This document shows, piece by piece, positions 1-64,000 of a DNA stretch of 64,000 nt (its first letter is position 1; every line of letters starts with the position of its first letter). Both the position numbers and the translations under genes were made by a program. This stretch comes from Dehalococcoidia bacterium. GTDB taxonomy: Bacteria; Chloroflexota; Dehalococcoidia; Plut-88900. The notes under the pieces were generated by a model that saw nothing but the letters and a program-made list of their open reading frames with translations, made no database searches and had not been told where the DNA came from. The stretch is from contig OZ240219.1 of NCBI GenBank assembly GCA_965197645.1, positions 1-64,000 of the forward strand, given 5' to 3'.

Positions 1-2
1 CC

Positions 3-194
3 CAGCTCGAAAAGCTGCGGAAGCGGCTCATCGAGATCGCCGCCGAGCAGGGCCTCGACGAGGACCAGGTGCGGACGGCCGTCACGGACCGGACGGGCAA
101 GAGCCTCGACGACCTGGACGGCACCGAGCTTGGCCCGCTGGTGGAGGCCGCCGCCAACAAGCTCCGGCAGATGCAGCAGGCCCAGGCCGCCTAG
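3..194 (+). CDS. C-terminal end of a hypothetical protein (possibly an ssDNA-annealing recombinase, from context only)
   Basis: Open frame from the window start: QLEKLRKRLIEIAAEQGLDEDQVR...QMQQAQAA*, with TAG at 192-194. Confidence 0.6.
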   Translation, partial: QLEKLRKRLIEIAAEQGLDEDQVRTAVTDRTGKSLDDLDGTELGPLVEAAANKLRQMQQAQAA

Positions 195-223
195 CCTGCC
201 GGTCGATTCGGGTTCGGAATCGA

Positions 224-259
224 GAGCGGGGCCGTCTCCTTCGGGGGGCTGTCCCGCTC
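224..259. repeat. Intergenic GC-rich hairpin, copy 1
   Basis: GAGCGGGGCCGTCTCC-TTCG-GGGGGCTGTCCCGCTC, followed by an AAGGAGG RBS. Confidence 0.65.
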
Positions 260-289
260 CTTCATTACAGGACAAGGAGGCAACGAGCC

Positions 290-796
290 ATGACAACGAC
301 TGAGACCTTGGTAAGCACACCCTGGGGCTGGACACACGACATCGAGGAGTTGGCCGAGGGTGTCTGGCGGGTCACTACGCCCAGCCACGGCGGGCTGAAG
401 CTCAGCCGCGAGCGGTGGGCCGAAATCCCGGACTGCGTGCGGGCCGCCATGTTCACGCCCACCTTCGCCGAGGAGGACTGCGAGGAGCCCATCGTCAGGA
501 CGCTCCTGGGAATCGGCGACGCCCGCGAGAGGGAGATGGCCCTGAAGGTCGCGGGCTACTTCGACCGCTACGCTCCGGCGCTCCCGCACCTCCGTGACTG
601 CCCGCCGGGCATCCACTACCACGCCGTCGTCTACCGGGGCGGCTTCGGGACGGACTCGTTCGGGCGGTTCGACACCCGCATCGAGGCCGAGTCCTTCGTG
701 GGCGACGCCGAGATGGTGCGGGCCTACGGGAAGCTGAAGGCCGTCGAGTGCAGCCGGACGCTCCCGCTCTGCCGTGCGGAAGGGGGCAGGCCATGA
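290..796 (+). CDS. DUF7007-like mobile-element protein
   Basis: TPWG...GVWRVTTPSHGG...EEDCE motif; RBS AAGGAGG. Confidence 0.6.
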   Translation: MTTTETLVSTPWGWTHDIEELAEGVWRVTTPSHGGLKLSRERWAEIPDCVRAAMFTPTFAEEDCEEPIVRTLLGIGDAREREMALKVAGYFDRYAPALPHLRDCPPGIHYHAVVYRGGFGTDSFGRFDTRIEAESFVGDAEMVRAYGKLKAVECSRTLPLCRAEGGRP

Positions 797-1209
797 CCGC
801 GACGACACGGCCCAGGCCCCGCAGCCTTCCCAGCACGACGACCAAGCTCCAGACGGAGATGGGGAACCTCTACGTAACCGTCTCGACGGACGAGGACGGA
901 GAGCCCTTCGAGGTGTTCGGCTGGCTGGGCAAGGGAGGCAGCTTCCAGCACGGCGTCACCGAGCTGGCCTGCCGGCTGATCTCCCTGCACCTGCGGAGAG
1001 GGACGCCGGTCGAGGAAATCATCGATCAGTGCCGGGGGATTCAGGAGATGCAGCCCTTCTTCAACACGATGCCCGACGGCAAGAGCGTTGCGGTGCTCGG
1101 ACTCGGCGACGGCATCGCCCACATCCTCAAGGCGCACCTGAAGGCCAGGGAGGAGAGAGAGGGGGAGACGGCGCAAGAGGCGGCGATTGAGATGAAAGCG
1201 GCCGCATGA
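793..1209 (+). CDS. Stand-alone TSCPD-domain protein (class II ribonucleotide reductase C-terminal-like)
   Basis: RPRSLPSTTTKLQTEMGNLYVTVS..PFEVF..GKGG..CRLISLHLRRG; ATGA overlap with the upstream stop. Confidence 0.75.
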   Translation: MTATTRPRPRSLPSTTTKLQTEMGNLYVTVSTDEDGEPFEVFGWLGKGGSFQHGVTELACRLISLHLRRGTPVEEIIDQCRGIQEMQPFFNTMPDGKSVAVLGLGDGIAHILKAHLKAREEREGETAQEAAIEMKAAA

Positions 1210-1229
1210 ACGGCCAGGACAACGGCATC

Positions 1230-1266
1230 GAGGCGGGGCTGTCTCCTTCACGGGCGGCCCCGCTTC
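1230..1266. repeat. Intergenic hairpin, copy 2
   Basis: GAGGCGGGGCTGTCT-CCTTCAC-GGGCGGCCCCGCTTC, upstream of an AAGGAGG RBS. Confidence 0.65.
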
Positions 1267-1292
1267 TCACTTATAGGAAGGAGGCGACGACG

Positions 1293-2396
1293 ATGGTAAC
1301 GACGACTACTGACAGGGCGGAGGTCTTCTCCCGCCCTGCGGCGCGGTTCGACGACGACGGCAACATGGAGGTGCGGGCCTCGTCAGCCCTGGGCTGCCGC
1401 CGCTCCCTCTGGTACGCCGCAACGGGATACGAGCCCACGAATCCCCCCAGCGACGACTCGCTGACGGCGATGGAGGCGGGCAACGCCCTGGAGCCGGTGG
1501 TGGTGCGGGCGATGGAGCGGGCTGGCTGGAAGGTGGACGCTCCCGACCCGCAGGACCCGAAGCAGGTGGCGGTCAGGGTAGGCCCCAACATGATCGTGAC
1601 CGGCCACCCCGACGGCACGGTGCGGATGCCGGTGGAACCGGGCGAAGCGCCCCCTCAACTCTTCCTATTCGAGGGAGAGCCGGATGCTCCTGTCTTCGGC
1701 GACCCGATGGTCGTCGAAATCAAGACGCGGGGACCGGATGCCTTCCGTCGCTGGCAGACGCTCGGGGCCGAGCGCAGCCACCCGGCGGCAGTGGCCCAAG
1801 CCGCCCTCTACTCCCTCGGCGAGTTCGGCGACCTGCGGGACGCCGTGATCGCCACGATGGACACGGGGGCTCGCACCTGGGACTGGGAGCGGATACCCGC
1901 CCACCGGCTGGAGCGGGCCTTGCAGTACGCCAGCGAGTGGCTCGGTGAGCTTGCCGCTCACCACGTCCGTAGCGGGCCTGACCCCGACACGCTGCCGGAG
2001 CGGGACTTCTCCGCGACCAGCTGGCAGTGCCGAAGCTGCCCCTTCCTGGCGGTCTGCCTGCCGGGAACGGCGGAAGCGAGCGAAGAGACGGAGAACGAGA
2101 CAGAGACAGAGGAGGTGACAGACGAAGCGGCACGGGACGCGGTGGCGGCCTACGCAGAGGCTCAGGAGTCCATCAAGGAGCCCGAGAAGGCCAAGCGCGC
2201 CGCGCTGGACACCCTGAAGGCGTGGATGCGCCGGCAGGGGGACTCCAAGGCGACGGTGGGGGGCCGGACGGTCACCCTCGTCAGCTCCACCAGGTACTCC
2301 GTGAACCACCGCAGGCTCAACGAAGCGCTCGACCCGGAGGTCCGGGCTGAGATCGTCACCGAGAGCGAGTCGGAGTACGTGCGGGTGAACACCTAG
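1293..2396 (+). CDS. Cas4/RecB/YqaJ-like PD-(D/E)XK exonuclease with Fe-S cysteines
   Basis: ASSALGCRR, GHPDG, VVEIKT, QAALY, CRSCPFLAVC; start placed after the AAGGAGG RBS. Confidence 0.75.
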   Translation: MVTTTTDRAEVFSRPAARFDDDGNMEVRASSALGCRRSLWYAATGYEPTNPPSDDSLTAMEAGNALEPVVVRAMERAGWKVDAPDPQDPKQVAVRVGPNMIVTGHPDGTVRMPVEPGEAPPQLFLFEGEPDAPVFGDPMVVEIKTRGPDAFRRWQTLGAERSHPAAVAQAALYSLGEFGDLRDAVIATMDTGARTWDWERIPAHRLERALQYASEWLGELAAHHVRSGPDPDTLPERDFSATSWQCRSCPFLAVCLPGTAEASEETENETETEEVTDEAARDAVAAYAEAQESIKEPEKAKRAALDTLKAWMRRQGDSKATVGGRTVTLVSSTRYSVNHRRLNEALDPEVRAEIVTESESEYVRVNT

Positions 2397-2422
2397 GCGC
2401 TTCCCCTGTTGGGAGCGCTGGA

Positions 2423-2463
2423 CGGGGCCGTCTTCCCTCTAATGGGGAGTCGGCCCCGCTCTC
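2423..2463. repeat. Intergenic hairpin, copy 3
   Basis: CGGGGCCG-TCTTCCC-TCTAAT-GGGGAGT-CGGCCCCG-CTCTC. Confidence 0.65.
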
Positions 2464-2514
2464 ATTCAACCGGGCGCGGCAACACCGCGCCACTACACAC
2501 ACAAGGAGAATCAC

Positions 2515-2889
2515 ATGTCACGCACCATCAACAAGGTAGAGCTCTTGGGCAGGGTCGGAACGGACCCGGAGATGCAGTACACCCCCGGCGGCACGGCCGT
2601 CACCAAGCTGCGGCTGGCGACCGACCGCTACCGGAAGGACGCCGAGAACGAGACGGATTGGCACAACATCGTGGTCTGGGGCGCCACTGCGGAGGCCGTG
2701 AACCAGTACGTCGGGACGGGCCAGCGCGTCTACGTCGCGGGCCGCCTCGTCCAGAACTCCTGGGAAGGCGACGACGGCCAGCGCCGCCACCGCACCGAGG
2801 TCCACGCCTCCGAGGTCGTGTTCCTCGACTCCTCCCGCAACGGGAACGGCGACGCCGGGCAGGCACCTGACGCCTCGCCCTTCGACTAG
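2515..2889 (+). CDS. ssb: Single-stranded DNA-binding protein
   Basis: INKVELLGRVGTDPE..TDWHNIVVWG..VYVAGRL, acidic C-terminal tail ending ASPFD. Confidence 0.95.
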   Translation: MSRTINKVELLGRVGTDPEMQYTPGGTAVTKLRLATDRYRKDAENETDWHNIVVWGATAEAVNQYVGTGQRVYVAGRLVQNSWEGDDGQRRHRTEVHASEVVFLDSSRNGNGDAGQAPDASPFD

Positions 2890-2933
2890 CCCGCTCCACA
2901 ACCGCATAGCGACGCCTTCTCGAAGGCGCGTCA

Positions 2934-2971
2934 CGGGGCCGCTTCCATCTACAGGGGGCGGCCCCGCTCTT
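2934..2971. repeat. Intergenic hairpin, copy 4
   Basis: CGGGGCCGCTTCC-ATCTACA-GGGGGCGGCCCCG-CTCTT. Confidence 0.65.
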
Positions 2972-2999
2972 GTTCTAACCGATACGCAAGGAGGCCGAC

Positions 3000-3506
3000 A
3001 TGACCAGGAAGAAGACCTACACCAAGGACGCTGTTCTGCTGAACGCGCTCCGCATCAACCTGAGCCTGCTGGGGGAGCTGGCGGTCCGCTACGACGTGGA
3101 GACCAGGCCGGAAGGCCCGGAGGACCCGCCCTCCATCAACTGCCCCGACGACGTGCGGAAGCTGCTGGGGCCGGAGATGTCCGGCCTGGCCCAGGAGCAG
3201 CTCCGGGTGCTGCTGCTCAACACCAGGAACCAGGTGGTGGGCCAGCGGATCATCTACCAGGGCAACGTGTCCTCGGCCATCGTGAGGAACGCCGAGGTCT
3301 TCCGCCCGGCGGTCATCGAGGCCGTCCCCAGCATCATCGTCAGCCACAACCACCCCAGCCAGGACCCGACGCCCAGCCCCGAGGACGCGGCCCTCACCCG
3401 TGAGCTGGTCCAGGCGGGCAAGCTGCTGGACATCGAACTGCTGGACCACGTGGTCATCGGCGGCGAGCGGTTCGTCAGCCTCAAGGAACGGGGCCTCATG
3501 TCCTGA
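3000..3506 (+). CDS. radC: RadC-like JAB domain protein
   Basis: QEQLRVLLLN, HNHPSQDPTPSPED, LLDHVVIG. Confidence 0.9.
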   Translation: MTRKKTYTKDAVLLNALRINLSLLGELAVRYDVETRPEGPEDPPSINCPDDVRKLLGPEMSGLAQEQLRVLLLNTRNQVVGQRIIYQGNVSSAIVRNAEVFRPAVIEAVPSIIVSHNHPSQDPTPSPEDAALTRELVQAGKLLDIELLDHVVIGGERFVSLKERGLMS

Positions 3507-3586
3507 CGGTCCACGCCGTCCGGCTCTCACGCGGGGGACATGCTCCCCAGCGCTTCGCTCTCAACCCACACGCAAGGAGGTCGCAA

Positions 3587-4213
3587 ATGCTCGCGACTCA
3601 CACCATAGACCCCGAAGACCTGTTCACGATAAGCGCGGGCGGCTTCAACGCCACCGCCGACGCCTTCGCCCGCGACGACCGGACGGACGGCCTCTGGTTC
3701 GTCTCGATGGTCGGCTCCCAGACGGCGCTCAAGGCGATCTGGGCGTCGCTCCTCAAGCAGCCCCCGGACGTTGCCCACATCATCCGGGGCGCCGACGGCA
3801 TGGCGCTCCACGGTGGCTACGAGCGGTGCATCATCCCGTACGAGACCATAGGAACGTGGACGACCAAGATCGCCCGTCTGCCGGCGACCGGGGGCTGGCA
3901 CGCACTCGTCTACACCAAGACCGCGGAGTACGGCTACGAGAAGGACTCCTTCCTGCTGCTGGCGCAGTCGGAGGAGGAAGCCCCGGCGCTGCACCACCGA
4001 TTCCTCGACAAGCGCAGCCCGCTGCCCCTTCACGGCTCCTGGGCCGGTTGGCTCTGGCAGCGGGGCATCGAACAGGAGGAGATAGTCCCCCTGCAATCGG
4101 TGGGCGTCTCCGCCTACCGGTGCTCTCCCAAGGCCAAGAAGCTGCGGGACGACCTGTCCGACGCCGTTGCGTCGGGCAGGCTGACGCTGTCCAGGGAGGC
4201 GTCCGATGGATAG
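3587..4213 (+). CDS. Hypothetical mobile-element protein
   Basis: 208 aa ORF with AAGGAGG RBS and typical codon usage; lies upstream of the methyltransferase. Confidence 0.7.
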   Translation: MLATHTIDPEDLFTISAGGFNATADAFARDDRTDGLWFVSMVGSQTALKAIWASLLKQPPDVAHIIRGADGMALHGGYERCIIPYETIGTWTTKIARLPATGGWHALVYTKTAEYGYEKDSFLLLAQSEEEAPALHHRFLDKRSPLPLHGSWAGWLWQRGIEQEEIVPLQSVGVSAYRCSPKAKKLRDDLSDAVASGRLTLSREASDG

Positions 4214-4613
4214 GACGCTGAAGCGGGCCAAGCGCAACAACAAGCGGCGCGGACAGCGCAACCACGGGGCCTGGCAGCGGTTCTCCCCCGACGGGACGAC
4301 CTGCCGCTACTGCGCGCACGACGGCTCGCAGCACCTCTGCCGGTCGGGGCAGCCCCATTTCTTCCGGCCCGCGACGGAGGCGGAGCGGCGGGACCCCTCG
4401 GTCCAGCTCTACCGCCACACACTGCCGGACGGCGGCTCGCTGCTGGTGCGGCGGATGACCGTCGCTGCCCACGCCGAGCTCATCACCGCCTTCTGCACCG
4501 CCTGTGCCGAAGCCATGAAGACTCCACAGGTGCTCTGTTACCAGCGCAACGTGGGCGTCGGAGAGGTGGTCGGCATCGACACTCGCCACAAGGACCTGGC
4601 AATCGCCGCCTGA
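4206..4613 (+). CDS. Hypothetical Cys/His-rich protein
   Basis: CRYCAH..HLC and CTAC motifs; overlaps the upstream stop. Confidence 0.6.
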   Translation: MDRTLKRAKRNNKRRGQRNHGAWQRFSPDGTTCRYCAHDGSQHLCRSGQPHFFRPATEAERRDPSVQLYRHTLPDGGSLLVRRMTVAAHAELITAFCTACAEAMKTPQVLCYQRNVGVGEVVGIDTRHKDLAIAA

Positions 4614-4650
4614 CGCGGCGCACGACACCAGACACGAAAGGAGACACGAC

Positions 4651-5700
4651 ATGAGACTAGCTGCACAGGCGAAGGGCGGCTACTACCCCACTCCCGAGCG
4701 GGTGGTGGACCTGATCGCCGACCTGATTCACACCCCCTCCGGCTACTACTACCGGGAGCGGGAATCCCTGCGCATCCTCGACCCCTGCTGCGGGGCCGGG
4801 GACGCCCTTGAGCGGCTGGCCGAGGGCCTCAGCCGGCCCAACGCCCTGTCCATGGAGACCTACGGCATCGAGCTGCACCGGGACCGGGCGGAGGAGGCCG
4901 AGGCGCGGCTCGACCACGTACTGGCCGCAGACCTGTTCGCCACCTCCATAGCGAACGGGGCCTTCGGCCTGCTGTACCTGAACCCGCCCTACGACTACGA
5001 CTCGGAGGACAAGCGGACGGAACACGCCTTCCTGACGCAGACCACGCGCTACCTGGCCGAGGACGGCCTGCTGGTCTTCATCGTTCCCCGCCAGCGCCTC
5101 GCGGTCTCGGCCCGGTACCTCTCCACCCACTACGGGCGAATACAGTGCTGGGCCTTTCCCGACCCGGAGCGCCAGGTCTTCGACCAGGTGGTGCTGTTCG
5201 GCTTCCGGAAGGCCGACCCCGTTCCCGACGCCCTCGCCGAGAGCATGGTTCTGGAGTGGGCGGTGGGGGAGCCGGAGCCCCTGCGCTCCCAGCGACACTC
5301 CTACTCCTACGCGGAGTACACCCCCGCCACGACGCCGAGCGGTGACGTCCTGTTCACCACCCGCACCGTCGATCCGGTCGCGGCGGCGGCTGAGGCTCGC
5401 CGTTCCGGGCTCTGGGCCAGCACGGAGATAACCGACTCCCTGTGGCCCGCGAAGGACAGCCGCACCCGGCCGCTCATGCCCCTCAGACGGGGGCACATGG
5501 CGATGCTGGTGGCGGCGGGCTTCCTCGACAACCTGGTGCTCGAAGCCGACGACAGGCGCATCCTGGTCAAGGGCCGCACCTCGAAGGACATGGTGCTGGT
5601 CGAGGACGCCCCGGAGAAGGAGGTCCACCGCGAGAAGCTGACGACGACCGTGGTGGCCCTCGACCTTGACGACGGACGGATCGAGGACATCGCCGCCTAG
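4651..5700 (+). CDS. DUF6094-type class I SAM-dependent DNA methyltransferase
   Basis: GYYPTP, ILDPCCGAG (motif I), LYLNPPY (motif IV). Confidence 0.85.
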   Translation: MRLAAQAKGGYYPTPERVVDLIADLIHTPSGYYYRERESLRILDPCCGAGDALERLAEGLSRPNALSMETYGIELHRDRAEEAEARLDHVLAADLFATSIANGAFGLLYLNPPYDYDSEDKRTEHAFLTQTTRYLAEDGLLVFIVPRQRLAVSARYLSTHYGRIQCWAFPDPERQVFDQVVLFGFRKADPVPDALAESMVLEWAVGEPEPLRSQRHSYSYAEYTPATTPSGDVLFTTRTVDPVAAAAEARRSGLWASTEITDSLWPAKDSRTRPLMPLRRGHMAMLVAAGFLDNLVLEADDRRILVKGRTSKDMVLVEDAPEKEVHREKLTTTVVALDLDDGRIEDIAA

Positions 5701-5820
5701 CTCGGACGGCTCATCCTGAGCCGCGCAACGAGGCCCCGTTGGTCCATTCGACCTGCGGGGCCTTCGCTCTATCGGAACGACTCAGAAGACCCCTCTTACC
5801 AAGGAAAGGAAGGTCGAACG

Positions 5821-6030
5821 ATGCAGACAACCATGACCCTCGAAGCCTGCTGCCGGTGCGGGCAGCCCATCGCCCCCGGCGAACCGGCCATGCAGACCGC
5901 CTCGGTGGACATCGACGACTACGGGAGGGCCGTGTCCTCGCCGGTGAAGGCATACCACCTGACGGGACGCTGCTACGACGACGCAAAAGCTGCCGAGACC
6001 GCCCGCAGGGAGACCCTGAAAGCCGCATAG
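5821..6030 (+). CDS. Small putative zinc-binding protein
   Basis: CCRCG...YHLTGRC; RBS-like GGAAGG upstream. Confidence 0.55.
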   Translation: MQTTMTLEACCRCGQPIAPGEPAMQTASVDIDDYGRAVSSPVKAYHLTGRCYDDAKAAETARRETLKAA

Positions 6031-6209
6031 ATGGCTCGCACCGAGCCGCACTCACGAGGCCCGCCGACTGCGCGGGTTCGCACGTTCAAGCAACCGCCTG
6101 GGGACGTTTCCGGGGACCCGCGACACGCAAACGTCCCCACCGGGGGCGTGGTGCGTCTAGGGTCCCGGCGTCGTCCTCCGGCCCACCACGGAATAGGAGG
6201 ACGACTCAC

Positions 6210-6542
6210 ATGAACCTCGGAGGTTTCATAGACACGTTCAAGGACGCGATAGCCAAGAGGGTGGTCGAGTCCTACCCGCCGCTCTACCGCCCCTCGGAGA
6301 ACGGCGGCACGCTCCCCAGGCTGCTTCGAAAGCCCCTGGGAGCGCAGGCCGACGCCATCAGGGGCGCGGCCCTCTCCCTGAAGGCCCACCGGGGCACGAC
6401 GGTAGTCGGGGAGATGGGAACCGGCAAGACCTTCATCGGCGCGGCGGCGGCATACATGGCAGGCTTCGAGAGGATTCTCATCATCTGCCCGCCCCACCTG
6501 GTCCCCAAGTGGAAGCGGGAGGTGGAGATGACGGTGCCCGGA
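6210..6542 (+). pseudogene. N-terminal fragment of an SNF2/DEAD-like helicase, fused in frame to the downstream GT2
   Basis: Walker A VGEMGTGKT and ICPPHLVPKWKRE, after which helicase similarity stops abruptly; AGGAGG RBS. Confidence 0.75.
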
Positions 6543-7244
6543 GTGAACGAACCTGCGGAAGACACCAAGCCCCTGGCAGTGATCATTCCCGCCCATAACG
6601 AAGCGGAAAGCCTCCCCGACACCCTCGCCCGCATTCCGCGGCAACAAATCTCCAATCTGCAGGTCATAGTGGTCGATGACGGCTCAACCGACGGTACGGG
6701 CGACATTGCACGGAGGCAGGGGGCAGATCTAGTCATCACCCACGAAAAGAACCGCGGCCTGGGCGCCGCCCTCAGGACCGGCCTGGAGGCGGCCAGGGAC
6801 ATGGACGCTAGAGCCGCCGTCTATATAGACGCCGACGGAGAGTACCCGCCTTCTCAGATACCGTACTTGTTGGGCCCCATCCAGGCTGAAGAGGCGGACT
6901 ACGTACTTGGGTCGCGCTATATGGGAGGCATCAAGGGCCAGGGTCGGTTCCGAAGGCTTGGCAACTTGTTCTTCACCTCACTTCTTTCCTTTGCGGCAGG
7001 ACGCCGGATGACCGACGGGCAGACGGGATTTCGCGCCTTTTCCCGCCGGGCCCTGGGTTGTGCAGAGATCATCCACGACTACAACTACGCCCAGGTCCTG
7101 ACCTTGGACCTCCTAAAGAAGGGGATGAGGATGAAGGAGGTCTCCATTTCATACCGCCCGAGGACCAAGGGCAAGTCTTTCATCAACCTCAACTACCTCT
7201 GGCGGGTGCCCCTAGGCATGTTCAGGCAATTGATTGCAACGTGA
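6543..7244 (+). CDS. Glycosyltransferase family 2 (Dol-P-Man synthase-like)
   Basis: VIIPAHNE, VVDDGSTD, NRGLGAA, IDADGEY, TDGQTGFRA. Confidence 0.85.
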   Translation: MNEPAEDTKPLAVIIPAHNEAESLPDTLARIPRQQISNLQVIVVDDGSTDGTGDIARRQGADLVITHEKNRGLGAALRTGLEAARDMDARAAVYIDADGEYPPSQIPYLLGPIQAEEADYVLGSRYMGGIKGQGRFRRLGNLFFTSLLSFAAGRRMTDGQTGFRAFSRRALGCAEIIHDYNYAQVLTLDLLKKGMRMKEVSISYRPRTKGKSFINLNYLWRVPLGMFRQLIAT

Positions 7245-8669
<1,425 letters not shown>

Positions 8670-8746
8670 TAAACTCCATTGACAACTGGAAAGCCGAACT
8701 CGATGTTGCCTCGCATGTCGATCTACACCAATGCCAGGGGTAAACG

Positions 8747-9781
8747 ATGAAAGAAAAGCTTAGACGTAACCCGCTTGCGAAAATGCTGATTGCCGCCATC
8801 CTAGTGGTGGCGGCAATCAGCGCCTCCCTCGCCTGCGGGGACGGTGACGACACCCTCACCATCTATTCCGGGCGGTCTCCAGACCTGGTGCATCCGCTGC
8901 TGGAAGAGTTCACCGAGCAAAGCGGTTTGAACGTGCGCGTCAAGTACGCCGGCAGCTCCGCTATCGCCGCGACGATACTGGAGGAGGGCGAGAACACACC
9001 TGCAGATGTGGTGTTCATGCAAGACCCCGGCTCCCTGGGTGTTCTCGCCGATGCCGGGATGCTCGTCGAGCTCCCCGAGGACCTCCTCGACAGAGTGGAC
9101 TCGAACTTCCGGTCGCCCGATGGATTGTGGATAGGGACCTCAGGCCGGGCGCGGACCATCGTCTACAACACCGCGGCTATCGATCCCGACGTTGACCTTC
9201 CCGCATCCATCAGAGACTTCACTAAACCTGAATGGCGGGGCCGGATCGGCTGGGCGCCCCGGAATGCATCTTTCCAGACCTTCGTCACAGCGTTCCGGGT
9301 GAAGTGGGGAGAGGAGGCCGCCCGGGAATGGCTCGAGGGCATCAAGGCAAACGACCCCCGCTACTATCCCAACAACATCACCACCGTAGCCGGAACGGCC
9401 AGGGGCGAGGTGGACGTGGGTTTTGTGAACCACTACTATCTGCAGAGGTTCCTGGAGGAGGAGGGTCCGGGCTTCCAGGCTCGCAACCACTTCCTCGGTG
9501 ACGGAGACCCGGGCAGCCTGATCCTGGTGGCCGGCGCGGGGATCATGGAAGAGTCCGGCAACAAAGAGGGCGCGGAACTGTTCATCGACTTCCTGCTCTC
9601 CGACATAGCCCAGAACTACTTTTCGGAGAGCACCAAGGAGTACCCGCTGGCTGCCGGGGTTCCTCCCGATGCCGGGCTTCCTCCCCTCGAGTCCCTGGAC
9701 CCGGTCCAGATCGACCTAGGGTCCCTTAGCGACCTGCAGGGCACGTTGGAGCTGCTTCGGGAGGTGGGCGTCATCCCGTGA
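8747..9781 (+). CDS. Fe(III) ABC transporter substrate-binding lipoprotein (FutA/AfuA family)
   Basis: LTIYSGR, EEGENTPADV, GRARTIVYN, VNHYY, EYPL. Confidence 0.9.
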   Translation: MKEKLRRNPLAKMLIAAILVVAAISASLACGDGDDTLTIYSGRSPDLVHPLLEEFTEQSGLNVRVKYAGSSAIAATILEEGENTPADVVFMQDPGSLGVLADAGMLVELPEDLLDRVDSNFRSPDGLWIGTSGRARTIVYNTAAIDPDVDLPASIRDFTKPEWRGRIGWAPRNASFQTFVTAFRVKWGEEAAREWLEGIKANDPRYYPNNITTVAGTARGEVDVGFVNHYYLQRFLEEEGPGFQARNHFLGDGDPGSLILVAGAGIMEESGNKEGAELFIDFLLSDIAQNYFSESTKEYPLAAGVPPDAGLPPLESLDPVQIDLGSLSDLQGTLELLREVGVIP

Positions 9782-9843
9782 CCCGTACAGAAGGCTTCAT
9801 TCGCCGGCGAGGGCTGCCGCGCTGAGCGGCAGCCCTCTTCTTC

Positions 9844-11283
9844 TTGCTGCTCGTTGCCTACCTGTTCTCCATCGACATACGAGCCAGCCTGGGCGCGTCC
9901 ATAACGGGTGACGAGCCTTTCTACCTGCTCACCACCCAGAGCCTCATCCAGGACGGTGACCTGGACCTGACCAACCAGTACGACGCCAGGTCCTACGAGA
10001 GCTTTTTCGATCACCCCGACGGTCTCTGGCGACAATCCATCCCTTCCCACGACGGACGCCTCCTGAGTCCCCATAATCCCGGTCTCTCCCTTCTATTGAT
10101 ACCGGGATTTGCCCTCGGTGGGTTGCTGGGCGCTCAGGTGCAACTGGTCGTACTGGGAGCCGCAGCCATGACGTTGGCCTACCTGCTCGCAGTCCGCCTT
10201 TCCGGTAGGCCCGAGATTTGCTGGGCAGTCGCCCTCGCCGTCGGGCTTTCCGCCACGGCATTCGTCTATTCCTCTGAGATCTATCCCGAGTTTCCTGCCG
10301 CCTTGGCGCTCCTGGTTTGCCTCTTGATAGTGACCCGGAGGAACAGACTATCTGTGCGCGATGGATTTTTCTTGATGATTGGCCTAACAGCGATGTGCTG
10401 GCTCGGGGTCAAGTATGCCCCCATAGCCGCACTGCTCGCCGCCTACTTCCTATACAAGGCCGACATCCGGGGCCGAGGGACCTTGTTGGCGTTGGGGGCC
10501 GGCTCGACCGCCTATTTCATCTGGTTCCACCTGGTTACCTTCGAGGGGCTAACCCCTTACAACGTCAACGTCGTCTACGCAGGTTTCTCGGCCGTGGAGC
10601 TGGTCGATAGCCACGTGGCCATCACCGACCGTATCTACAGGCTCTGGGGCCTCTTCGTCGACCGCCGATTCGGAATAGGTCGATGGGCTCCCCTCTTGCT
10701 GGCGGTGGTCCCGGCCCTGGTCCTGCTGGTCCCGGGAAACGGCAAGCGCCGGCTCTTGCTCGGTCTGGTAATCGTCCAGGTGCTTATCGCCACCTTCGTG
10801 GCCATAACCATGATGGGTTGGTGGTTCCCCGGCAGGACGCTTCTAACGGTGTTGCCCCTGTTTGTTGCGCCCCTGGCCCTCTTGATTGCGAGGGCTGACG
10901 GACCCGTTCGCTGGGGAATGACCGTTCTGGCGTTATACGGCATAGCCGTAACCGGGGGGCTCGCCTACGCTGGCCATACCGGGGAAATCACTATAGCTGT
11001 AGACCCCTTCGATATGGGGTTTCCCCTGTTCAAAGGGCTCTCGTGGGCCTTCCCTCAGTACACTTACTGGAACTGGGAGACGTGGACGCTCACGATCGTG
11101 TGGCTGATGATTGGCGGAGCCACCGCTCTACTAATAGTGAGAGACATGTACGCAAGCACCCGACCTCCAACAACGACCACGAGTGATACTGGAGGCTTGC
11201 CGGAAGAGTGCTACGCAAGTGGTGTAGCAGAAGCAGGCTATGGGCAAATAGAGAAAGAGTTACGGCTCATCCGAGGGTTCTAG
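9844..11283 (+). CDS. Polytopic membrane protein, GT-C glycosyltransferase-like; probable true start is GTG 9778, interrupted by TGA at 9823
   Basis: GDEPFYL after the first TM, YSSEIYPE, many TM helices. Confidence 0.65.
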   Translation: MLLVAYLFSIDIRASLGASITGDEPFYLLTTQSLIQDGDLDLTNQYDARSYESFFDHPDGLWRQSIPSHDGRLLSPHNPGLSLLLIPGFALGGLLGAQVQLVVLGAAAMTLAYLLAVRLSGRPEICWAVALAVGLSATAFVYSSEIYPEFPAALALLVCLLIVTRRNRLSVRDGFFLMIGLTAMCWLGVKYAPIAALLAAYFLYKADIRGRGTLLALGAGSTAYFIWFHLVTFEGLTPYNVNVVYAGFSAVELVDSHVAITDRIYRLWGLFVDRRFGIGRWAPLLLAVVPALVLLVPGNGKRRLLLGLVIVQVLIATFVAITMMGWWFPGRTLLTVLPLFVAPLALLIARADGPVRWGMTVLALYGIAVTGGLAYAGHTGEITIAVDPFDMGFPLFKGLSWAFPQYTYWNWETWTLTIVWLMIGGATALLIVRDMYASTRPPTTTTSDTGGLPEECYASGVAEAGYGQIEKELRLIRGF

Positions 11284-12244
11284 TCCAGTCCCGATTCTCC
11301 ATGTACCATTCGACTGTGCGCTGAATCCCGTCTTCCATGTTCACCGTAGGGCCCCAGTTCAAGAGTCTTTTGGCCCTGCTACTATCCGCCCACGTAACCA
11401 ATGGGTCGGTGGGATGTCTCTCTTCGTACTCAATGAGAGCCTCCTTCCCCACCAACTTCTCTATGATGGCGATGACCTCATTGATGCATACGGGGCTCTC
11501 ATTGCCCAAATTCAGAATCTCGTATCCTTGGAGATCCAGCGCGGCCACCGTCCCACGAGCCACATCAGTCACATAGGTGAAATCCCTGCGCTGGGTTCCA
11601 TCTCCGTAGACCGTGATGGGTTGATCCTCGGCAATGCTCCTAATGAACCTGAAGATGCTCATGTCCGGCCGACCCCCTGGCCCATAAACCGTGAAGTAGC
11701 GCAAGACCGAGGCATTGATATCGTACAGATGGTGGTACGAATAAAGGAGTGTCTCGGCGGCCTTTTTTGACGCTGCGTAAGGTGACAAAGGTCTGCTGGA
11801 CGGGGAGTCTTCACTTACCGGGCCTTTTACGCCGGCGCCATAGACGCTGGAAGTCGATGCAAGGACGAACCTCTGGATATCGAATTCCCTGCACAGTTCC
11901 AGAAGATTAAGGCAACCCAAGGTATTTGCCTCATAGTAGGCCCTGGGCTGCTCCACACTCCCCCTGACTCCAGCCCGAGCGGCGAGATTGATGATCGCTG
12001 ATATGGACTCAGCCCTGCGCCATTGCTCTATGCAGGACCATAGCGAATCCAGGTCTCGGATATCTGCTTGGTGGAATTTGAACTTTGGACTCCGGTCAAG
12101 GGCATTTAGACGCCACTGGCGCAGAGGGGAGCTTTCCGCATCGAGGAAGAGATCGAGACCCAGTACCGAGTGGCCTTGTTCAAGAAGAAGTTGGACAACG
12201 TTGGACCCTATGAAACCTGCACAGCCCGTGACTAAGACGTTCAA
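11267..12244 (-). CDS. NAD-dependent nucleotide-sugar epimerase (UDP-glucuronate 4-epimerase-like)
   Basis: VTGCAGFIG, LAARAGVR, YAASK, RYFTVYGPGGRPDM, RDFTYV. Confidence 0.9.
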   Translation of the reverse strand: MNVLVTGCAGFIGSNVVQLLLEQGHSVLGLDLFLDAESSPLRQWRLNALDRSPKFKFHQADIRDLDSLWSCIEQWRRAESISAIINLAARAGVRGSVEQPRAYYEANTLGCLNLLELCREFDIQRFVLASTSSVYGAGVKGPVSEDSPSSRPLSPYAASKKAAETLLYSYHHLYDINASVLRYFTVYGPGGRPDMSIFRFIRSIAEDQPITVYGDGTQRRDFTYVTDVARGTVAALDLQGYEILNLGNESPVCINEVIAIIEKLVGKEALIEYEERHPTDPLVTWADSSRAKRLLNWGPTVNMEDGIQRTVEWYMENRDWTRTLG

Positions 12245-12734
12245 TTGGATTCGGTTTCCTCGGTTGGTTTCATTGCCGTCGTCGGGAGCAGAGACATACC
12301 AGTGTGCCGGAACGGTTTAGGTCAATGTGAACGCGCATGACCCTAAGGCCAAACCGTTACATTGAAGATGATAGCAGAATCGACGAGTAGCCCACCGGTG
12401 TCTGGTGCGGCGCTGGATGGCAGCCGGCTTGTCCGGCGTGCTGATCAGGGGATCCTCGCACTCGCAGTCTCGCTGCCAACCAATCTGAGTACAGCCCTCC
12501 CATCTTCTTCGCTGGCGGGCGATGTATCGACGGTAGAGAGTTAGGGCACGCGGCTGGTTCTGCGACGTATTCCACTTTGACACTACTTTCGCCATCCGGT
12601 AGCCGGCGTTTACGGTCTCATCCCGGACCAGTTCCACCTCATCTTCACCATGTTCACCCCAGGGCGCAGTTACTCCACGCTACCGGCGATTAGTACGTGA
12701 GAAATCCGAAAGCCCGTGGAGGAATAGGGTGGGT

Positions 12735-12770
12735 TTGACAAAAACACCGTCGTATAAGAACATATGTACT
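12735..12770 (+). promoter_or_regulatory. TTGACA promoter element and LexA/SOS-like box
   Basis: TTGACA at 12735-12740; GAAC-ATAT-GTAC at 12758-12769, one mismatch to the Gram-positive/Dehalococcoides GAAC-N4-GTTC box. Confidence 0.5.
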
Positions 12771-12792
12771 CTATACATCAGGGGAAATCATT

Positions 12793-13566
12793 ATGCCATC
12801 GACCATCGAATGGACGGACGAGACTTGGAACCCGGTGACGGGTTGCACCCGGGTGTCTCCCGGCTGCGATAACTGCTATATGTTTGCCCTGTACCCACGG
12901 CTCAGAGCAATGGGCGTACCCGGCTACGGGGGGGATCCGAGCCAGGTCAAACTACTGCCGGATCGGCTGGACGTCCCGATGCGCTGGGGAAAACCCCGGC
13001 GTGTGTTCGTCAACAGCATGTCGGACGTGTTTCACCCGCAGGTATCCTTTGACTTCGTGTACCGGATCTTCGACGTGATGCGGAAAGCAGGCGACCAGCG
13101 GGGGCACATATTCCAAGTATTGACAAAAAGGCCGGGGAGGGCGGTCGCGTGGTGGAGAAAATTCAGACACATTTTCGATGACGCGTGGCCACCAAATGTT
13201 TGGATCGGCACGTCTGTCGAGACCCAGAAGTACGCACCCCGGATCAGCGTGCTTGCGCGTCTCCCCGCACCCGTTAGATTCGTGTCAGCGGAGCCCTTGC
13301 TTGAGGCGGTGGACCTCAGGCGATGGCTTGATTCGGGCGATGTGCAGTGGGTCATCGCCGGAGGAGAAAGCGGGATGGCCGCCAGGCCTATGAATGTTGA
13401 CTGGGTCAGAGATTTACGTGACCAATCGGCCGAGGCTGGAGTGGCGTTCTTCCTGAAGCAATTAGGGGGAAGGCGAGGCAAACGGTCAGGAAATGAGGCC
13501 GTGATAGACGGGCGCACGTGCAGAGAATATCCGGAGCCGCTGGAAGGACATGCGTATGCCTCCTAG
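12793..13566 (+). CDS. Phage Gp37/Gp68 (DUF5131) three-Cys-motif protein
   Basis: IEWTDETWNPVTGCTRVSPGCDNCY, FVNSMSD, QVLTKRP, SAEPLL, WVIAGGESG. Confidence 0.92.
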   Translation: MPSTIEWTDETWNPVTGCTRVSPGCDNCYMFALYPRLRAMGVPGYGGDPSQVKLLPDRLDVPMRWGKPRRVFVNSMSDVFHPQVSFDFVYRIFDVMRKAGDQRGHIFQVLTKRPGRAVAWWRKFRHIFDDAWPPNVWIGTSVETQKYAPRISVLARLPAPVRFVSAEPLLEAVDLRRWLDSGDVQWVIAGGESGMAARPMNVDWVRDLRDQSAEAGVAFFLKQLGGRRGKRSGNEAVIDGRTCREYPEPLEGHAYAS

Positions 13567-14644
13567 AACCACCACGTGGCCCCTCGAACCGCACACTCGC
13601 GGCAAACATTTGGTGCTTGAGCGTTACATGCAAGCTTGGCTACCTATCATGACGAAGTGGAATGAGCGAGTCCTGTTCATCGACGCATTCGCGGGGCCAG
13701 GCGAATACTCAGGCGGTGAGCCAGGGTCGCCTGTGATAGCTCTGCAGGCGTTAATTGAGCATCGCGCCAAGAACCGAATGCAAAGTGATATTAACTATCT
13801 GTTCATAGAAGTGGACCGTGATCGCTGCCAACACCTGACACGAGTACTTGACAGTTTGAAAGGACAGTTACCCCCCAACTGCAGCTACAAAGTCATCAAC
13901 TCCACTTTTGACAAGACACTCACTGAAGTTCTCGACAATGTTGAGGAGCAACGGACACTCCTAGATCCGTCATTTGTCATGATTGACCCTTTCGGGGTCT
14001 CGGGGACGCCCATGAGTACAATCAGCCGAATATTAGATAATCCAAAGTCAGAAGTTTTCATCTCTCTGTTGTATCGGGAGATGAACCGATTCCTTGGACA
14101 TCCCAGTTTTTCACAACATCTTGATAACTTGTTTGGTAGCACTGCTTGGCGTGAGGCGGTAGGCATGTCTGATTCCGAGTTTAGAAAGAAGTTCCTATTC
14201 GACCTATACAGAGACCAGTTGAAAGTGAGTGGAGCAGAATACGTAGTACGGTTCGAACTCTATGAGAAACAGGAAATGGTCTATGCAATCTTCTTTGGAA
14301 CCAAGAACTTGGATGGGTGCAACAAGATGAAGCAAGCGATTTGGAAAGTCGCTCCATTCGGAGACTTCAAATTCAGAGGCAGCCGACTCGGTCAGCTTAC
14401 CCTTGGCGAGGACTTTGTGGACTTCAGCTTGCTTGAGAACGTCCTGCAGGACCAGTTCCGAGGGAAAAGCTGGCAGAAGATAGAAGATGTTGACAACTTC
14501 GTGAAATCGGACGCTACGGATTTCCACTCCGGCCATCTCAAACTCAAGACACTAACACCCATGGAAAAGAGAGGCACAATCCAGGCAAAACGTCCTCATG
14601 GAAGCCGTGGCTTCGTTCCGGGCACCCGAATTTTTTTTCTTTAA
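13553..14644 (+). CDS. tcmP: Three-Cys-motif partner protein (methyltransferase fold)
   Basis: HTRGKH..Y..AW, FIDAFAGPG, GSP, IDPFG; overlaps the DUF5131 gene. Confidence 0.85.
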   Translation, partial: RMPPRTTTWPLEPHTRGKHLVLERYMQAWLPIMTKWNERVLFIDAFAGPGEYSGGEPGSPVIALQALIEHRAKNRMQSDINYLFIEVDRDRCQHLTRVLDSLKGQLPPNCSYKVINSTFDKTLTEVLDNVEEQRTLLDPSFVMIDPFGVSGTPMSTISRILDNPKSEVFISLLYREMNRFLGHPSFSQHLDNLFGSTAWREAVGMSDSEFRKKFLFDLYRDQLKVSGAEYVVRFELYEKQEMVYAIFFGTKNLDGCNKMKQAIWKVAPFGDFKFRGSRLGQLTLGEDFVDFSLLENVLQDQFRGKSWQKIEDVDNFVKSDATDFHSGHLKLKTLTPMEKRGTIQAKRPHGSRGFVPGTRIFFL

Positions 14645-15228
14645 CTAATGGGGCCGATTGCCATTTCCTCACTCTGACTGGCCAGTGAACTCGTGAACTA
14701 CCGGCCACACCTGGCCCCCTTTGAATACACCTTTCTCTCACTTATCCTCAAGCGGCGCGCCGGTCCTCTGACAGAGTACTGATTCATGGCCACAGCCCAG
14801 GAAAACGAACGTATCCGCTAGGAGCCGGAGGAGAGATGTTCGATACCGGCGTAGAGTCGTCTCTGCCACGAGGTCGAACACCCCGGGCACGGTGCGATGG
14901 AAAGTCGGTATGAATGAAAGGACAGCAGCAAGGTGGTCCATCATCCTTTCTCCCCAGATGGGCAGTCGGGTTCTGGCTGTACCTGCTCGGGCGGGTCTCA
15001 TTGACAAAAAGCCGGATTGTCGGGTAGTGTTTCGGAATTGATACGGGGTATCCGTGCTCCTCGCAGAGATGGGAGCGGGTAGCATTGCCTTCATAACCCG
15101 GATAAGTGCGTTGGAACAGGTCTCCCTCCGATGCAAGCCACGTTTTGAGATTTAGCGGGGAAGAAGATAGGCCCCTCGTGAGATCTCCGCCCCCCGCCGT
15201 CCGGCATCGTGCCCATGGCGATAGGCAT

Positions 15229-16131
15229 ATGAACTCATACAAGAAGTTAGATCGCAGGTGGTTGGTCACCGGGTTTGCCATGGTGCTCCTGCTCTCAGCG
15301 GCTGCGTGTGGATCGGACCCTACGCTCACCGCTGTTCCGCCTTCTACGCCGACTGCTGCGCCGACCTCCACGCCTACTGCTGTACCGACTCCCACAGCGA
15401 CCGTCGCGCCGACTCCTACGGCAACCATTGCACCAACTCCTACCCCCACCGTCGCCCCGACTCCTACAGCAACCGCTTTATCTACCCCCATGGCAACAAC
15501 TGACTCCCCGGTGAATGATCTGATTTCAAGCGCGGGTGAAGCTCTGGTGGCCATGTCGACGGTCACATTCCGGATGATTGACGAGTTGGAATCGGGCACC
15601 AAATTCTTTGGGACGACTCTCAAGACCGTGGAGGGAGAGATAAAGTCTCCCGATAGCTTCAGGATGACGGTAGACGTGGTGGCTCCGGCCCTCGGATTTC
15701 TGGAAATCGAAATGATGGCGATCGGGGAAGAGGCGTATATGAAGTTCTCCGCGGACGCGCCGTGGACCCCTCTGCCCCTGGAGCAGGTCCCATTCAACTT
15801 CGGGGGGATAGGCGTTACCGTCAGCGAACTGCTATCGACCATGAAGGACGCAGCCATCACCGGGCGGGAGTCGGTAGAGGGCATACAGACGGTCCGTGTA
15901 GAAGGAATCGTGGTGTCCGAGGAGCTTTCGGACCTCATTACGTCGGTGGATCCGGGCTATCCGGTCACGTTGACCTTCTGGTTTGACGAGGAAGACCATA
16001 TTCTGCAGCAGTTCAGAATAGCCGGCCAAGTCTTTGCCGACGATGCGCCGGAAACCAAGCGTCTGCTTAATTTTTCCAACTACAACGCTCCTGTCGATAT
16101 CCAACTGCCGGATGTAGCCTCGGGGTCGTGA
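15229..16131 (+). CDS. LppX/LprAFG family lipoprotein with Pro/Thr linker
   Basis: Lipobox AAAC, PT repeat, LolA-like beta pattern, FSNYNAPVDIQLP ending. Confidence 0.75.
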   Translation: MNSYKKLDRRWLVTGFAMVLLLSAAACGSDPTLTAVPPSTPTAAPTSTPTAVPTPTATVAPTPTATIAPTPTPTVAPTPTATALSTPMATTDSPVNDLISSAGEALVAMSTVTFRMIDELESGTKFFGTTLKTVEGEIKSPDSFRMTVDVVAPALGFLEIEMMAIGEEAYMKFSADAPWTPLPLEQVPFNFGGIGVTVSELLSTMKDAAITGRESVEGIQTVRVEGIVVSEELSDLITSVDPGYPVTLTFWFDEEDHILQQFRIAGQVFADDAPETKRLLNFSNYNAPVDIQLPDVASGS

Positions 16132-17630
16132 ACGCAGCTAGGTCCCGTCTCGCTTCCCTCGGTTCCTCCCAACCGGTTGTCTTGGGAATCGTCTGTCTGG
16201 GGGTAATGTCGACCGCACTGGACCAGACTGTGGTGGTCGCCGCCTTGCCGGGCGTAATGGTGGACCTGGAGATCCCCCTCACGGACCTGGATAAGGCGTC
16301 CTGGATCGTAACCGGGTACCTGGTCAGCTATACCGTGGCCATGCCGCTGGCGGGCCGCCTGTCCGACGTCCACGGACGCGTCAGGATGTTCCAGGCGGCG
16401 CTGGTACTGTTCTCCATCGGCTCGGCGTTGGTGGCTATTGCGCCGAACTTCCCTTGGATAGTGTCCGCCAGGGCCCTCCAAGCCGTTGGAGGCGGCGCCA
16501 CGGTCCCCATAGGTCTGGCCATGGCGGCGGGAGCCGTAGCGCCGGAGAAAAGGGGAGTAGCCATAGGACTGGTGGCCGCCGCAGCCGAAGCGGGGTCCGT
16601 ACTGGGTCCCCTCTACGGAGGCGGCATCATCGAGTGGATTGGCTGGCGGTGGATATTCTGGCTGGACATACCCCAGAGCTTCGTCCTGATAGCGCTTCTG
16701 GCCATTTTGACGAACCACGCCAGTCCTGGAGCGAAAATGGACTACTTTGGAGCGCTCGCGCTGGGTGGGGCCCTCACTGTTCTAACCATTGCGCTGTCCC
16801 AAAGAAGCATCTTTTCAGGAGAGTCCGTCGTCCCGTATCTCCTGGCAGTCCTGGGAGTCCTCATGGTCGGTGGACTGATAATGGTGGAGAGACGCGCCGT
16901 CCAGCCTCTGCTGGCATCTTTCCTGTACACCTCCAGGGCGTTCTTGTCCTCCAACGTTACCCAGTTCCTGGTGGGTGTCGCACTGATCATTGCCCTGGTA
17001 GCCGTGCCCCTCATGGCTGGCACCGTCATGGAGAAGGAGGCCTGGGAGAGCGCCCTCCACCTGGCTCGTCTTATGACCGCTATTCCGGTCGGGGCGCTGG
17101 TCGGAGGCTACATCCTGCGTTGGACGGGAGTGCGAGCGGTGTGCATAACCGGGCTTGCGCTCATGGGAACAGGCCTGCTGTTCATGAGTGGTTGGGAGAC
17201 GCAGGTAGCGGAGCTCAGGCTGACGGTGCCGTTGGCCATGGCAGGTTTGGGATTCGGGCTGGTCATCCCTCCTATAGGCGTAAGCGCTCTGAGCGCGGCG
17301 CCCAGCAACTACTGGGGCGCCGCGGCCTCGCTGGTCACGGCATCGCGGATGGTGGGTATGGCGTTGGGGCTGGCCGCCCTGTCCGCCTGGGGGATAGAGC
17401 GCTTCTACAGCCTGACCGCCCACGTAACGGTTGGATCGACATACGAGGAGACCGAGGCTCCCTTGATTGAAGCTGGCGTGATCGTGTTCCAGAACCTCTT
17501 CATGATCGCCGGTATCCTGTCTCTGGTAGCCATTCTGCCCGCCCTACTGATGAAAGTGAAAGACGTCTCCAAATCGCCTGATGCCGTCCCCGCCGACCCT
17601 GAAGGATGGCAGCTCGCGGGTAGAAGCTGA
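16128..17630 (+). CDS. DHA2/P55-like MFS transporter
   Basis: ALDQTVV, WIVTGYL, GRLSDVHGR, GPLYGG, WRWIF; GTGA overlap with the lipoprotein gene. Confidence 0.9.
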   Translation: MNAARSRLASLGSSQPVVLGIVCLGVMSTALDQTVVVAALPGVMVDLEIPLTDLDKASWIVTGYLVSYTVAMPLAGRLSDVHGRVRMFQAALVLFSIGSALVAIAPNFPWIVSARALQAVGGGATVPIGLAMAAGAVAPEKRGVAIGLVAAAAEAGSVLGPLYGGGIIEWIGWRWIFWLDIPQSFVLIALLAILTNHASPGAKMDYFGALALGGALTVLTIALSQRSIFSGESVVPYLLAVLGVLMVGGLIMVERRAVQPLLASFLYTSRAFLSSNVTQFLVGVALIIALVAVPLMAGTVMEKEAWESALHLARLMTAIPVGALVGGYILRWTGVRAVCITGLALMGTGLLFMSGWETQVAELRLTVPLAMAGLGFGLVIPPIGVSALSAAPSNYWGAAASLVTASRMVGMALGLAALSAWGIERFYSLTAHVTVGSTYEETEAPLIEAGVIVFQNLFMIAGILSLVAILPALLMKVKDVSKSPDAVPADPEGWQLAGRS

Positions 17631-17839
17631 CGTATGGACAAGCGGCCCTCGTATTCTGGATGGGCACCCCAGCCCGGAAGCAAGCGCTAGACCCGAGAAT
17701 CCGGCTGAGGAATGTCGATCGACGCCAACCCGACGTAGGGAGCCCGCCAACGCACCGCTGCCTTCCCCCTTTCCCGAGGCTGGTACTTCGTGGCGAGCCG
17801 TCAGGCTGTACGGAAGGCCAAGCTCATCCGGAAGACCTG

Positions 17840-18050
17840 GATGGGGGAGAGCATCATCTCGGTTACGGTCACAGACTCGATCACAGACCGGCAGACCGAG
17901 GCTATCAGCACGACCATCGCCGCGGCTCTTGGCGTCCTCGCCGTCTTCTTCTGGGTAACGGTACGGCAACCGGCGCTGGCGTTCATAGCAGTGGGGCCGA
18001 TAGTGCTTGTGCTCATCTCGGTATTAGGCACTATGGCGCTGCTGGGCAGG
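17840..18050 (+). pseudogene. Internal fragment of an MMPL/RND transporter
   Basis: GESIISVTVTDSITDRQ...IAVGPIVLVLISVLGTMALLG, with no plausible start or continuation. Confidence 0.5.
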
Positions 18051-18254
18051 TCGGTCACCCGGATGCCTGCGGTCTACATCGTCGCTGCGCTGGCGGCAAC
18101 GGTAGTGCTGGAACCACCTCCTCTTTACTATCTTCCGTTCATCTATCGGGCTGACCGGGTTGTAGGTCGCCAGACAGAGCTTGTCGGACCGGTTGGCCCA
18201 CGGCTGCTGGCCAGTCGACATTTCGAACGTGGTACAGCCCGGTAAGGAGAACCC

Positions 18255-18896
18255 ATGAGATTCGATGCCGAAAGCTATCTTGGCGCAGTGGAGCGCTCCG
18301 TATCCCCGCTGGAGCGCGATGGACGACCCGCCAGCGCGGTCATGCTTTCTCGCAGCTACGCGACGCCGGTTGCAAACTTGTGGGACGCCATCACGAACAC
18401 AGAACGAATTCCGCACTGGTTTCTGCCGATCAGCGGTGATCTCGAACAGGGTGGTCGCTATCACTTGGAAGGCAACGCGAGCGGCGTGATTTCAGCGTGC
18501 GAGCCGCTCTCACATTTGGCGCTCACCTGGGAGTTCGGCGAGGACGTTAACTGGGTAGAAGTCCATCTCTCCGATGAAGGAAGCAGCCGCGTGCGGGCCA
18601 CACTAACCCACACAGTGTACCATTCAGAACACTGGGAAACCTACGGGCCTGGAGCGGTGGGCGTTGGTTGGGAGATGGGCCTCCTGGGACTTGATATGCA
18701 CCTATCGCAACCCGACGAGCCCAAGCCGGACGATGCCGACTTTGCCACCTCACCGGACGGCAGGGCGTTCATCAAGAGCAGCAGCGCTGCGTGGGAGCAA
18801 GCGTGGGTAAAGGCCGGAACGGACGCAGCAGACGCACGGGCGGCGGCCAGGCGAACGACCGCGTTCTACACCGGTGAGCCAGTCGATCCCGATTAA
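18255..18896 (+). CDS. SRPBCC/AHSA1 family protein
   Basis: LWDAITNTERIPHWF, GPGAVGVGWE; AAGGAG RBS. Confidence 0.85.
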   Translation: MRFDAESYLGAVERSVSPLERDGRPASAVMLSRSYATPVANLWDAITNTERIPHWFLPISGDLEQGGRYHLEGNASGVISACEPLSHLALTWEFGEDVNWVEVHLSDEGSSRVRATLTHTVYHSEHWETYGPGAVGVGWEMGLLGLDMHLSQPDEPKPDDADFATSPDGRAFIKSSSAAWEQAWVKAGTDAADARAAARRTTAFYTGEPVDPD

Positions 18897-18941
18897 CGCA
18901 CGAACGCTGCCGAACCTTTGGAACTCGAAAGCACGCGGGCC

Positions 18942-19670
18942 TCATAGCGGCAGGCTAGTCCCGGCCTCCCGCAAACGCTTCCGCCGTTGCTGGGAGTCCG
19001 GCATCACTTCGGACACCAGCCCCCAGAAGTCCGCCGAGTGGTTCGGATGAGTGAGGTGAGCAAGCTCGTGGACGACGATGTACTCGATAAGTGGAGGCGC
19101 GAGCATCATCATGCGCCAGTTGAAGCGAAGCGTGCCGTCGGAGGCACAGCTTCCCCAGCGGCGGCGTTGGTCGCGAACGAGTACCCGCGACTTCTCCCCT
19201 CGACCGAGCCTGGGCCACCACCGTTCTACTAAGCCTGCCAACCGTTCGGCGGCGCGGGCTCGATACCACCCGACGACGGCTTGGCGAATCGACTCGTAGC
19301 GTTCATCGCCGACTAGGCTCGGTGTCACGGCGATGCGGAAGCCCGAGTGATCGAATCGAACCTCGGGCGAGGAGACCGTGGTGAACTCGACGGTCAAAGG
19401 GACATCCCGATCCAGGTACGGCAGCGTCTCGCCGCTGACGAAGCGCTTGGGCGCGGCCTCCAGCACCTCGCTCGACGTATGGCTGAGGATCCAGGACGCC
19501 CGCTTCCGAACGAAGTCCCGCAGCTCGCTATCGGGCGTTGCGGTGGGTGCGGCAACCTGCACGCTGCCTCGGTCAACGGTAATCTGGACCGTCTTCCTGC
19601 GTCGCTTACTGCGGCGCACCTCGTACTCGATGGTCGTGTCCCCGAAGCGGACGCTGCCCCGCTCGCTCAC
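18942..19670 (-). CDS. YgjP/M48-like (SprT) metal-dependent hydrolase
   Basis: RRWGSC, FNWR, YIVVHELAHL, NHSADFW. Confidence 0.9.
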   Translation of the reverse strand: MSERGSVRFGDTTIEYEVRRSKRRRKTVQITVDRGSVQVAAPTATPDSELRDFVRKRASWILSHTSSEVLEAAPKRFVSGETLPYLDRDVPLTVEFTTVSSPEVRFDHSGFRIAVTPSLVGDERYESIRQAVVGWYRARAAERLAGLVERWWPRLGRGEKSRVLVRDQRRRWGSCASDGTLRFNWRMMMLAPPLIEYIVVHELAHLTHPNHSADFWGLVSEVMPDSQQRRKRLREAGTSLPL

Positions 19671-19840
19671 CTACTACTCCTACGGCTGGCTATCTCCGAG
19701 CTCAGGTTCGCCAACTCAGGCAGTTCCTTTTCCGTGTAGCCGTCCGCGGATCTGAGCCCGCGCTCGATGTGGCGACGCATCAGCCGATTGACCTCATCAC
19801 TCTACTACCAGTCGACAACGCCATGGTGTTGCCGGAGAGA
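19667..19840 (-). pseudogene. Remnant of a type I restriction HsdR C-terminus
   Basis: Translates as LRQHHGVVDW**SDEVNRLMRRHIERGL...ELANL...R*, with GTGA overlap into the ygjP-like gene. Confidence 0.55.
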
Positions 19841-19869
19841 CAGTCCCATCCACACTTCCATCGGCGCCT

Positions 19870-22097
19870 CTATTGTTCGAAGGGGTTCAGCTTGATGCTC
19901 GTTAAATCGGGCTGACCCAAAGGCAACACGCGGAACCCCTCCACGTGGGGGCGTACCAGGACGTAGTCCCGAACGTGGAAGAGGGGAATGATGCCCGCAT
20001 CGTCCATCAACAGCTGCTCCGCCTGCTGGTAGAGGCCCAGGCGGACATCGACGTTGGCCTCCACCCTGGCCGCCTCCACAAGATCGTCGAACTCCGGGTT
20101 ACTGTACCGTGAGTCGTGGGCCTCGGAGTGCAGCAAGAGGTCCAGGAAGTTCTCGGGATCGGGGTAGTCGGCCACCCATCCGTAGGTGTAGAGGTGTTCT
20201 CCCAGGTTTTCCAGATCGTAGTAGTAGGCGTCCCGCTCGACGAGGTCTACTTTGACCTCCACCCCCAGGTTCTCCTTCCAGGACTCGATCATGAACTGTG
20301 TCAAGGGAGAAGATTCGCCACCGGTGCCGGCAGCCGTGAAGATGATATCCGGGAGGTCGTCGGCATACTGGAACTCGGCTAAGAGCTGCCGGGCCATCTC
20401 CGGATCGTAGGGAATGCCCCGCAGCGCCGGGTTGTAGCCGGGCATGCCGGGAGGCAGCAGCCCGTTGGCAAGGTTCACGTTCCCCTCCCACGCCTCTTCA
20501 ATCAACGCCTGTCGGTCAGGGCCATGGCAAAGGCGCGCCGCACCTTGGGGTCGTCGAAGGGGGCGCGGGTCCCGTCCATCTCCACGAAGTAGCTGACGAG
20601 CTGATCGAACTCATGCAGCTGCCCAGTCAGGTCCGGATGTTCACGTACCCGATCGAGATAGGAGGGGCCGACGTTCACTGCGTCCCAAGCCTCGCCCAAG
20701 TACATGTCCAGTCTGGTCGCTCCCGGCAGGACACCTTGCGGCGAGACGACGTACTCCAGCTTGGCCGGCGTGTGATAGCCGTCGTACCGCCGGAGAACAG
20801 TGACGTAGCCGGGTTCCCAACGCTCCAGGTGGTAAGGACCGGAACCGTTGATTACCTCGGCCATCCACCACTCCTCGCCCAGCTGTTCCACGTAGCGCCG
20901 GTCGATTACAGCGCTAGTGGGGTAGGTCAGCTTGGGCAGGAAGTATCGCTTGGGAGCGTCGATAGTGATGCGCAGGGTGCGCTCATCCACCACGTGCACG
21001 CCGACAACCTCGTTGACTTCGGCTGCCAGCTTTTCGTCTACGCCCACGATGTCGCCGAGGTAGAGGGCCGCTGTGTCGCTGTGCAGCTCCGCGTCAGAGG
21101 CTCGCTCTATGGAGTACTTGAAGTCATCGGCGGTGATTGGGTGACCGTCCTGGAAGGTTATTCCCTCCCGCAAGGTAAATGTGTAGATGGTGCCAGTATC
21201 GTCGATCTCCCACGACTCGGCCAGATCGGGCGCCACGGAGAGATTGGCATCGAATCGGACGAGGCCGCTGAACACGTTGCTCACAAAGAAGTGGGAGGTG
21301 GTCTCCCTGGCCGGGGCGGGGTCCATGGTTCTTGGCTCGCCCAGGAGCATTATGAAGGCTCGATCGCGGCTTATTCCGTAGATGGCCGGGGGAAAGCTAG
21401 TGATGCTGGACAGCATGGTCTCGAAGGTCTCCGCCCGAAGATCGGCCTCTTCCAAAAGGGAGGTAAGGACTATGGTGTAGGTGAATGTCGTGCGCTCGGT
21501 AACTTGCAAGCGGTGCAGGATGGTCCCTTCCCCGTCCTGCTCTGGATGGGTGATATCCGCCCGCTCGGCTTTAGAGCCGTCGGCCAGGGTCACTGCGCCC
21601 AGCTGTTCCACCTCCGGTTCGAGCCCCTCCGCAATCTCCTCCTCAGTAAACTGGGAGACAGCGTCGGCCAGCCTATCGCTGAGCGGCGTTCCGATGTCGT
21701 GGAACAGTGTGAACATTGACAGACGGGAATCGCTTTGTTCGTCTTCTATTCGCACCCACACGAAGGAGCTGTCCTGCTTGGTGGCCGTCCAAGACTCGGG
21801 GTAGGAGAGACGTACTCCGACCTCCAGGTCTTCATAGATGGCAAACTCCTCTGGGGGCGGCTCCGGCTCCGCTGTTGGAGCAGGCGTGGCAGTGGGAAGC
21901 GGAATAGGCGACGGTGTCGGCGCTGGCGTGGCGGTCGCGGGGACAGGAGTCGGGGTCGGCTCGGGGGTGGGTGTGGGCGTGGTGGTGGGGGTGGAGGTGG
22001 GCGTCGGTGGAGCGGGTGTCGGCGTAGCGTCCCCGCCACATGCCATGGCCACCACCAGTAGGATCGGGATCAGAACAAGGGTCAGGGCGTATTTCAT
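19870..22097 (-). pseudogene. Peptide ABC transporter substrate-binding lipoprotein (OppA-like) with an extra N-terminal domain, split by a 1-nt frameshift near 20516
   Basis: ORF 20502-22097 (FSGLV, PDLAESW, PFDDPKVRRAF) plus ORF 19870-20505 (GWVADYPDP); adding one G restores MALDRQALIEE. Confidence 0.8.
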
Positions 22098-22472
22098 CCT
22101 GGATCGTCTCTCGGGAGATAGGATAGGTAGTCCCGGTCCAGTTATCTGCTCTGATATGATGGGCAACATATGCCCTGTCTGTCAACAAGATATGCTCTCA
22201 AGACATCCGTCCTTGCAGAGACCGGACGGTCAGAGCGCAGAAGACTCGGACCCGATCCGACGCGGCCATCCCGATGAGGACCGGCTCGGTGCAAGCGCAC
22301 TTTTGGCCCAAGGCATCCGTTGGTCCACGCTGAGAGACGGTTGCTGCATTCCGAGCTTTTTCGAACGAGGGGACGACATCGAATGAGCCCGGCGCAGCTT
22401 AGGGAATCTGGAATCTTACACCCGGTCGTCCTGTGGTAGAATGGGCCGGAACTTTACCCGGCAACAGACGCT

Positions 22473-22823
22473 ATGCTCTACATACTTCTGGCCAGGTTCA
22501 CTGGCGAAGGCCAGCGGAACCTTATCGACAATCCGGACCTGATCAACGACGTCGCCCAGCAGGTTGACGTTCCAGGCGCCCATCTACTCGCCCGCTACAT
22601 GGTGCTGGGCAGGTACGACGTCGTCATCATAGCCGAAGCCGACGACTCCGAGTCCGTCGCCCGCCTCTCCCTCGAATTCGGCGCAAGAGCTGGGGTCCAC
22701 GTCGAGACCCTTCAGGCCATCTCTGTCGGTCTGCTGGCGGGAACGTCCGAAGACGACATTCTATCCACCCTCACCGAAAGCCCAGCTCCCGACGGGGACG
22801 GCTCCCCCGCCCCCGAGATATAG
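22473..22823 (+). CDS. GYD domain protein
   Basis: YILLARFT, LGRYDVV, ETLQA. Confidence 0.8.
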   Translation: MLYILLARFTGEGQRNLIDNPDLINDVAQQVDVPGAHLLARYMVLGRYDVVIIAEADDSESVARLSLEFGARAGVHVETLQAISVGLLAGTSEDDILSTLTESPAPDGDGSPAPEI

Positions 22824-23041
22824 CCGAGCTCACCACCCGGCCTCTGCAACAAATCCCGCCTTTCTGCCGGACATGGACCGGATGGACATCTCCCCTCAAG
22901 CCGACTTCAATGGAGGCCGTCAACGGGTTCCCGAAGTCCTGAGAGAATGAGGTTGGGTTGACAAGTACGGACAAGGCTGTCACATTTGTCAATGCTGGAC
23001 CTCCTAGAAAGAAGACCCAAAGGGAGCGCGTACAGAGTCCC

Positions 23042-23476
23042 ATGACGACTCCGCTCACATCACACCCGGATATCACCTCCGTCCTGGAAGACAGGGGTTA
23101 CCGGAACACGGCCCCCAGGCGTGCCATCATCCGAATCCTCGAAGGAAAGCACGAGGGCTTCACCGCAGAGGAGATCGGCAGTGAGCTTCCAGCCGTGGGC
23201 AGGGCCACCATCTTCCGAACAATCAAGCTTCTCATGGAAGTTGGGCTGGTATGTCGGCTGAACCTGATGGACGGAGCTCCCAGGTACAGCCTCTCTCGTG
23301 TTGGACACCATCACCACACCGTCTGCGTCAGGTGTGGGAACGTAGGAGAGTTCCGCGCCGCTACAGTCGAGCGGTTGATGAGAGGCTTGGGCAACAGCAT
23401 CCCCGACGAAATCGTTGGGCACCGCATCGAGCTCTACGTCATTTGTGACAAATGCCGTAGGGACCAGGGAGCTTAG
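23042..23476 (+). CDS. zur: Fur-family regulator, probably Zur
   Basis: GYRNTAPR, ATIFRT, HHHHTVCVRCG, CDKC; directly upstream of znuACB. Confidence 0.8.
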   Translation: MTTPLTSHPDITSVLEDRGYRNTAPRRAIIRILEGKHEGFTAEEIGSELPAVGRATIFRTIKLLMEVGLVCRLNLMDGAPRYSLSRVGHHHHTVCVRCGNVGEFRAATVERLMRGLGNSIPDEIVGHRIELYVICDKCRRDQGA

Positions 23477-23512
23477 GAAACCCGCCAAACCTCAGTAGTA
23501 AGTAGGACCGTG

Positions 23513-23541
23513 TTGCATACTGAGATTTAGTATCATATACT
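23513..23541 (+). promoter_or_regulatory. Sigma70 promoter with a Fur/Zur-type box in the spacer
   Basis: TTGCAT-17 bp-TATACT; the spacer contains TGAGATT-T-AGTATCA (7-1-7). Confidence 0.7.
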
Positions 23542-23607
23542 GCCCTACGGACCAATAGAGTTGCAGCCATGATCGACAGACCTTAGAGCAGAGTAGGTTA
23601 CTACAAG

Positions 23608-24978
23608 ATGATACTCAGTACTAACAAGTTCATACGCAACCTGGGAAAGGTTACGCTCCTGGCGCTTGTGTTACTAATGGCGTTGGCGGCGTGCTCCGAG
23701 AGCGCTAGCCCCACACCGACCAGCTCGCCGGCCACAGTCGCGGCGCAGACGGATCCCACACCGGAACCTACCGCCGCACCCCGAACCGTTATGGTGGTGA
23801 CGACGACCAACATAGTGGCTGACTGGGTGGAGAACATCGGCGGCGAACACGTGGAGGTCTTCAGCATGGTCCCGATTGGGGCCGACCCGCATGCGTATCA
23901 ACCGGGCGCGCAAGACGTGGCCAAAATCGCTGACGCAGACCTTGTGTTCAGTATCGGCCTGGGCCTGGAGGAGTCCTGGCTCAGAGAGCTGGTGCAAAAC
24001 GCTGCTCGGGACTCCTCGACCATCATTGAGCTGGCCGAGCTGGTCGATCCTATAGAGTTCGCTGAGGGTCACGCCGAGGAAGTGGAGGCCATCGAGACCT
24101 TCATGCATATAGTCCACGAGGTGGAAGAGGGTGAAATCAGTCCGGAAGAAGGCATCGACGAGATCAAGGAGGCGCTCGAGGGAATCGGGGAAGAAGACCA
24201 TGGCGAGGAGGAGGATGCTCACGAGGGTGAGGACCACGGCGACGAAGAAGATCCAGACGAGGACGAGGACCATAGGGACGAAGCGAGCGTAGACGAGGAT
24301 GAAGGTCACGGCGAGGAAGACGAGCTGGTTACTATGGTCCTCGCTATTGTCGAAGACGTGGAAGAAGGGCACATGGAAGCAAGCGACGCCGTCGAGACCA
24401 TCGAAGGCCTTGCCTCCGAAGGCGAGGAAGCACACGAAGGCCACGGTCACGGCACCGACGACCCCCACTTCTGGTTCGACCCCCTCCGCGTAAAGGTCGC
24501 GGTCAACGAGATAGCCTCCCGCTTGTCCGCCCTCGATCCTAGTCGCGACGATCTCTATCGCTCCAATGCGTCGGCCTACAACACTCAGCTGGACGACCTT
24601 CACGCCTGGACGGAGGAGCAGGTCAGCGTTGTGCCGCAGGCCAACAGGCTGCTAACAACATCTCACGATAGCCTGGGATACTTCGCCAACCTCTACGGGT
24701 TCGAGGTCGTAGGGGTGGTATTGTCCATCACCACCGAAGTGGAGCCGTCTCCGGAGGACCTGGTCGACCTGATTGAAGAGGCCAGAGAGTACGAAGTACC
24801 GGCGGTGTTCGGAGAGACAACGGTCAGTGAGCGTTTGGCCAGCACCGTTGCCAGTGAGTCCGGAGCTCAGCTAGTCAGGCTCTATTCCGGGTCCCTGGAC
24901 GGCGCAGACACCAGCGCCGGGACTTACATAGGCATGATAAGGACAAACGTCGAGCGTATAGTAGAAGCCTTGAAATGA
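23608..24978 (+). CDS. znuA: Zn/Mn ABC transporter substrate-binding lipoprotein
   Basis: DPHAYQP, His/Glu-rich loop, DPHFWFDP, HDSLGYF. Confidence 0.9.
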   Translation: MILSTNKFIRNLGKVTLLALVLLMALAACSESASPTPTSSPATVAAQTDPTPEPTAAPRTVMVVTTTNIVADWVENIGGEHVEVFSMVPIGADPHAYQPGAQDVAKIADADLVFSIGLGLEESWLRELVQNAARDSSTIIELAELVDPIEFAEGHAEEVEAIETFMHIVHEVEEGEISPEEGIDEIKEALEGIGEEDHGEEEDAHEGEDHGDEEDPDEDEDHRDEASVDEDEGHGEEDELVTMVLAIVEDVEEGHMEASDAVETIEGLASEGEEAHEGHGHGTDDPHFWFDPLRVKVAVNEIASRLSALDPSRDDLYRSNASAYNTQLDDLHAWTEEQVSVVPQANRLLTTSHDSLGYFANLYGFEVVGVVLSITTEVEPSPEDLVDLIEEAREYEVPAVFGETTVSERLASTVASESGAQLVRLYSGSLDGADTSAGTYIGMIRTNVERIVEALK

Positions 24979-25766
24979 GGCCCTACTCTGGAGGTGATGG
25001 GTTGACAAGCACGACTTTCAAACCCGGTATAAGCGTTGAAGACGTGAGTGTAGTGCGTGGAGGTCACAAGGCGCTCACGGAAGTGACTTTCGAGGTGGGC
25101 CCAGGGACCCTGATGGGCGTTTTGGGGCCCAACGGCGCCGGGAAAAGCACGCTACTCGATGCCATTGCAGGGGTATTGCCGATCACCCAAGGCACTGTGA
25201 CCCTGCAGGGAGTCTCAAACGAAAAGGGTGCACTGGCGTATGTTCCACAACGGGACAGCATAAACTGGGTCTTCCCGGCCACCGTGCAGGACGTGGTCAC
25301 CATGGGGTGCTGTAACGTCGGGCTGTTTCGGCGGCCGGGCAAGCGGGACCGGGAGATGGTCCGGGTCTGCCTGGGGCGCGTCGGGTTATGGGAGCAACGC
25401 TCGAAGCTGATGACTGAGCTGTCCGGGGGGCAGCGCCAGCGAGTCTTTATAGCCCGAGCGTTGGCCCAGGAGGCAAGCATCATTCTACTCGACGAGGCCT
25501 TCAGCGGCGTCGACGTGGGCGCCCAGGAAGAGATCGTGCAGGTGCTTCAGACTTTGCGCGATGAGGGCAGAGTCGTGCTGCTAGCCACCCACGACCTTAC
25601 CAACCTGGCCGAACGTTTCGACCAGGTCCTGTGCATCAATCATCACGTATGTGCCTGCGGGCCCCCTGAGGAGGCGTTCACCAACGAGGTGCTCGAAGAG
25701 CTATACGGATCCCACGGAATCGAGCTCGACCCCAATCATTACCGAGCCGTGGGAAGTGCGCCATGA
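24975..25766 (+). CDS. znuC: Metal ABC transporter ATPase
   Basis: GPNGAGKST, YVPQR, LSGGQRQR, LLDE. Confidence 0.9.
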   Translation: MRPYSGGDGLTSTTFKPGISVEDVSVVRGGHKALTEVTFEVGPGTLMGVLGPNGAGKSTLLDAIAGVLPITQGTVTLQGVSNEKGALAYVPQRDSINWVFPATVQDVVTMGCCNVGLFRRPGKRDREMVRVCLGRVGLWEQRSKLMTELSGGQRQRVFIARALAQEASIILLDEAFSGVDVGAQEEIVQVLQTLRDEGRVVLLATHDLTNLAERFDQVLCINHHVCACGPPEEAFTNEVLEELYGSHGIELDPNHYRAVGSAP

Positions 25767-26611
25767 TCGACTACATCATCGGGCCCTTTGAGTATCCCTT
25801 CATGGTGCGAGCGCTGATCGTATCGGTACTGGTCGGGGTGATGTGCCCGGTCCTCGGAGCGTACGTCGTTACCCGGGGACGAGCGTTCATGGGAGACGCC
25901 CTCGCCCACTCGGTGCTGCCTGGAATGGTGGTAGCTTTTCTGCTGGGAATCAGTCCCTTCTTCGCGGCCGTACCTGCCGGAATCATCATAGCGCTGCTGA
26001 TGGGCTCCGTCGCCCGGCGCACCGGCATCAGCGAGGACACCTCTATCGGCATAGTGTTCGCCGGCATGTTCGCTCTTGGCTTGGTAATGCTTTCTAAAGC
26101 CACGCACGTCAACGTGAACATTGAAGATCTGTTGTTGGGCCAGGTGTTGGGTGTATCGCAAACCGATGTATACGTCTCACTGGCACTGGTTGCAGTGGTG
26201 TTGGTTGGGCTCTATGCCTTTCACCGTCAGCTGGTATACACAACCTTCGATCCCGTTGGCGCCTCCGTGGTCGGAATAAAGACGGGGTTGGTGGAATACG
26301 TGCTTCTCGCCCTTCTTGCCCTGGTCATCGTCATAGGCATCCAGGCCGCCGGAATCGTCCTTGTAATGGCAATGCTCATAACTCCAGCAGCGACTGCATA
26401 CCTGCTTGCCAAACGGTTCGTAGGGGTAATGGTGACCGGGGCGTTTATCGGCGCTGCCTCGGCTGTGGCGGGACTTTATCTTTCCTACTACGCCGACATG
26501 CCCTCCGGTCCCTCTATGGCCCTGATCGCCACTGTAGCTTTCGCGGTGGTCGCCGTGACCAAGTCTACCCCACGGAAGCATACTCTACCGTATCTCCGAG
26601 GCATTTGGTAA
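25763..26611 (+). CDS. znuB: Metal ABC transporter permease
   Basis: FMGDALAHSVLPG, EDTSIGI, LITPAATA. Confidence 0.9.
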   Translation: MIDYIIGPFEYPFMVRALIVSVLVGVMCPVLGAYVVTRGRAFMGDALAHSVLPGMVVAFLLGISPFFAAVPAGIIIALLMGSVARRTGISEDTSIGIVFAGMFALGLVMLSKATHVNVNIEDLLLGQVLGVSQTDVYVSLALVAVVLVGLYAFHRQLVYTTFDPVGASVVGIKTGLVEYVLLALLALVIVIGIQAAGIVLVMAMLITPAATAYLLAKRFVGVMVTGAFIGAASAVAGLYLSYYADMPSGPSMALIATVAFAVVAVTKSTPRKHTLPYLRGIW

Positions 26612-28434
26612 GCTTCGCGGCAAACCGAGAAGGAGACAAGCAGTTGGCGTTCACTTCACGTCTTGGGGGCGTCTTGAGAGGGTCCGTTCGATGGACGTCA
26701 TGGGCTGGGCTGGCATGCTTGCTGGCCGCAGCTCTGCTATCGGCATGCGGCCAAGATCCGACGGCGACACCGACGCCGGAGCCTGTAGCAACGGAGTCCA
26801 CGAGTGAAGAGAAAGTGCTGACCATCCTGTATTGGCAGGCCCCTTCTCTGCCTAATCCATATCTGTCCGGTGGCTTCAAGGACCGGGATGCCGGCGCGAT
26901 CACCCTGGAACCTCTGGCTAAGTACGACCCGGATGGCGAACTGGTTCCGGCGTTGGCCGCCCAAATCCCAACCCTCGAAAACGGCGGCTTCTCCCCGGAC
27001 CTGACGTCTATAACGTGGAAGCTGCGAGAGGGCCTAAAGTGGTCGGATGGCAGCGACGTGACAGCGGACGACGTGGTCTTCACGTGGCGCTATTGCGTGA
27101 ACGAAGATACTGGGTGCACGGCCAGCGGCGCATTTACCGGCATCGCCGCAGTGGAAGCCATTGACAATCTCTCCGTCAAGATCACCTTCCACGCGCCGAT
27201 ACCGTATCCATACAGCGCGTTCGTAGGCACCGGGACCCCCATCATCAGCCGGGCGCAATTCGCCGACTGTATCGGCGCCGCCGCGACGACCTGTGAGGCG
27301 GAGAATTTCTCACCGCTGGGGACCGGTCCCTATCGCATCATCGATTTCAAGGCCAACGATGAGGCCGTATATGAGCGCAACCCGTTCTACCGAGACAAGA
27401 GGCCCTACTTCGACCGGGTAATCATCAAAGGCGGTGGAGATGCGGAGTCTGCGGCCCGGGCCGTTTTGGAAACGGGCGAAGCCGACTACGTTTGGAACTT
27501 GCAATTGGAGCCGGAGAGTCTCGCTAAGATGGAAACGGTGGGACTGGGCAAAGTGGTCGTCGCGTTCTCCAGCCTAGTGGAACGTATCGTAATCAATCAT
27601 ACGAATCCGGACCCCGGGTTGGGAGACAATCGCTCGGAGTACCTGGATGGAGAAAACTCCCACCCATTCCTCACCTTCACCCCGATTCCCCAAGCCATGT
27701 CGATGGCGATAGATCGCAACGTCATATCGGAGCAGCTCTACGGTTTCGCCGGAGAGCCCACTTGCAATCTGATCGTCGGCCCTCCGAGCTATGTTTCGAC
27801 CGCCAACGACGGCTGCCTGACCCAGGACATCGAAGGCGCCAACAGACTGCTGGACGAAAACGACGTGCTCGATACCGACGAAGACGGCATCCGCGAGTAC
27901 AATGGCGTTCCTCTCCGTGTTACTTACCAGACTTCGACCAATGCTATCCGGCAAGAGACCCAGACGCTCGTACGTGACTGGTGGCGTCAGATAGGAATCG
28001 AGACCGAGCTGGTGCACCACGACGCCAGTGTCTTCTTCGGTGGAGACCCCGTGGACAACAAGGATGAGTCGTATCGAAGGTTCTTTGCCGACGTACAGAT
28101 GTACGCCAGCGGTTCCGACATAGATCCGCAGCAGTCTCTATCAGGTCTGCTCTGCGATCAGATCCCAACCCGTAACAACAACTGGGCCGGCAGCAACATC
28201 TTCCGCTCCTGCAACCCGGAGTACGATGAACTATTTGAACAACTAGCCCATACCCGAATCGGACCGGAGCGCATTACCCAGATCAAACAGCTAAACGACA
28301 TACTGGTACAGAGCTACTATGAACTTCCCCTCGTGAACCGAGGCGCCGTTTCCGCACACCTGAACAGCCTTCAAGGCATACGAATCAACGGGTGGGACAG
28401 TGAGATGTGGAACATCGCCGAGTGGCACCGCTAA
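26605..28434 (+). CDS. Peptide ABC transporter substrate-binding lipoprotein (start uncertain)
   Basis: Lipobox LSAC, YWQAPS, WSDGSDVTADD, GTGPY, WNIAEW. Confidence 0.88.
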   Translation: MVSFAANREGDKQLAFTSRLGGVLRGSVRWTSWAGLACLLAAALLSACGQDPTATPTPEPVATESTSEEKVLTILYWQAPSLPNPYLSGGFKDRDAGAITLEPLAKYDPDGELVPALAAQIPTLENGGFSPDLTSITWKLREGLKWSDGSDVTADDVVFTWRYCVNEDTGCTASGAFTGIAAVEAIDNLSVKITFHAPIPYPYSAFVGTGTPIISRAQFADCIGAAATTCEAENFSPLGTGPYRIIDFKANDEAVYERNPFYRDKRPYFDRVIIKGGGDAESAARAVLETGEADYVWNLQLEPESLAKMETVGLGKVVVAFSSLVERIVINHTNPDPGLGDNRSEYLDGENSHPFLTFTPIPQAMSMAIDRNVISEQLYGFAGEPTCNLIVGPPSYVSTANDGCLTQDIEGANRLLDENDVLDTDEDGIREYNGVPLRVTYQTSTNAIRQETQTLVRDWWRQIGIETELVHHDASVFFGGDPVDNKDESYRRFFADVQMYASGSDIDPQQSLSGLLCDQIPTRNNNWAGSNIFRSCNPEYDELFEQLAHTRIGPERITQIKQLNDILVQSYYELPLVNRGAVSAHLNSLQGIRINGWDSEMWNIAEWHR

Positions 28435-28824
28435 TCGCCAATTGGCCCGCTCAGCAAAAGCATGAAACGATATAAGACAGGCGAAACGTTGCGCCTCCCC
28501 TAGCCTGATCGATCATTGGTCGCCAACGTCGGCCCGCTTCGTCCATTAGGATTAGGCCGTGTCAGTGTATGAGAAGGCCCTTTTGACGCCTACGCTACAG
28601 AAGCCCGGGATAGCTGAAGCCTTTCCCTAGGATCTGCATCTCGGGAGGGTTAAAGGGTGAATCCACTTAACGAAGAAGCTGACGGGCTCCCCGGTACCTG
28701 GCAGCTCGTCGGTGAACACCAACTCGCCCATCTGTAACCGGGAACTGGGGCCCAGCGACCCTTAGTATCTATAGCACGCTTCCTCGATCAATCCCATAGT
28801 ACAACCACCCCGGTGCGGTCCCAC

Positions 28825-28862
28825 AAAAAGGAGAGCGGGCCCCTCTAGAGGGCCCCGCTCCG
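28825..28862 (-). terminator. Intrinsic terminator after the surface-protein gene pair
   Basis: GAGCGGGGCCCTC-TA-GAGGGGCCCGCTC followed by a T-run on the minus strand. Confidence 0.7.
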
Positions 28863-28896
28863 AAGTGTCTTCTTATTCTCTAGTCGCTGAACGAAG

Positions 28897-31104
28897 TTAC
28901 TGCTGTTGTGCCCTGATCCTGAAGAAGAGGACACCACCTACGACTATGACTACCACGGCGATGATGATCACTATGACCAGCCATACCGGGAATCCGCCTC
29001 CTTCGTCAGGTGTGACCGGAATGACCGGCGTCGACGTTGGTGTAGCCGTCGGTTCATCCGTAGGGGCGACTGTCGATGTTGGTGTAGCGACCGGCCCAAG
29101 CGTAGCAGTCGGCGTCGTTGTTGGTGTGGGTGTCGTAGTTGGCATCGCTGTTGGTGTGGGTGTCGCAGTTGGCGTAGCGGTGGGTGTTGGCGTAGCAGTT
29201 GGCGTCACCACAGGTGTAGCAGTTGGAGTCGGGGTGACTTCCGGTGGACTGGGCAGGGCCTGTGAAGGCTCTCCTCCCAGGGTCACTCCCGTTCCAGCCG
29301 CGTCGGTATAGGTTGCAGTGGCCCGTAGCATCATGCCGAGGTCATCCTCTGACGGAGTGTACTCGGCGGACATTGCGCCGGGAATGTCAGCCCACGTAGT
29401 CCCATCGGAAGAGCGCTGCCACTGCCAGCTGACGTCGGTGACGCCTCCGTCCGGATCGGTCAGCGCGGCGGTGATAGTCGTCCCCACCTCCGGCACACCG
29501 CCCGGGGACAGCGTGATAACGCCGTCCTCGTCCACATTGGTAACATTGATAGTGAGCGCTATGGAGGAGCTTTCTCCGGCCTGACGGGTCGCCGCATTCA
29601 CTGTCACCGAGTAAGCCTTGTCGGGGGACTCATAGTCAAGTACCGTGCCCTGCCCTACGGAGATCTGTCCCGTCTGCGAGTCGACTTCGAACTGATCTGC
29701 ATCCTCTCCCGACATAGAGTAGGTGATCCCACGTCCGTGCCCATGTGTAGCAACTACGGGATCGCCTACGCTGCTACCCGCTGGGCTGTTCTCCGCCACT
29801 TCCCTGGTGGTGCTAATGCCTTCACCAAACGAGGGTGCGACAGATGCTTGAGTTGGTCCTGCTGGGGTCGTGCCGGTGCCACCAGTGCTCCCGGTACCAC
29901 TACCACCGGTAGGCGTGGTGCTCGTTGGCGCCCGGACCGTTACGGTAGAATCGCCTGCATCACCGGAGAAACTATGATCACCATCCCGCACGTTGAGGCC
30001 GACCATAACCTCGTACGTGAAGGACTCTACCGACACAATCGTGAAAGTAACATTTCTGCTGTCGGCCGGGTCGACTTTACCTCTAACAACCCCATTGGGA
30101 TCGCCACTGACTCTGGTCGCAGACCCTTCTTCATAGCTGAACCCATCGGGCAGTATTTCCATAACCCGCCCTATTTCACCTTGCTCGCCGTATCCTGTAC
30201 CCGTGATCGTTACCGTCAACGTCTTACCCTGGGCCACCAAGCCCATAGGCAACTCCCTGCTAGGACCGCCCGGCGACGGCACAGAACCCCCTACCGTTAC
30301 ACTGGAATCGTCCACATCACCGGAGAAACTATGATCACCATCCCGCACGTTGAGGCCGACCATAACCTCGTACGTGAAGGACTCTACCGACACAATCGTG
30401 AAAGTAACATTTCTGCTGTCGGCCGGGTCTACTTTACCTCTAACAACCCCATTGGGATCGCCACTGACTCTGGTCGCAGACCCTTCTTCATAGCTGAACC
30501 CATCGGGCAGTATTTCCATGAGCCGCCCTATTTCACCTTGCTCGCCGTATCCTGTACCCGTGATCGTTACCGTCAACTCAGTCCCGGCGGACACTGGCTC
30601 TGGGGAGAAGGACCTAGCGCCGCTGGCCGATTCAGGTGAGGGCATCGTAGGCGTCGGGGCGGGTGGCGCCGTATCGGACGGCCCTACCGTTACACTGGAA
30701 TCGTCCACATCACCGGAGAAAGTATGATCACCATCCCGCACGTTGAGGCCGACCATAACCTCGTACGTGAAGGACTCTACCGACACAATCGTGAAAGTGA
30801 CATTTCTGCTGTCGGCCGGGTCGACTTTACCTCTAACAACCCCATTGGGATCGCCACTGATTCTGGTCGCAGACCCCTCTTTATAGCTGAACCCATCGGG
30901 CAGTGTTTCCATGAGCCGCCCTATTTCACCTTGCTCGCCGTATCCTGTACCCGTGATCGTTACCGTCAACTCAGTCCCGGCGGACACTGGTTCTGGGGAG
31001 AAGGACCTAGTGGCGCTGGCCTCCTGCGCGACCACGAGACTCAAGCTCAACAGGGCCATCAGCCCTGCAACCATGACAAACAGCAACGACGTTCTCTTGA
31101 TCAA
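28897..31104 (-). CDS. Membrane-anchored surface protein: signal peptide, three cohesin-like repeats, cadherin-like and Ig-like domains, PT linker, C-terminal TM
   Basis: Three repeats of about 112 aa (TRSFSPEPV..ETLPDGFSY..FSGD); VAENSPAG..LDYE..NVDE cadherin signature; hydrophobic tail plus RIR. Confidence 0.85.
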   Translation of the reverse strand: MIKRTSLLFVMVAGLMALLSLSLVVAQEASATRSFSPEPVSAGTELTVTITGTGYGEQGEIGRLMETLPDGFSYKEGSATRISGDPNGVVRGKVDPADSRNVTFTIVSVESFTYEVMVGLNVRDGDHTFSGDVDDSSVTVGPSDTAPPAPTPTMPSPESASGARSFSPEPVSAGTELTVTITGTGYGEQGEIGRLMEILPDGFSYEEGSATRVSGDPNGVVRGKVDPADSRNVTFTIVSVESFTYEVMVGLNVRDGDHSFSGDVDDSSVTVGGSVPSPGGPSRELPMGLVAQGKTLTVTITGTGYGEQGEIGRVMEILPDGFSYEEGSATRVSGDPNGVVRGKVDPADSRNVTFTIVSVESFTYEVMVGLNVRDGDHSFSGDAGDSTVTVRAPTSTTPTGGSGTGSTGGTGTTPAGPTQASVAPSFGEGISTTREVAENSPAGSSVGDPVVATHGHGRGITYSMSGEDADQFEVDSQTGQISVGQGTVLDYESPDKAYSVTVNAATRQAGESSSIALTINVTNVDEDGVITLSPGGVPEVGTTITAALTDPDGGVTDVSWQWQRSSDGTTWADIPGAMSAEYTPSEDDLGMMLRATATYTDAAGTGVTLGGEPSQALPSPPEVTPTPTATPVVTPTATPTPTATPTATPTPTAMPTTTPTPTTTPTATLGPVATPTSTVAPTDEPTATPTSTPVIPVTPDEGGGFPVWLVIVIIIAVVVIVVGGVLFFRIRAQQQ
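29935..31020 (-). repeat. Three near-identical intragenic repeats of about 335 bp
   Basis: Copies at about 30682-31020, 30289-30627 and 29935-30262, with only scattered differences. Confidence 0.92.
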
Positions 31105-31125
31105 GCTTTTCCCCTTATTGATTTC

Positions 31126-31184
31126 GTCTGCTTGAATGGCTTTCGGAGGGGAGGTGCCCCCCCTCGTTAGCCATCCAAGCAGAC
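31126..31184. other. Long intergenic stem-loop without a U-tail
   Basis: GTCTGCTTGAATGGCT ... AGCCATCCAAGCAGAC. Confidence 0.7.
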
Positions 31185-31222
31185 ACGGAACCTTCCTTCA
31201 CCAACATCGCCAACCGATTGAC

Positions 31223-34200
31223 CTAAAACTGGTCAAAGTAGAGGTCAACAATGTCTAGGATCTGATCCCCGGTAAGTTTGGGAGGGACATCAAAGTAATC
31301 ATCTACGGCATCAAGGACCTCGTCACCGTCAATCTCCCCGTCTGCGGGGTTATTGTCGTAGCCGTGCGCCGCTTCACCCAAGCCACCGGCAGCCGTCACC
31401 GTTATGGTGACCCTCACACTGTCGGTCTCCGTCCCGTCGTTGGCGATAACGTCTACGACGTAGCTCGCCTTCGTGGCGGCGTCCGGGATTACGATCGCCG
31501 TCGACATCTGACCGGTGTTGTCTATGCTGAAGCTGTTCCTATCGACGCCGCCCAGCGTGTAGGTCAGCGTGTCGCCGGTGTCAGCATCCGTAGCCGTAAC
31601 CGGGCCTCTGATGTCCACACCCGCCGCCGTACCTTCCACCACTCTCCTCGTGTCTGTTGCCGCAGCGAACTCAGGCGCGTTGTTTCCTGGCTGCGGCGTG
31701 ACCGCGCCGCGACTTATAGACGGCGCAGACGGCGCCTCGTTCACGCCGATGACCGTGATGGTCACCCTGACGGGGCCAATCTCGACCTCCGCGTCCGGGT
31801 CCGTAACCTCAATGGTGTAGGTCTTCTTGGCGGACTCGGAGTCGAAGTGTGTCACCACCGCCGCCGCCAACTGGCCCATTTTGTCGTCGGCGTCTTCCGT
31901 CATTTCGTCCACTGTAGTAGTAACCGGGTCATCGGCGATACTGTCGGAATCGGTCATGACGGCGTCGTAGTAGTTGTCGTCCGCCTCGTCGTAGTTCTCA
32001 GCGAACACGAAGGAAGCTCCGTCCGGGCCGCCTATGGTATCGCGCGGGCCCAAGTCTAGCAGCGGCATTCCCACGTACCCGGTTGAGGGCGTATTCTCTG
32101 CAACCTCTATATCGACGATTATAACTTCCGTAGAAGGCAGGTCGGTACCGTCCGTTGGGTCGGGGTCCGCCTGCACCGCGTTGTCCGTTACCGTTGACAG
32201 CATCGTGTCGGAGTTATGGTGCAAGTCATCGCCCTCGTTCACGCTCCCGTCGTCATTTCGATCCTGGAACTTGTGCTGCTCGACCGGGGTGGGGGTGGTC
32301 TCTGGGTCATCGTTCCTTTCGTCGAGCGCGGTGACCGGGTCGTTCTCCACACTCGCGCCGTCCCGGTAGTCCACCATGGCCCACAGGAACTGGCCTACCT
32401 CGCCCGTATGGCTGTCTGTCGTGGCGCCCGGGACTAATTGGGTGGGATCTGCGAACGCGAGTTCTGCGGCTTCATCGGTGAGCCTATCGGGGGTCGCAAG
32501 CCATTTCCAATCGGTGATGCTCACTATGCCGTCGGGGTCGGTCAGGGTAGCCATTACCGGTGCCCCATCGTGAGGCTGCTCCGGCGAGAGCACCAGCTTC
32601 CCCGCCTCGTTCACGTTCATGACCGTTACTCTGACGCTCTTCTCACCGTCGAGGCCGTCGCCGTCGACGACCCTTACCGTGACCTCGTACACGTTGTCGC
32701 GGTTGGCGTCCATGGGGTTCTCGTAGTCCGGTGCATTTTTGAAGTGGAGTCTTCGTCCGATGCCGTCGCCGGGGGTGCTGTACTCGAAGAGAGCACCGTC
32801 GGGACCGGGGATGGGATTATCGGGCCACGACGCACGATCAACTACGTCATCCTCGGACCGGATGTAGAGGTTGCTGTCGTCATTGGTGCCGTCGTCATCG
32901 GTGGGGAGGCCCGTGTAAGAGTCGTCGTTACTGCTATCCGCCTCGTCGACTGATAGCTCTGCGTTTCCTGCCGTCACCCTCGGGGCCTCGTTTACGTCGG
33001 TGGCGGTGATGGTCACCACGATGTCGTCACGGTCCTCGTTGGCGTTCGTCGCTCCCTCTCCCGATGGATCGGTGGCCCTGACGACGACCACGTACTCTCC
33101 AGCAGTGAGATCAAGAGTAGGCGCGTTGACCGTGCCGTAATCTCGGCCATCCGTTTCTTCGGCGGACAGCGCTTTCGCCACCATGATCTGGCCGGTGGCC
33201 TTGTTGATGGAGAAGAATGCCACGTCTTCGATGTCAACGGAGGTGTTGCCATCGTCGCCGTCGACTTCCATCACCAACTCGTAGGTTAGTATGTCGGGGT
33301 CCTCATTCACGTCCACCACAACCGGAGCGCCCACGGGGTCACCCACGGCGGCGGACTCCAGCACCGATCTGGTGTCCATATTCTCTGTAAAGTCGGGGGA
33401 ATTGTTGGCCTCGTCGGACACGTCCGCTCGCACCCGGTTGGCCGATATTCCAATTGCGGTGTTGTCGCCGGTGCTTTGTGTGTCGTCGTAGTCTGCCATT
33501 CTTGCCAGCAGGTGCCAGCCCTCATCATCGTCTGCATCCGGGGTGTAGTCCTCGGAAGCAGCCCCGGTAATGAGTTCCCATTCTCCGGCAAGATCGGTCG
33601 TGTCAGTGCCAGGGTCACGGTTAGGATTGTTGACCTTGGCCCTATACCAGCTCCAGGTCCCGCCGGTAACATCGCCATCAAGGTCAGACAGTTCGGCGGT
33701 TATCTCGGTACCAACCTCGGGCTGCAGCCAGTTCAGCTCTACCTTCCCCTTTTCGTCCACATCGGTGACCTCTACAGTGACGGCCAATTCGTCCGCTTTG
33801 CGCGGGCCGTCGTGGACGGAACGCATCTCGGTGGCCCGCACCGTTATCTGGTAAGTGTTGTCGTTGGGTGCGAATTCGCCTTCATCGGTGAACTCCTCAG
33901 GGGCACCAGTGTCAGTGTCAGCAGGGTTCAGGTTGAGGCCCCGGTCCGTCGGGCTCTCGAAGTTCGGCTGGTTCTTGAACCGGAGCTCGACGCGGTCCTT
34001 GCCGTCATTGATGTCGGCGACGTCAACGATCATAAAGTCGGATGCGTCAGTCCCCGTGACTTCCCAGCGGATCCTGTGGCCGTCAGGCTCCCTCGCCGCC
34101 AATGGGACCACCATATTCGTCCGCGTTTCGGCGTACGTAATTGTGCCGCTAACGCTATCCCGTGACTGCCTGTCAAAGTACGGGGACTCGTTCAGGTTCG

Positions 34201-36646
34201 TGAGACTGATTGTCACCCTGGCGGTGGCTTTACGAGTGTCGTCAGCCGCGTCGGTAGCTGTAACTATGACGACGAAGGTATTGACGCCCTCGTCGTCCAG
34301 TGTTGGGTCGTCCTTGCCAGGAGCAGCCGCATCTGACGGAACAGCACTGACCCCGTCAGGAAGAGGATTGGGGAAGTCAACCTCACCCACCCTGATCTGG
34401 CCCGTCGCCTCGTCTATGGTGAAGTAGGCGTTATCGTTGGTCTCGGTGGCGTTCAGGTCATAGATGAAGGTCTTGCCTTCTTCTGTCATCACCCGGACGG
34501 GGGCGCCAACGATGCTCCCGACCTCGGCGTTCTCAACCACGCTCCTGTCGTAAGGCGCATCGGAGAACTCGAGGACGGAAATTTGACTGGGGTCGTCCGG
34601 GTCCACGCGCACTGCATTCTTCGAGATCGCCATCACCCGGTACAGATTGTCAACATTCGATTCTTTGGCCTCCGGGCTGCCGGCAACCTCCTTCTGGGTA
34701 CGTTCGTCGACCTCTACCGTGCTCGGATCGTCTTCGTCACTCATGGTGTCCGTGTAGGTCGCCGTCGCCCGCAGGAAGTAGCTGTCATCATCGTCCGTTG
34801 GCGTGTAGGTGGCCGTCGTGGCACCGAGTATAACTTCGAAGTTCGCCTCCAGACCGATGGATTTGGATTTATGCCACTGCCACGTGACAATGGCCACGCC
34901 TTCGTCCGGGTCCTCCACGGCGGCGGTTATCATGTTTCCAATAAGGGGCTGGTCCGGGTCATCTCCCGCCGCCGACAACGTTGCCTTCCCTGTCTCCTGG
35001 ATGTTGTCAACGAAAATAGTCAGGGGCCTCTCATCCGTACCACCTGCGCTGTCGGTGGCCACCAGCGTCACCTTGTAAACGCTGTCGTAGTTTTCATCCG
35101 TCGGATTCTCGTAGTCGGGCGCCTCTTTGAACCTGAGCGCGATGGGCTCACCAGGTCCCTTCAGGCCGCTAGCAATATCAACCGAGCTCGAGCTGAGCTC
35201 GAAGTCATCCTCGTCCTCCCCCTTCCACGACCAGAAGATCTGCCCGCGGGCATCTTCGTCACTCGCGGTGAAGACGTTCAAACGGCCGGGAACACTGGGC
35301 CTCTCCATGTCTGGTGTGCCGTCGTATGAATCGCCGGACTTCTCGTCGACGCGGAGCTCGGACGGCGCATCGGGGCGGTCTCCGAATACAGAGTTAGTGG
35401 AGGCGACGCTGCCCATTATCACAGGGGCGTCGTTTGCGGCGGTGGCGGTAATGGTCACTTCGACTTCAGCCGTTTCGCCGCTGGGGTCGGTGGCCCTGAC
35501 GATTACCTTGTACACTCCTGCGGCAGTGTCGGTTGCTCGGGCAGCGTCGGCGTCCAGCTTGGACTTCACGCTGATCTGGCCCGTCGCCTTGTCTATACTG
35601 AAGGAGTCATCGTCGGCGTCGTTGGGGCTCTCGGACGCCACCAACTCGTAGGTCAGCGTGTCGTTTTGCGGGTCCGTGGCCTCAACCGGGTCGCCCACGG
35701 GGTCATCCACGGCCGTGCTCTCCGGCACGCTCCTGGTGTAGTCCAACCCAGCGGTAAAGCCAGGGGAACCGTTGGCAGGATTTGTAACTCCATCCAAGTC
35801 GGAGGAAACCTCCGCCCGCACCGGATTGACCGATACCCCAATCGCGGTCTTTCCCACGCCATGGTCGTCGGCATAGGTCGCCACGGCCCTCAGAACCCTG
35901 GTTTCGTCTACTGCAGAGTCGGAATCAGGGGGGTCCGGACTCGTGATGTCGTCCACACGGTCCCCAGCCGGAGTATAGGTTGCATTGTCAATAAGCCCGG
36001 TAGCACTGACCCAATGGCCCTCAACGTCAGCGACAGGTTTCGTAACCTTGGACACGGACCACGTCCATGTAACGGTGCCGTCGACGCCGTCAGGGTCGCT
36101 CAGTTCGGCCGTTATCGGGGTACCAACCTCGGGCTGGAGCAGGTTGAACGTCACGCTACCAGTCTCATTCACGTTGGTGACCTGGACGGTAACATCCGTC
36201 TCGGTCGAGAGGGCGCGGCCGGTTTCGCCGGAGCCTCTCACCTCAGTGGCCCGCACCGTTATCTGGTACATGTTATTGGTGGCATCGTCCGTTTCGCCAT
36301 CGTCATCGGTATCGTCATCACCGTTGAGATCTTTGGCGTGCGCTCTGTCCGTCGGACTCTCGTAGTCGGGCGAGCTGAGGAAGGTGAGCACGCCGCCGTC
36401 TCTGCTGATCTCGAAGTCGTCGGCGTCGGTCCCTGTCACGTCCCATTTAATCCTCGCGCCCTCAGGGTCAGTCGAAGTGAAGGTACGCACCGGGCCGTCG
36501 CCTTTCTCAGCGTACTGTATTGGCCCTTCCTGCGCGAAGGCTACATCATTATGTGAAGGTACAGAAAGGGACAGTATCATAGTCGCCAGCAGGACACCGA
36601 CGACCACTACCACCCATACTGCTGCATTATGTGACCGATTTGGCAT
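31223..36646 (-). CDS. Giant acidic cadherin-repeat secreted protein with a C-terminal dockerin-like module
   Basis: Signal peptide after ATG 36646; repeated PDYESPTD/VRATD/TNVNE cadherin motifs; C-terminus YDNNPADGEIDGDEVLDAVDDYF..LTGDQILDIVDLYF. Confidence 0.85.
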   Translation of the reverse strand: MPNRSHNAAVWVVVVVGVLLATMILSLSVPSHNDVAFAQEGPIQYAEKGDGPVRTFTSTDPEGARIKWDVTGTDADDFEISRDGGVLTFLSSPDYESPTDRAHAKDLNGDDDTDDDGETDDATNNMYQITVRATEVRGSGETGRALSTETDVTVQVTNVNETGSVTFNLLQPEVGTPITAELSDPDGVDGTVTWTWSVSKVTKPVADVEGHWVSATGLIDNATYTPAGDRVDDITSPDPPDSDSAVDETRVLRAVATYADDHGVGKTAIGVSVNPVRAEVSSDLDGVTNPANGSPGFTAGLDYTRSVPESTAVDDPVGDPVEATDPQNDTLTYELVASESPNDADDDSFSIDKATGQISVKSKLDADAARATDTAAGVYKVIVRATDPSGETAEVEVTITATAANDAPVIMGSVASTNSVFGDRPDAPSELRVDEKSGDSYDGTPDMERPSVPGRLNVFTASDEDARGQIFWSWKGEDEDDFELSSSSVDIASGLKGPGEPIALRFKEAPDYENPTDENYDSVYKVTLVATDSAGGTDERPLTIFVDNIQETGKATLSAAGDDPDQPLIGNMITAAVEDPDEGVAIVTWQWHKSKSIGLEANFEVILGATTATYTPTDDDDSYFLRATATYTDTMSDEDDPSTVEVDERTQKEVAGSPEAKESNVDNLYRVMAISKNAVRVDPDDPSQISVLEFSDAPYDRSVVENAEVGSIVGAPVRVMTEEGKTFIYDLNATETNDNAYFTIDEATGQIRVGEVDFPNPLPDGVSAVPSDAAAPGKDDPTLDDEGVNTFVVIVTATDAADDTRKATARVTISLTNLNESPYFDRQSRDSVSGTITYAETRTNMVVPLAAREPDGHRIRWEVTGTDASDFMIVDVADINDGKDRVELRFKNQPNFESPTDRGLNLNPADTDTGAPEEFTDEGEFAPNDNTYQITVRATEMRSVHDGPRKADELAVTVEVTDVDEKGKVELNWLQPEVGTEITAELSDLDGDVTGGTWSWYRAKVNNPNRDPGTDTTDLAGEWELITGAASEDYTPDADDDEGWHLLARMADYDDTQSTGDNTAIGISANRVRADVSDEANNSPDFTENMDTRSVLESAAVGDPVGAPVVVDVNEDPDILTYELVMEVDGDDGNTSVDIEDVAFFSINKATGQIMVAKALSAEETDGRDYGTVNAPTLDLTAGEYVVVVRATDPSGEGATNANEDRDDIVVTITATDVNEAPRVTAGNAELSVDEADSSNDDSYTGLPTDDDGTNDDSNLYIRSEDDVVDRASWPDNPIPGPDGALFEYSTPGDGIGRRLHFKNAPDYENPMDANRDNVYEVTVRVVDGDGLDGEKSVRVTVMNVNEAGKLVLSPEQPHDGAPVMATLTDPDGIVSITDWKWLATPDRLTDEAAELAFADPTQLVPGATTDSHTGEVGQFLWAMVDYRDGASVENDPVTALDERNDDPETTPTPVEQHKFQDRNDDGSVNEGDDLHHNSDTMLSTVTDNAVQADPDPTDGTDLPSTEVIIVDIEVAENTPSTGYVGMPLLDLGPRDTIGGPDGASFVFAENYDEADDNYYDAVMTDSDSIADDPVTTTVDEMTEDADDKMGQLAAAVVTHFDSESAKKTYTIEVTDPDAEVEIGPVRVTITVIGVNEAPSAPSISRGAVTPQPGNNAPEFAAATDTRRVVEGTAAGVDIRGPVTATDADTGDTLTYTLGGVDRNSFSIDNTGQMSTAIVIPDAATKASYVVDVIANDGTETDSVRVTITVTAAGGLGEAAHGYDNNPADGEIDGDEVLDAVDDYFDVPPKLTGDQILDIVDLYFDQF

Positions 36647-36962
36647 GAAATTCCTCACTTCGCCCTTGTAGCTTGGCTCGATTCTCCAATTCCCGGCTTG
36701 TATAGTTCCGCAGCACTCTATCATTCAAGATAACGCCTGTCAACAGATTCCCGACGCCAATTCGTTGTGGTTGTGAACTCGTTCATTAAAGATACGAGAC
36801 AAGGAGGCTGCGCCGAGCCGACCGGCAAGCCCAGGAATGCATCCCCGCCGAAGGGTCTACTCAAGAAGCGGCGCCCAAGGAACCGTTACCGGCCCACATA
36901 CGTTTACTCTATTATCATTAACGGTGTGACCGAAGGAATCGTTAGCAAGGAGCCTGGGTACA

Positions 36963-39900
36963 ATGACGAAGCTCTTGGCATTGGCAACGGTGGCGATCAT
37001 CCTGGTGGTCCTGGCGAGCTGCGATAGGTCCAGCCCGACCACCGAGCCGGCTCGGCCCGACGAAACGCCGGTTTCCCAAACCTCTACACCCACGACAGCG
37101 CCGGTTACGACGGTGGAGGTGGTTCCGGGCCTTGCGCCGGACAGCTTCGTCGCCGTGGTTCCGAGCACCCTCCGAGCAGGCTACGCGGAGCGGGTCTCGA
37201 TCTCGCTGTTCAACGGGGACCGGCTGGTGGCGGGCAACGTGCTGCTGACCCTGAGCGACAGGGGGGGCACGGTGGGTACCGTCCTAGCCGCGAGGGTGGA
37301 AGGCACCGACAGCGTGGAGCTCCTGATACCGCAGCTGGAACCGGGCCGGTACAGGATCGAAGTTGAGGTGGAGGAGGTCGATGAGACCCGGAGCGCCCTC
37401 GTCGAGGTGGAGGATGGAGTGCTGCTGTTCGTCGAGACGGACAAGCCGATCTACAAGCCGGGCCAGACCGTCCATATCCGTCTGATGACGCTGGACGCTC
37501 TGCTCAAGCCGTGGCAGTTCGCCGCTACCATCGAGGTGCAGGACGCCAAGGGCATCAAGGTGTTCAAGAAGGAGGTGACTACAGACGAATACGGCATGGC
37601 AACAGTCGACCTGCCGCTGTCCACTGAGCCGAACCTGGGCGTCTGGAAACTCACGGCCCTTGCTGGGGCCCAGAAGACGCAGCTGGACGTGAGGGTGGAG
37701 GAGTACGTTCTGCCCAAGTACGAGGTTAACATCAACACCGACCGCGACTGGCTCCTCGCCGGCGATCCGGTCATCGGTACCGTATCGGGAGAGTACTCCT
37801 TCGGCAAACCGGTGGTGGGCGAGATGGAGATCGTAGCCTCGCGGTACGTCGGCCAGTGGGAGGAGTACGCTCGGTTCCAGGGCCCCATAGACGGCGAGAC
37901 GACGTTCAAGCTGCCGCCAGTGGGCTTCGTCGCCGGTGTTCCCCAGGCCGGCGGTCAGGGGAACCTCACGCTGGACGTGACCATCCGCGAGAAGGGCACC
38001 GGGTACGAGGAGAAGACCAGCAAGCTCATCACCGTAGCAGCCGCGCCGATAACGCTGAAAGTGATACCGGATAGCCTTGTATTCAAGCCTGGCCTGGAGA
38101 TGTCTTATTTGGTCGTCACCCAGGAACCCGACGGCTCACCAGCCGTCGATACCGTTGTGACCCTCACCCTCGCCTACTTGGACAGGGAGTTCGAGCAGAT
38201 TGACGAGGAGACGATCGAGGTTACGACGTCCAGAGGCAAGGCCATCGTGAAGGCTGCCCCGCCGTCGGAAGCCATAGGTCTGACCCTATGGGCGGAAGCC
38301 GGCGATGCGTACACCTCCCTGTCCCTGCAGTCAGGCCATTCGCCGTCGGGCAACTTCATCCACCTCGAGCAGGTGACCCAGGGCGACGTAAATGTCGGAG
38401 ATAGGGTGCGGTTCCGGGCCCACTCGACGCGCGAGGCGCGCAACTTCTACTACGAGGTGCTCTCCAGGGGCACCGTCATCTTCACCGACGTATCGTCGGG
38501 CCCGGATATCGAGTTCGTCTCCACCCAGCTGATGGCGCCGTCTTCCCGCATCCTGGTCTACCAGATCCTGCCCAACAACGAGATTGCCGCCGACTACCTT
38601 CCCTTCGACGTCCAGGCATCCTATCCCCACGACGTCCAGATCGGCTTCAGCGAGGAAGAGGTGAGACCGGGCACTGCAGTCGACATCAACCTCCAGACCC
38701 AGGGTGAGTCGCGGGTCGGTCTCGTAGCCGTGGACCGGTCGGTGTTCATCCTGGCTGAGAACCGGCTGAACCTGCAGCAGGTGTTCAACGAGTTGGAGAG
38801 GCTCTACCTGGAGCCACAAGTGGAGCTCCACGAGGCCCGGTTCACCGATGTCATCAACACCCGTGGGGCGGAGGAGACCTTCAGGGACGCCGGCGCCATC
38901 GTGTTGACGAACAAGGACGTCCCCTCGGGCGAGAGGATTGTGCGGGAGGTCTTGGAGATCATGGCTATGGAGGAGGTCATGGAGGAGGCTGCGGACTCGG
39001 TGTCCATCGCCTATAGTCTTGGAGTCGCCGACTTGAGCGCACACGAGGGGCTGGCCGAGGTGCAGCGGGTCCGCCAGTTCTTCCCCGAGACGTGGATATG
39101 GCAGGACGTCTACACCGGCGCCGACGGCGCCGCAGTCCTGCCCGTAGAAGCGCCTGACAGCATCACGACGTGGGTGCTCCGCGCCGTGGGTATGTCCAAA
39201 GAGCACGGCCTCGGCATAGGAGAGAGCGCCCTGCGGGTGTTCCAACCCTTCTTCCTGACGGTGGACCTGCCCTTCTCCGCGATTCGAGGCGAGGAGTTGC
39301 CCGTAAAGGTCGCCCTGTTCAACTATCTGGAGACGCCGCAGGAGATGTTCGTCAAGATCGAGGAGGCCGGCTGGTTCGACCTTCTCGACGACCCGTTGAA
39401 ATCGATCACCATAGACGCCAACGACATCGGCGGGGCCGAGTTCATGATTCGTCCCAGGGGTCTCGGCAGCAACTCAATCAAGATCACTGCGCGTAGCACC
39501 GAGGCCGCCGACGCCGTCATCAAGGAGCTTCTGGTGCAGCCCGAGGGAGTAGGCGTGGAGACCGTTGAAAATTACGTGGTCTCCGATGGCCATCACAGCG
39601 AGTTTGATACCTCACTGCCCTTCGACGCTGTCGAGGGGTCCGGCAGGGCCTACGTTGCGCTGACGGGCAGCTTCCTGACCCAGAGCATCGAGGGACTGGA
39701 CCAGCTTCTTAGGATGCCATTCGGGTGCGGGGAGCAGAACATGATCCTGTTCGCTCCCAACGTGTACATAGCGCGCTACCTGAAGGAAACGGGGCAACTG
39801 AAGCCCGAAATCATGGCCAAGGCCGAGCACCTGATGACCGTTGGATACCAGAGGGAGCTCACCTACCGGCGGAGCGACGGCAGCTTCTCCGCCTTCGGAG

Positions 39901-41174
39901 AGTCGGACCAATCGGGCAGCCTGTGGCTCACGGCCTTCGTTATGAAGACCTTCGCCGAGGCGAGGGCACTGATGTACATCGACCCTTCGGTGATCGACAG
40001 CGCCGCGGCGTGGATAGAGTCTCACCAGAAGAGCGACGGGTCGTTCGAGAACGTCGGTTTCCTGCACCACCAGGAACTGCTGGGCGGACTGCAAGGGAGG
40101 GACGCTCTGACGGCCTACGTGTCTATCGCACTGCTCGAGACGGGCAACAGCTTCTCAGCCGGACACGCCATCGGCTACCTGGAAGGCCGGTTGAACGAGA
40201 TCGAGGACCCCTACACGATGGCAATCACGGCCTATGCCCTGGAGCTGGCGGGCAGCCGGCACACCGATACGGCCTACGATAAGCTGATGTCGATGGCCCA
40301 GGTCGACGACAACGGTGCGTTGTACTGGGGCGAAGGTGGACCATCCATCGAACCGGATGCTGAAGACCACTACGGTCTGGACTATGGGAATCGTAGCGCT
40401 GCCATCGAGACGACCGGATACGCCCTTCTCGCCCTGCTGGAGCGTCAGGACCTGGTCAGCGCATCTCAGACGGCCAAGTGGCTGGTGGGACAGCGGAACG
40501 CACTGGGCGGCTTCGGCTCCACCCAGGACACTATCGTCAGTTTGCAGGGTCTCACGTCTTTCTCAACGAAGGTGCGCTCAAACGTCGATATGACTGTGGT
40601 GCTGGAAAGCGGCGGCTGGCGCCAGGAGGTAGACATTACTCCCGAGAACTCCGACGTGATGCAGATAGTGCAGGTCCCTCTCGGCGAAACGTTGGTCGTG
40701 ACGGCCGAAGGCGACGGGGACGCTGTCGTACAGTCGGTGCTGAGGTACAACGTCCCGGAGAGCCGGCCCGAGGTCCAGGAGGTGTTCGACATCACCGTCG
40801 ACTACGGCACGGACCACGTCAAGGTCGATGATCTCATTACGATCTCTACGTCGGTTACTTTCACGCCGCCAGCTCCCATCGAGGCGGGCATGGTGGTGGT
40901 CGACGTTGCCGTGCCCACGGGGTTTGAGCCCGTTCGACAGACCGTTAGCGACATAGTCGAGGACAACGCCAACGTCAAGCGGTTCGAGATCGCCGGTCGG
41001 AAGGTGATCCTCTACATCGAGGACATGCTACCTAGCGAGACGGTCTCCTTCGAGTTCCAGGCACGGGCGAAGTACCCGGTCCGGGCGAAAGAGGTGGTGT
41101 CCGAGGTGTACTCCTACTACCGGCCGGAGCATCGCGGCGAGACCCTTGCGGGCGCGTTGACCGTGATCCAGTGA
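36963..41174 (+). CDS. Alpha-2-macroglobulin/CD109/TEP-like thioester lipoprotein
   Basis: Lipobox LASC, ETDKPIYKPGQ, EYVLPKYEV, FPETWIW, PDSITTW, MPFGCGEQNM, DGSFSAFG, GGFGSTQDT, YSYYRPE. Confidence 0.92.
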   Translation: MTKLLALATVAIILVVLASCDRSSPTTEPARPDETPVSQTSTPTTAPVTTVEVVPGLAPDSFVAVVPSTLRAGYAERVSISLFNGDRLVAGNVLLTLSDRGGTVGTVLAARVEGTDSVELLIPQLEPGRYRIEVEVEEVDETRSALVEVEDGVLLFVETDKPIYKPGQTVHIRLMTLDALLKPWQFAATIEVQDAKGIKVFKKEVTTDEYGMATVDLPLSTEPNLGVWKLTALAGAQKTQLDVRVEEYVLPKYEVNINTDRDWLLAGDPVIGTVSGEYSFGKPVVGEMEIVASRYVGQWEEYARFQGPIDGETTFKLPPVGFVAGVPQAGGQGNLTLDVTIREKGTGYEEKTSKLITVAAAPITLKVIPDSLVFKPGLEMSYLVVTQEPDGSPAVDTVVTLTLAYLDREFEQIDEETIEVTTSRGKAIVKAAPPSEAIGLTLWAEAGDAYTSLSLQSGHSPSGNFIHLEQVTQGDVNVGDRVRFRAHSTREARNFYYEVLSRGTVIFTDVSSGPDIEFVSTQLMAPSSRILVYQILPNNEIAADYLPFDVQASYPHDVQIGFSEEEVRPGTAVDINLQTQGESRVGLVAVDRSVFILAENRLNLQQVFNELERLYLEPQVELHEARFTDVINTRGAEETFRDAGAIVLTNKDVPSGERIVREVLEIMAMEEVMEEAADSVSIAYSLGVADLSAHEGLAEVQRVRQFFPETWIWQDVYTGADGAAVLPVEAPDSITTWVLRAVGMSKEHGLGIGESALRVFQPFFLTVDLPFSAIRGEELPVKVALFNYLETPQEMFVKIEEAGWFDLLDDPLKSITIDANDIGGAEFMIRPRGLGSNSIKITARSTEAADAVIKELLVQPEGVGVETVENYVVSDGHHSEFDTSLPFDAVEGSGRAYVALTGSFLTQSIEGLDQLLRMPFGCGEQNMILFAPNVYIARYLKETGQLKPEIMAKAEHLMTVGYQRELTYRRSDGSFSAFGESDQSGSLWLTAFVMKTFAEARALMYIDPSVIDSAAAWIESHQKSDGSFENVGFLHHQELLGGLQGRDALTAYVSIALLETGNSFSAGHAIGYLEGRLNEIEDPYTMAITAYALELAGSRHTDTAYDKLMSMAQVDDNGALYWGEGGPSIEPDAEDHYGLDYGNRSAAIETTGYALLALLERQDLVSASQTAKWLVGQRNALGGFGSTQDTIVSLQGLTSFSTKVRSNVDMTVVLESGGWRQEVDITPENSDVMQIVQVPLGETLVVTAEGDGDAVVQSVLRYNVPESRPEVQEVFDITVDYGTDHVKVDDLITISTSVTFTPPAPIEAGMVVVDVAVPTGFEPVRQTVSDIVEDNANVKRFEIAGRKVILYIEDMLPSETVSFEFQARAKYPVRAKEVVSEVYSYYRPEHRGETLAGALTVIQ

Positions 41175-41302
41175 TGGGGGGATGGGAAGGTTCCACTCCG
41201 CTTCCGAGACGCCGTCGGTAACCTGGCGGAGGGGCTGGGCTCCGGCCGCAACCACGCCCGGAGGTAGCTCGACGGACGATCGCGGGTTTCTTGACCTCAG
41301 AA

Positions 41303-41704
41303 TCATCCGCCCAGCGCTTCCTGCGGGTTCACGGCAGGGATTGGTGAACGTTCATAGTCCCTTATGTTCCTAGTGACGATGTGACGAGCGCCGCAGGCGC
41401 GGGCGGCGGCAACCTGCATGGCGTCCTCGAAGTCCTTCATCGGAAGCTCAGCCGCATAACGGAGGGATTCGGTGTCGGTCACAGCCACTTCCACGAAACG
41501 GGTTAGCTCGATAATGAATTCGCGAGCGCTGACATCCCCAAGAGTTGGAGTTACGATGTAGTAGAAGTTGGACACCGAATGCCATGCAATGTATGCGGCC
41601 TCTGCGCCATGCTCGATCCGGTCCAGTAATTCCAATGCTGAGTCGGAGTGCGGGCGCCTGTCAAGGGCGACATCTATGAGCACGTCAGTGTCAAGAAGTA
41701 TCAT
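41303..41704 (-). CDS. PIN domain (VapC-like) toxin
   Basis: ILLDTDVLID, DFEDAMQ, IVTRNIRDY. Confidence 0.9.
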   Translation of the reverse strand: MILLDTDVLIDVALDRRPHSDSALELLDRIEHGAEAAYIAWHSVSNFYYIVTPTLGDVSAREFIIELTRFVEVAVTDTESLRYAAELPMKDFEDAMQVAAARACGARHIVTRNIRDYERSPIPAVNPQEALGG

Positions 41705-41928
41705 TGGAAGTACTTCTTGGCCAGCGCGTCGTAACGCGGGTCGCCCTCGCGCTCCGCTGCCCGCAACTTGCCTCGCCATCGCGAGGCGAAGGATCGTGTA
41801 TGGTCACCTGCCATTTCCCTGAGAGACTGCTCGATGAGCGAAGACAGCGACACTCCTCGGGAACGGGCGTACCGCTTGGCTAAAGGGAGTAGCTCAGCGT
41901 CGACGGTGATTGTCAGCTTCTGCTTCAT
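41701..41928 (-). CDS. RHH antitoxin (DUF6364-like)
   Basis: KQKLTITVD..AKRYARSRGVSLSSLIE; overlaps the toxin start. Confidence 0.85.
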   Translation of the reverse strand: MKQKLTITVDAELLPLAKRYARSRGVSLSSLIEQSLREMAGDHTRSFASRWRGKLRAAEREGDPRYDALAKKYFQ

Positions 41929-41952
41929 CGTGATCCGGACCCTCCTTTCCAA

Positions 41953-41984
41953 GTACACTTATACGGTCTTGAGTATACGTGTAC
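41953..41984. promoter_or_regulatory. Inverted repeat, probable operator of the TA operon
   Basis: GTACACTTATAC-8 bp-GTATACGTGTAC (1 mismatch). Confidence 0.6.
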
Positions 41985-42040
41985 GTAGCCCGGTGCTCAA
42001 GGCATCTGCCCTAGGAGAAACGTGGGGCAGAGGGCATGAT

Positions 42041-42096
42041 GCCTGGGGAAGTCCCTCAGACTACCGACAAGGGTGACTCCTCCCTCTGCGCACCCC
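42041..42096 (-). repeat. Degenerate copy of the intergenic repeat at 63089
   Basis: Reverse complement GGGGTGCGCAGAGGGAGG..CCCTTGTCGGTAGTCTGAGGG matches the start of the 63089 element. Confidence 0.55.
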
Positions 42097-42267
42097 ACAG
42101 CTAATCAGCCTGTTACTGGCAGGCCTGGAGCCCGGTACAACGCCCCTTTGCAAGCTTGGAATTGATGAGTTTCCACACCAGGGTTGTGGCGAAATGGCAA
42201 CAGCGGATGATACATTTAACTCGTAACTTAGCAGGGCCGACTCCGGCCTCTTGAAAAGGGGGGGCGA

Positions 42268-42678
42268 ATGTCCATCTTGATTCGTGCGGTAGCAGCTTAT
42301 CTGGTGCTGGTGTCGGTAGCAGTGGCCGTGCTCTTCATTGTCACTCCGCTGTACCACCCCGGCGGTGACGCCGACTTCCCGGAGTGGGAGATGCTCAACT
42401 GGTTCATGGCGGTGGGGATAGTACTCACCCTGGGAGCCGGCTACGTGGAAAAGCGGCGCGTGGACGGCGACGATTCGTCGGACCTGAAAAGCTACTTGGC
42501 CGTGAACGCCACTTTCTACGGGACCGTCGTCGTGCTCCTCTTGTTCTTCTGGAACTGGTTCAGCCTCCTGTCTCCCAACAACCAGCCCGACGGACAGTTT
42601 TGGACCGTCATCGATACCCTGATGCCCATCGTAATGGGCGTTACCGGCTGCCGAATGTGGCGCAGCGCCGACTCATAG
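42268..42678 (+). CDS. Hypothetical 4-TM membrane protein
   Basis: Four hydrophobic segments, typical codon usage. Confidence 0.7.
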   Translation: MSILIRAVAAYLVLVSVAVAVLFIVTPLYHPGGDADFPEWEMLNWFMAVGIVLTLGAGYVEKRRVDGDDSSDLKSYLAVNATFYGTVVVLLLFFWNWFSLLSPNNQPDGQFWTVIDTLMPIVMGVTGCRMWRSADS

Positions 42679-42832
42679 TCCTGGACCTTCTATTCCAGTC
42701 GAAGAGAGCCACCGGGTAAGGGCGTGCCCTTGTTCGGGCCCTACGCCTATTGGGGGACACTGGAGACTGCGATAGCGATAAGCCACTGAGCACCCGCTTG
42801 GGCCCGAGATCCGTGAGAATCCAGAGAGGAGA

Positions 42833-43312
42833 ATGCCAACCATGGTACGAGGAAGAGCCTGTGCAGGTAGGCTATGTGTCTTCACCATAGCCTTGACCCT
42901 TGTTGTGCTCACGATCGCGGCATGTAGAGGAGAGAGTAGTCCAGAGCACTCGGATATGGAGTCCATGAGTGCTGATCCGGTTTCGGTAGCAGAAGTCGAG
43001 TTGTCGGATACTGCCCGTGCTGGCGAGGAACTGTTCAACGCCAACTGCTCGGTCTGTCACGGTGTGGGGGCGACCGGTACCAACCTGGGGCCTCCTTTAA
43101 TCGACGACACCTACCATCCCGGCCATCACGCTGACTTCAGCATTCGAATCGCCGTGCGCAACGGAGTGAAGGCGCACCACTGGCGCTTCGGCGATATGGC
43201 CCCCGTAGCCGGCGTCTCCCCAGAAGAAGTGGACATGATCATCTGCTACATCCGGGAGGTGCAGCGGGCTGCCGATATCTTCGAAGGGGACTCCTTCTCA
43301 ACTGTGTGCTAG
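42833..43312 (+). CDS. Monoheme cytochrome c lipoprotein
   Basis: Lipobox IAAC, CSVCH, GPPL, HHWRFGDM. Confidence 0.85.
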   Translation: MPTMVRGRACAGRLCVFTIALTLVVLTIAACRGESSPEHSDMESMSADPVSVAEVELSDTARAGEELFNANCSVCHGVGATGTNLGPPLIDDTYHPGHHADFSIRIAVRNGVKAHHWRFGDMAPVAGVSPEEVDMIICYIREVQRAADIFEGDSFSTVC

Positions 43313-43443
43313 GTGGACTCAGCTCATGACACGTAGGAGCTTGACCCAACTACGACGAAAGATGCGCTCACCTTCTTCCAAGCCGGCACCCGGTGGACAC
43401 CGGCTGACAAAGAACTACTCATCCTAAAACAGGGCAAGGCCGC

Positions 43444-43884
43444 ATGAGGAAAGAGGACGAGACGGAGCTGGAGATTCGGGCTTACCGAGAATCGGACCGT
43501 GGCGACGTAGTAGCTTTATGGCAAGAGTGTGGGCTGGTAGTGCCCTGGAACGATCCCGGAAAGGACATCCGCCGTAAGCTCTGCATCCAGCGGGAGATGT
43601 TTCTCGTCGGATCGCTCGGTTCCAGGTTGGTGGGGACTGTGATGGCCGGCTACGATGGTCATCGTGGCTGGATTTACTATTTGGCAGTAGCTACCGAATG
43701 CCGGACAGGAGGATTCGGGCGCCGCTTGATGGACGAGGCCGAAGCGCATCTGAGAAACATTGGCTGTGTCAAGATCAATCTACAAGTCAGGACCTCCAAC
43801 GTTGACGTGGTTACCTTCTACAAGAGCATCGGGTACTCGGTGGACGATGTAGTGAGCATGGGCAAAAGGCTCGAGGAAGACTGA
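43444..43884 (+). CDS. GNAT acetyltransferase (YpeA-like)
   Basis: PWNDP, MAGYDGHRGWIYYLAV, KINLQVR. Confidence 0.9.
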   Translation: MRKEDETELEIRAYRESDRGDVVALWQECGLVVPWNDPGKDIRRKLCIQREMFLVGSLGSRLVGTVMAGYDGHRGWIYYLAVATECRTGGFGRRLMDEAEAHLRNIGCVKINLQVRTSNVDVVTFYKSIGYSVDDVVSMGKRLEED

Positions 43885-44603
43885 TGACCCACGTCATCGC
43901 TCGCCGTTTCGAACGACGATGCCAGCTCCCTGATGTTGGCATTCAAGACCAGTTGCCTACGGCGGACGAAGAATACCCAGTCACCTTCCCCTAGAGATGC
44001 CACCGCCGGATCAATCCCCATCGCATAGAGACCTGAAAACTGGTCCCAAAATCTCCGGAGCGCCTCTTCATCTTCGGCTTGCAAAACCTGCCGCAACACC
44101 GACAACGCAGCTTCCGATTCTCCTATTTCGGATGTAGTAGTTGCCAGGCGCAACCGAAAGTCGGCGGCAACCTGGTTCACACTCTGCAGCTCAACCTGGT
44201 ACACAGCGAGGTTATCGATGACCGAGACTAGGTCGTGCGCTCTGTTGCTGACGGTCTGCGCGTCCGGTCTCAACTCCGGTACGGCATTGACCCCCTCCAA
44301 AGCGGTGGTCATCCGCACCAGAGACTGGTCGATGGCTTCTGCATCATAACCTTGGAACCCGGACTCGGATTGGGCTACCACTCCCAGTCCGAAGTTCTGC
44401 AAGCGTTGTGTCTCGCGAGCGGCGGTCCAAGCCTGCTCCAGGGTCGGCACTGATTCAGACTTGACTTTATAGTTATGGTCTCCACTTTGCTCGAAGTAGT
44501 AGACTCCCACGGCACCGGATATCAGAGTTAGGGCTACTGCGAAACCCAAGGCCAGGTACAGCCGGACTCCGATGCGTCGCCACCTGTTTCTTAGGAAATT
44601 CAT
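43885..44603 (-). pseudogene. Truncated N-terminal sensor region of a histidine kinase/chemoreceptor-like protein
   Basis: RIGVRLYLALGF TM plus a helical extracellular region; no second TM, HAMP or kinase; the frame runs into the antisense of the GNAT gene. Confidence 0.55.
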
Positions 44604-44963
44604 CTCAAAAGACCATCTCTGAAGGGGCTATCGCCCGGTCGTTGAACCATCGTTCAAGCAGGTTGGAAAAGCATGGTGTCGGGTTCTGCCGGAAGTCAGG
44701 TTATCCATGCTGGAGAACTTGTAGGCTCGAGAGCTACACCGCCTTGACACCGATAGTTGCACATCAGTTGCGGCCTTCCGACAAGTGCCGCGGGCCCCAA
44801 ACTTTGTGCCGGTCGCGAAGCCGGTCCTGGCGCCTCTAGACTAATGGCCGGAATGGTACAATGCCTGGGCCGGATTGGCCTGTGGTGCTTCTATCGTCCA
44901 CCCCCAGGATTCCTTTGGGCTTTACGCTCATGGCTACCGGCCAATTCAGCTGGAGGTCGCTAT

Positions 44964-46112
44964 ATGGCTGAACGCATATACATCCAAGGTGAAAGCGGAG
45001 GGCTTGAGCCCCTCGAGGAGGAGCGTTTCTCGACCGAGGACGAGCTCCAGGAACTGATTGCCGCGCACCCGGAGCTTCTCGATGGCGAGCAGATACGGCC
45101 GGGGAACCCCACGCGGTGGCTGCTGATCACTCGCGAGAAGGATATCTCTGAGACCTCTGATTCCGGCGCTCGCTGGTCCCTCGACCACCTGATCGTCGAT
45201 CAAGACGCCGTTCCCACACTGGTCGAGGTGAAGCGAGGCTCGAATCCCGAAATCCGCCGGACCGTTGTAGGACAGATGCTGGAGTATGCGGCCCATGCAG
45301 CACAGACCTGGACTGCGGCCGAGCTTCGGGAGACCTTCGAGGAGACGGCCACCCGTCAAGACCTTGATCCCAACGAGGAGCTTGAGAAGCTGGTGCAGTC
45401 GGGCGGAGAACCGGACGCCGACGGCTTCTGGGAAAGCGTTGCCACCAACCTCGATGCCAGACGTCTCCGCCTGCTGTTCGTCGCAGACCATATTCCTGAT
45501 GAGCTTGAACGAATCGTTGAGTTCCTCAACGCGCAGATGCCCAACATCGAGGTGCTTGCAGTCGAGATCAAACGGTTCCGAGGCGAGCATAGACAGACGT
45601 TGGTGCCAAGGGTGATAGGTAGAATCGCTGGCTCGCCAGCTCAAGGCACCACCAGTCGCAATCCGAAGCTCAATCAAGGATCATTCTTATCGGAATTCAC
45701 TAACGATGCGCAGAGAAACGCGGCGAAGCGACTGCTCGAGGTCGCCCGGCAGTCTGACATTTTCTTGTCATGGGGGCCGAGCGGCGTCAGCGTCCGCGTG
45801 CGCTGTTCTCGCTACCAATATCTGATCACTGTCGCCTGGCTCTACCCTCCGTCAAAGGAGGGAGCGATCTGGTTGCGAACCACCGAATTTTCCTTCGGCT
45901 GCGCCATATTCGACTACGACCCAGCGCCGGACGAAGAGTTGCGTGCCATACTTCAAAAGTACGTGGACAGCTTCAGCAACGACATTTTCACCAAAGATGC
46001 TTCAAGCAAAGGAGTAGTTGCGTGGTCGGTTCCGTATGACGAAGCGGCGCAGCACATAGACCTATTGGTCAGTCGCCTCGAAGGAGTGATCTCGGAGTTG
46101 AAAGCCCTGTAA
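44964..46112 (+). CDS. NucS/DUF91-like PD-(D/E)XK endonuclease-domain protein
   Basis: EDELQELIA..PELL, SLDHL..D..PTLVEVKR, GQMLEYA; GGAGG RBS. Confidence 0.7.
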   Translation: MAERIYIQGESGGLEPLEEERFSTEDELQELIAAHPELLDGEQIRPGNPTRWLLITREKDISETSDSGARWSLDHLIVDQDAVPTLVEVKRGSNPEIRRTVVGQMLEYAAHAAQTWTAAELRETFEETATRQDLDPNEELEKLVQSGGEPDADGFWESVATNLDARRLRLLFVADHIPDELERIVEFLNAQMPNIEVLAVEIKRFRGEHRQTLVPRVIGRIAGSPAQGTTSRNPKLNQGSFLSEFTNDAQRNAAKRLLEVARQSDIFLSWGPSGVSVRVRCSRYQYLITVAWLYPPSKEGAIWLRTTEFSFGCAIFDYDPAPDEELRAILQKYVDSFSNDIFTKDASSKGVVAWSVPYDEAAQHIDLLVSRLEGVISELKAL

Positions 46113-46239
46113 GGGAGCCACGTCAACGTCCCGGGCAAGCTGTAAAATGGGGGCATCGAATAAAGAGGAGTCCCAGATGGAGACTGCCATCGTCCACCTG
46201 ATCACCAGCAGCACCGTACGACAAGAGAGGTCGTACTAG

Positions 46240-47511
46240 GTGGCAATCAGTGGCCCGGACATGCCCCTCAGTCCCTACCGAGCACTCGACCTGACCGAAG
46301 GGGGCGTAAACTGGTGCGGCAAGGTGCTGGCCGACCTGGGAGCGGACGTGATCAAGGTGGAGCCTCCCGGCGGCAGCCTCACCAGGTCCCGGGGCCCCTT
46401 CTACAACGACGACCCCCACCCGGAACGCAGCCTGTTGTGGTCCTCGTACTGCATGAACAAACGGGGAATCACCCTCGCCCTTGAAACCCGAGATGGGCAG
46501 GATCTGTTCAAACGACTGGTGGCAAAATCGGATTTCGTTCTGGAGTCCTTCACCCCCGGGTACTTGGATGGGCTGGGCCTGGGCTACGATCACCTCAGGG
46601 AGATCAATCCGGGAGTGATTCTGACCTCGATGACGCCCTTCGGCCAGTCGGGCCCTCATGCCAAGTTCAAGGCGACGGACCTGATCACCTGGTCGATGGG
46701 CGGCATGCAGTACATCAGCGGCGACGGCGACCGTCCGCCGGTGCGGATCAGCTTCCCCCAGGCGGAGCTGCACGGAGGCGCCCAGGGGGCCGCGGGATCG
46801 ATGATGGCGTTGTGGAGTCGACAGCGGACGGGCCAGGGCCAGCAGGTCGACGTTTCGATGCAGGTGGCCGTAATCTGGACCCTGATGAACTCCACGTCCT
46901 TCCCTCTCCTGCACAAGGAGAGCGTGGAAAGGGCCGGCTCTCTGAGAAAGATGGGGTTCCTGGCAATCAGAAACGTCTACCCCTGCAAAGACGGGTACAT
47001 CAGCGCCCTCGTAGTTGGTGGGGCGCTCGGCACCCGGTCAACCTCGGCACTCGTGCGCTGGATGGACGAGGATGGGATGGCGCCCGACTTCATGAAAGAG
47101 CGGGACTGGGCAGCCTGGGACTTCGCTGCCATAGCAGGCCAGGGCAAAGAGGGACTCAAGGACGTCAGGGCGATAGAGAAGCACGTTACCGAGTTCCTCA
47201 TGACCAAGACCAAGGCCGAGCTGTATGAACGAGCTATAGCAGACCGGATACTCCTGGCTCCCTGCAACACGGTACGGGACGTGGTGGAAAACCCCCAGCT
47301 ACAGGCTCGAGACTTCTGGCTGGAGGTGTACCACCCGGATTTCGAGGCCGCGCTATCGCATCCCGGTCCGTTCATCAAGCTCAGCGAGACCCCGATGCAG
47401 ACTTACCGACGCGCACCGTTGATCGGTGAGCACAACGAAGCGGTTTATATCACCGAGCTGGGCCTGAGCGAGGAAGAACTGGCCCAGCTCAAAGGCCGGG
47501 CAGTAGTGTGA
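46240..47511 (+). CDS. CaiB/BaiF class III CoA-transferase, subunit 1
   Basis: LADLGADVIKVEPPGG, NKRGITL, TPFGQSGP, APLIGEHN. Confidence 0.92.
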   Translation: MAISGPDMPLSPYRALDLTEGGVNWCGKVLADLGADVIKVEPPGGSLTRSRGPFYNDDPHPERSLLWSSYCMNKRGITLALETRDGQDLFKRLVAKSDFVLESFTPGYLDGLGLGYDHLREINPGVILTSMTPFGQSGPHAKFKATDLITWSMGGMQYISGDGDRPPVRISFPQAELHGGAQGAAGSMMALWSRQRTGQGQQVDVSMQVAVIWTLMNSTSFPLLHKESVERAGSLRKMGFLAIRNVYPCKDGYISALVVGGALGTRSTSALVRWMDEDGMAPDFMKERDWAAWDFAAIAGQGKEGLKDVRAIEKHVTEFLMTKTKAELYERAIADRILLAPCNTVRDVVENPQLQARDFWLEVYHPDFEAALSHPGPFIKLSETPMQTYRRAPLIGEHNEAVYITELGLSEEELAQLKGRAVV

Positions 47512-48788
47512 AGCAGGAACTGATCATGGCGGACAACATGGTTTTGACCGGCGTCAAGGTACTGGACTTCACCTGGGTGGGCGTGGGCCCGATAACGATC
47601 AAGTATCTGGCCGACCACGGCGCCGAAGTGGTCCACGTAGAGTCGGTGAGCCGTCCCGACATCCTGAGACTGACGCCGCCCTTCAAAGAGGGCAAGCCCG
47701 GGATCAACCGGAGCCAGTTCCCGGCCAACTACAACACAAGCAAATACGGCCTGGGGCTCAACATGGCCAAGCCCCGGGCCCGAGAGCTTATCCGGCGCAT
47801 CATCACCGACTGGCAGCCCGATATCATCGCCGAGAGCTTTACCCCAAAGGCGATGCGCAACTGGGGACTGGACTACCACAGCGTCCGAAAGCTCAAGCCG
47901 GACATCGTCTACTTCAGCGGCTGCCAGCAGGGGGCTACCGGACCCCACGCATTGTACGCCGGTTACGGGCAGCTGGCCGCGGCGCTAGCCGGTTTCTACC
48001 AGATAACCGGGTGGCCCGACAGGGACCCGGCCGGGCCGTATGGCGCTTACTCGGACTTCATCAATCCGCCCAATGCGGCAACGGCTATCATCGCTGCGCT
48101 GGAGTACAGGAGGAGAACGGGTAAGGGACAACACCTGGACCTGTCCCAGTTCGAGTGTTCCACCCAGTATCTGGCCCCGTTGGTCCTGGACTACGAAGCG
48201 AACGATAGAGTCATGGGGCGGAGAGGAAACGAGGATGACACCTTCGCACCTCACGGGGTGTATCCGTGCAAAGACCGGGAGCCATCCGACGACGGCGTGC
48301 AGGCTACCGGCGGCTCGTGGTGCTCCATCGCGGTTACATCGGACGAGGAGTGGGTATCCCTTTGCGGCGCCATGGGAGTCCTCTCCTTGAGCAGCGACCC
48401 CCAGTTCGCTACATTCGCCGCCCGCAAGAAGAATCGAGAGGAGCTGGATGGGCTGATCGGAAAGTGGACCGCCCAGCACGAGGCCCAACAGGTCATGGAT
48501 CTGCTTCAGGATGCGGGAGTGGCGGCCGGTGTCGTTCAAAGCCAGTTGGACCTGTGGGAAGACCCTCACCTGAAACACCAGGACTTCTTCCAGTGGCTGG
48601 AGCATAGCGAGTGCGGCCCCATGCCCTACGATGGACTACAGTTCAAGCTCTCCGAAACTCCGGGTAGACTGCGAATGCCCCAAGCCACCATCGGACAGCA
48701 CAACGAGCTGATACTCAAGGAATTCATAAATCTATCGGATGAAGAGATAGCCGAGCTGGTCCGGGAAGAGGTGTTGGAGACCTCCTGA
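47508..48788 (+). CDS. CaiB/BaiF class III CoA-transferase, subunit 2
   Basis: KVLDFTWVGVGP, LADHGAEV, YSDF, GQHLDLSQ. Confidence 0.92.
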   Translation: MKQELIMADNMVLTGVKVLDFTWVGVGPITIKYLADHGAEVVHVESVSRPDILRLTPPFKEGKPGINRSQFPANYNTSKYGLGLNMAKPRARELIRRIITDWQPDIIAESFTPKAMRNWGLDYHSVRKLKPDIVYFSGCQQGATGPHALYAGYGQLAAALAGFYQITGWPDRDPAGPYGAYSDFINPPNAATAIIAALEYRRRTGKGQHLDLSQFECSTQYLAPLVLDYEANDRVMGRRGNEDDTFAPHGVYPCKDREPSDDGVQATGGSWCSIAVTSDEEWVSLCGAMGVLSLSSDPQFATFAARKKNREELDGLIGKWTAQHEAQQVMDLLQDAGVAAGVVQSQLDLWEDPHLKHQDFFQWLEHSECGPMPYDGLQFKLSETPGRLRMPQATIGQHNELILKEFINLSDEEIAELVREEVLETS

Positions 48789-48794
48789 CTCGCC

Positions 48795-49457
48795 ATGACA
48801 ACTCCCCCGGAAAAGAGCTGCTCCAGGTGCAACAGACCGACCCAGCTCGACACTAACTTCTGTCCGTGGTGCGGCGCCCGAGAGTTCAGGGTGGACCCTT
48901 GGCTGCCATCTCGCCTGCCGGTTCCGGAGGTGGATCAGTACGGCCTGAAGTTGGGCATTGGCAGGATCATCGTATTTGGGGTCGTATCCCTGGGGCTGTA
49001 CCTGTTTTACTGGGCGTACTTCACGTGGGACCAGCTGAAACGGGAGACCGGCGGCAACTTTTCCCCGCCGTGGCACGCACTATAGCTTCTGGTACCCATC
49101 TATAACCTGTTCCGCATGCATCACCACGTCCGGGTTATCAAGGAGCTTTGCGAAAGCGGCGGTGTCCAGACCAACCTGTCCCCACCCCTGGTTATCGTAA
49201 TGTTGCTGCTCAGCGGGATACTGGATTTCATAGTGCTATTGGCAGTGTCGCGCGGCTTGGCGATAGGGTTAAGTGTGATCAGCTTGATCTTGACGGTTAC
49301 GATTATTGTATGGGCGCAGAACGAGTTGAACGCCTACTGGTCTAAATCGAGGGGAGAAGCTGTCCGGGAGGCTGGATTCTCGCCTATAGAATGGATCGTC
49401 GGCCTCATCGGTATACTGAGCTTGTCCCTTACTCTGATTCCTTTCGAGCTGCCTTGA
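48795..49457 (+). pseudogene. Zinc-ribbon plus DUF4234-like membrane protein interrupted by an in-frame TAG at 49083
   Basis: CSRC..FCPWCG, SLGLYLFYW, then HAL*LLVPIYNLF continuing in the same frame to 49457. Confidence 0.7.
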
Positions 49458-49472
49458 GGCGGGGTCATCAGT

Positions 49473-49913
49473 TTGGAGCTCACGAAGCTGCTTGACGAAC
49501 TGAGCGCCACCGAAGGCGTCCTTTTCGTCGTCACCACGCCGGGCGTGGCCTTCGAGGTAAGAGCTAGCTCCGAACATCCTGTGGCTCTCCACGGTGGGTG
49601 GGCCGAGCTAAAGGGCGACGGCTGGCACGCGCACTTAGACATGAGCCGGATATCGGCGGTGCAGTTCGTCGAGCAGGAGGACCACGGCACGGTGCCTACC
49701 CTGTACTACGTCCGGTTCTCAAGCGCCGAGGGGGAGACTCTGTTCCGGGCCTACTTTCCCAATCCCTACCTGAGCGATGATGAACGCCCCGCCGATTTTC
49801 AGCCGGAAAAGCTGGCAGCCTTTTACCGGTTCAGGGACAGATATATAGGCCAGGACGGGGTTACGTTCGTGCAGAGGTCTCGGGAAGATGCGGGCCGGTC
49901 AGACCTGAGTTAG
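49473..49913 (+). CDS. ChuX/HutX-like heme/substrate-binding fold protein
   Basis: FVVTTPGVAFE, WHAHLD..ISAVQF, VRFSSAEGETLF. Confidence 0.55.
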   Translation: MELTKLLDELSATEGVLFVVTTPGVAFEVRASSEHPVALHGGWAELKGDGWHAHLDMSRISAVQFVEQEDHGTVPTLYYVRFSSAEGETLFRAYFPNPYLSDDERPADFQPEKLAAFYRFRDRYIGQDGVTFVQRSREDAGRSDLS

Positions 49914-49941
49914 TTGACAATATCTGAAGCGGTGCTATTCT
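49914..49941 (+). promoter_or_regulatory. Sigma70 promoter of the amidohydrolase gene
   Basis: TTGACA, 16 bp spacer, extended -10 TG-c-TATTCT. Confidence 0.6.
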
Positions 49942-49992
49942 GGGTCACATCCTCGATTTTGCGCTATCGGAACTCGGAGTAGGAGGCTGGCA

Positions 49993-51120
49993 ATGGACTA
50001 CAAGATAGTTTCGGCGGACTCCCATGTAGACCTAGGATTTCTGCCCTGGGACCTGTTCGCCCACGAGGCTCCGGCCGAGTGGAAAGACAAGATGCCTCGT
50101 GTGGTGCAGAAGGACGGCAGGAACCAGTGGTGGATAGAGGACGTTTACATCGAGGACGTGGGGCACTACGGCGATACCGAGATCTACAACCCCGGGATGA
50201 AGGACAGGGTGGCCAAGATGTCCCAGGTGGGATTCCTGGAGGACAGCGCAAAGGGCGACTATCATCCCACCAACCTGGACCTGCGACTAAAGGACCAGGA
50301 CCTGGACGGCGTGCAAGCGGAGGTGATCTACGGTCTGTTTGCCGTCGCGACCAAGCTCAAAGACCAAGAGCAGGTTGCCGCTATCTACCGTGTCTACAAC
50401 GACTGGATGGCCGATTTCACCAGCAAGAACCCGAGTAGGCTGGCGGGTCTGGCCTGCATTCCCAACCACGATCCTCAAGCGGCAGCCGACGAGGTGCGCC
50501 GGGTGGCGGCGATGGGGATGCGGGGCATCGAGTTCGGGCCTTCCACCGCCGTGAAGCCTATCTACGACCGGGACTGGGACGTGCTCTGGGCCGCTGCCGA
50601 CGAGTGCGACATTCCAATCTCCTTCCATACCACGGGGTTCAGACCCCGCGGGCCCAACGAAGCGGACCAGAAGAGATACGCTGAAATGCACTTGACTATC
50701 ACCATCACCCTGTTCCAACTCTCGGGGGCGGAGGTGCTATCCAGCATCATCTTCTCCGGCGCCTGCGAGCGGTTCCCCAACGTGCGATTTGTGCTGGGCG
50801 AGAGCGGCGTCACCTGGATCCCCTACGTCATCGACAGGATGGACCACGAAGGTGAAGGGGCCCCGGGACTGGTGTTGAAGCCCAGCGACTACTGGAAGAG
50901 ACAGGGCTACTCCACCTTCCAGAAGGAGGGGTTCGCCGGAGACATGATCGACTTCATAGGGCCTGATAATGTGATGTGGGGCTCCGACTATCCTCACCCC
51001 GACGGGGTATGGCCCGATTCCCAAGAGGCCATCACGAACAACTTCAGGAACCTGCGGGACAAGAACAAGCTGCAGAAGATCATCTGCGACACCGCAGTGA
51101 ACCTGTACAAGTTCAACTAG
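49993..51120 (+). CDS. Amidohydrolase_2 family protein
   Basis: SADSH, DQDLDGV, YNDW, ESGVTW, WGSDYPH. Confidence 0.9.
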   Translation: MDYKIVSADSHVDLGFLPWDLFAHEAPAEWKDKMPRVVQKDGRNQWWIEDVYIEDVGHYGDTEIYNPGMKDRVAKMSQVGFLEDSAKGDYHPTNLDLRLKDQDLDGVQAEVIYGLFAVATKLKDQEQVAAIYRVYNDWMADFTSKNPSRLAGLACIPNHDPQAAADEVRRVAAMGMRGIEFGPSTAVKPIYDRDWDVLWAAADECDIPISFHTTGFRPRGPNEADQKRYAEMHLTITITLFQLSGAEVLSSIIFSGACERFPNVRFVLGESGVTWIPYVIDRMDHEGEGAPGLVLKPSDYWKRQGYSTFQKEGFAGDMIDFIGPDNVMWGSDYPHPDGVWPDSQEAITNNFRNLRDKNKLQKIICDTAVNLYKFN

Positions 51121-51122
51121 GT

Positions 51123-52535
51123 TCAGAGGGCAGGGCGGCGGGTGTGCCAGTCGGTGGCGCGTTCGTAGGCGGCGGCAACCCTAAAGAGCATCGTCTCATC
51201 GAAGGGCCGGCCACCCACTTGTAGTCCTATGGGGAGGCCCGACTCCGTGAAACCGCAGGGGATGGACATCGCTGGGAAACCGGCGAGGTTGTAAGGTGTG
51301 GTGTTGGCCCGGGCCCCGAAGACTCGCTCGCGCACCTCATCTTCGCTGCTGAATCGCCTGGTGGCCTCTTCGATCGTCGGGGGTGGATTGGCCATAGTCG
51401 GAGATACCAGGGCATCCACCGTATCCAAGGCCTCGGACATCCGTCTGCGGAGGAGCTCCCTGGCCCGCTGAGCCTTGTGGTAGAGCACCGCCGGTATCAG
51501 GCTGGCGGCCGCAAGGCGGGTCCGGGCGCCGGGGTCGTACTCATCACCGCGCTCGCGAAGCAGCGCTCCGTGGACGTCGGCAGCGTCGGAATCGCACGTT
51601 GCGACGTAAATTGGCCCGGCCAGCGATAGGAGGGGTATCGAGACTTCGGTCACCTGGGCACCCAGGCTATCCATCACCTCGAGGGCCTTCTCGGTGGCCC
51701 GCCGCACCTCTGCGTCCACCTCCTCGTTGGCAATCTGCTCCTTGAGATACCCGATGCGCAGACCATCGATGCCTTTGTCGATGTCCCGCGTGTAGTCGGG
51801 GACGGGCTGCCTGCTGGAGAGGCGGTCGTTGGGGTCGTAGCCGGCCAGCGCCCCGAGAAGCAGAGCACAGTCTTTGACGGTCCTGGTCATGGGGCCGGCA
51901 ATGTCCATGGACCAGCACATGGGGAACACCCCGTACCTGCTGATCCTTCCGAAGGTGGGCCTGATTCCCACGATGCCGCACATCGATGCCGGTAATCGCA
52001 CGGACCCGCCGGTGTCCTCGCCAATGCTGGCGGAGCAGAGCCCCGCGGCGACGGAGGAACCGGACCCGGCGCTGGACCCGCCGGGGTACCGGTCCAGGTC
52101 CCAGGGGTTCCTTGGTGTGCCGTGGGGATAGTTTCGGGTATCTCCGAAGGCGAACTCTGTCATGTTCAGCTTGCCCAGGATTAGGGCGCCGGCAGTCTTC
52201 AGTCGAGCCACTACTGTGCAGTCTCTCTGGGGGACGTTTTCCGAGTAGATGGAGGAGCCGTGGGTGGTGCGGACGCCTTCGGTGTCAAACTGGTCCTTTA
52301 TCCCGATGGGAATGCCGTGTAGGGGACCTAGATACCTGCCCTGGGCTATCTCCTTTTCGGCCCTCTCCGCCGATTCCAGGGCCTGGTCGCCGGTCACGGT
52401 GATAAAGGACTTGAGCTTATCGTTCAGGCGCTCGATGCGGTCGAGATAGGTTCGGGTCAACTCTACCGGAGACACCTGCTTCGACTTGAGGAGGTCGGTC
52501 TGACGAGACAGGGGCTCAAAGGCGAGATCAGTCAT
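51123..52535 (-). CDS. Amidase signature family enzyme (GatA/AtzE-like)
   Basis: GPLHGIPIGIKD, GGSSAGS, GEDTGGSVRLPA, GLPIGLQ. Confidence 0.92.
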   Translation of the reverse strand: MTDLAFEPLSRQTDLLKSKQVSPVELTRTYLDRIERLNDKLKSFITVTGDQALESAERAEKEIAQGRYLGPLHGIPIGIKDQFDTEGVRTTHGSSIYSENVPQRDCTVVARLKTAGALILGKLNMTEFAFGDTRNYPHGTPRNPWDLDRYPGGSSAGSGSSVAAGLCSASIGEDTGGSVRLPASMCGIVGIRPTFGRISRYGVFPMCWSMDIAGPMTRTVKDCALLLGALAGYDPNDRLSSRQPVPDYTRDIDKGIDGLRIGYLKEQIANEEVDAEVRRATEKALEVMDSLGAQVTEVSIPLLSLAGPIYVATCDSDAADVHGALLRERGDEYDPGARTRLAAASLIPAVLYHKAQRARELLRRRMSEALDTVDALVSPTMANPPPTIEEATRRFSSEDEVRERVFGARANTTPYNLAGFPAMSIPCGFTESGLPIGLQVGGRPFDETMLFRVAAAYERATDWHTRRPAL

Positions 52536-52743
52536 CGCGGTTCGCCTCATCGCCGGTCATCAGGGGCAGGGGATCGACTCCCCGTAGTTCATCGTCGTCC
52601 AGCTGAGAAAGCCCTTCGGAGAGGGCGTTCAGCCTGAACCGGACCTCTTCCCTATCGGGCTTGCTGAGGTTGAACCCAGCCGCCTTGAGGAGGCGATCGA
52701 TCTCGGGTTGCTCGAACTTCAAGACATGACGGTTTGACGGCAT
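52528..52743 (-). CDS. Small GatC/AtzG-like amidase partner
   Basis: About 71 aa, helical, ending in DPLP; overlaps the amidase start. Confidence 0.55.
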   Translation of the reverse strand: MPSNRHVLKFEQPEIDRLLKAAGFNLSKPDREEVRFRLNALSEGLSQLDDDELRGVDPLPLMTGDEANRDD

Positions 52744-52884
52744 TCCTGCACCCCCCATCGCAGCATCATTGTGTCCTCAACGCACCCTCAAGTCAATCGC
52801 CCCTCAAGTGGCGATTCGACGAGGGATTATGGTATCATCGTCATCGATTAGAGAGCCCACCATCCAATTCATTGGGGAGGCCAG

Positions 52885-53241
52885 ATGGACGTAATCACCA
52901 TCAGCGAGGTACCGGAAGACGACACCCCACGTCCAATATTCGATGGCAGGGTAACTATGCAGCCGCTTGTGACTGAAGAGATGTCGAAAATCCTGGGCAT
53001 GGCGGCCGTCAACTTCAGCCCAGGCGCCAGGACCAAACTACACACCCACGATTACGATCAGGTGTTGCTGGGGACCGCCGGCAAGGGGATACTGGCCACG
53101 GAGACCGAGGAGCACGTGGTCACACCCGGAGTGCTGGTCCACGTCCCAACCGGTGAGAAGCACTGGCACGGGGCAACCAAAGACTCGTCCTTCACTCACG
53201 TCGCAGTAAACCTGCCTGGTGAGACCAGGATACTCGAGTAA
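52885..53241 (+). CDS. Cupin domain protein
   Basis: FSPGARTKLHTH..DQ, EKHWHGA. Confidence 0.88.
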   Translation: MDVITISEVPEDDTPRPIFDGRVTMQPLVTEEMSKILGMAAVNFSPGARTKLHTHDYDQVLLGTAGKGILATETEEHVVTPGVLVHVPTGEKHWHGATKDSSFTHVAVNLPGETRILE

Positions 53242-53308
53242 CGGTCACTGTTGTCGCCAACAGCATCCAAGCTCATGGAGGACTGGATGCTAGGGAAAGA
53301 GGTACGCC

Positions 53309-53725
53309 GTGGAGTGCCCACGGGATAGTACAGAGCTCCAAGTGGAGAGATACCAGGGCATAGAGATCGACAAGTGCCCCAGGTGCGAAGGCATATGGCT
53401 AGATCATCCCGAGCTGGACCAACTCGAGGACACGGTTTTCGACAAGGACGAGCTCAAGGGGATGATGGAGTACAGCCAAAGGCGCAGCGACATCCAGTGT
53501 CCCAGATGCGACGGACGCATGACGATCTTCAACTACCGGGCCTATAACCTACCGATAGATTCGTGCGACCTGGACCACGGGTTCTGGCTCGACAAAGGGG
53601 AGGAGAGGCAAGTCCAGGAACTGATGAAGAAACGCATCAAGGACCTGGACCGCTCCAAGAAAGCGGAGGCCGAGTGGTTCGGCTTCCTCAACAAGCTCAG
53701 CAAAGGGAAGCGGAAATGGTTCTAG
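53309..53725 (+). CDS. Double zf-TFIIB zinc-ribbon protein
   Basis: CPRD..IDKCPRCEGIWLD..E; CPRC..IDSC..HGFWLDKGE. Confidence 0.85.
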   Translation: MECPRDSTELQVERYQGIEIDKCPRCEGIWLDHPELDQLEDTVFDKDELKGMMEYSQRRSDIQCPRCDGRMTIFNYRAYNLPIDSCDLDHGFWLDKGEERQVQELMKKRIKDLDRSKKAEAEWFGFLNKLSKGKRKWF

Positions 53726-53782
53726 GTTGCTCCTCCTCGGGTGACGTAGGGGAGACCAACCCGTTAGCTAGAGGGATGGGGC

Positions 53783-54088
53783 ATGCTTGTTAGAGTATTA
53801 ATCGAAAGGCAGATCAAGCCGGGCAAAGAGGACGAGGCCCGAGAGTTGGTAGTGGAGATGAGGGAATCGGCCATTCCGCAGTCCGGCTACGTTTCCGGGG
53901 AAACCCTAGAGGACATCAACGATCCGAGATGCGTGGTGATCATCAGTACATGGCACGCCACGGAAGACTGGCAGAGGTGGGAGTCCAGCGAGAAGCACCA
54001 GGACCTGATCTCCAGGATCAATCCGTTGCTGGAGACCCCGGCTAACGTTAGAATCTGCGTCAACCCGTGGGACGCGCTCTCCGAATAG
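53783..54088 (+). CDS. Antibiotic biosynthesis monooxygenase (ABM) family protein
   Basis: GYVSGETL, ISTW..EDWQRWESS. Confidence 0.85.
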   Translation: MLVRVLIERQIKPGKEDEARELVVEMRESAIPQSGYVSGETLEDINDPRCVVIISTWHATEDWQRWESSEKHQDLISRINPLLETPANVRICVNPWDALSE

Positions 54089-54107
54089 AAACCTCGCCGG
54101 GAGCCGG

Positions 54108-55250
54108 CTATCTGGAGTTTCGGGCCACTACGAAGGACTCGTCGGCGAACCAGAGCCCCTCGTATTTCTGCAGCACTGTTCGAGTAGCGTCCAGGTAGGC
54201 TCCCTGGCTTATCGCCTCCTCCAGCCTTTCATCCTCTATCTGCGCCACGTAGATAGCGGCGTTCCAGCCGGCCAGTAGGGTGGATATTCCGATGTTGTCC
54301 TCCAACTCCGAAGCGCGCATATGGAGCTTGTACCGGAACTGGGACCGCCTGTCGTCGTAGCTGAGGTAGCGCAGGTCTGAGCGCTCTTCCTCAAACTGCT
54401 CCTTCAACACGTGTAGAAGCTCTCTTCTTGGCGTCTGGAAGGGGTCTTCATTGGGCCAGATGTGGCGGATGATCTCCATGCCCGGGTCCTTACCGGTGGA
54501 CTGAATGCCGATCATCCGCCCGCCGAGGGCCAGACACTGCACCAGCGGCTTCAGCACGTTCCTCACCTTCACCTGCGCTGGTAGGCGGGCCCTATAGGGC
54601 TGCGAGGCTATCACCAGATCGTAGTCGTGGTTCCTGTTGCCCTTTTGAGGGATGATGGGGTCCAGGGGCCATTTCTGGTCCTCCCGGTAGATGACCATAA
54701 CCGAAGGGTGAACGTACAAGGGATTGCCGGTCTTGGGGCTCGGGGCGGTCTGCCATTGCTGCTGGATATGGGGTTCCAGGGCCTTGATCTGCTCATCGAA
54801 CTCGAAGGCGGAGTCACCTTTCAGAGGGACCTCCAACCAGTTGAGCCGCTCCTGCGCGTCCTTTGATATGGGGTAAAGCCACGGGGCCTCCCGGTACAGC
54901 AGATTGGTTATGACCAGCACCGTCTGGGGGTGCTCGAAAAAACGATCGGGCATCTTCTCCAGGCTGATACGCACATCCTCTTGGCTAATCTCTTTGCCCA
55001 CTATCAGAAAGGGGACGGTGGGAAACCGGCGATGCAGACGCCTCATAACCCGGTTGAGGACGGTGCCGTCGCCCATACCGGCATCGAACACCTTGAGCGC
55101 CGGTGAAGTGGGATGGATGTGCCGAAACTCCATGGCGACCCGCTCTGCTATCACCCGCTTCTCGCTGCAGGTGGTGACGAAGAGGAGGTACTTCTCGCGG
55201 TTGTCGAAGAATCTAAAGGGCTGGTGATTGGAAGGGTAGCCTTCAACCAA
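54108..55250 (-). CDS. Hypothetical protein with a SAM-methyltransferase-like motif
   Basis: FRFFDNREKYLLF, VFDAGMGDG, YDLVIASQPYR. Confidence 0.7.
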   Translation of the reverse strand: MVEGYPSNHQPFRFFDNREKYLLFVTTCSEKRVIAERVAMEFRHIHPTSPALKVFDAGMGDGTVLNRVMRRLHRRFPTVPFLIVGKEISQEDVRISLEKMPDRFFEHPQTVLVITNLLYREAPWLYPISKDAQERLNWLEVPLKGDSAFEFDEQIKALEPHIQQQWQTAPSPKTGNPLYVHPSVMVIYREDQKWPLDPIIPQKGNRNHDYDLVIASQPYRARLPAQVKVRNVLKPLVQCLALGGRMIGIQSTGKDPGMEIIRHIWPNEDPFQTPRRELLHVLKEQFEEERSDLRYLSYDDRRSQFRYKLHMRASELEDNIGISTLLAGWNAAIYVAQIEDERLEEAISQGAYLDATRTVLQKYEGLWFADESFVVARNSR

Positions 55251-56250
55251 CGAGGAAGCCCTCCTTCAGGGGGTCTCTGGCGTCGATGAAGAACTGGTGG
55301 GTGCCGGTGATGTATGCCGAGCCGGTGATCTCCGGCACGATGGCTGGATAGCCATCGACGCTGGTCTCCTCGATGATTCTGGACTTGAAGGTGGTGCCGA
55401 CGATGCTCTGGTAGACGAACTCCTCGTCTACGCCTATTTCGCCGCGATGGTGCATCAGTGCCAGTTTGGCGGAGGTGCCGGTACCGCAGGGCGAGCGATC
55501 GTAGGCGTGTTGGGCGAACACCATGATATTTTGTGCATCCACTCCCGGGGTCGGGCTCGGGGCGTACATTTCGACGCCATGGAGGTTCGTGATACCGGCT
55601 TCGGTGGGATGCTTCAGCTCAAGCTGCTCCTTGGCAGCGTTTCGAAAAGCGATTCCCCGGTCGATGAGAGTCCGGACGGCGCCTGGCGACAGCTCCAACC
55701 CCAGCCGCTCTGCCGGAATCAGGGCGAAGAAATTGCCTCCGAAGACTATGTCGGTGGACAGAGTGCTGCCTTCGAAATCTACCCTGGCATCAGGCATATA
55801 GACGAAGGAGGGCACGTTGCGGATACTTACCTCTATCACGCCTCCCTCATCATCCACTCTTGCCCTGCCTGTAACAGTGCCGGAAACGGTGTCCACGTGA
55901 ACATCGGTGTAGGGGTGTACGGCCTCGATCTGCCCGGTCTCTATGAGGGTGGTGATCAGCCCGATCGTCCCGTGGCCGCACATGGCTTCGAAGCCCATGG
56001 CGTCGATGAAGATCACACCGACGTCTCCCTCATCCGACACCGGCTCGGTGAGAACGGCGCCGACTAGATCGCTGTGCCCTCTCGGTTCCCTAATTATGGC
56101 TCTTCGAACATCGTCAAGGTGATCGTGAAAGTAGGCCTGTTTTGCGGCCATCGTATCGCCGAGGATGCGAGGCAGTCCGCCAGTCACGACGCGAGTTGCT
56201 TCCCCTGCCGTGTGAGAGTCGATAGTGGATATGAACCGTCGTGCTTTCAT
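55243..56250 (-). CDS. Proline racemase / hydroxyproline epimerase family
   Basis: DSHTAGE, EPRGH, MCGHG, DRSPCGTG (both catalytic Cys present). Confidence 0.92.
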   Translation of the reverse strand: MKARRFISTIDSHTAGEATRVVTGGLPRILGDTMAAKQAYFHDHLDDVRRAIIREPRGHSDLVGAVLTEPVSDEGDVGVIFIDAMGFEAMCGHGTIGLITTLIETGQIEAVHPYTDVHVDTVSGTVTGRARVDDEGGVIEVSIRNVPSFVYMPDARVDFEGSTLSTDIVFGGNFFALIPAERLGLELSPGAVRTLIDRGIAFRNAAKEQLELKHPTEAGITNLHGVEMYAPSPTPGVDAQNIMVFAQHAYDRSPCGTGTSAKLALMHHRGEIGVDEEFVYQSIVGTTFKSRIIEETSVDGYPAIVPEITGSAYITGTHQFFIDARDPLKEGFLVG

Positions 56251-56350
56251 ATGATGACCCAGCTTGCCGTTCGGTTTCAGCACGGCATTATACACCCTGG
56301 GGCGATGATATGATTATCCCCGTTCAGTCCAGTGCTATAGGAGGAGAATC

Positions 56351-56704
56351 ATGCCGTTCTTCGATCCGACAACCGTACAGAGAAGAGAGATAGCGGAAGG
56401 CGCCTCTATCCGGCCCGTGTGGGGCGATAAGGTGATGATGGTCTACATCGATCTGAAAGATGGGGCTGTGGTGCCCCTCCACACCCATCCCCACGAGCAG
56501 ATGGGCATGGTCCTTGAGGGAGAGTTCGAGCTGGTCATCGAAGGCGAATCAAAAGTGGTCAGAGAGGGAGAGGCCTACCTGGTGCCGTCTAACCAGGAGC
56601 ATACCGCCATCGCAAACCGGGGGGATGCCCGGGCGTTGGACATATTCAGCCCGCCCCGTGAGGACTTCATACAGCTAGTCCAAGACCCGCCAGCGGACGG
56701 CTAG
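56351..56704 (+). CDS. Cupin domain protein
   Basis: HTHPHEQMG, DIFSPPRED. Confidence 0.88.
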   Translation: MPFFDPTTVQRREIAEGASIRPVWGDKVMMVYIDLKDGAVVPLHTHPHEQMGMVLEGEFELVIEGESKVVREGEAYLVPSNQEHTAIANRGDARALDIFSPPREDFIQLVQDPPADG

Positions 56705-57189
56705 TATAAGACTCGCCAGCGGGATAGGGGCCAGTAGACCATCCAGGCCCTGGCCTTGACCAGATCGATGGGGAAGGGGCCAAGCTGCCGGCTATCGGTG
56801 CTGCGTTCCGGGTCATCTCCCAGCAGGAAAACGTATCCCTCTCGCAGGTCCCAATGATTATCTTCGGATGAAGGGTTAGCAAGGGCAAGAGGTCCGGGAA
56901 CGGGTCCTCCGTTAACTAGGACCAACCCATCTTTGACGTCCACCGTATCGCCGGGCACGGCAACAACCCGTTTGATGAGTGGAAAGTCCCGCCTCAACGG
57001 GTGGTCGGCGAGAACGATGTGGTCTCGGACAGGGGGAGAGTGCTTGTAGGCCAGGCGGTCGAAGAGCAATCGTTCCTTCGGTTCGAGGGTCGGCGACATG
57101 CTCGTGCCCCGAACAACTACCCTCCGGGCAAGGAGAAGGCGCAAGGGCAGGCTGAGGGTCTTGTTCATTGGTAACTGGGATCTCCCCAT
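56701..57189 (-). CDS. sodX: S26 peptidase, NiSOD maturation protease
   Basis: GTSMSPTL, IKRV, GDD..STDSR; divergent from sodN. Confidence 0.8.
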   Translation of the reverse strand: MGRSQLPMNKTLSLPLRLLLARRVVVRGTSMSPTLEPKERLLFDRLAYKHSPPVRDHIVLADHPLRRDFPLIKRVVAVPGDTVDVKDGLVLVNGGPVPGPLALANPSSEDNHWDLREGYVFLLGDDPERSTDSRQLGPFPIDLVKARAWMVYWPLSRWRVLY

Positions 57190-57258
57190 TCCCGTTGCCC
57201 CGGCAGACCGGCGTATGGTACACTTCCGGCCACCAAACAGCTAAGAGGAGGAGTAATT

Positions 57259-57744
57259 ATGTCATTCTTCACGAGCGCCTTCGGACTGCTTAACCGCATT
57301 CTACCAGCAGAGGAGGGGCACGCTCACTGCGACATCCCGTGCGGGATATACGATCCCCACGCAGCTCAAATTGCAGCCCTCACCGCGGTCAGGATGAACC
57401 AACTGATCGATGCCATGGAGGAAGGAGCCGCAGCGGCTTCCCTAAGCCGGTACATCGCCGAGAAGGAGAGGCATGCCGAGCTGTGCAAGCACGAGCTAAG
57501 AATTCTGTGGGGCGACTACTTCAAGCCTGAGCACCTGGAAGCCTACCCCGATCTCCACGATAACGTTCACAAGGCGATGAAGGCAGCCTCCGCGGTGAAG
57601 CAGAGCAACAGCCTGCAGGCCGCCGAAGATCTGCTGGCCGCCACCCAGAACATCGCCGAGATCTTCTGGAAGAGCAAGGGCGCCGAGGTTAGCCGCCAGC
57701 CGTCCAGGCAGATCGTGGGCGGAGAGCTGGTCTACCCGGCCTAG
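57259..57744 (+). CDS. sodN: Nickel superoxide dismutase
   Basis: Leader followed by the Ni-hook HCDIPCGIYDP; LWGDYFK. Confidence 0.95.
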   Translation: MSFFTSAFGLLNRILPAEEGHAHCDIPCGIYDPHAAQIAALTAVRMNQLIDAMEEGAAAASLSRYIAEKERHAELCKHELRILWGDYFKPEHLEAYPDLHDNVHKAMKAASAVKQSNSLQAAEDLLAATQNIAEIFWKSKGAEVSRQPSRQIVGGELVYPA

Positions 57745-57764
57745 ACCGAGTTTCGTTAGACCTT

Positions 57765-57801
57765 CGCCCCCTCACCTGTACAGGTGAGGGGGCGGTTTTT
57801 T
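57765..57801 (+). terminator. Intrinsic terminator after sodN
   Basis: Perfect palindrome CGCCCCCTCACCTGTACAGGTGAGGGGGCG followed by GTTTTTT. Confidence 0.85.
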
Positions 57802-57874
57802 GAGCCCCAGATTCTATTGAGAGGGTAGAGAGCCCGATGTTATACTGGCCCGTAATTTCCCCTCGGAGGTTAGG

Positions 57875-59017
57875 ATGAAGGTTTCGTGTCTCCAGGAGAA
57901 CCTTAATGAAGGCTTGGGCGTGATCGGCCGGGCCGTCGCCGCCAGGACTACACTGCCTATAACCAACAACGTTCTCATCGCTACCGATGAAGGCCAACTC
58001 AAGCTCTCCGCGACCAACCTGGAGATTGCGATTACGGCGTGGATCGGGGCCAAAGTGGAGGAGGAGGGGGTAACCACGGTCCCCGCCAGGCTGCTTGGCG
58101 AGTTCGTGAGCTCGCTGCCCAACGAGCAGATAAACCTGGAAGTCCCGGCCAACTCCAACAACATGAACCTGAACTGCGCCCGGTTCGAGGCGAGGATTAC
58201 GGGCAGCAGCGCCGAGGAGTTCCCTCCCATACCTACCGTCGACGAAGGCACTGCGATAGAGATGAACCCGGAACTGCTTCAAAACGCCGTCCAGAAGGTG
58301 GCCTTTGCCGCCGCCACAGAGGATTCCCGGCCCGTGCTTACCGGGGTGCAGATGGAGCTCAAAGGGGAATCCATGGTACTGGCCGCCGCCGACGGTTTCC
58401 GGCTGGCCGTCCATGAAGCATCGCTGGGAGCCCAGGTGCCTGAAGAGACCTCGGTGATCATCCCGGCCAGGACCCTCTCGGAGGTGAGCCGGCTGATAGG
58501 TGATCAGGAAGACCCCGTTTCGGTGATGGTCAACTCAGCCAAAAGCCAGGTCCTGTTCAAACTGAAGCACGCCGAGATTGTGTCTCAGCTGATTCAGGGC
58601 ACCTTCCCCAACTACGGACAGCTGATACCGAAGGAGTCCGTGTCCAAAGCGACCGTCGATGTTTCGGAGTTCGCCCGGGCCACCAAGGCGGCTTCCATAT
58701 TCGCTCGAGACGGCAGTGGGATCGTCCGTGTGCAGATGTCCGCGGCAGAGGGCGACTCATCCGGCGAGATGTCGGTTTCCGCCCGTTCGGAGGAGGTGGG
58801 AGACGACACCGGGAAAATCGATGCGGACCTCGAAGGCGACGAAGCAAAGATCGCATTCAACAGCAAGTACCTGACCGACGTCCTCAACGTCCTGAGCAAG
58901 GGTGGAGTGAGCCTGGAGACCACCAGCCCCTCCAGCCCAGGAGTCCTGCGGCCGGTGAAGTCCCCTGAAGGCACCAGCTACGTACACGTGGTCATGCCGA
59001 TGTTCGTTCAGTGGTGA
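57875..59017 (+). CDS. dnaN: DNA polymerase III beta clamp
   Basis: LSATNLEI, EEFPPIP, SRPVLTGV, DGFRLA, FPNY, IAFN, VMPM. Confidence 0.97.
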   Translation: MKVSCLQENLNEGLGVIGRAVAARTTLPITNNVLIATDEGQLKLSATNLEIAITAWIGAKVEEEGVTTVPARLLGEFVSSLPNEQINLEVPANSNNMNLNCARFEARITGSSAEEFPPIPTVDEGTAIEMNPELLQNAVQKVAFAAATEDSRPVLTGVQMELKGESMVLAAADGFRLAVHEASLGAQVPEETSVIIPARTLSEVSRLIGDQEDPVSVMVNSAKSQVLFKLKHAEIVSQLIQGTFPNYGQLIPKESVSKATVDVSEFARATKAASIFARDGSGIVRVQMSAAEGDSSGEMSVSARSEEVGDDTGKIDADLEGDEAKIAFNSKYLTDVLNVLSKGGVSLETTSPSSPGVLRPVKSPEGTSYVHVVMPMFVQW

Positions 59018-59092
59018 GCGGACTCGTCGGGACCGCGCCTGCCCGGCGAACACCCTAAGCCCCGTCCGCTGCCTATAATCGATATCTAGGCT

Positions 59093-59120
59093 GAAGGCGC
59101 GCCTTACGGGCGCCTTTTCG
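59093..59120. terminator. Terminator-like hairpin between convergent genes
   Basis: GAAGGCGC..TTAC..GCGCCTTTT. Confidence 0.55.
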
Positions 59121-59129
59121 AACCCAGTG

Positions 59130-59291
<162 letters not shown>

Positions 59292-59390
59292 GGTGTTGAC
59301 TACCTAAAGGAGAGACTTCCTCTCGCGTATTGTCGCCCGTCCGGTCTGCCTCCAACCGAGATGGGGAGCCGCCGGTTCGGACCGATGTCG

Positions 59391-59690
59391 CTATCCTCCG
59401 GGCGGAACGAACTCCGGGGCAAGAACCATCCACCCCGAGCTGGAGGCGTGGCGTAGTCCGATGATCGCCTGGTACTCGGGGGAGTTGTACCAGCTCTTGG
59501 CTTGGTCGACGGACGAAAACTCGATCACCACTACAACCGGAGCCGGTTCGCCCTCCAGGGTATCCGAGTCCGGGCCGGCTGCCAGCACCTTTCCACCGTA
59601 CTGACTCACGGTGGGGCCGGCTGCTTGCGCGTATTTGGTGAAGGTATCGATGTCGTTGACGGTCTCGTTCACTACGATGTACGCAGGCAT
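59391..59690 (-). CDS. DUF1330 protein
   Basis: YGGKVL, LEGE, VVIEF, WYNSPEYQ. Confidence 0.9.
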   Translation of the reverse strand: MPAYIVVNETVNDIDTFTKYAQAAGPTVSQYGGKVLAAGPDSDTLEGEPAPVVVVIEFSSVDQAKSWYNSPEYQAIIGLRHASSSGWMVLAPEFVPPGG

Positions 59691-60077
59691 ATTCTCCTCC
59701 AGCACTGTTTGACTATCACCTATGACAATATACCATCCGGCCTACACATGACCAGTGCGGTGACGGAAACCGGCACAGAGCTACCCTCGAAGGTGGTGGC
59801 GCAGAACACTTGCTCCGCGTCCCAGGCCATAACGGATGTCCTGGTCCCAACCGCTCGCCCTCGGACGGTCTGGTAGCTTGGGGTGATGTTACTGTCTGAG
59901 TCTTCGGACAAGGAGGCCCGTAGCCCCGCAGTCGGAAACGGAGATACCGACGTTCGCGGTCGGTTGTGCAACCTAACCCAGACCTGACATTAAGGGAAAG
60001 GAACCCGGTGGGCTCCCTCGATGCGGGGTTCTGAGGCGGGCTCTGCTATTGATGCAGACCGGTGTCTAACTTACGTC

Positions 60078-61025
60078 TCAGAGACGATTACTGCGACCGG
60101 GAGGAAGGTATTTTCGAGGGAATTTGGCCACCACCGTGTACATAAGATCGACGAAGTTGGCCAGCCTGGCCTCAGCTATATGGGAGCACAGCTGGTAGGC
60201 GGTAAATCGATCGAAGCCATAGTCCTGCTCCAACCAGACCACCAGCTCGTAGAAAGCTATGCGAGCCGCATCCTCCAGGGGACGGGCGCTGCCGGTCGTC
60301 ATTATGTGGTCGCTATTCTCGATCCGAGGGCCGCCAACGGCGCTGTTCTTTATCAGGTCAACCGAAACCGTGGCCAACGCGGGAATCTCGACGGCCACCC
60401 CCGTGATCTCGCCATCGCCCTGGGCCGCGTGCACATCTCCGGCGTAGAGATGAGCGCCTGGCACGTTGACGGGCAGGTGGACCGTGCTGCCGGCACAGAC
60501 GTCGGAGGCGTCCATATCGCCGCCATGGGGCCCAGCCGAGAGGCTGGAGACCGCCTCCATCTCCGGGGAGGTCCCTATGGTGCCGAAGAAGGGTCGCAGA
60601 GGAAGAAGAGGGATGTCCAGGTTGGGGTCGAAGACCACCCCATCAGCTTGGATCGGGTGGATAGTGACCCGTTCCGGGAGAGGTTCGTTGAGGGTCCGAG
60701 TAAAGGCGGTGCCACACAGTCCACCCCAATAGGGGATGATGGCGCTGACTCCATAGTCTCGCGCGGGTTGAATATCGTAGATGGTAACCGAGAGCCTGTC
60801 GCCTTTCTCGGCGCCTTCGACGTAGATGGGGCCAGTAAGATCGTTTACGTAGGGAAACCTGGCTTTAGACGTGATAGAGGTATCTCCCGGACCAATACGG
60901 TTACCGAATGCGTCAGCGGTTTCCACCTGAAATTTCTCGCCGGGGACGACCGACTCCAGGGGTTCCCGATAAGGACCGATCACGTAACAAGGCCCGGGAG
61001 CATCTCGCCAGGAGATTCGTTTCAT
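60078..61025 (-). CDS. Acetamidase/formamidase family protein
   Basis: TGPIYVEGAEKGD, GPHGGDMD, GDVHAAQGDGE. Confidence 0.9.
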   Translation of the reverse strand: MKRISWRDAPGPCYVIGPYREPLESVVPGEKFQVETADAFGNRIGPGDTSITSKARFPYVNDLTGPIYVEGAEKGDRLSVTIYDIQPARDYGVSAIIPYWGGLCGTAFTRTLNEPLPERVTIHPIQADGVVFDPNLDIPLLPLRPFFGTIGTSPEMEAVSSLSAGPHGGDMDASDVCAGSTVHLPVNVPGAHLYAGDVHAAQGDGEITGVAVEIPALATVSVDLIKNSAVGGPRIENSDHIMTTGSARPLEDAARIAFYELVVWLEQDYGFDRFTAYQLCSHIAEARLANFVDLMYTVVAKFPRKYLPPGRSNRL

Positions 61026-61046
61026 CTTTTGCACCTCTTCGGTGGG

Positions 61047-62033
61047 CTAGAAATCGAAGCGGGTGCCCACGCCGTTGCGGACTGCCAGCTTGTACACGTA
61101 TTGAGCGGTCGAGATGTCCTGGATCGAGAGCCCCACGCTCTTGAAGAAGGTGACCTCCTGGTCCGACTCCCGACCTTTCTTTGCACCAGTAATGAGTTCT
61201 CCAAGCCCACAGTAAACGTCCTCCGGGCTGAGAGCGCCCTCGGCGATGGGGATCTTCAGGTCTCCCGCTTCCGCCAGCGAAGCAGGGGTATGGTCACACA
61301 CGATTTTCGACCGCACGGCTGTCCTGGTGTCCAGCTCTCTGACATCCGGGGTGTGGGCGCCGACGCCGTTGATATGGGTGCCGGGCTTGACCCAGTCCCA
61401 GTCGACTATCGGGGTTGCCGCGGTGGTCGCCAGGGCGAGTACGTCGGAACTCTCGACCAGCTGACGGGAACTCATTGTTACCTCAACGGGGATACCCAGC
61501 ATGTCGCTAGCCTCCCGGGCGAACTGCTCCTGCTCGTCCGGGGAGCTGGTGGAGAAGCAGAGGGCCTTGTCGAGGTTGCAGACGGTGGCCATGGCCCACA
61601 GCTGAGTCCTGGCCTGGACCCCCGTACCCAGCACCCCGGCCACCCGGGAACCCTCTCTTGCCAGAATCTTGGTGGCGAGGCCGGAGATAGCCCCGGTCCT
61701 CACGGCGGTGAGATATGAGGCGTCCATGATGCAGATGGTCTGTCCAGTGGTCTCATCCAAGAGGACTATCGTCGCCAGCGTGGCGGGGAGGTTGTGCCTG
61801 GAGGGGTTGTCTTTGTAGACGGTGACCGCCTTGATTCCCAATGCTCCCGCGCTCTTGAGCTGGGCCGGCATGAAAGCAAACCAGCCGTTGTGGTCCGGGT
61901 CGGTTACGGCGATGCGCTGGGGCATCAAGGCGGTGCCGCCGGCGAGCTCGGAGAAGGCCTCTTCCATCAGGAGTATCGCCTGGTCCATGCTCAACAGTCG
62001 CTTGACATCCTCACCACTTAGAAGCAAGGCCAT
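61047..62033 (-). CDS. Ornithine cyclodeaminase/mu-crystallin family (alanine dehydrogenase-like)
   Basis: LTAVRTGA, GTGVQA, HINGVG, EAGD, FKSVGLSIQD. Confidence 0.92.
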   Translation of the reverse strand: MALLLSGEDVKRLLSMDQAILLMEEAFSELAGGTALMPQRIAVTDPDHNGWFAFMPAQLKSAGALGIKAVTVYKDNPSRHNLPATLATIVLLDETTGQTICIMDASYLTAVRTGAISGLATKILAREGSRVAGVLGTGVQARTQLWAMATVCNLDKALCFSTSSPDEQEQFAREASDMLGIPVEVTMSSRQLVESSDVLALATTAATPIVDWDWVKPGTHINGVGAHTPDVRELDTRTAVRSKIVCDHTPASLAEAGDLKIPIAEGALSPEDVYCGLGELITGAKKGRESDQEVTFFKSVGLSIQDISTAQYVYKLAVRNGVGTRFDF

Positions 62034-62146
62034 GTCACACTCCATCTCCCGAATCATCCGGGGGGTTCTTCTCGTGATATAGTTCCAAAGCCCGGTTGGA
62101 GAGAATACTACCAGACGAAACACGAGGCTAGATACGAGGGGACGCC

Positions 62147-63073
62147 ATGAGTGATATCCACGTAGGAGTGAGCGCGGGGGACGAGTTCACACAGCTGGGG
62201 GGCCTGGCTGCACACGCAGAGCAGCTGGGATTCGAGTCCATCTGGACCGGTGAGCACATGACCAACTTCGGGCCAAACCTGTCCGGCATTCCGGTGATGG
62301 CGACCTTCGCCAGCTGTACCAAGACCATGAAGGTGGGCGCCGCCATCACTCTGTTTCCCCTGCGGCACCCGACGGTGGTAGCCAAGGAGATCTCGACGCT
62401 TGACATCATATCGGGCGGAAGGATCATATTCGGCATAGGGATAGGCGGAGAGAACCCGAAAGAGTTCGAGGCCTGCGGCATTGACGTCCGGGAGCGGGGG
62501 CCGAGGACCGACGAAGGTCTCGAGCTGGTACGTAAGCTGTGGACAGGCGAGCCGGTGACCCACAAGGGACGCTTTTTCGAGATGGAAGACATCGTGATGG
62601 AACCGACTCCAGTACAGAAGCCCGGCCCTCCGATATACGTGGCGGGCCGCCGGGACGGCGCCATGCGCAGGGCCGTGATGCACGGCGACGGCTGGTTCCC
62701 CTATCTCTACGACCCCGATAGATACAGGCAAAGCGTGGACAGGATACGGGAGGTTGCAGCGGAGAAGGACAGGGACCTATCGAACTTCGGTTGGGCCCTC
62801 TACCAGTTCATCGCCATTGAGGACACCTACGAGAGGGCACTGGAGATAGGAATCGAAAATCTGGGAGGGAACTATAACCAGGATTTCACTTCCATCGCTC
62901 CCAGGTATGCGGCCCTGGGCACGGCGGACCAGTGCCTGGAGCGGTTGCACCAGTTCTACGAAGCCGGTGCCCGAGAGTTCGTGCTGGCGCCGATGACTCA
63001 CCAAGGAGAAAACGTAGCCTCCAAGCTGGAGCAGATGGCCGAAGACCTTTTGCCGGCGATTAAAGGGTTTTAA
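62147..63073 (+). CDS. LLM class flavin-dependent oxidoreductase
   Basis: AEQLGFESIWTGEH, PLRHP, LDIISGGR, PVQKPGPPI. Confidence 0.92.
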   Translation: MSDIHVGVSAGDEFTQLGGLAAHAEQLGFESIWTGEHMTNFGPNLSGIPVMATFASCTKTMKVGAAITLFPLRHPTVVAKEISTLDIISGGRIIFGIGIGGENPKEFEACGIDVRERGPRTDEGLELVRKLWTGEPVTHKGRFFEMEDIVMEPTPVQKPGPPIYVAGRRDGAMRRAVMHGDGWFPYLYDPDRYRQSVDRIREVAAEKDRDLSNFGWALYQFIAIEDTYERALEIGIENLGGNYNQDFTSIAPRYAALGTADQCLERLHQFYEAGAREFVLAPMTHQGENVASKLEQMAEDLLPAIKGF

Positions 63074-63088
63074 CGGGTCAACGACATA

Positions 63089-63250
63089 AGGGGTGTGCAG
63101 AGGGGCGAAGCTCTTTGTCCAGGACAGAGTGCTTGGGGCCGGGAGTCTGAGGGCCTGCCCTGAGCCCACCGAAGGGGTGTCCCTCAGATTTTAATCAACA
63201 CCCCCTTCCTAGCCAGGAAGGGGCCCCGGGGGATGGTCGCGAAGGTTCTT
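63089..63250 (+). repeat. Structured intergenic repeat (REP/MITE-like) between convergent genes
   Basis: GGGGTGTGCAGAGGGGCGAAG..GGGAGTCTGAGGG..TGTCCCTCAGA..CCCCTTCCTAGCCAGGAAGGGG; partial copy at 42041-42096. Confidence 0.6.
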
Positions 63251-63260
63251 CAGAACCCCC

Positions 63261-64000
63261 CTAGTGGAACTTGGGGTCTCGTTTCTCTCGGAAGGCGGTT
63301 ACAGCCTCGCGGAACTCGGCTGTGTCCATGCCCTTGTTAAAGGTGACCGACTCTTCGGCGTCTATGGCATCGAAGTCTCTGGAGACAGCATTCTCGCGAA
63401 GCAACCGTTTCGTTTCGGCCAGATGCCAAACGGGCGCCTCCGCAATGGTCTGGGCCAGCTCTACTGCCCGGTCCACAAGCTCCTCCTTGGGATAGACCTG
63501 CAGCACCAGCCCCATCTCCTTGGCCTCCTGCCCGGTGAAGAAGCGGGCCGTAAGCATCAGCTCGGTGGCTCTGCCCAGGCCGACCAGCTTGGGGAGCATA
63601 TGGGTGCTCCCCAGCTCGGGCGTGATGCCGAGACGAACGAACCGGAAGGACATCCTGGCATCGGGGTCGGCGAGACGAATATCGCACAGGAGGGTATGAG
63701 TAAGGCCTATTCCCACGGCCACGCCATTGATGGCGCAGATGATCGGTTTGGAGATACTGCGGAACGTCTGGGCCCAACCCTCGGCCTCGCCGTCGGATGC
63801 CGTGTGGCCGCTTATCCTCTGTTCGAAGTTGGCGATGTCGGCGCCGGCGCTGTAGGCCCTACCCTCGCCGGTGAGCACGATGGCTCCCACGCTATCGTCC
63901 GAGTTCCACTCCCTCAGCTGCCCAAAAAGCTCGTCCCGCATGGTAGAGCCTATGGCGTTCAGCCTATCGGGCTGGTTCAGCTTGATGATTCCAGCTCGAC
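63261..64000 (-). CDS. Enoyl-CoA hydratase/isomerase (5' end beyond the window)
   Basis: LNQPDRLNA, FSAGAD-like YSAGAD, INGVAVGIG, LGITPE, AFREKR. Confidence 0.92.
   Translation of the reverse strand, partial: RAGIIKLNQPDRLNAIGSTMRDELFGQLREWNSDDSVGAIVLTGEGRAYSAGADIANFEQRISGHTASDGEAEGWAQTFRSISKPIICAINGVAVGIGLTHTLLCDIRLADPDARMSFRFVRLGITPELGSTHMLPKLVGLGRATELMLTARFFTGQEAKEMGLVLQVYPKEELVDRAVELAQTIAEAPVWHLAETKRLLRENAVSRDFDAIDAEESVTFNKGMDTAEFREAVTAFREKRDPKFH

Follow-up and report, generated by a model that had tools for sequence, protein, structure and literature searches.

Two neighbouring genes on the minus strand of a 64,000-nucleotide window (the whole stretch of DNA that was analysed) probably encode a two-part, non-covalent surface display system in which a C-terminal tag on the product of gene A docks a receptor carried by the product of gene B, and the arrangement is likely to be a general device in Dehalococcoidia and ANME-type archaea. 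Gene B would encode the receptor, a type-I membrane protein whose linker and cadherin/Ig stalk hold three domains off the membrane, and gene A the cargo, which lacks an anchor and would leave the cell by means of an N-terminal signal peptide. The last ~45 residues of the tag would form a helical plug in which one EF-hand-type Ca2+ loop leads into its exit helix and a duplicate of that helix follows. Plugging of the tag into a receptor domain would tether the adhesin to the cell, with up to three copies per anchor. We infer direct binding, its Ca2+ dependence and its stoichiometry. The features of the locus are as follows.

36715..36743, minus strand: promoter-like hexamer pair TTGACA-17-TAGAGT upstream of gene A Met27 (consensus match only)
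31223..36646, minus strand: gene A, secreted cadherin-repeat giant, ~1807 aa from Met27
36530..36646, minus strand: signal-peptide-like N-terminus of gene A (MPNRSHNAAVWVVVVVGVLLATMILSLSVPSHNDVAFAQ), read from the translation
31226..31378, minus strand: C-terminal tag of gene A, 51 aa, with EF-hand-type Ca loop, helix 1, short linker and helix 2 (tag profile E 4.3e-10)
31319..31357, minus strand: Ca-loop-like stretch of the tag, DNNPADGEIDGDE, 13 residues; the canonical loop of the family, DxNxNGxIDxxE, is one shorter
31292..31333, minus strand: tag helix segment 1, IDGDEVLDAVDDYF
31235..31276, minus strand: tag helix segment 2, LTGDQILDIVDLYF, a duplicate of segment 1 minus the first seven loop positions
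31105..31222, minus strand: spacer between genes A and B, 118 nt, with RBS-like AAGGGG before a TTG start
28897..31104, minus strand: gene B, putative membrane-anchored receptor or mini-scaffoldin protein, 735 aa
31012..31104, minus strand: gene B signal peptide, read from the translation
30670..31020, minus strand: gene B receptor domain repeat 1, a predicted beta-sandwich (domain profile E 4.1e-16; AF2 pLDDT 94.5)
30274..30624, minus strand: receptor domain repeat 2, 92% identical to repeat 1
29917..30261, minus strand: receptor domain repeat 3, 79% identical to repeat 1
29539..29802, minus strand: stalk cadherin domain, residues 435-522 (Pfam Cadherin E 5.6e-9)
29230..29538, minus strand: stalk Ig-like domain, a weak assignment (Pfam SCAB-Ig E 0.0011, NCBIfam ZirU E 4e-6)
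28993..29259, minus strand: Pro/Thr-rich linker, residues 616-704, read from the translation
28900..28992, minus strand: C-terminal transmembrane helix (FPVWLVIVIIIAVVVIVVGGVLFF; residues 705-728) and basic tail RIRAQQQ
28837..28855, minus strand: terminator-like stem-loop directly after gene B (consensus match only)

The frame of gene A is open to 36724 (ORF 31223-36724, minus strand, 1833 codons). Met27 (36646) is the likelier start, because a promoter-like site lies within the longer ORF and a signal-peptide-like hydrophobic stretch follows Met27; promoter-like sites in this region number 2, against 3.0 +/- 1.7 in shuffled sequence. Pfam Cadherin is found in four stretches (E 8.1e-29), and the translation has no C-terminal hydrophobic or membrane anchor, as stated in a preliminary description of this DNA that took gene A for a secreted, unanchored cadherin-repeat protein. 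The build which that description gave for gene B (signal peptide, three tandem beta repeats, cadherin/Ig stalk, Pro/Thr linker and transmembrane anchor) is likewise confirmed. The three near-identical beta domains, of about 110-115 aa, are matched in the DNA by direct repeats of 300 nt each (29915-30214, 30272-30571 and 30665-30964), which are 92-95% identical and spaced by 357 and 393 nt, and the stalk is recognized by Pfam Cadherin. The C-terminal layout of transmembrane helix and tail recurs in 32 aligned relatives. Gene B is built like a small anchoring scaffoldin, with tandem receptor modules on a cell-anchored protein as in cellulosome-like systems. As signals of an operon, the 118 nt between the two genes hold no terminator-like site and one follows gene B directly; the region holds 8 such sites, against 6.1 +/- 2.7 in shuffled sequence. 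Pfam and NCBIfam scans of genes A and B, as whole proteins and as single modules, find no cohesin, dockerin or C-terminal sorting-signal family.

The last 51 residues of gene A end in YDNNPADGEIDGDEVLDAVDDYFDVPPKLTGDQILDIVDLYFDQF and the stop. The two helix segments, of 14 aa each, have 8/14 residues in common, and the duplication is conserved across the family alignment (51 sequences); the module with a Ca-loop-like stretch and a duplicated helix is there exactly as first described. Invariant in the alignment are D8 and E20 in tag numbering and, in loop numbering, the Asp at position 1 and the Glu at position 12. The 12-residue loop occurs in the first segment only, while the second retains the last loop residues and the helix, and YF motifs are conserved in the family. 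The AF2 model of the tag has three helices (pLDDT 87). Pfam EF-hand_6 matches 44 of the 51 tags and EF-hand_1 matches 42; a search of PDB sequences with the tag profile places EF-hand proteins on top (best E 7.8e-9), and the family has the canonical 12-residue loop, DxNxDGxIxxxE, with the flanking helix that marks an EF-hand (PF00036, PF13405). Judged by its sequence, the tag is a predicted single EF-hand with an extra helix. The tag of gene A itself departs from its family: its Ca loop is longer by one inserted residue, and no Pfam family matches it.

Dockerin_1 matches only one of the 51 tags, at E 0.083; the same library recovers, as a positive control, the canonical N-terminal dockerin of a solute-binding protein on the contig that bears the tag-anchor pair of the archaeal locus L080, at 30.7 bits. 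A dockerin (PF00404) has two segments of ~22 residues, each with its own Ca loop and helix, and the tag is not built in this way, though like a dockerin it is a terminal module on diverse secreted proteins. When the tag model is compared with known structures by VIA-align, the best Z is 4.1, and the dockerins 2ozn_B (Z 3.4) and 2vn5_B (Z 3.3) stand level with many unrelated helical chains; Foldseek has no match at E<=0.001 and puts dockerin 2y3n_D at E 5.4. These fold searches do not discriminate because the tag is too small. A role of the tag as a C-terminal secretion signal of the T1SS type is rejected, as the cargo proteins carry N-terminal signal peptides.

The fold of the receptor domain was expected to resemble that of cohesins, and the modelled fold matches cohesins and other folds alike. 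The AF2 model of repeat 1 (pLDDT 94.5) has 8 predicted strands, and cohesins are among its best matches (Z 9.0-11.2): 2jh2_A at Z 11.2 (rmsd 2.6, 101 aligned), 2w1n_A at Z 10.5 (rmsd 2.5, 101 aligned), 2vo8_A at Z 10.5, 4ums at Z 10.0 and the A. fulgidus cohesin 2xdh at Z 9.0. These are tied, within 1 Z unit, with an integrin calf domain (3fcs_A, Z 11.2), CLIPPER (9ifr, Z 10.1) and pilins (Z 9.1-9.4), and Foldseek TM-scores to cohesins are 0.36-0.60. The match of the modelled repeat to cohesins appears non-specific and generic. The CLIPPER domain has been tied to intramolecular isopeptide bonds (PMC12617251). An isopeptide-bond domain, the reading prompted by this match, is rejected because the invariant residues of the domain alignment are R, E, P, G, F, Y and G only, with no invariant Lys or Asn/Asp.

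Among the 25 Pfam families listed as matching 53 domain sequences at E<=1 (7 further families, not listed, account for no more than one member apiece), Cohesin (PF00963) does not occur, and a search of all PDB sequences with the domain profile gives two matches, at E of at least 0.33, neither of which is a cohesin. DUF11 (PF01345) weakly matches 29/53 domains at E<=1 (best 3.8e-6) and TIGR01451 matches 18/53 (best 4.7e-4), while the three repeats of gene B have no DUF11 match. The family has an invariant signature, R...E-x-L-P-x-G-F...F...Y...G, and would be remotely DUF11-like. The domain search yields 625 clusters at 50% identity, and proteins in the library have up to 15 domain-matched stretches each; two of the 120 relatives listed carry a name, in both cases 'hypothetical protein'. 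No Pfam or NCBIfam model was found for either the tag or the receptor domain. As far as sequence can tell, neither module belongs to the cohesins or the dockerins. The earlier assignment to these families is not supported, in view of the single Dockerin_1 match, the lack of a Cohesin match, and one Ca loop where a dockerin has two. The genes probably encode a docking and anchoring pair that is cohesin-dockerin-like in its working and made from different or very diverged modules.

The tag and the domain are found together at several scales. In the whole genome (3.2 Mb), the tag profile has three matches, two of them C-terminal, and the domain profile finds only two genes, each of which has one of the C-terminal tags immediately upstream. 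The second pair consists of a tagged giant beside a one-domain anchor (pair G000:C1 2005992-2009597; anchor 2005992-2006675). Among 80 related loci from bacteria and archaea, fetched with the anchor alignment, a tag lies upstream of the first domain of the anchor on the same strand in 66 (median distance 133 nt), a count made with a tag profile built from the tags of these same loci; the other 14 loci have no adjacent tag. The tag is within 5 residues of the C-terminus in 56 of the 66 paired loci, and the upstream frame has at least 1000 aa in 50. When all domain-bearing frames are considered, 72/94 are paired with a tag. The central anchors of the 80 loci carry one domain in 59 cases, two in 3, three in 15 and four in 3. 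The adjacency at these loci, together with the second pair in the genome, supports the functional coupling of tag and repeat domain that was first proposed from this locus.

Co-occurrence of the modules across genomes, put forward as a check of the pairing, is borne out: in 301 Dehalococcoidia genomes (E<=1e-5), the modules occur together in 30, the domain alone in 2, the tag alone in 5 and neither in 264, related genomes being non-independent samples in these counts as in those of synteny. In total the domain is present in 32 genomes and the tag in 35, and the two domain-only cases both lie near E 5e-6. A reading of the two match tables places the tag directly upstream of a domain gene in 28 of the 30 genomes with both modules. 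Genome G260 carries a cluster of 13 tags without any match to the domain.

The genes could be linked while the tag is recognized by some other partner, such as the S-layer, another receptor or a processing enzyme; the anchored protein would then be a co-expressed accessory, serving as a spacer, a fence or an export or folding helper for very large cargo. We consider this unlikely. The generic fold match of the receptor domain is compatible with it, as are the tags that stand apart from a domain gene: 53 of the 89 tag matches in the class do not adjoin one, and G260 has its 13 in a genome with no domain match. No third conserved gene, such as a sortase-like enzyme, is found within 6 kb downstream of the anchors, where the largest cluster (16/80 loci) is another giant; on the upstream side the giants take up the 10-kb flanks. 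The receptor domain is the only conserved globular part of the anchor, and the tag is the sole feature common to the proteins encoded ahead of anchors, namely cadherin giants, subtilases and solute-binding proteins. One locus, L059, puts a covalent link in place of the pair, since it is a natural fusion in which a single frame encodes giant, tag, 9 aa, domain, PT linker and transmembrane helix; the signal peptide of the anchor is lost, and both YF motifs read YA.

Prediction of the complex between one repeat and the tag, a check suggested at the outset, bears on the same alternative. The pair scores 0.57 (runs 0.57, 0.63 and 0.53), while the best of three controls scores 0.08; the partners are modelled with pLDDT of 90 or higher, and 12% or more of the contacts are common to the runs. 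The score passes a mark that is reached by 116/157 solved complexes and 2/215 mismatched pairs, but it falls in the weak band; passing scores of 0.60 or below comprise 18 of the 157 solved complexes and both of the passing mismatches. The prediction, which returned no interface, lends weak support to docking of the tag by the domain, and its weakness also suits recognition by another partner.

The tag is a portable module, carried by secreted proteins that are unrelated. Among 33 tag-bearing frames scanned, 19 have Cadherin, 3 Peptidase_S8, 3 SBP_bac_5 (all archaeal), 2 PPDK_N and 1 RCC1, and 4 have no family. No glycoside hydrolase or CBM family is found at E<=1e-5 in these frames or in genes A and B; cargo of carbohydrate-active enzymes, as in a cellulosome, is lacking in the set. 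A role in adhesion alone, as in the preliminary description, is too narrow, because subtilases and archaeal solute-binding proteins are tagged as well. The pair may tether cadherin giants, subtilases and the solute-binding proteins of ABC transporters, in Dehalococcoidia and in ANME/Methanosarcinales-type archaea. In the ANME-1 locus L080, the gene order is an SBP_bac_5 protein with a tag, an anchor with two domains and PGF-CTERM, and two ABC permeases, which places the anchor inside an Opp-type transporter operon whose binding protein needs a tether. In archaea the anchor thus also adjoins small binding proteins (~570 aa), which makes a helper dedicated to giant cargo improbable.

It is quite unlikely that the tag instead serves the cargo protein itself, as a cap for Ca2+-dependent intramolecular folding or as a means of self-association, the domain protein an unrelated DUF11-type protein, and their adjacency a matter of envelope co-regulation only: the EF-hand matches of the tags in Pfam and PDB sequences and the weak DUF11 matches of 29/53 domains fit this explanation, as does a weaker domain match without a tag in 38 of 79 genomes in the archaeal class, but it is opposed by the fixed spacing (median 133 nt) in 66/80 bacterial and archaeal loci, by the two tags that abut the only two domain genes of the whole genome, by the presence of the tag in all 12 archaeal genomes with close-subfamily domains (E<=1e-30), and by co-divergence. 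The tagless archaeal matches indicate that the domain family is wider than the pairing; in the archaea, an independent lineage, 14/23 tag matches abut a domain gene. As to co-divergence, tag and domain distances in the 66 pairs have a Spearman correlation of 0.50, against 0.29 between the domain and the 110 aa preceding the tag, a repetitive control region whose alignment may be poor; partial correlation gives 0.46 for tag and domain and 0.18 for control region and domain. The tag thus co-diverges with the domain more than does the adjoining part of its own protein.

A docking pair of tag and receptor is the preferred reading, and a fuller form of it stands about evenly balanced in our estimate. 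It holds that a single-EF-hand tag and a DUF11-like receptor make up a new pair, convergent with or diverged from cohesin-dockerin, which would serve as a general tether for adhesins, proteases and ABC binding proteins in wall-less, monoderm Dehalococcoidia (SAR202 included) and ANME/Methanosarcinales-type archaea, with pair-specific subfamilies that may give several orthogonal tethers per cell. Dehalococcoidia are not known to have a peptidoglycan wall, so anchoring by a wall-linked sortase or SLH mechanism should not apply. If true, the Ca-tag and receptor pair would explain how very large surface proteins are retained in a widespread marine and subsurface group, would account for the tethering of some archaeal ABC-transporter binding proteins, and would add two new domain families to annotation, both now blank in Pfam and NCBIfam. 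It could also yield a small docking pair for protein engineering that is orthogonal to cohesin-dockerin. No published description of the pair was found in the literature searched, which lies largely outside subscription journals.

Several known systems resemble parts of the pair. DUF11/TIGR01451 repeats are also tandem beta-sandwiches in surface proteins of archaea and monoderm bacteria, with weak profile matches to the receptor domain, but the receptor family has its own invariant signature and a conserved tag-bearing neighbour. EF-hand motifs (EF-hand_1, _5, _6 and _7; for example in calerythrin and lanmodulin) share the loop DxNxNGxIDxxE followed by an exit helix. Unlike them, the tag combines a lone loop with a duplicate helix that has no loop; it is extracellular, forms the extreme C-terminus of surface proteins and has conserved YF motifs; the tag of gene A, with its 13-residue loop, matches no EF-hand model.

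In Ruminococcus flavefaciens, a group-2 dockerin with a single Ca loop is reported to be functional (PMC12270676), which shows that a one-loop module can still dock. The group-2 modules are genuine dockerins in truncated form, and their partner in the cellulosome is a genuine cohesin, ScaE (PMC12270676); in the present pair the loop resembles an EF-hand and the partner cannot be recognized as a cohesin. ANME archaea have dockerin-bearing solute-binding proteins and multi-cohesin proteins, according to a survey whose protein lists were drawn up with domain models already available for cohesins and dockerins (Chadwick et al., 2022; PMC9012536). The organisms are the same as those with the archaeal pairs, and so is the cargo class of NikA/OppA-type binding proteins with a docking module (PMC9012536), but the present tag lies at the C-terminus, with a single loop, and Dockerin_1 does not match it. 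Contig GOMG1_105 (L078, with three domain genes), the sole contig cross-checked against the supplementary list of this survey, is not seen in a copy of that list that may be truncated (Chadwick et al., 2022; PMC9012536).

The closest comparison is with cohesin-dockerin itself, in its cellulosomal types I-III and in the non-cellulosomal systems of Archaeoglobus fulgidus and Clostridium perfringens. The tag has one canonical EF-hand loop, with Glu at position 12, where dockerins have two F-hand loops; the receptor domain is shorter, at about 110 aa and 8 predicted strands; no carbohydrate-active enzyme is among the 33 cargo frames scanned; and the anchor is a transmembrane helix or PGF-CTERM rather than SLH or sortase. 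In common are a short duplicated Ca-binding helical module that is terminal on diverse secreted proteins, a beta-sandwich receptor (~110-140 aa) of which a cell-anchored protein with Pro/Thr linkers bears one to four copies in tandem, the adjacency of the partner genes, and the place of cohesins among the best structural matches of the domain. The pair, if true, bears on whether assembly of the cohesin-dockerin type arose more than once.

The two genes considered here lie 118 nt apart on the minus strand:

36724 to 31223, minus strand: gene A, open frame of 1833 codons, secreted giant with cadherin repeats
31104-28897, minus strand: gene B, 735 aa, membrane-anchored protein, with the following parts
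gene B, N-terminus: signal peptide
gene B: three tandem domains; at the DNA level, repeats of 300 nt with 92-95% identity
gene B: cadherin domain, Pfam E 5.6e-9
gene B: Ig-like region, weak match
gene B: Pro/Thr linker, transmembrane helix and basic tail

Gene A is likely to start at Met27 (36646, the coordinate given by the preliminary description); a promoter-like hexamer pair (36743-36715, a consensus-type match) falls within the longer frame and a signal-peptide-like stretch follows Met27. A Pfam scan finds cadherin repeats in four stretches (E 8.1e-29), and the protein has no hydrophobic C-terminal anchor; together with the signal-peptide-like stretch, these features bear out the earlier view of an unanchored, secreted cadherin giant. 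Its final 51 residues (31226-31378), GEAAHGYDNNPADGEIDGDEVLDAVDDYFDVPPKLTGDQILDIVDLYFDQF, hereafter the tag, match no family in the scan and read, as before, as a Ca-loop-like stretch and, after it, two helix segments that resemble each other; the loop is longer by one inserted residue. Gene B starts with TTG, preceded by an RBS-like AAGGGG. No terminator-like site was found between the two genes, and one lies directly past the end of gene B, whose layout of signal peptide, three repeats, cadherin/Ig stalk, Pro/Thr linker and C-terminal membrane helix is as first described. The pair is flanked by a divergent 1403-aa alpha-2-macroglobulin gene (36963-41174, plus strand; MG2, MG3, bait region, A2M, TED at E 2.1e-89, receptor-binding domains) and a convergent gene for an untagged SBP_bac_5 solute-binding protein (26605-28434, plus strand).

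The gene A tail and one gene B repeat were searched against the six-frame ORFs of the whole 3.2-Mb genome. A second locus was found at C1:2005992-2009597, where a cadherin giant ends in YDLNRNGTIEKDEVLAAVSDYFAGVIEKDDVLALVARYFAA and the next gene encodes an anchor: behind a signal peptide and one domain copy come a Pro/Thr linker, then a transmembrane helix and finally RRRRR. Counted by profile, the genome holds three tag matches and two domain-bearing genes, and each of the two C-terminal tags immediately precedes a domain gene. The remaining match falls in the interior of an unrelated protein (C1 3174360-3177053, minus strand; residues 374-412 of the stop-to-stop frame) that is rich in Pro and Thr at its N-terminus and contains DKPWVxDG repeats as well as HETAH; in the related locus L006 (1385-3880) a tag-like match is similarly placed. 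The second giant (C1 2006676-2015690, minus strand; 1077-10049 of the fetched locus L001) consists of 2016 + 973 codons split by one in-frame TGA near L001 3996-3998, within a cadherin repeat (...LTYGIQS*LDAALFEID...), which could reflect a pseudogene, a sequencing error or read-through. Upstream of it is an untagged 3120-aa secreted protein (L001 10361-19723, minus strand; C1 2015960-2025322) with LRR, GSDH and PPDK_N domains; PPDK_N is also found on two tagged proteins of other loci.

The arrangement is widespread. For the one-domain anchor there are at least 178 relatives of comparable length, nearly all lacking a Pfam domain, and the layout is the same throughout a 32-sequence alignment. 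With E<=0.001 as the cutoff, the gene B repeat matches 625 clusters of 50% identity in a library of 1.84 billion proteins, many with 2-15 matched stretches. Eighty related loci were taken from species-representative genomes, mostly Dehalococcoidia MAGs, with one labelled SAR202 and a few ANME-1, Methanophagales or Methanosarcinales archaea. In 66 loci a tag encoded on the anchor's strand ends upstream of its first domain (median distance 133 nt), and in 14 no adjacent tag was found. Of the 66, 56 have the tag at most 5 residues from the C-terminus and 50 have an upstream frame of 1000 aa or more. When every domain-bearing frame is counted, 72 of 94 are paired; because the tag profile was built from the tags of the same loci, these counts measure co-occurrence and do not amount to a blind test. 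The 6 kb that follow the anchors hold no conserved third gene.

Co-occurrence was tested with both profiles (E<=1e-5) in a sample of 301 genomes of the class, related genomes not being independent samples. The domain turns up in 32 of them, the tag in 35 and both in 30; two have the domain only (both near E 5e-6), five the tag only and 264 neither. Read off two tables, the tag is directly upstream of a domain gene in 28 of the 30 two-module genomes, as are 36 of all 89 tag matches, and many of the tags not adjoining a domain gene lie within ~15 kb of a three-domain anchor. Four genomes of one genus in the window's family (G020, G102, G154, G187) each have a three-domain anchor and three tag matches, most of them within about 15 kb of it; the number of tagged proteins may equal that of domains. 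Another genome of the class, G260, has 13 tag matches and no domain match at E<=1e-5; 12 tags form one ~50-kb cluster (C1 2153080-2201580, frames of 740-1720 aa), the thirteenth is at C1:1962025, and a different receptor may be used. Among 79 genomes of the archaeal class the domain occurs in 52, the tag in 17 and both in 14; the tag is present in all 12 whose domain match is close (E<=1e-30), and 14 of 23 tag matches adjoin a domain gene. Weaker domain matches without a tag in 38 of the 79 indicate that the domain family extends beyond the pairing.

The tag is portable. The cargo scan covered 33, mostly shorter ones, of the 78 frames that bear a tag and reach 300 aa, and found Cadherin in 19, Peptidase_S8 in three, SBP_bac_5 in three (all archaeal), PPDK_N in two and RCC1 in one; four matched no family, and no carbohydrate-active enzyme was seen among the 33. 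In an ANME-1 locus (L080, 8155-16952, plus strand), an OppA-like binding protein with a terminal tag is followed by an anchor (two domains, PGF-CTERM) and two ABC permeases, placing the pair inside an Opp-type transporter operon; a second SBP_bac_5 protein on that contig has a canonical N-terminal Dockerin_1. In locus L059 (6191-10612, plus strand) the pair is naturally fused in one frame: after the cadherin giant come its tag, nine further residues, the domain, the linker and the transmembrane helix. The anchor part no longer has a signal peptide, and YA replaces YF in both motifs of the tag.

By sequence the tag is an EF-hand and not a dockerin. Its consensus, YDxNxNGxIDxxEVxxAVxDYFxGxITKxxVxxxIxLYF, has a Ca loop in the first of two segments only, and in that loop Asp at position 1 and Glu at position 12 are invariant. 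EF-hand_6 is matched by 44 and EF-hand_1 by 42 of 51 tags, EF-hand proteins head a PDB sequence search, and the tag model (AF2, pLDDT 87, three helices) is so small that a fold search with it is not informative. The kinship with cohesins and dockerins proposed in the preliminary description is not supported at the level of family membership: Dockerin_1 is matched by one tag of 51 (E 0.083), and none of 53 domain sequences matches a cohesin profile (29 match DUF11 weakly). NCBIfam has no model for either module. The fold of gene B repeat 1 (AF2, pLDDT 94.5, all-beta) is cohesin-like. In an exhaustive structural comparison cohesins are at or near the top (2jh2_A, Z 11.2; 2w1n_A and 2vo8_A, Z 10.5; the A. 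fulgidus cohesin, Z 9.0), yet the likeness is non-discriminating because integrin calf domains, a CLIPPER domain and pilins score within one Z unit.

The simplest account is that tag and domain probably form a non-covalent docking pair, in which the tag of a secreted cargo would dock on the anchor's domain and tether the cargo to the membrane. We favor it because the tag is the sole feature common to varied cargo, the domain is the sole conserved globular part of the adjacent anchored protein, and the arrangement is fixed across bacteria and archaea, once with a covalent fusion instead. Docking would be Ca-dependent, given the EF-hand loop, and the three near-identical repeats of gene B suggest three adhesins per anchor.

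Complex prediction for repeat 1 and the tag with Ca, which returned a score without an interface, gave 0.57 (runs 0.57, 0.63, 0.53) against 0.08 for the best control, with partner pLDDT of at least 90 and at least 12% of contacts agreeing between runs. The score passes a mark that 116 of 157 solved complexes reach, as do 2 of 215 mismatched pairs; with a score of 0.60 or less, just 18 of the 157 and both mismatches reach it, and the predicted binding is thus weakly supported. Distance matrices of 66 adjacent pairs (the 72 less one duplicate and five with <100 aa before the tag) give a Spearman correlation of 0.50 for tag and domain and 0.29 for domain and the 110 aa ahead of the tag (partial correlations 0.46 and 0.18), mild support only because that control region is repetitive. 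It is unlikely that the tag has some other partner and the anchored protein is an accessory. Slightly less probable again is that the tag serves as a cap for folding or self-association, the synteny coming from co-regulation.

No published description of the tag-domain pair was found in the literature searched, a scope that leaves out most subscription journals, and GOMG1_105 (locus L078), the single contig compared, is absent among the ANME survey entries listed in the available part of PMC9012536. As a docking pair, tag and domain would be functionally near the dockerin-tagged binding proteins reported in ANME (PMC9012536), and a dockerin with a single Ca loop is described as functional (PMC12270676). 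One subtilase (L073, 7958-10735, plus strand; fn3, one domain, Big_12, C-terminal tag) combines both modules in a single protein, like some scaffoldins. Functionally nearest are the cohesin-dockerin pairs, the non-cellulosomal archaeal ones included; the sequences of tag and domain support membership of neither family.
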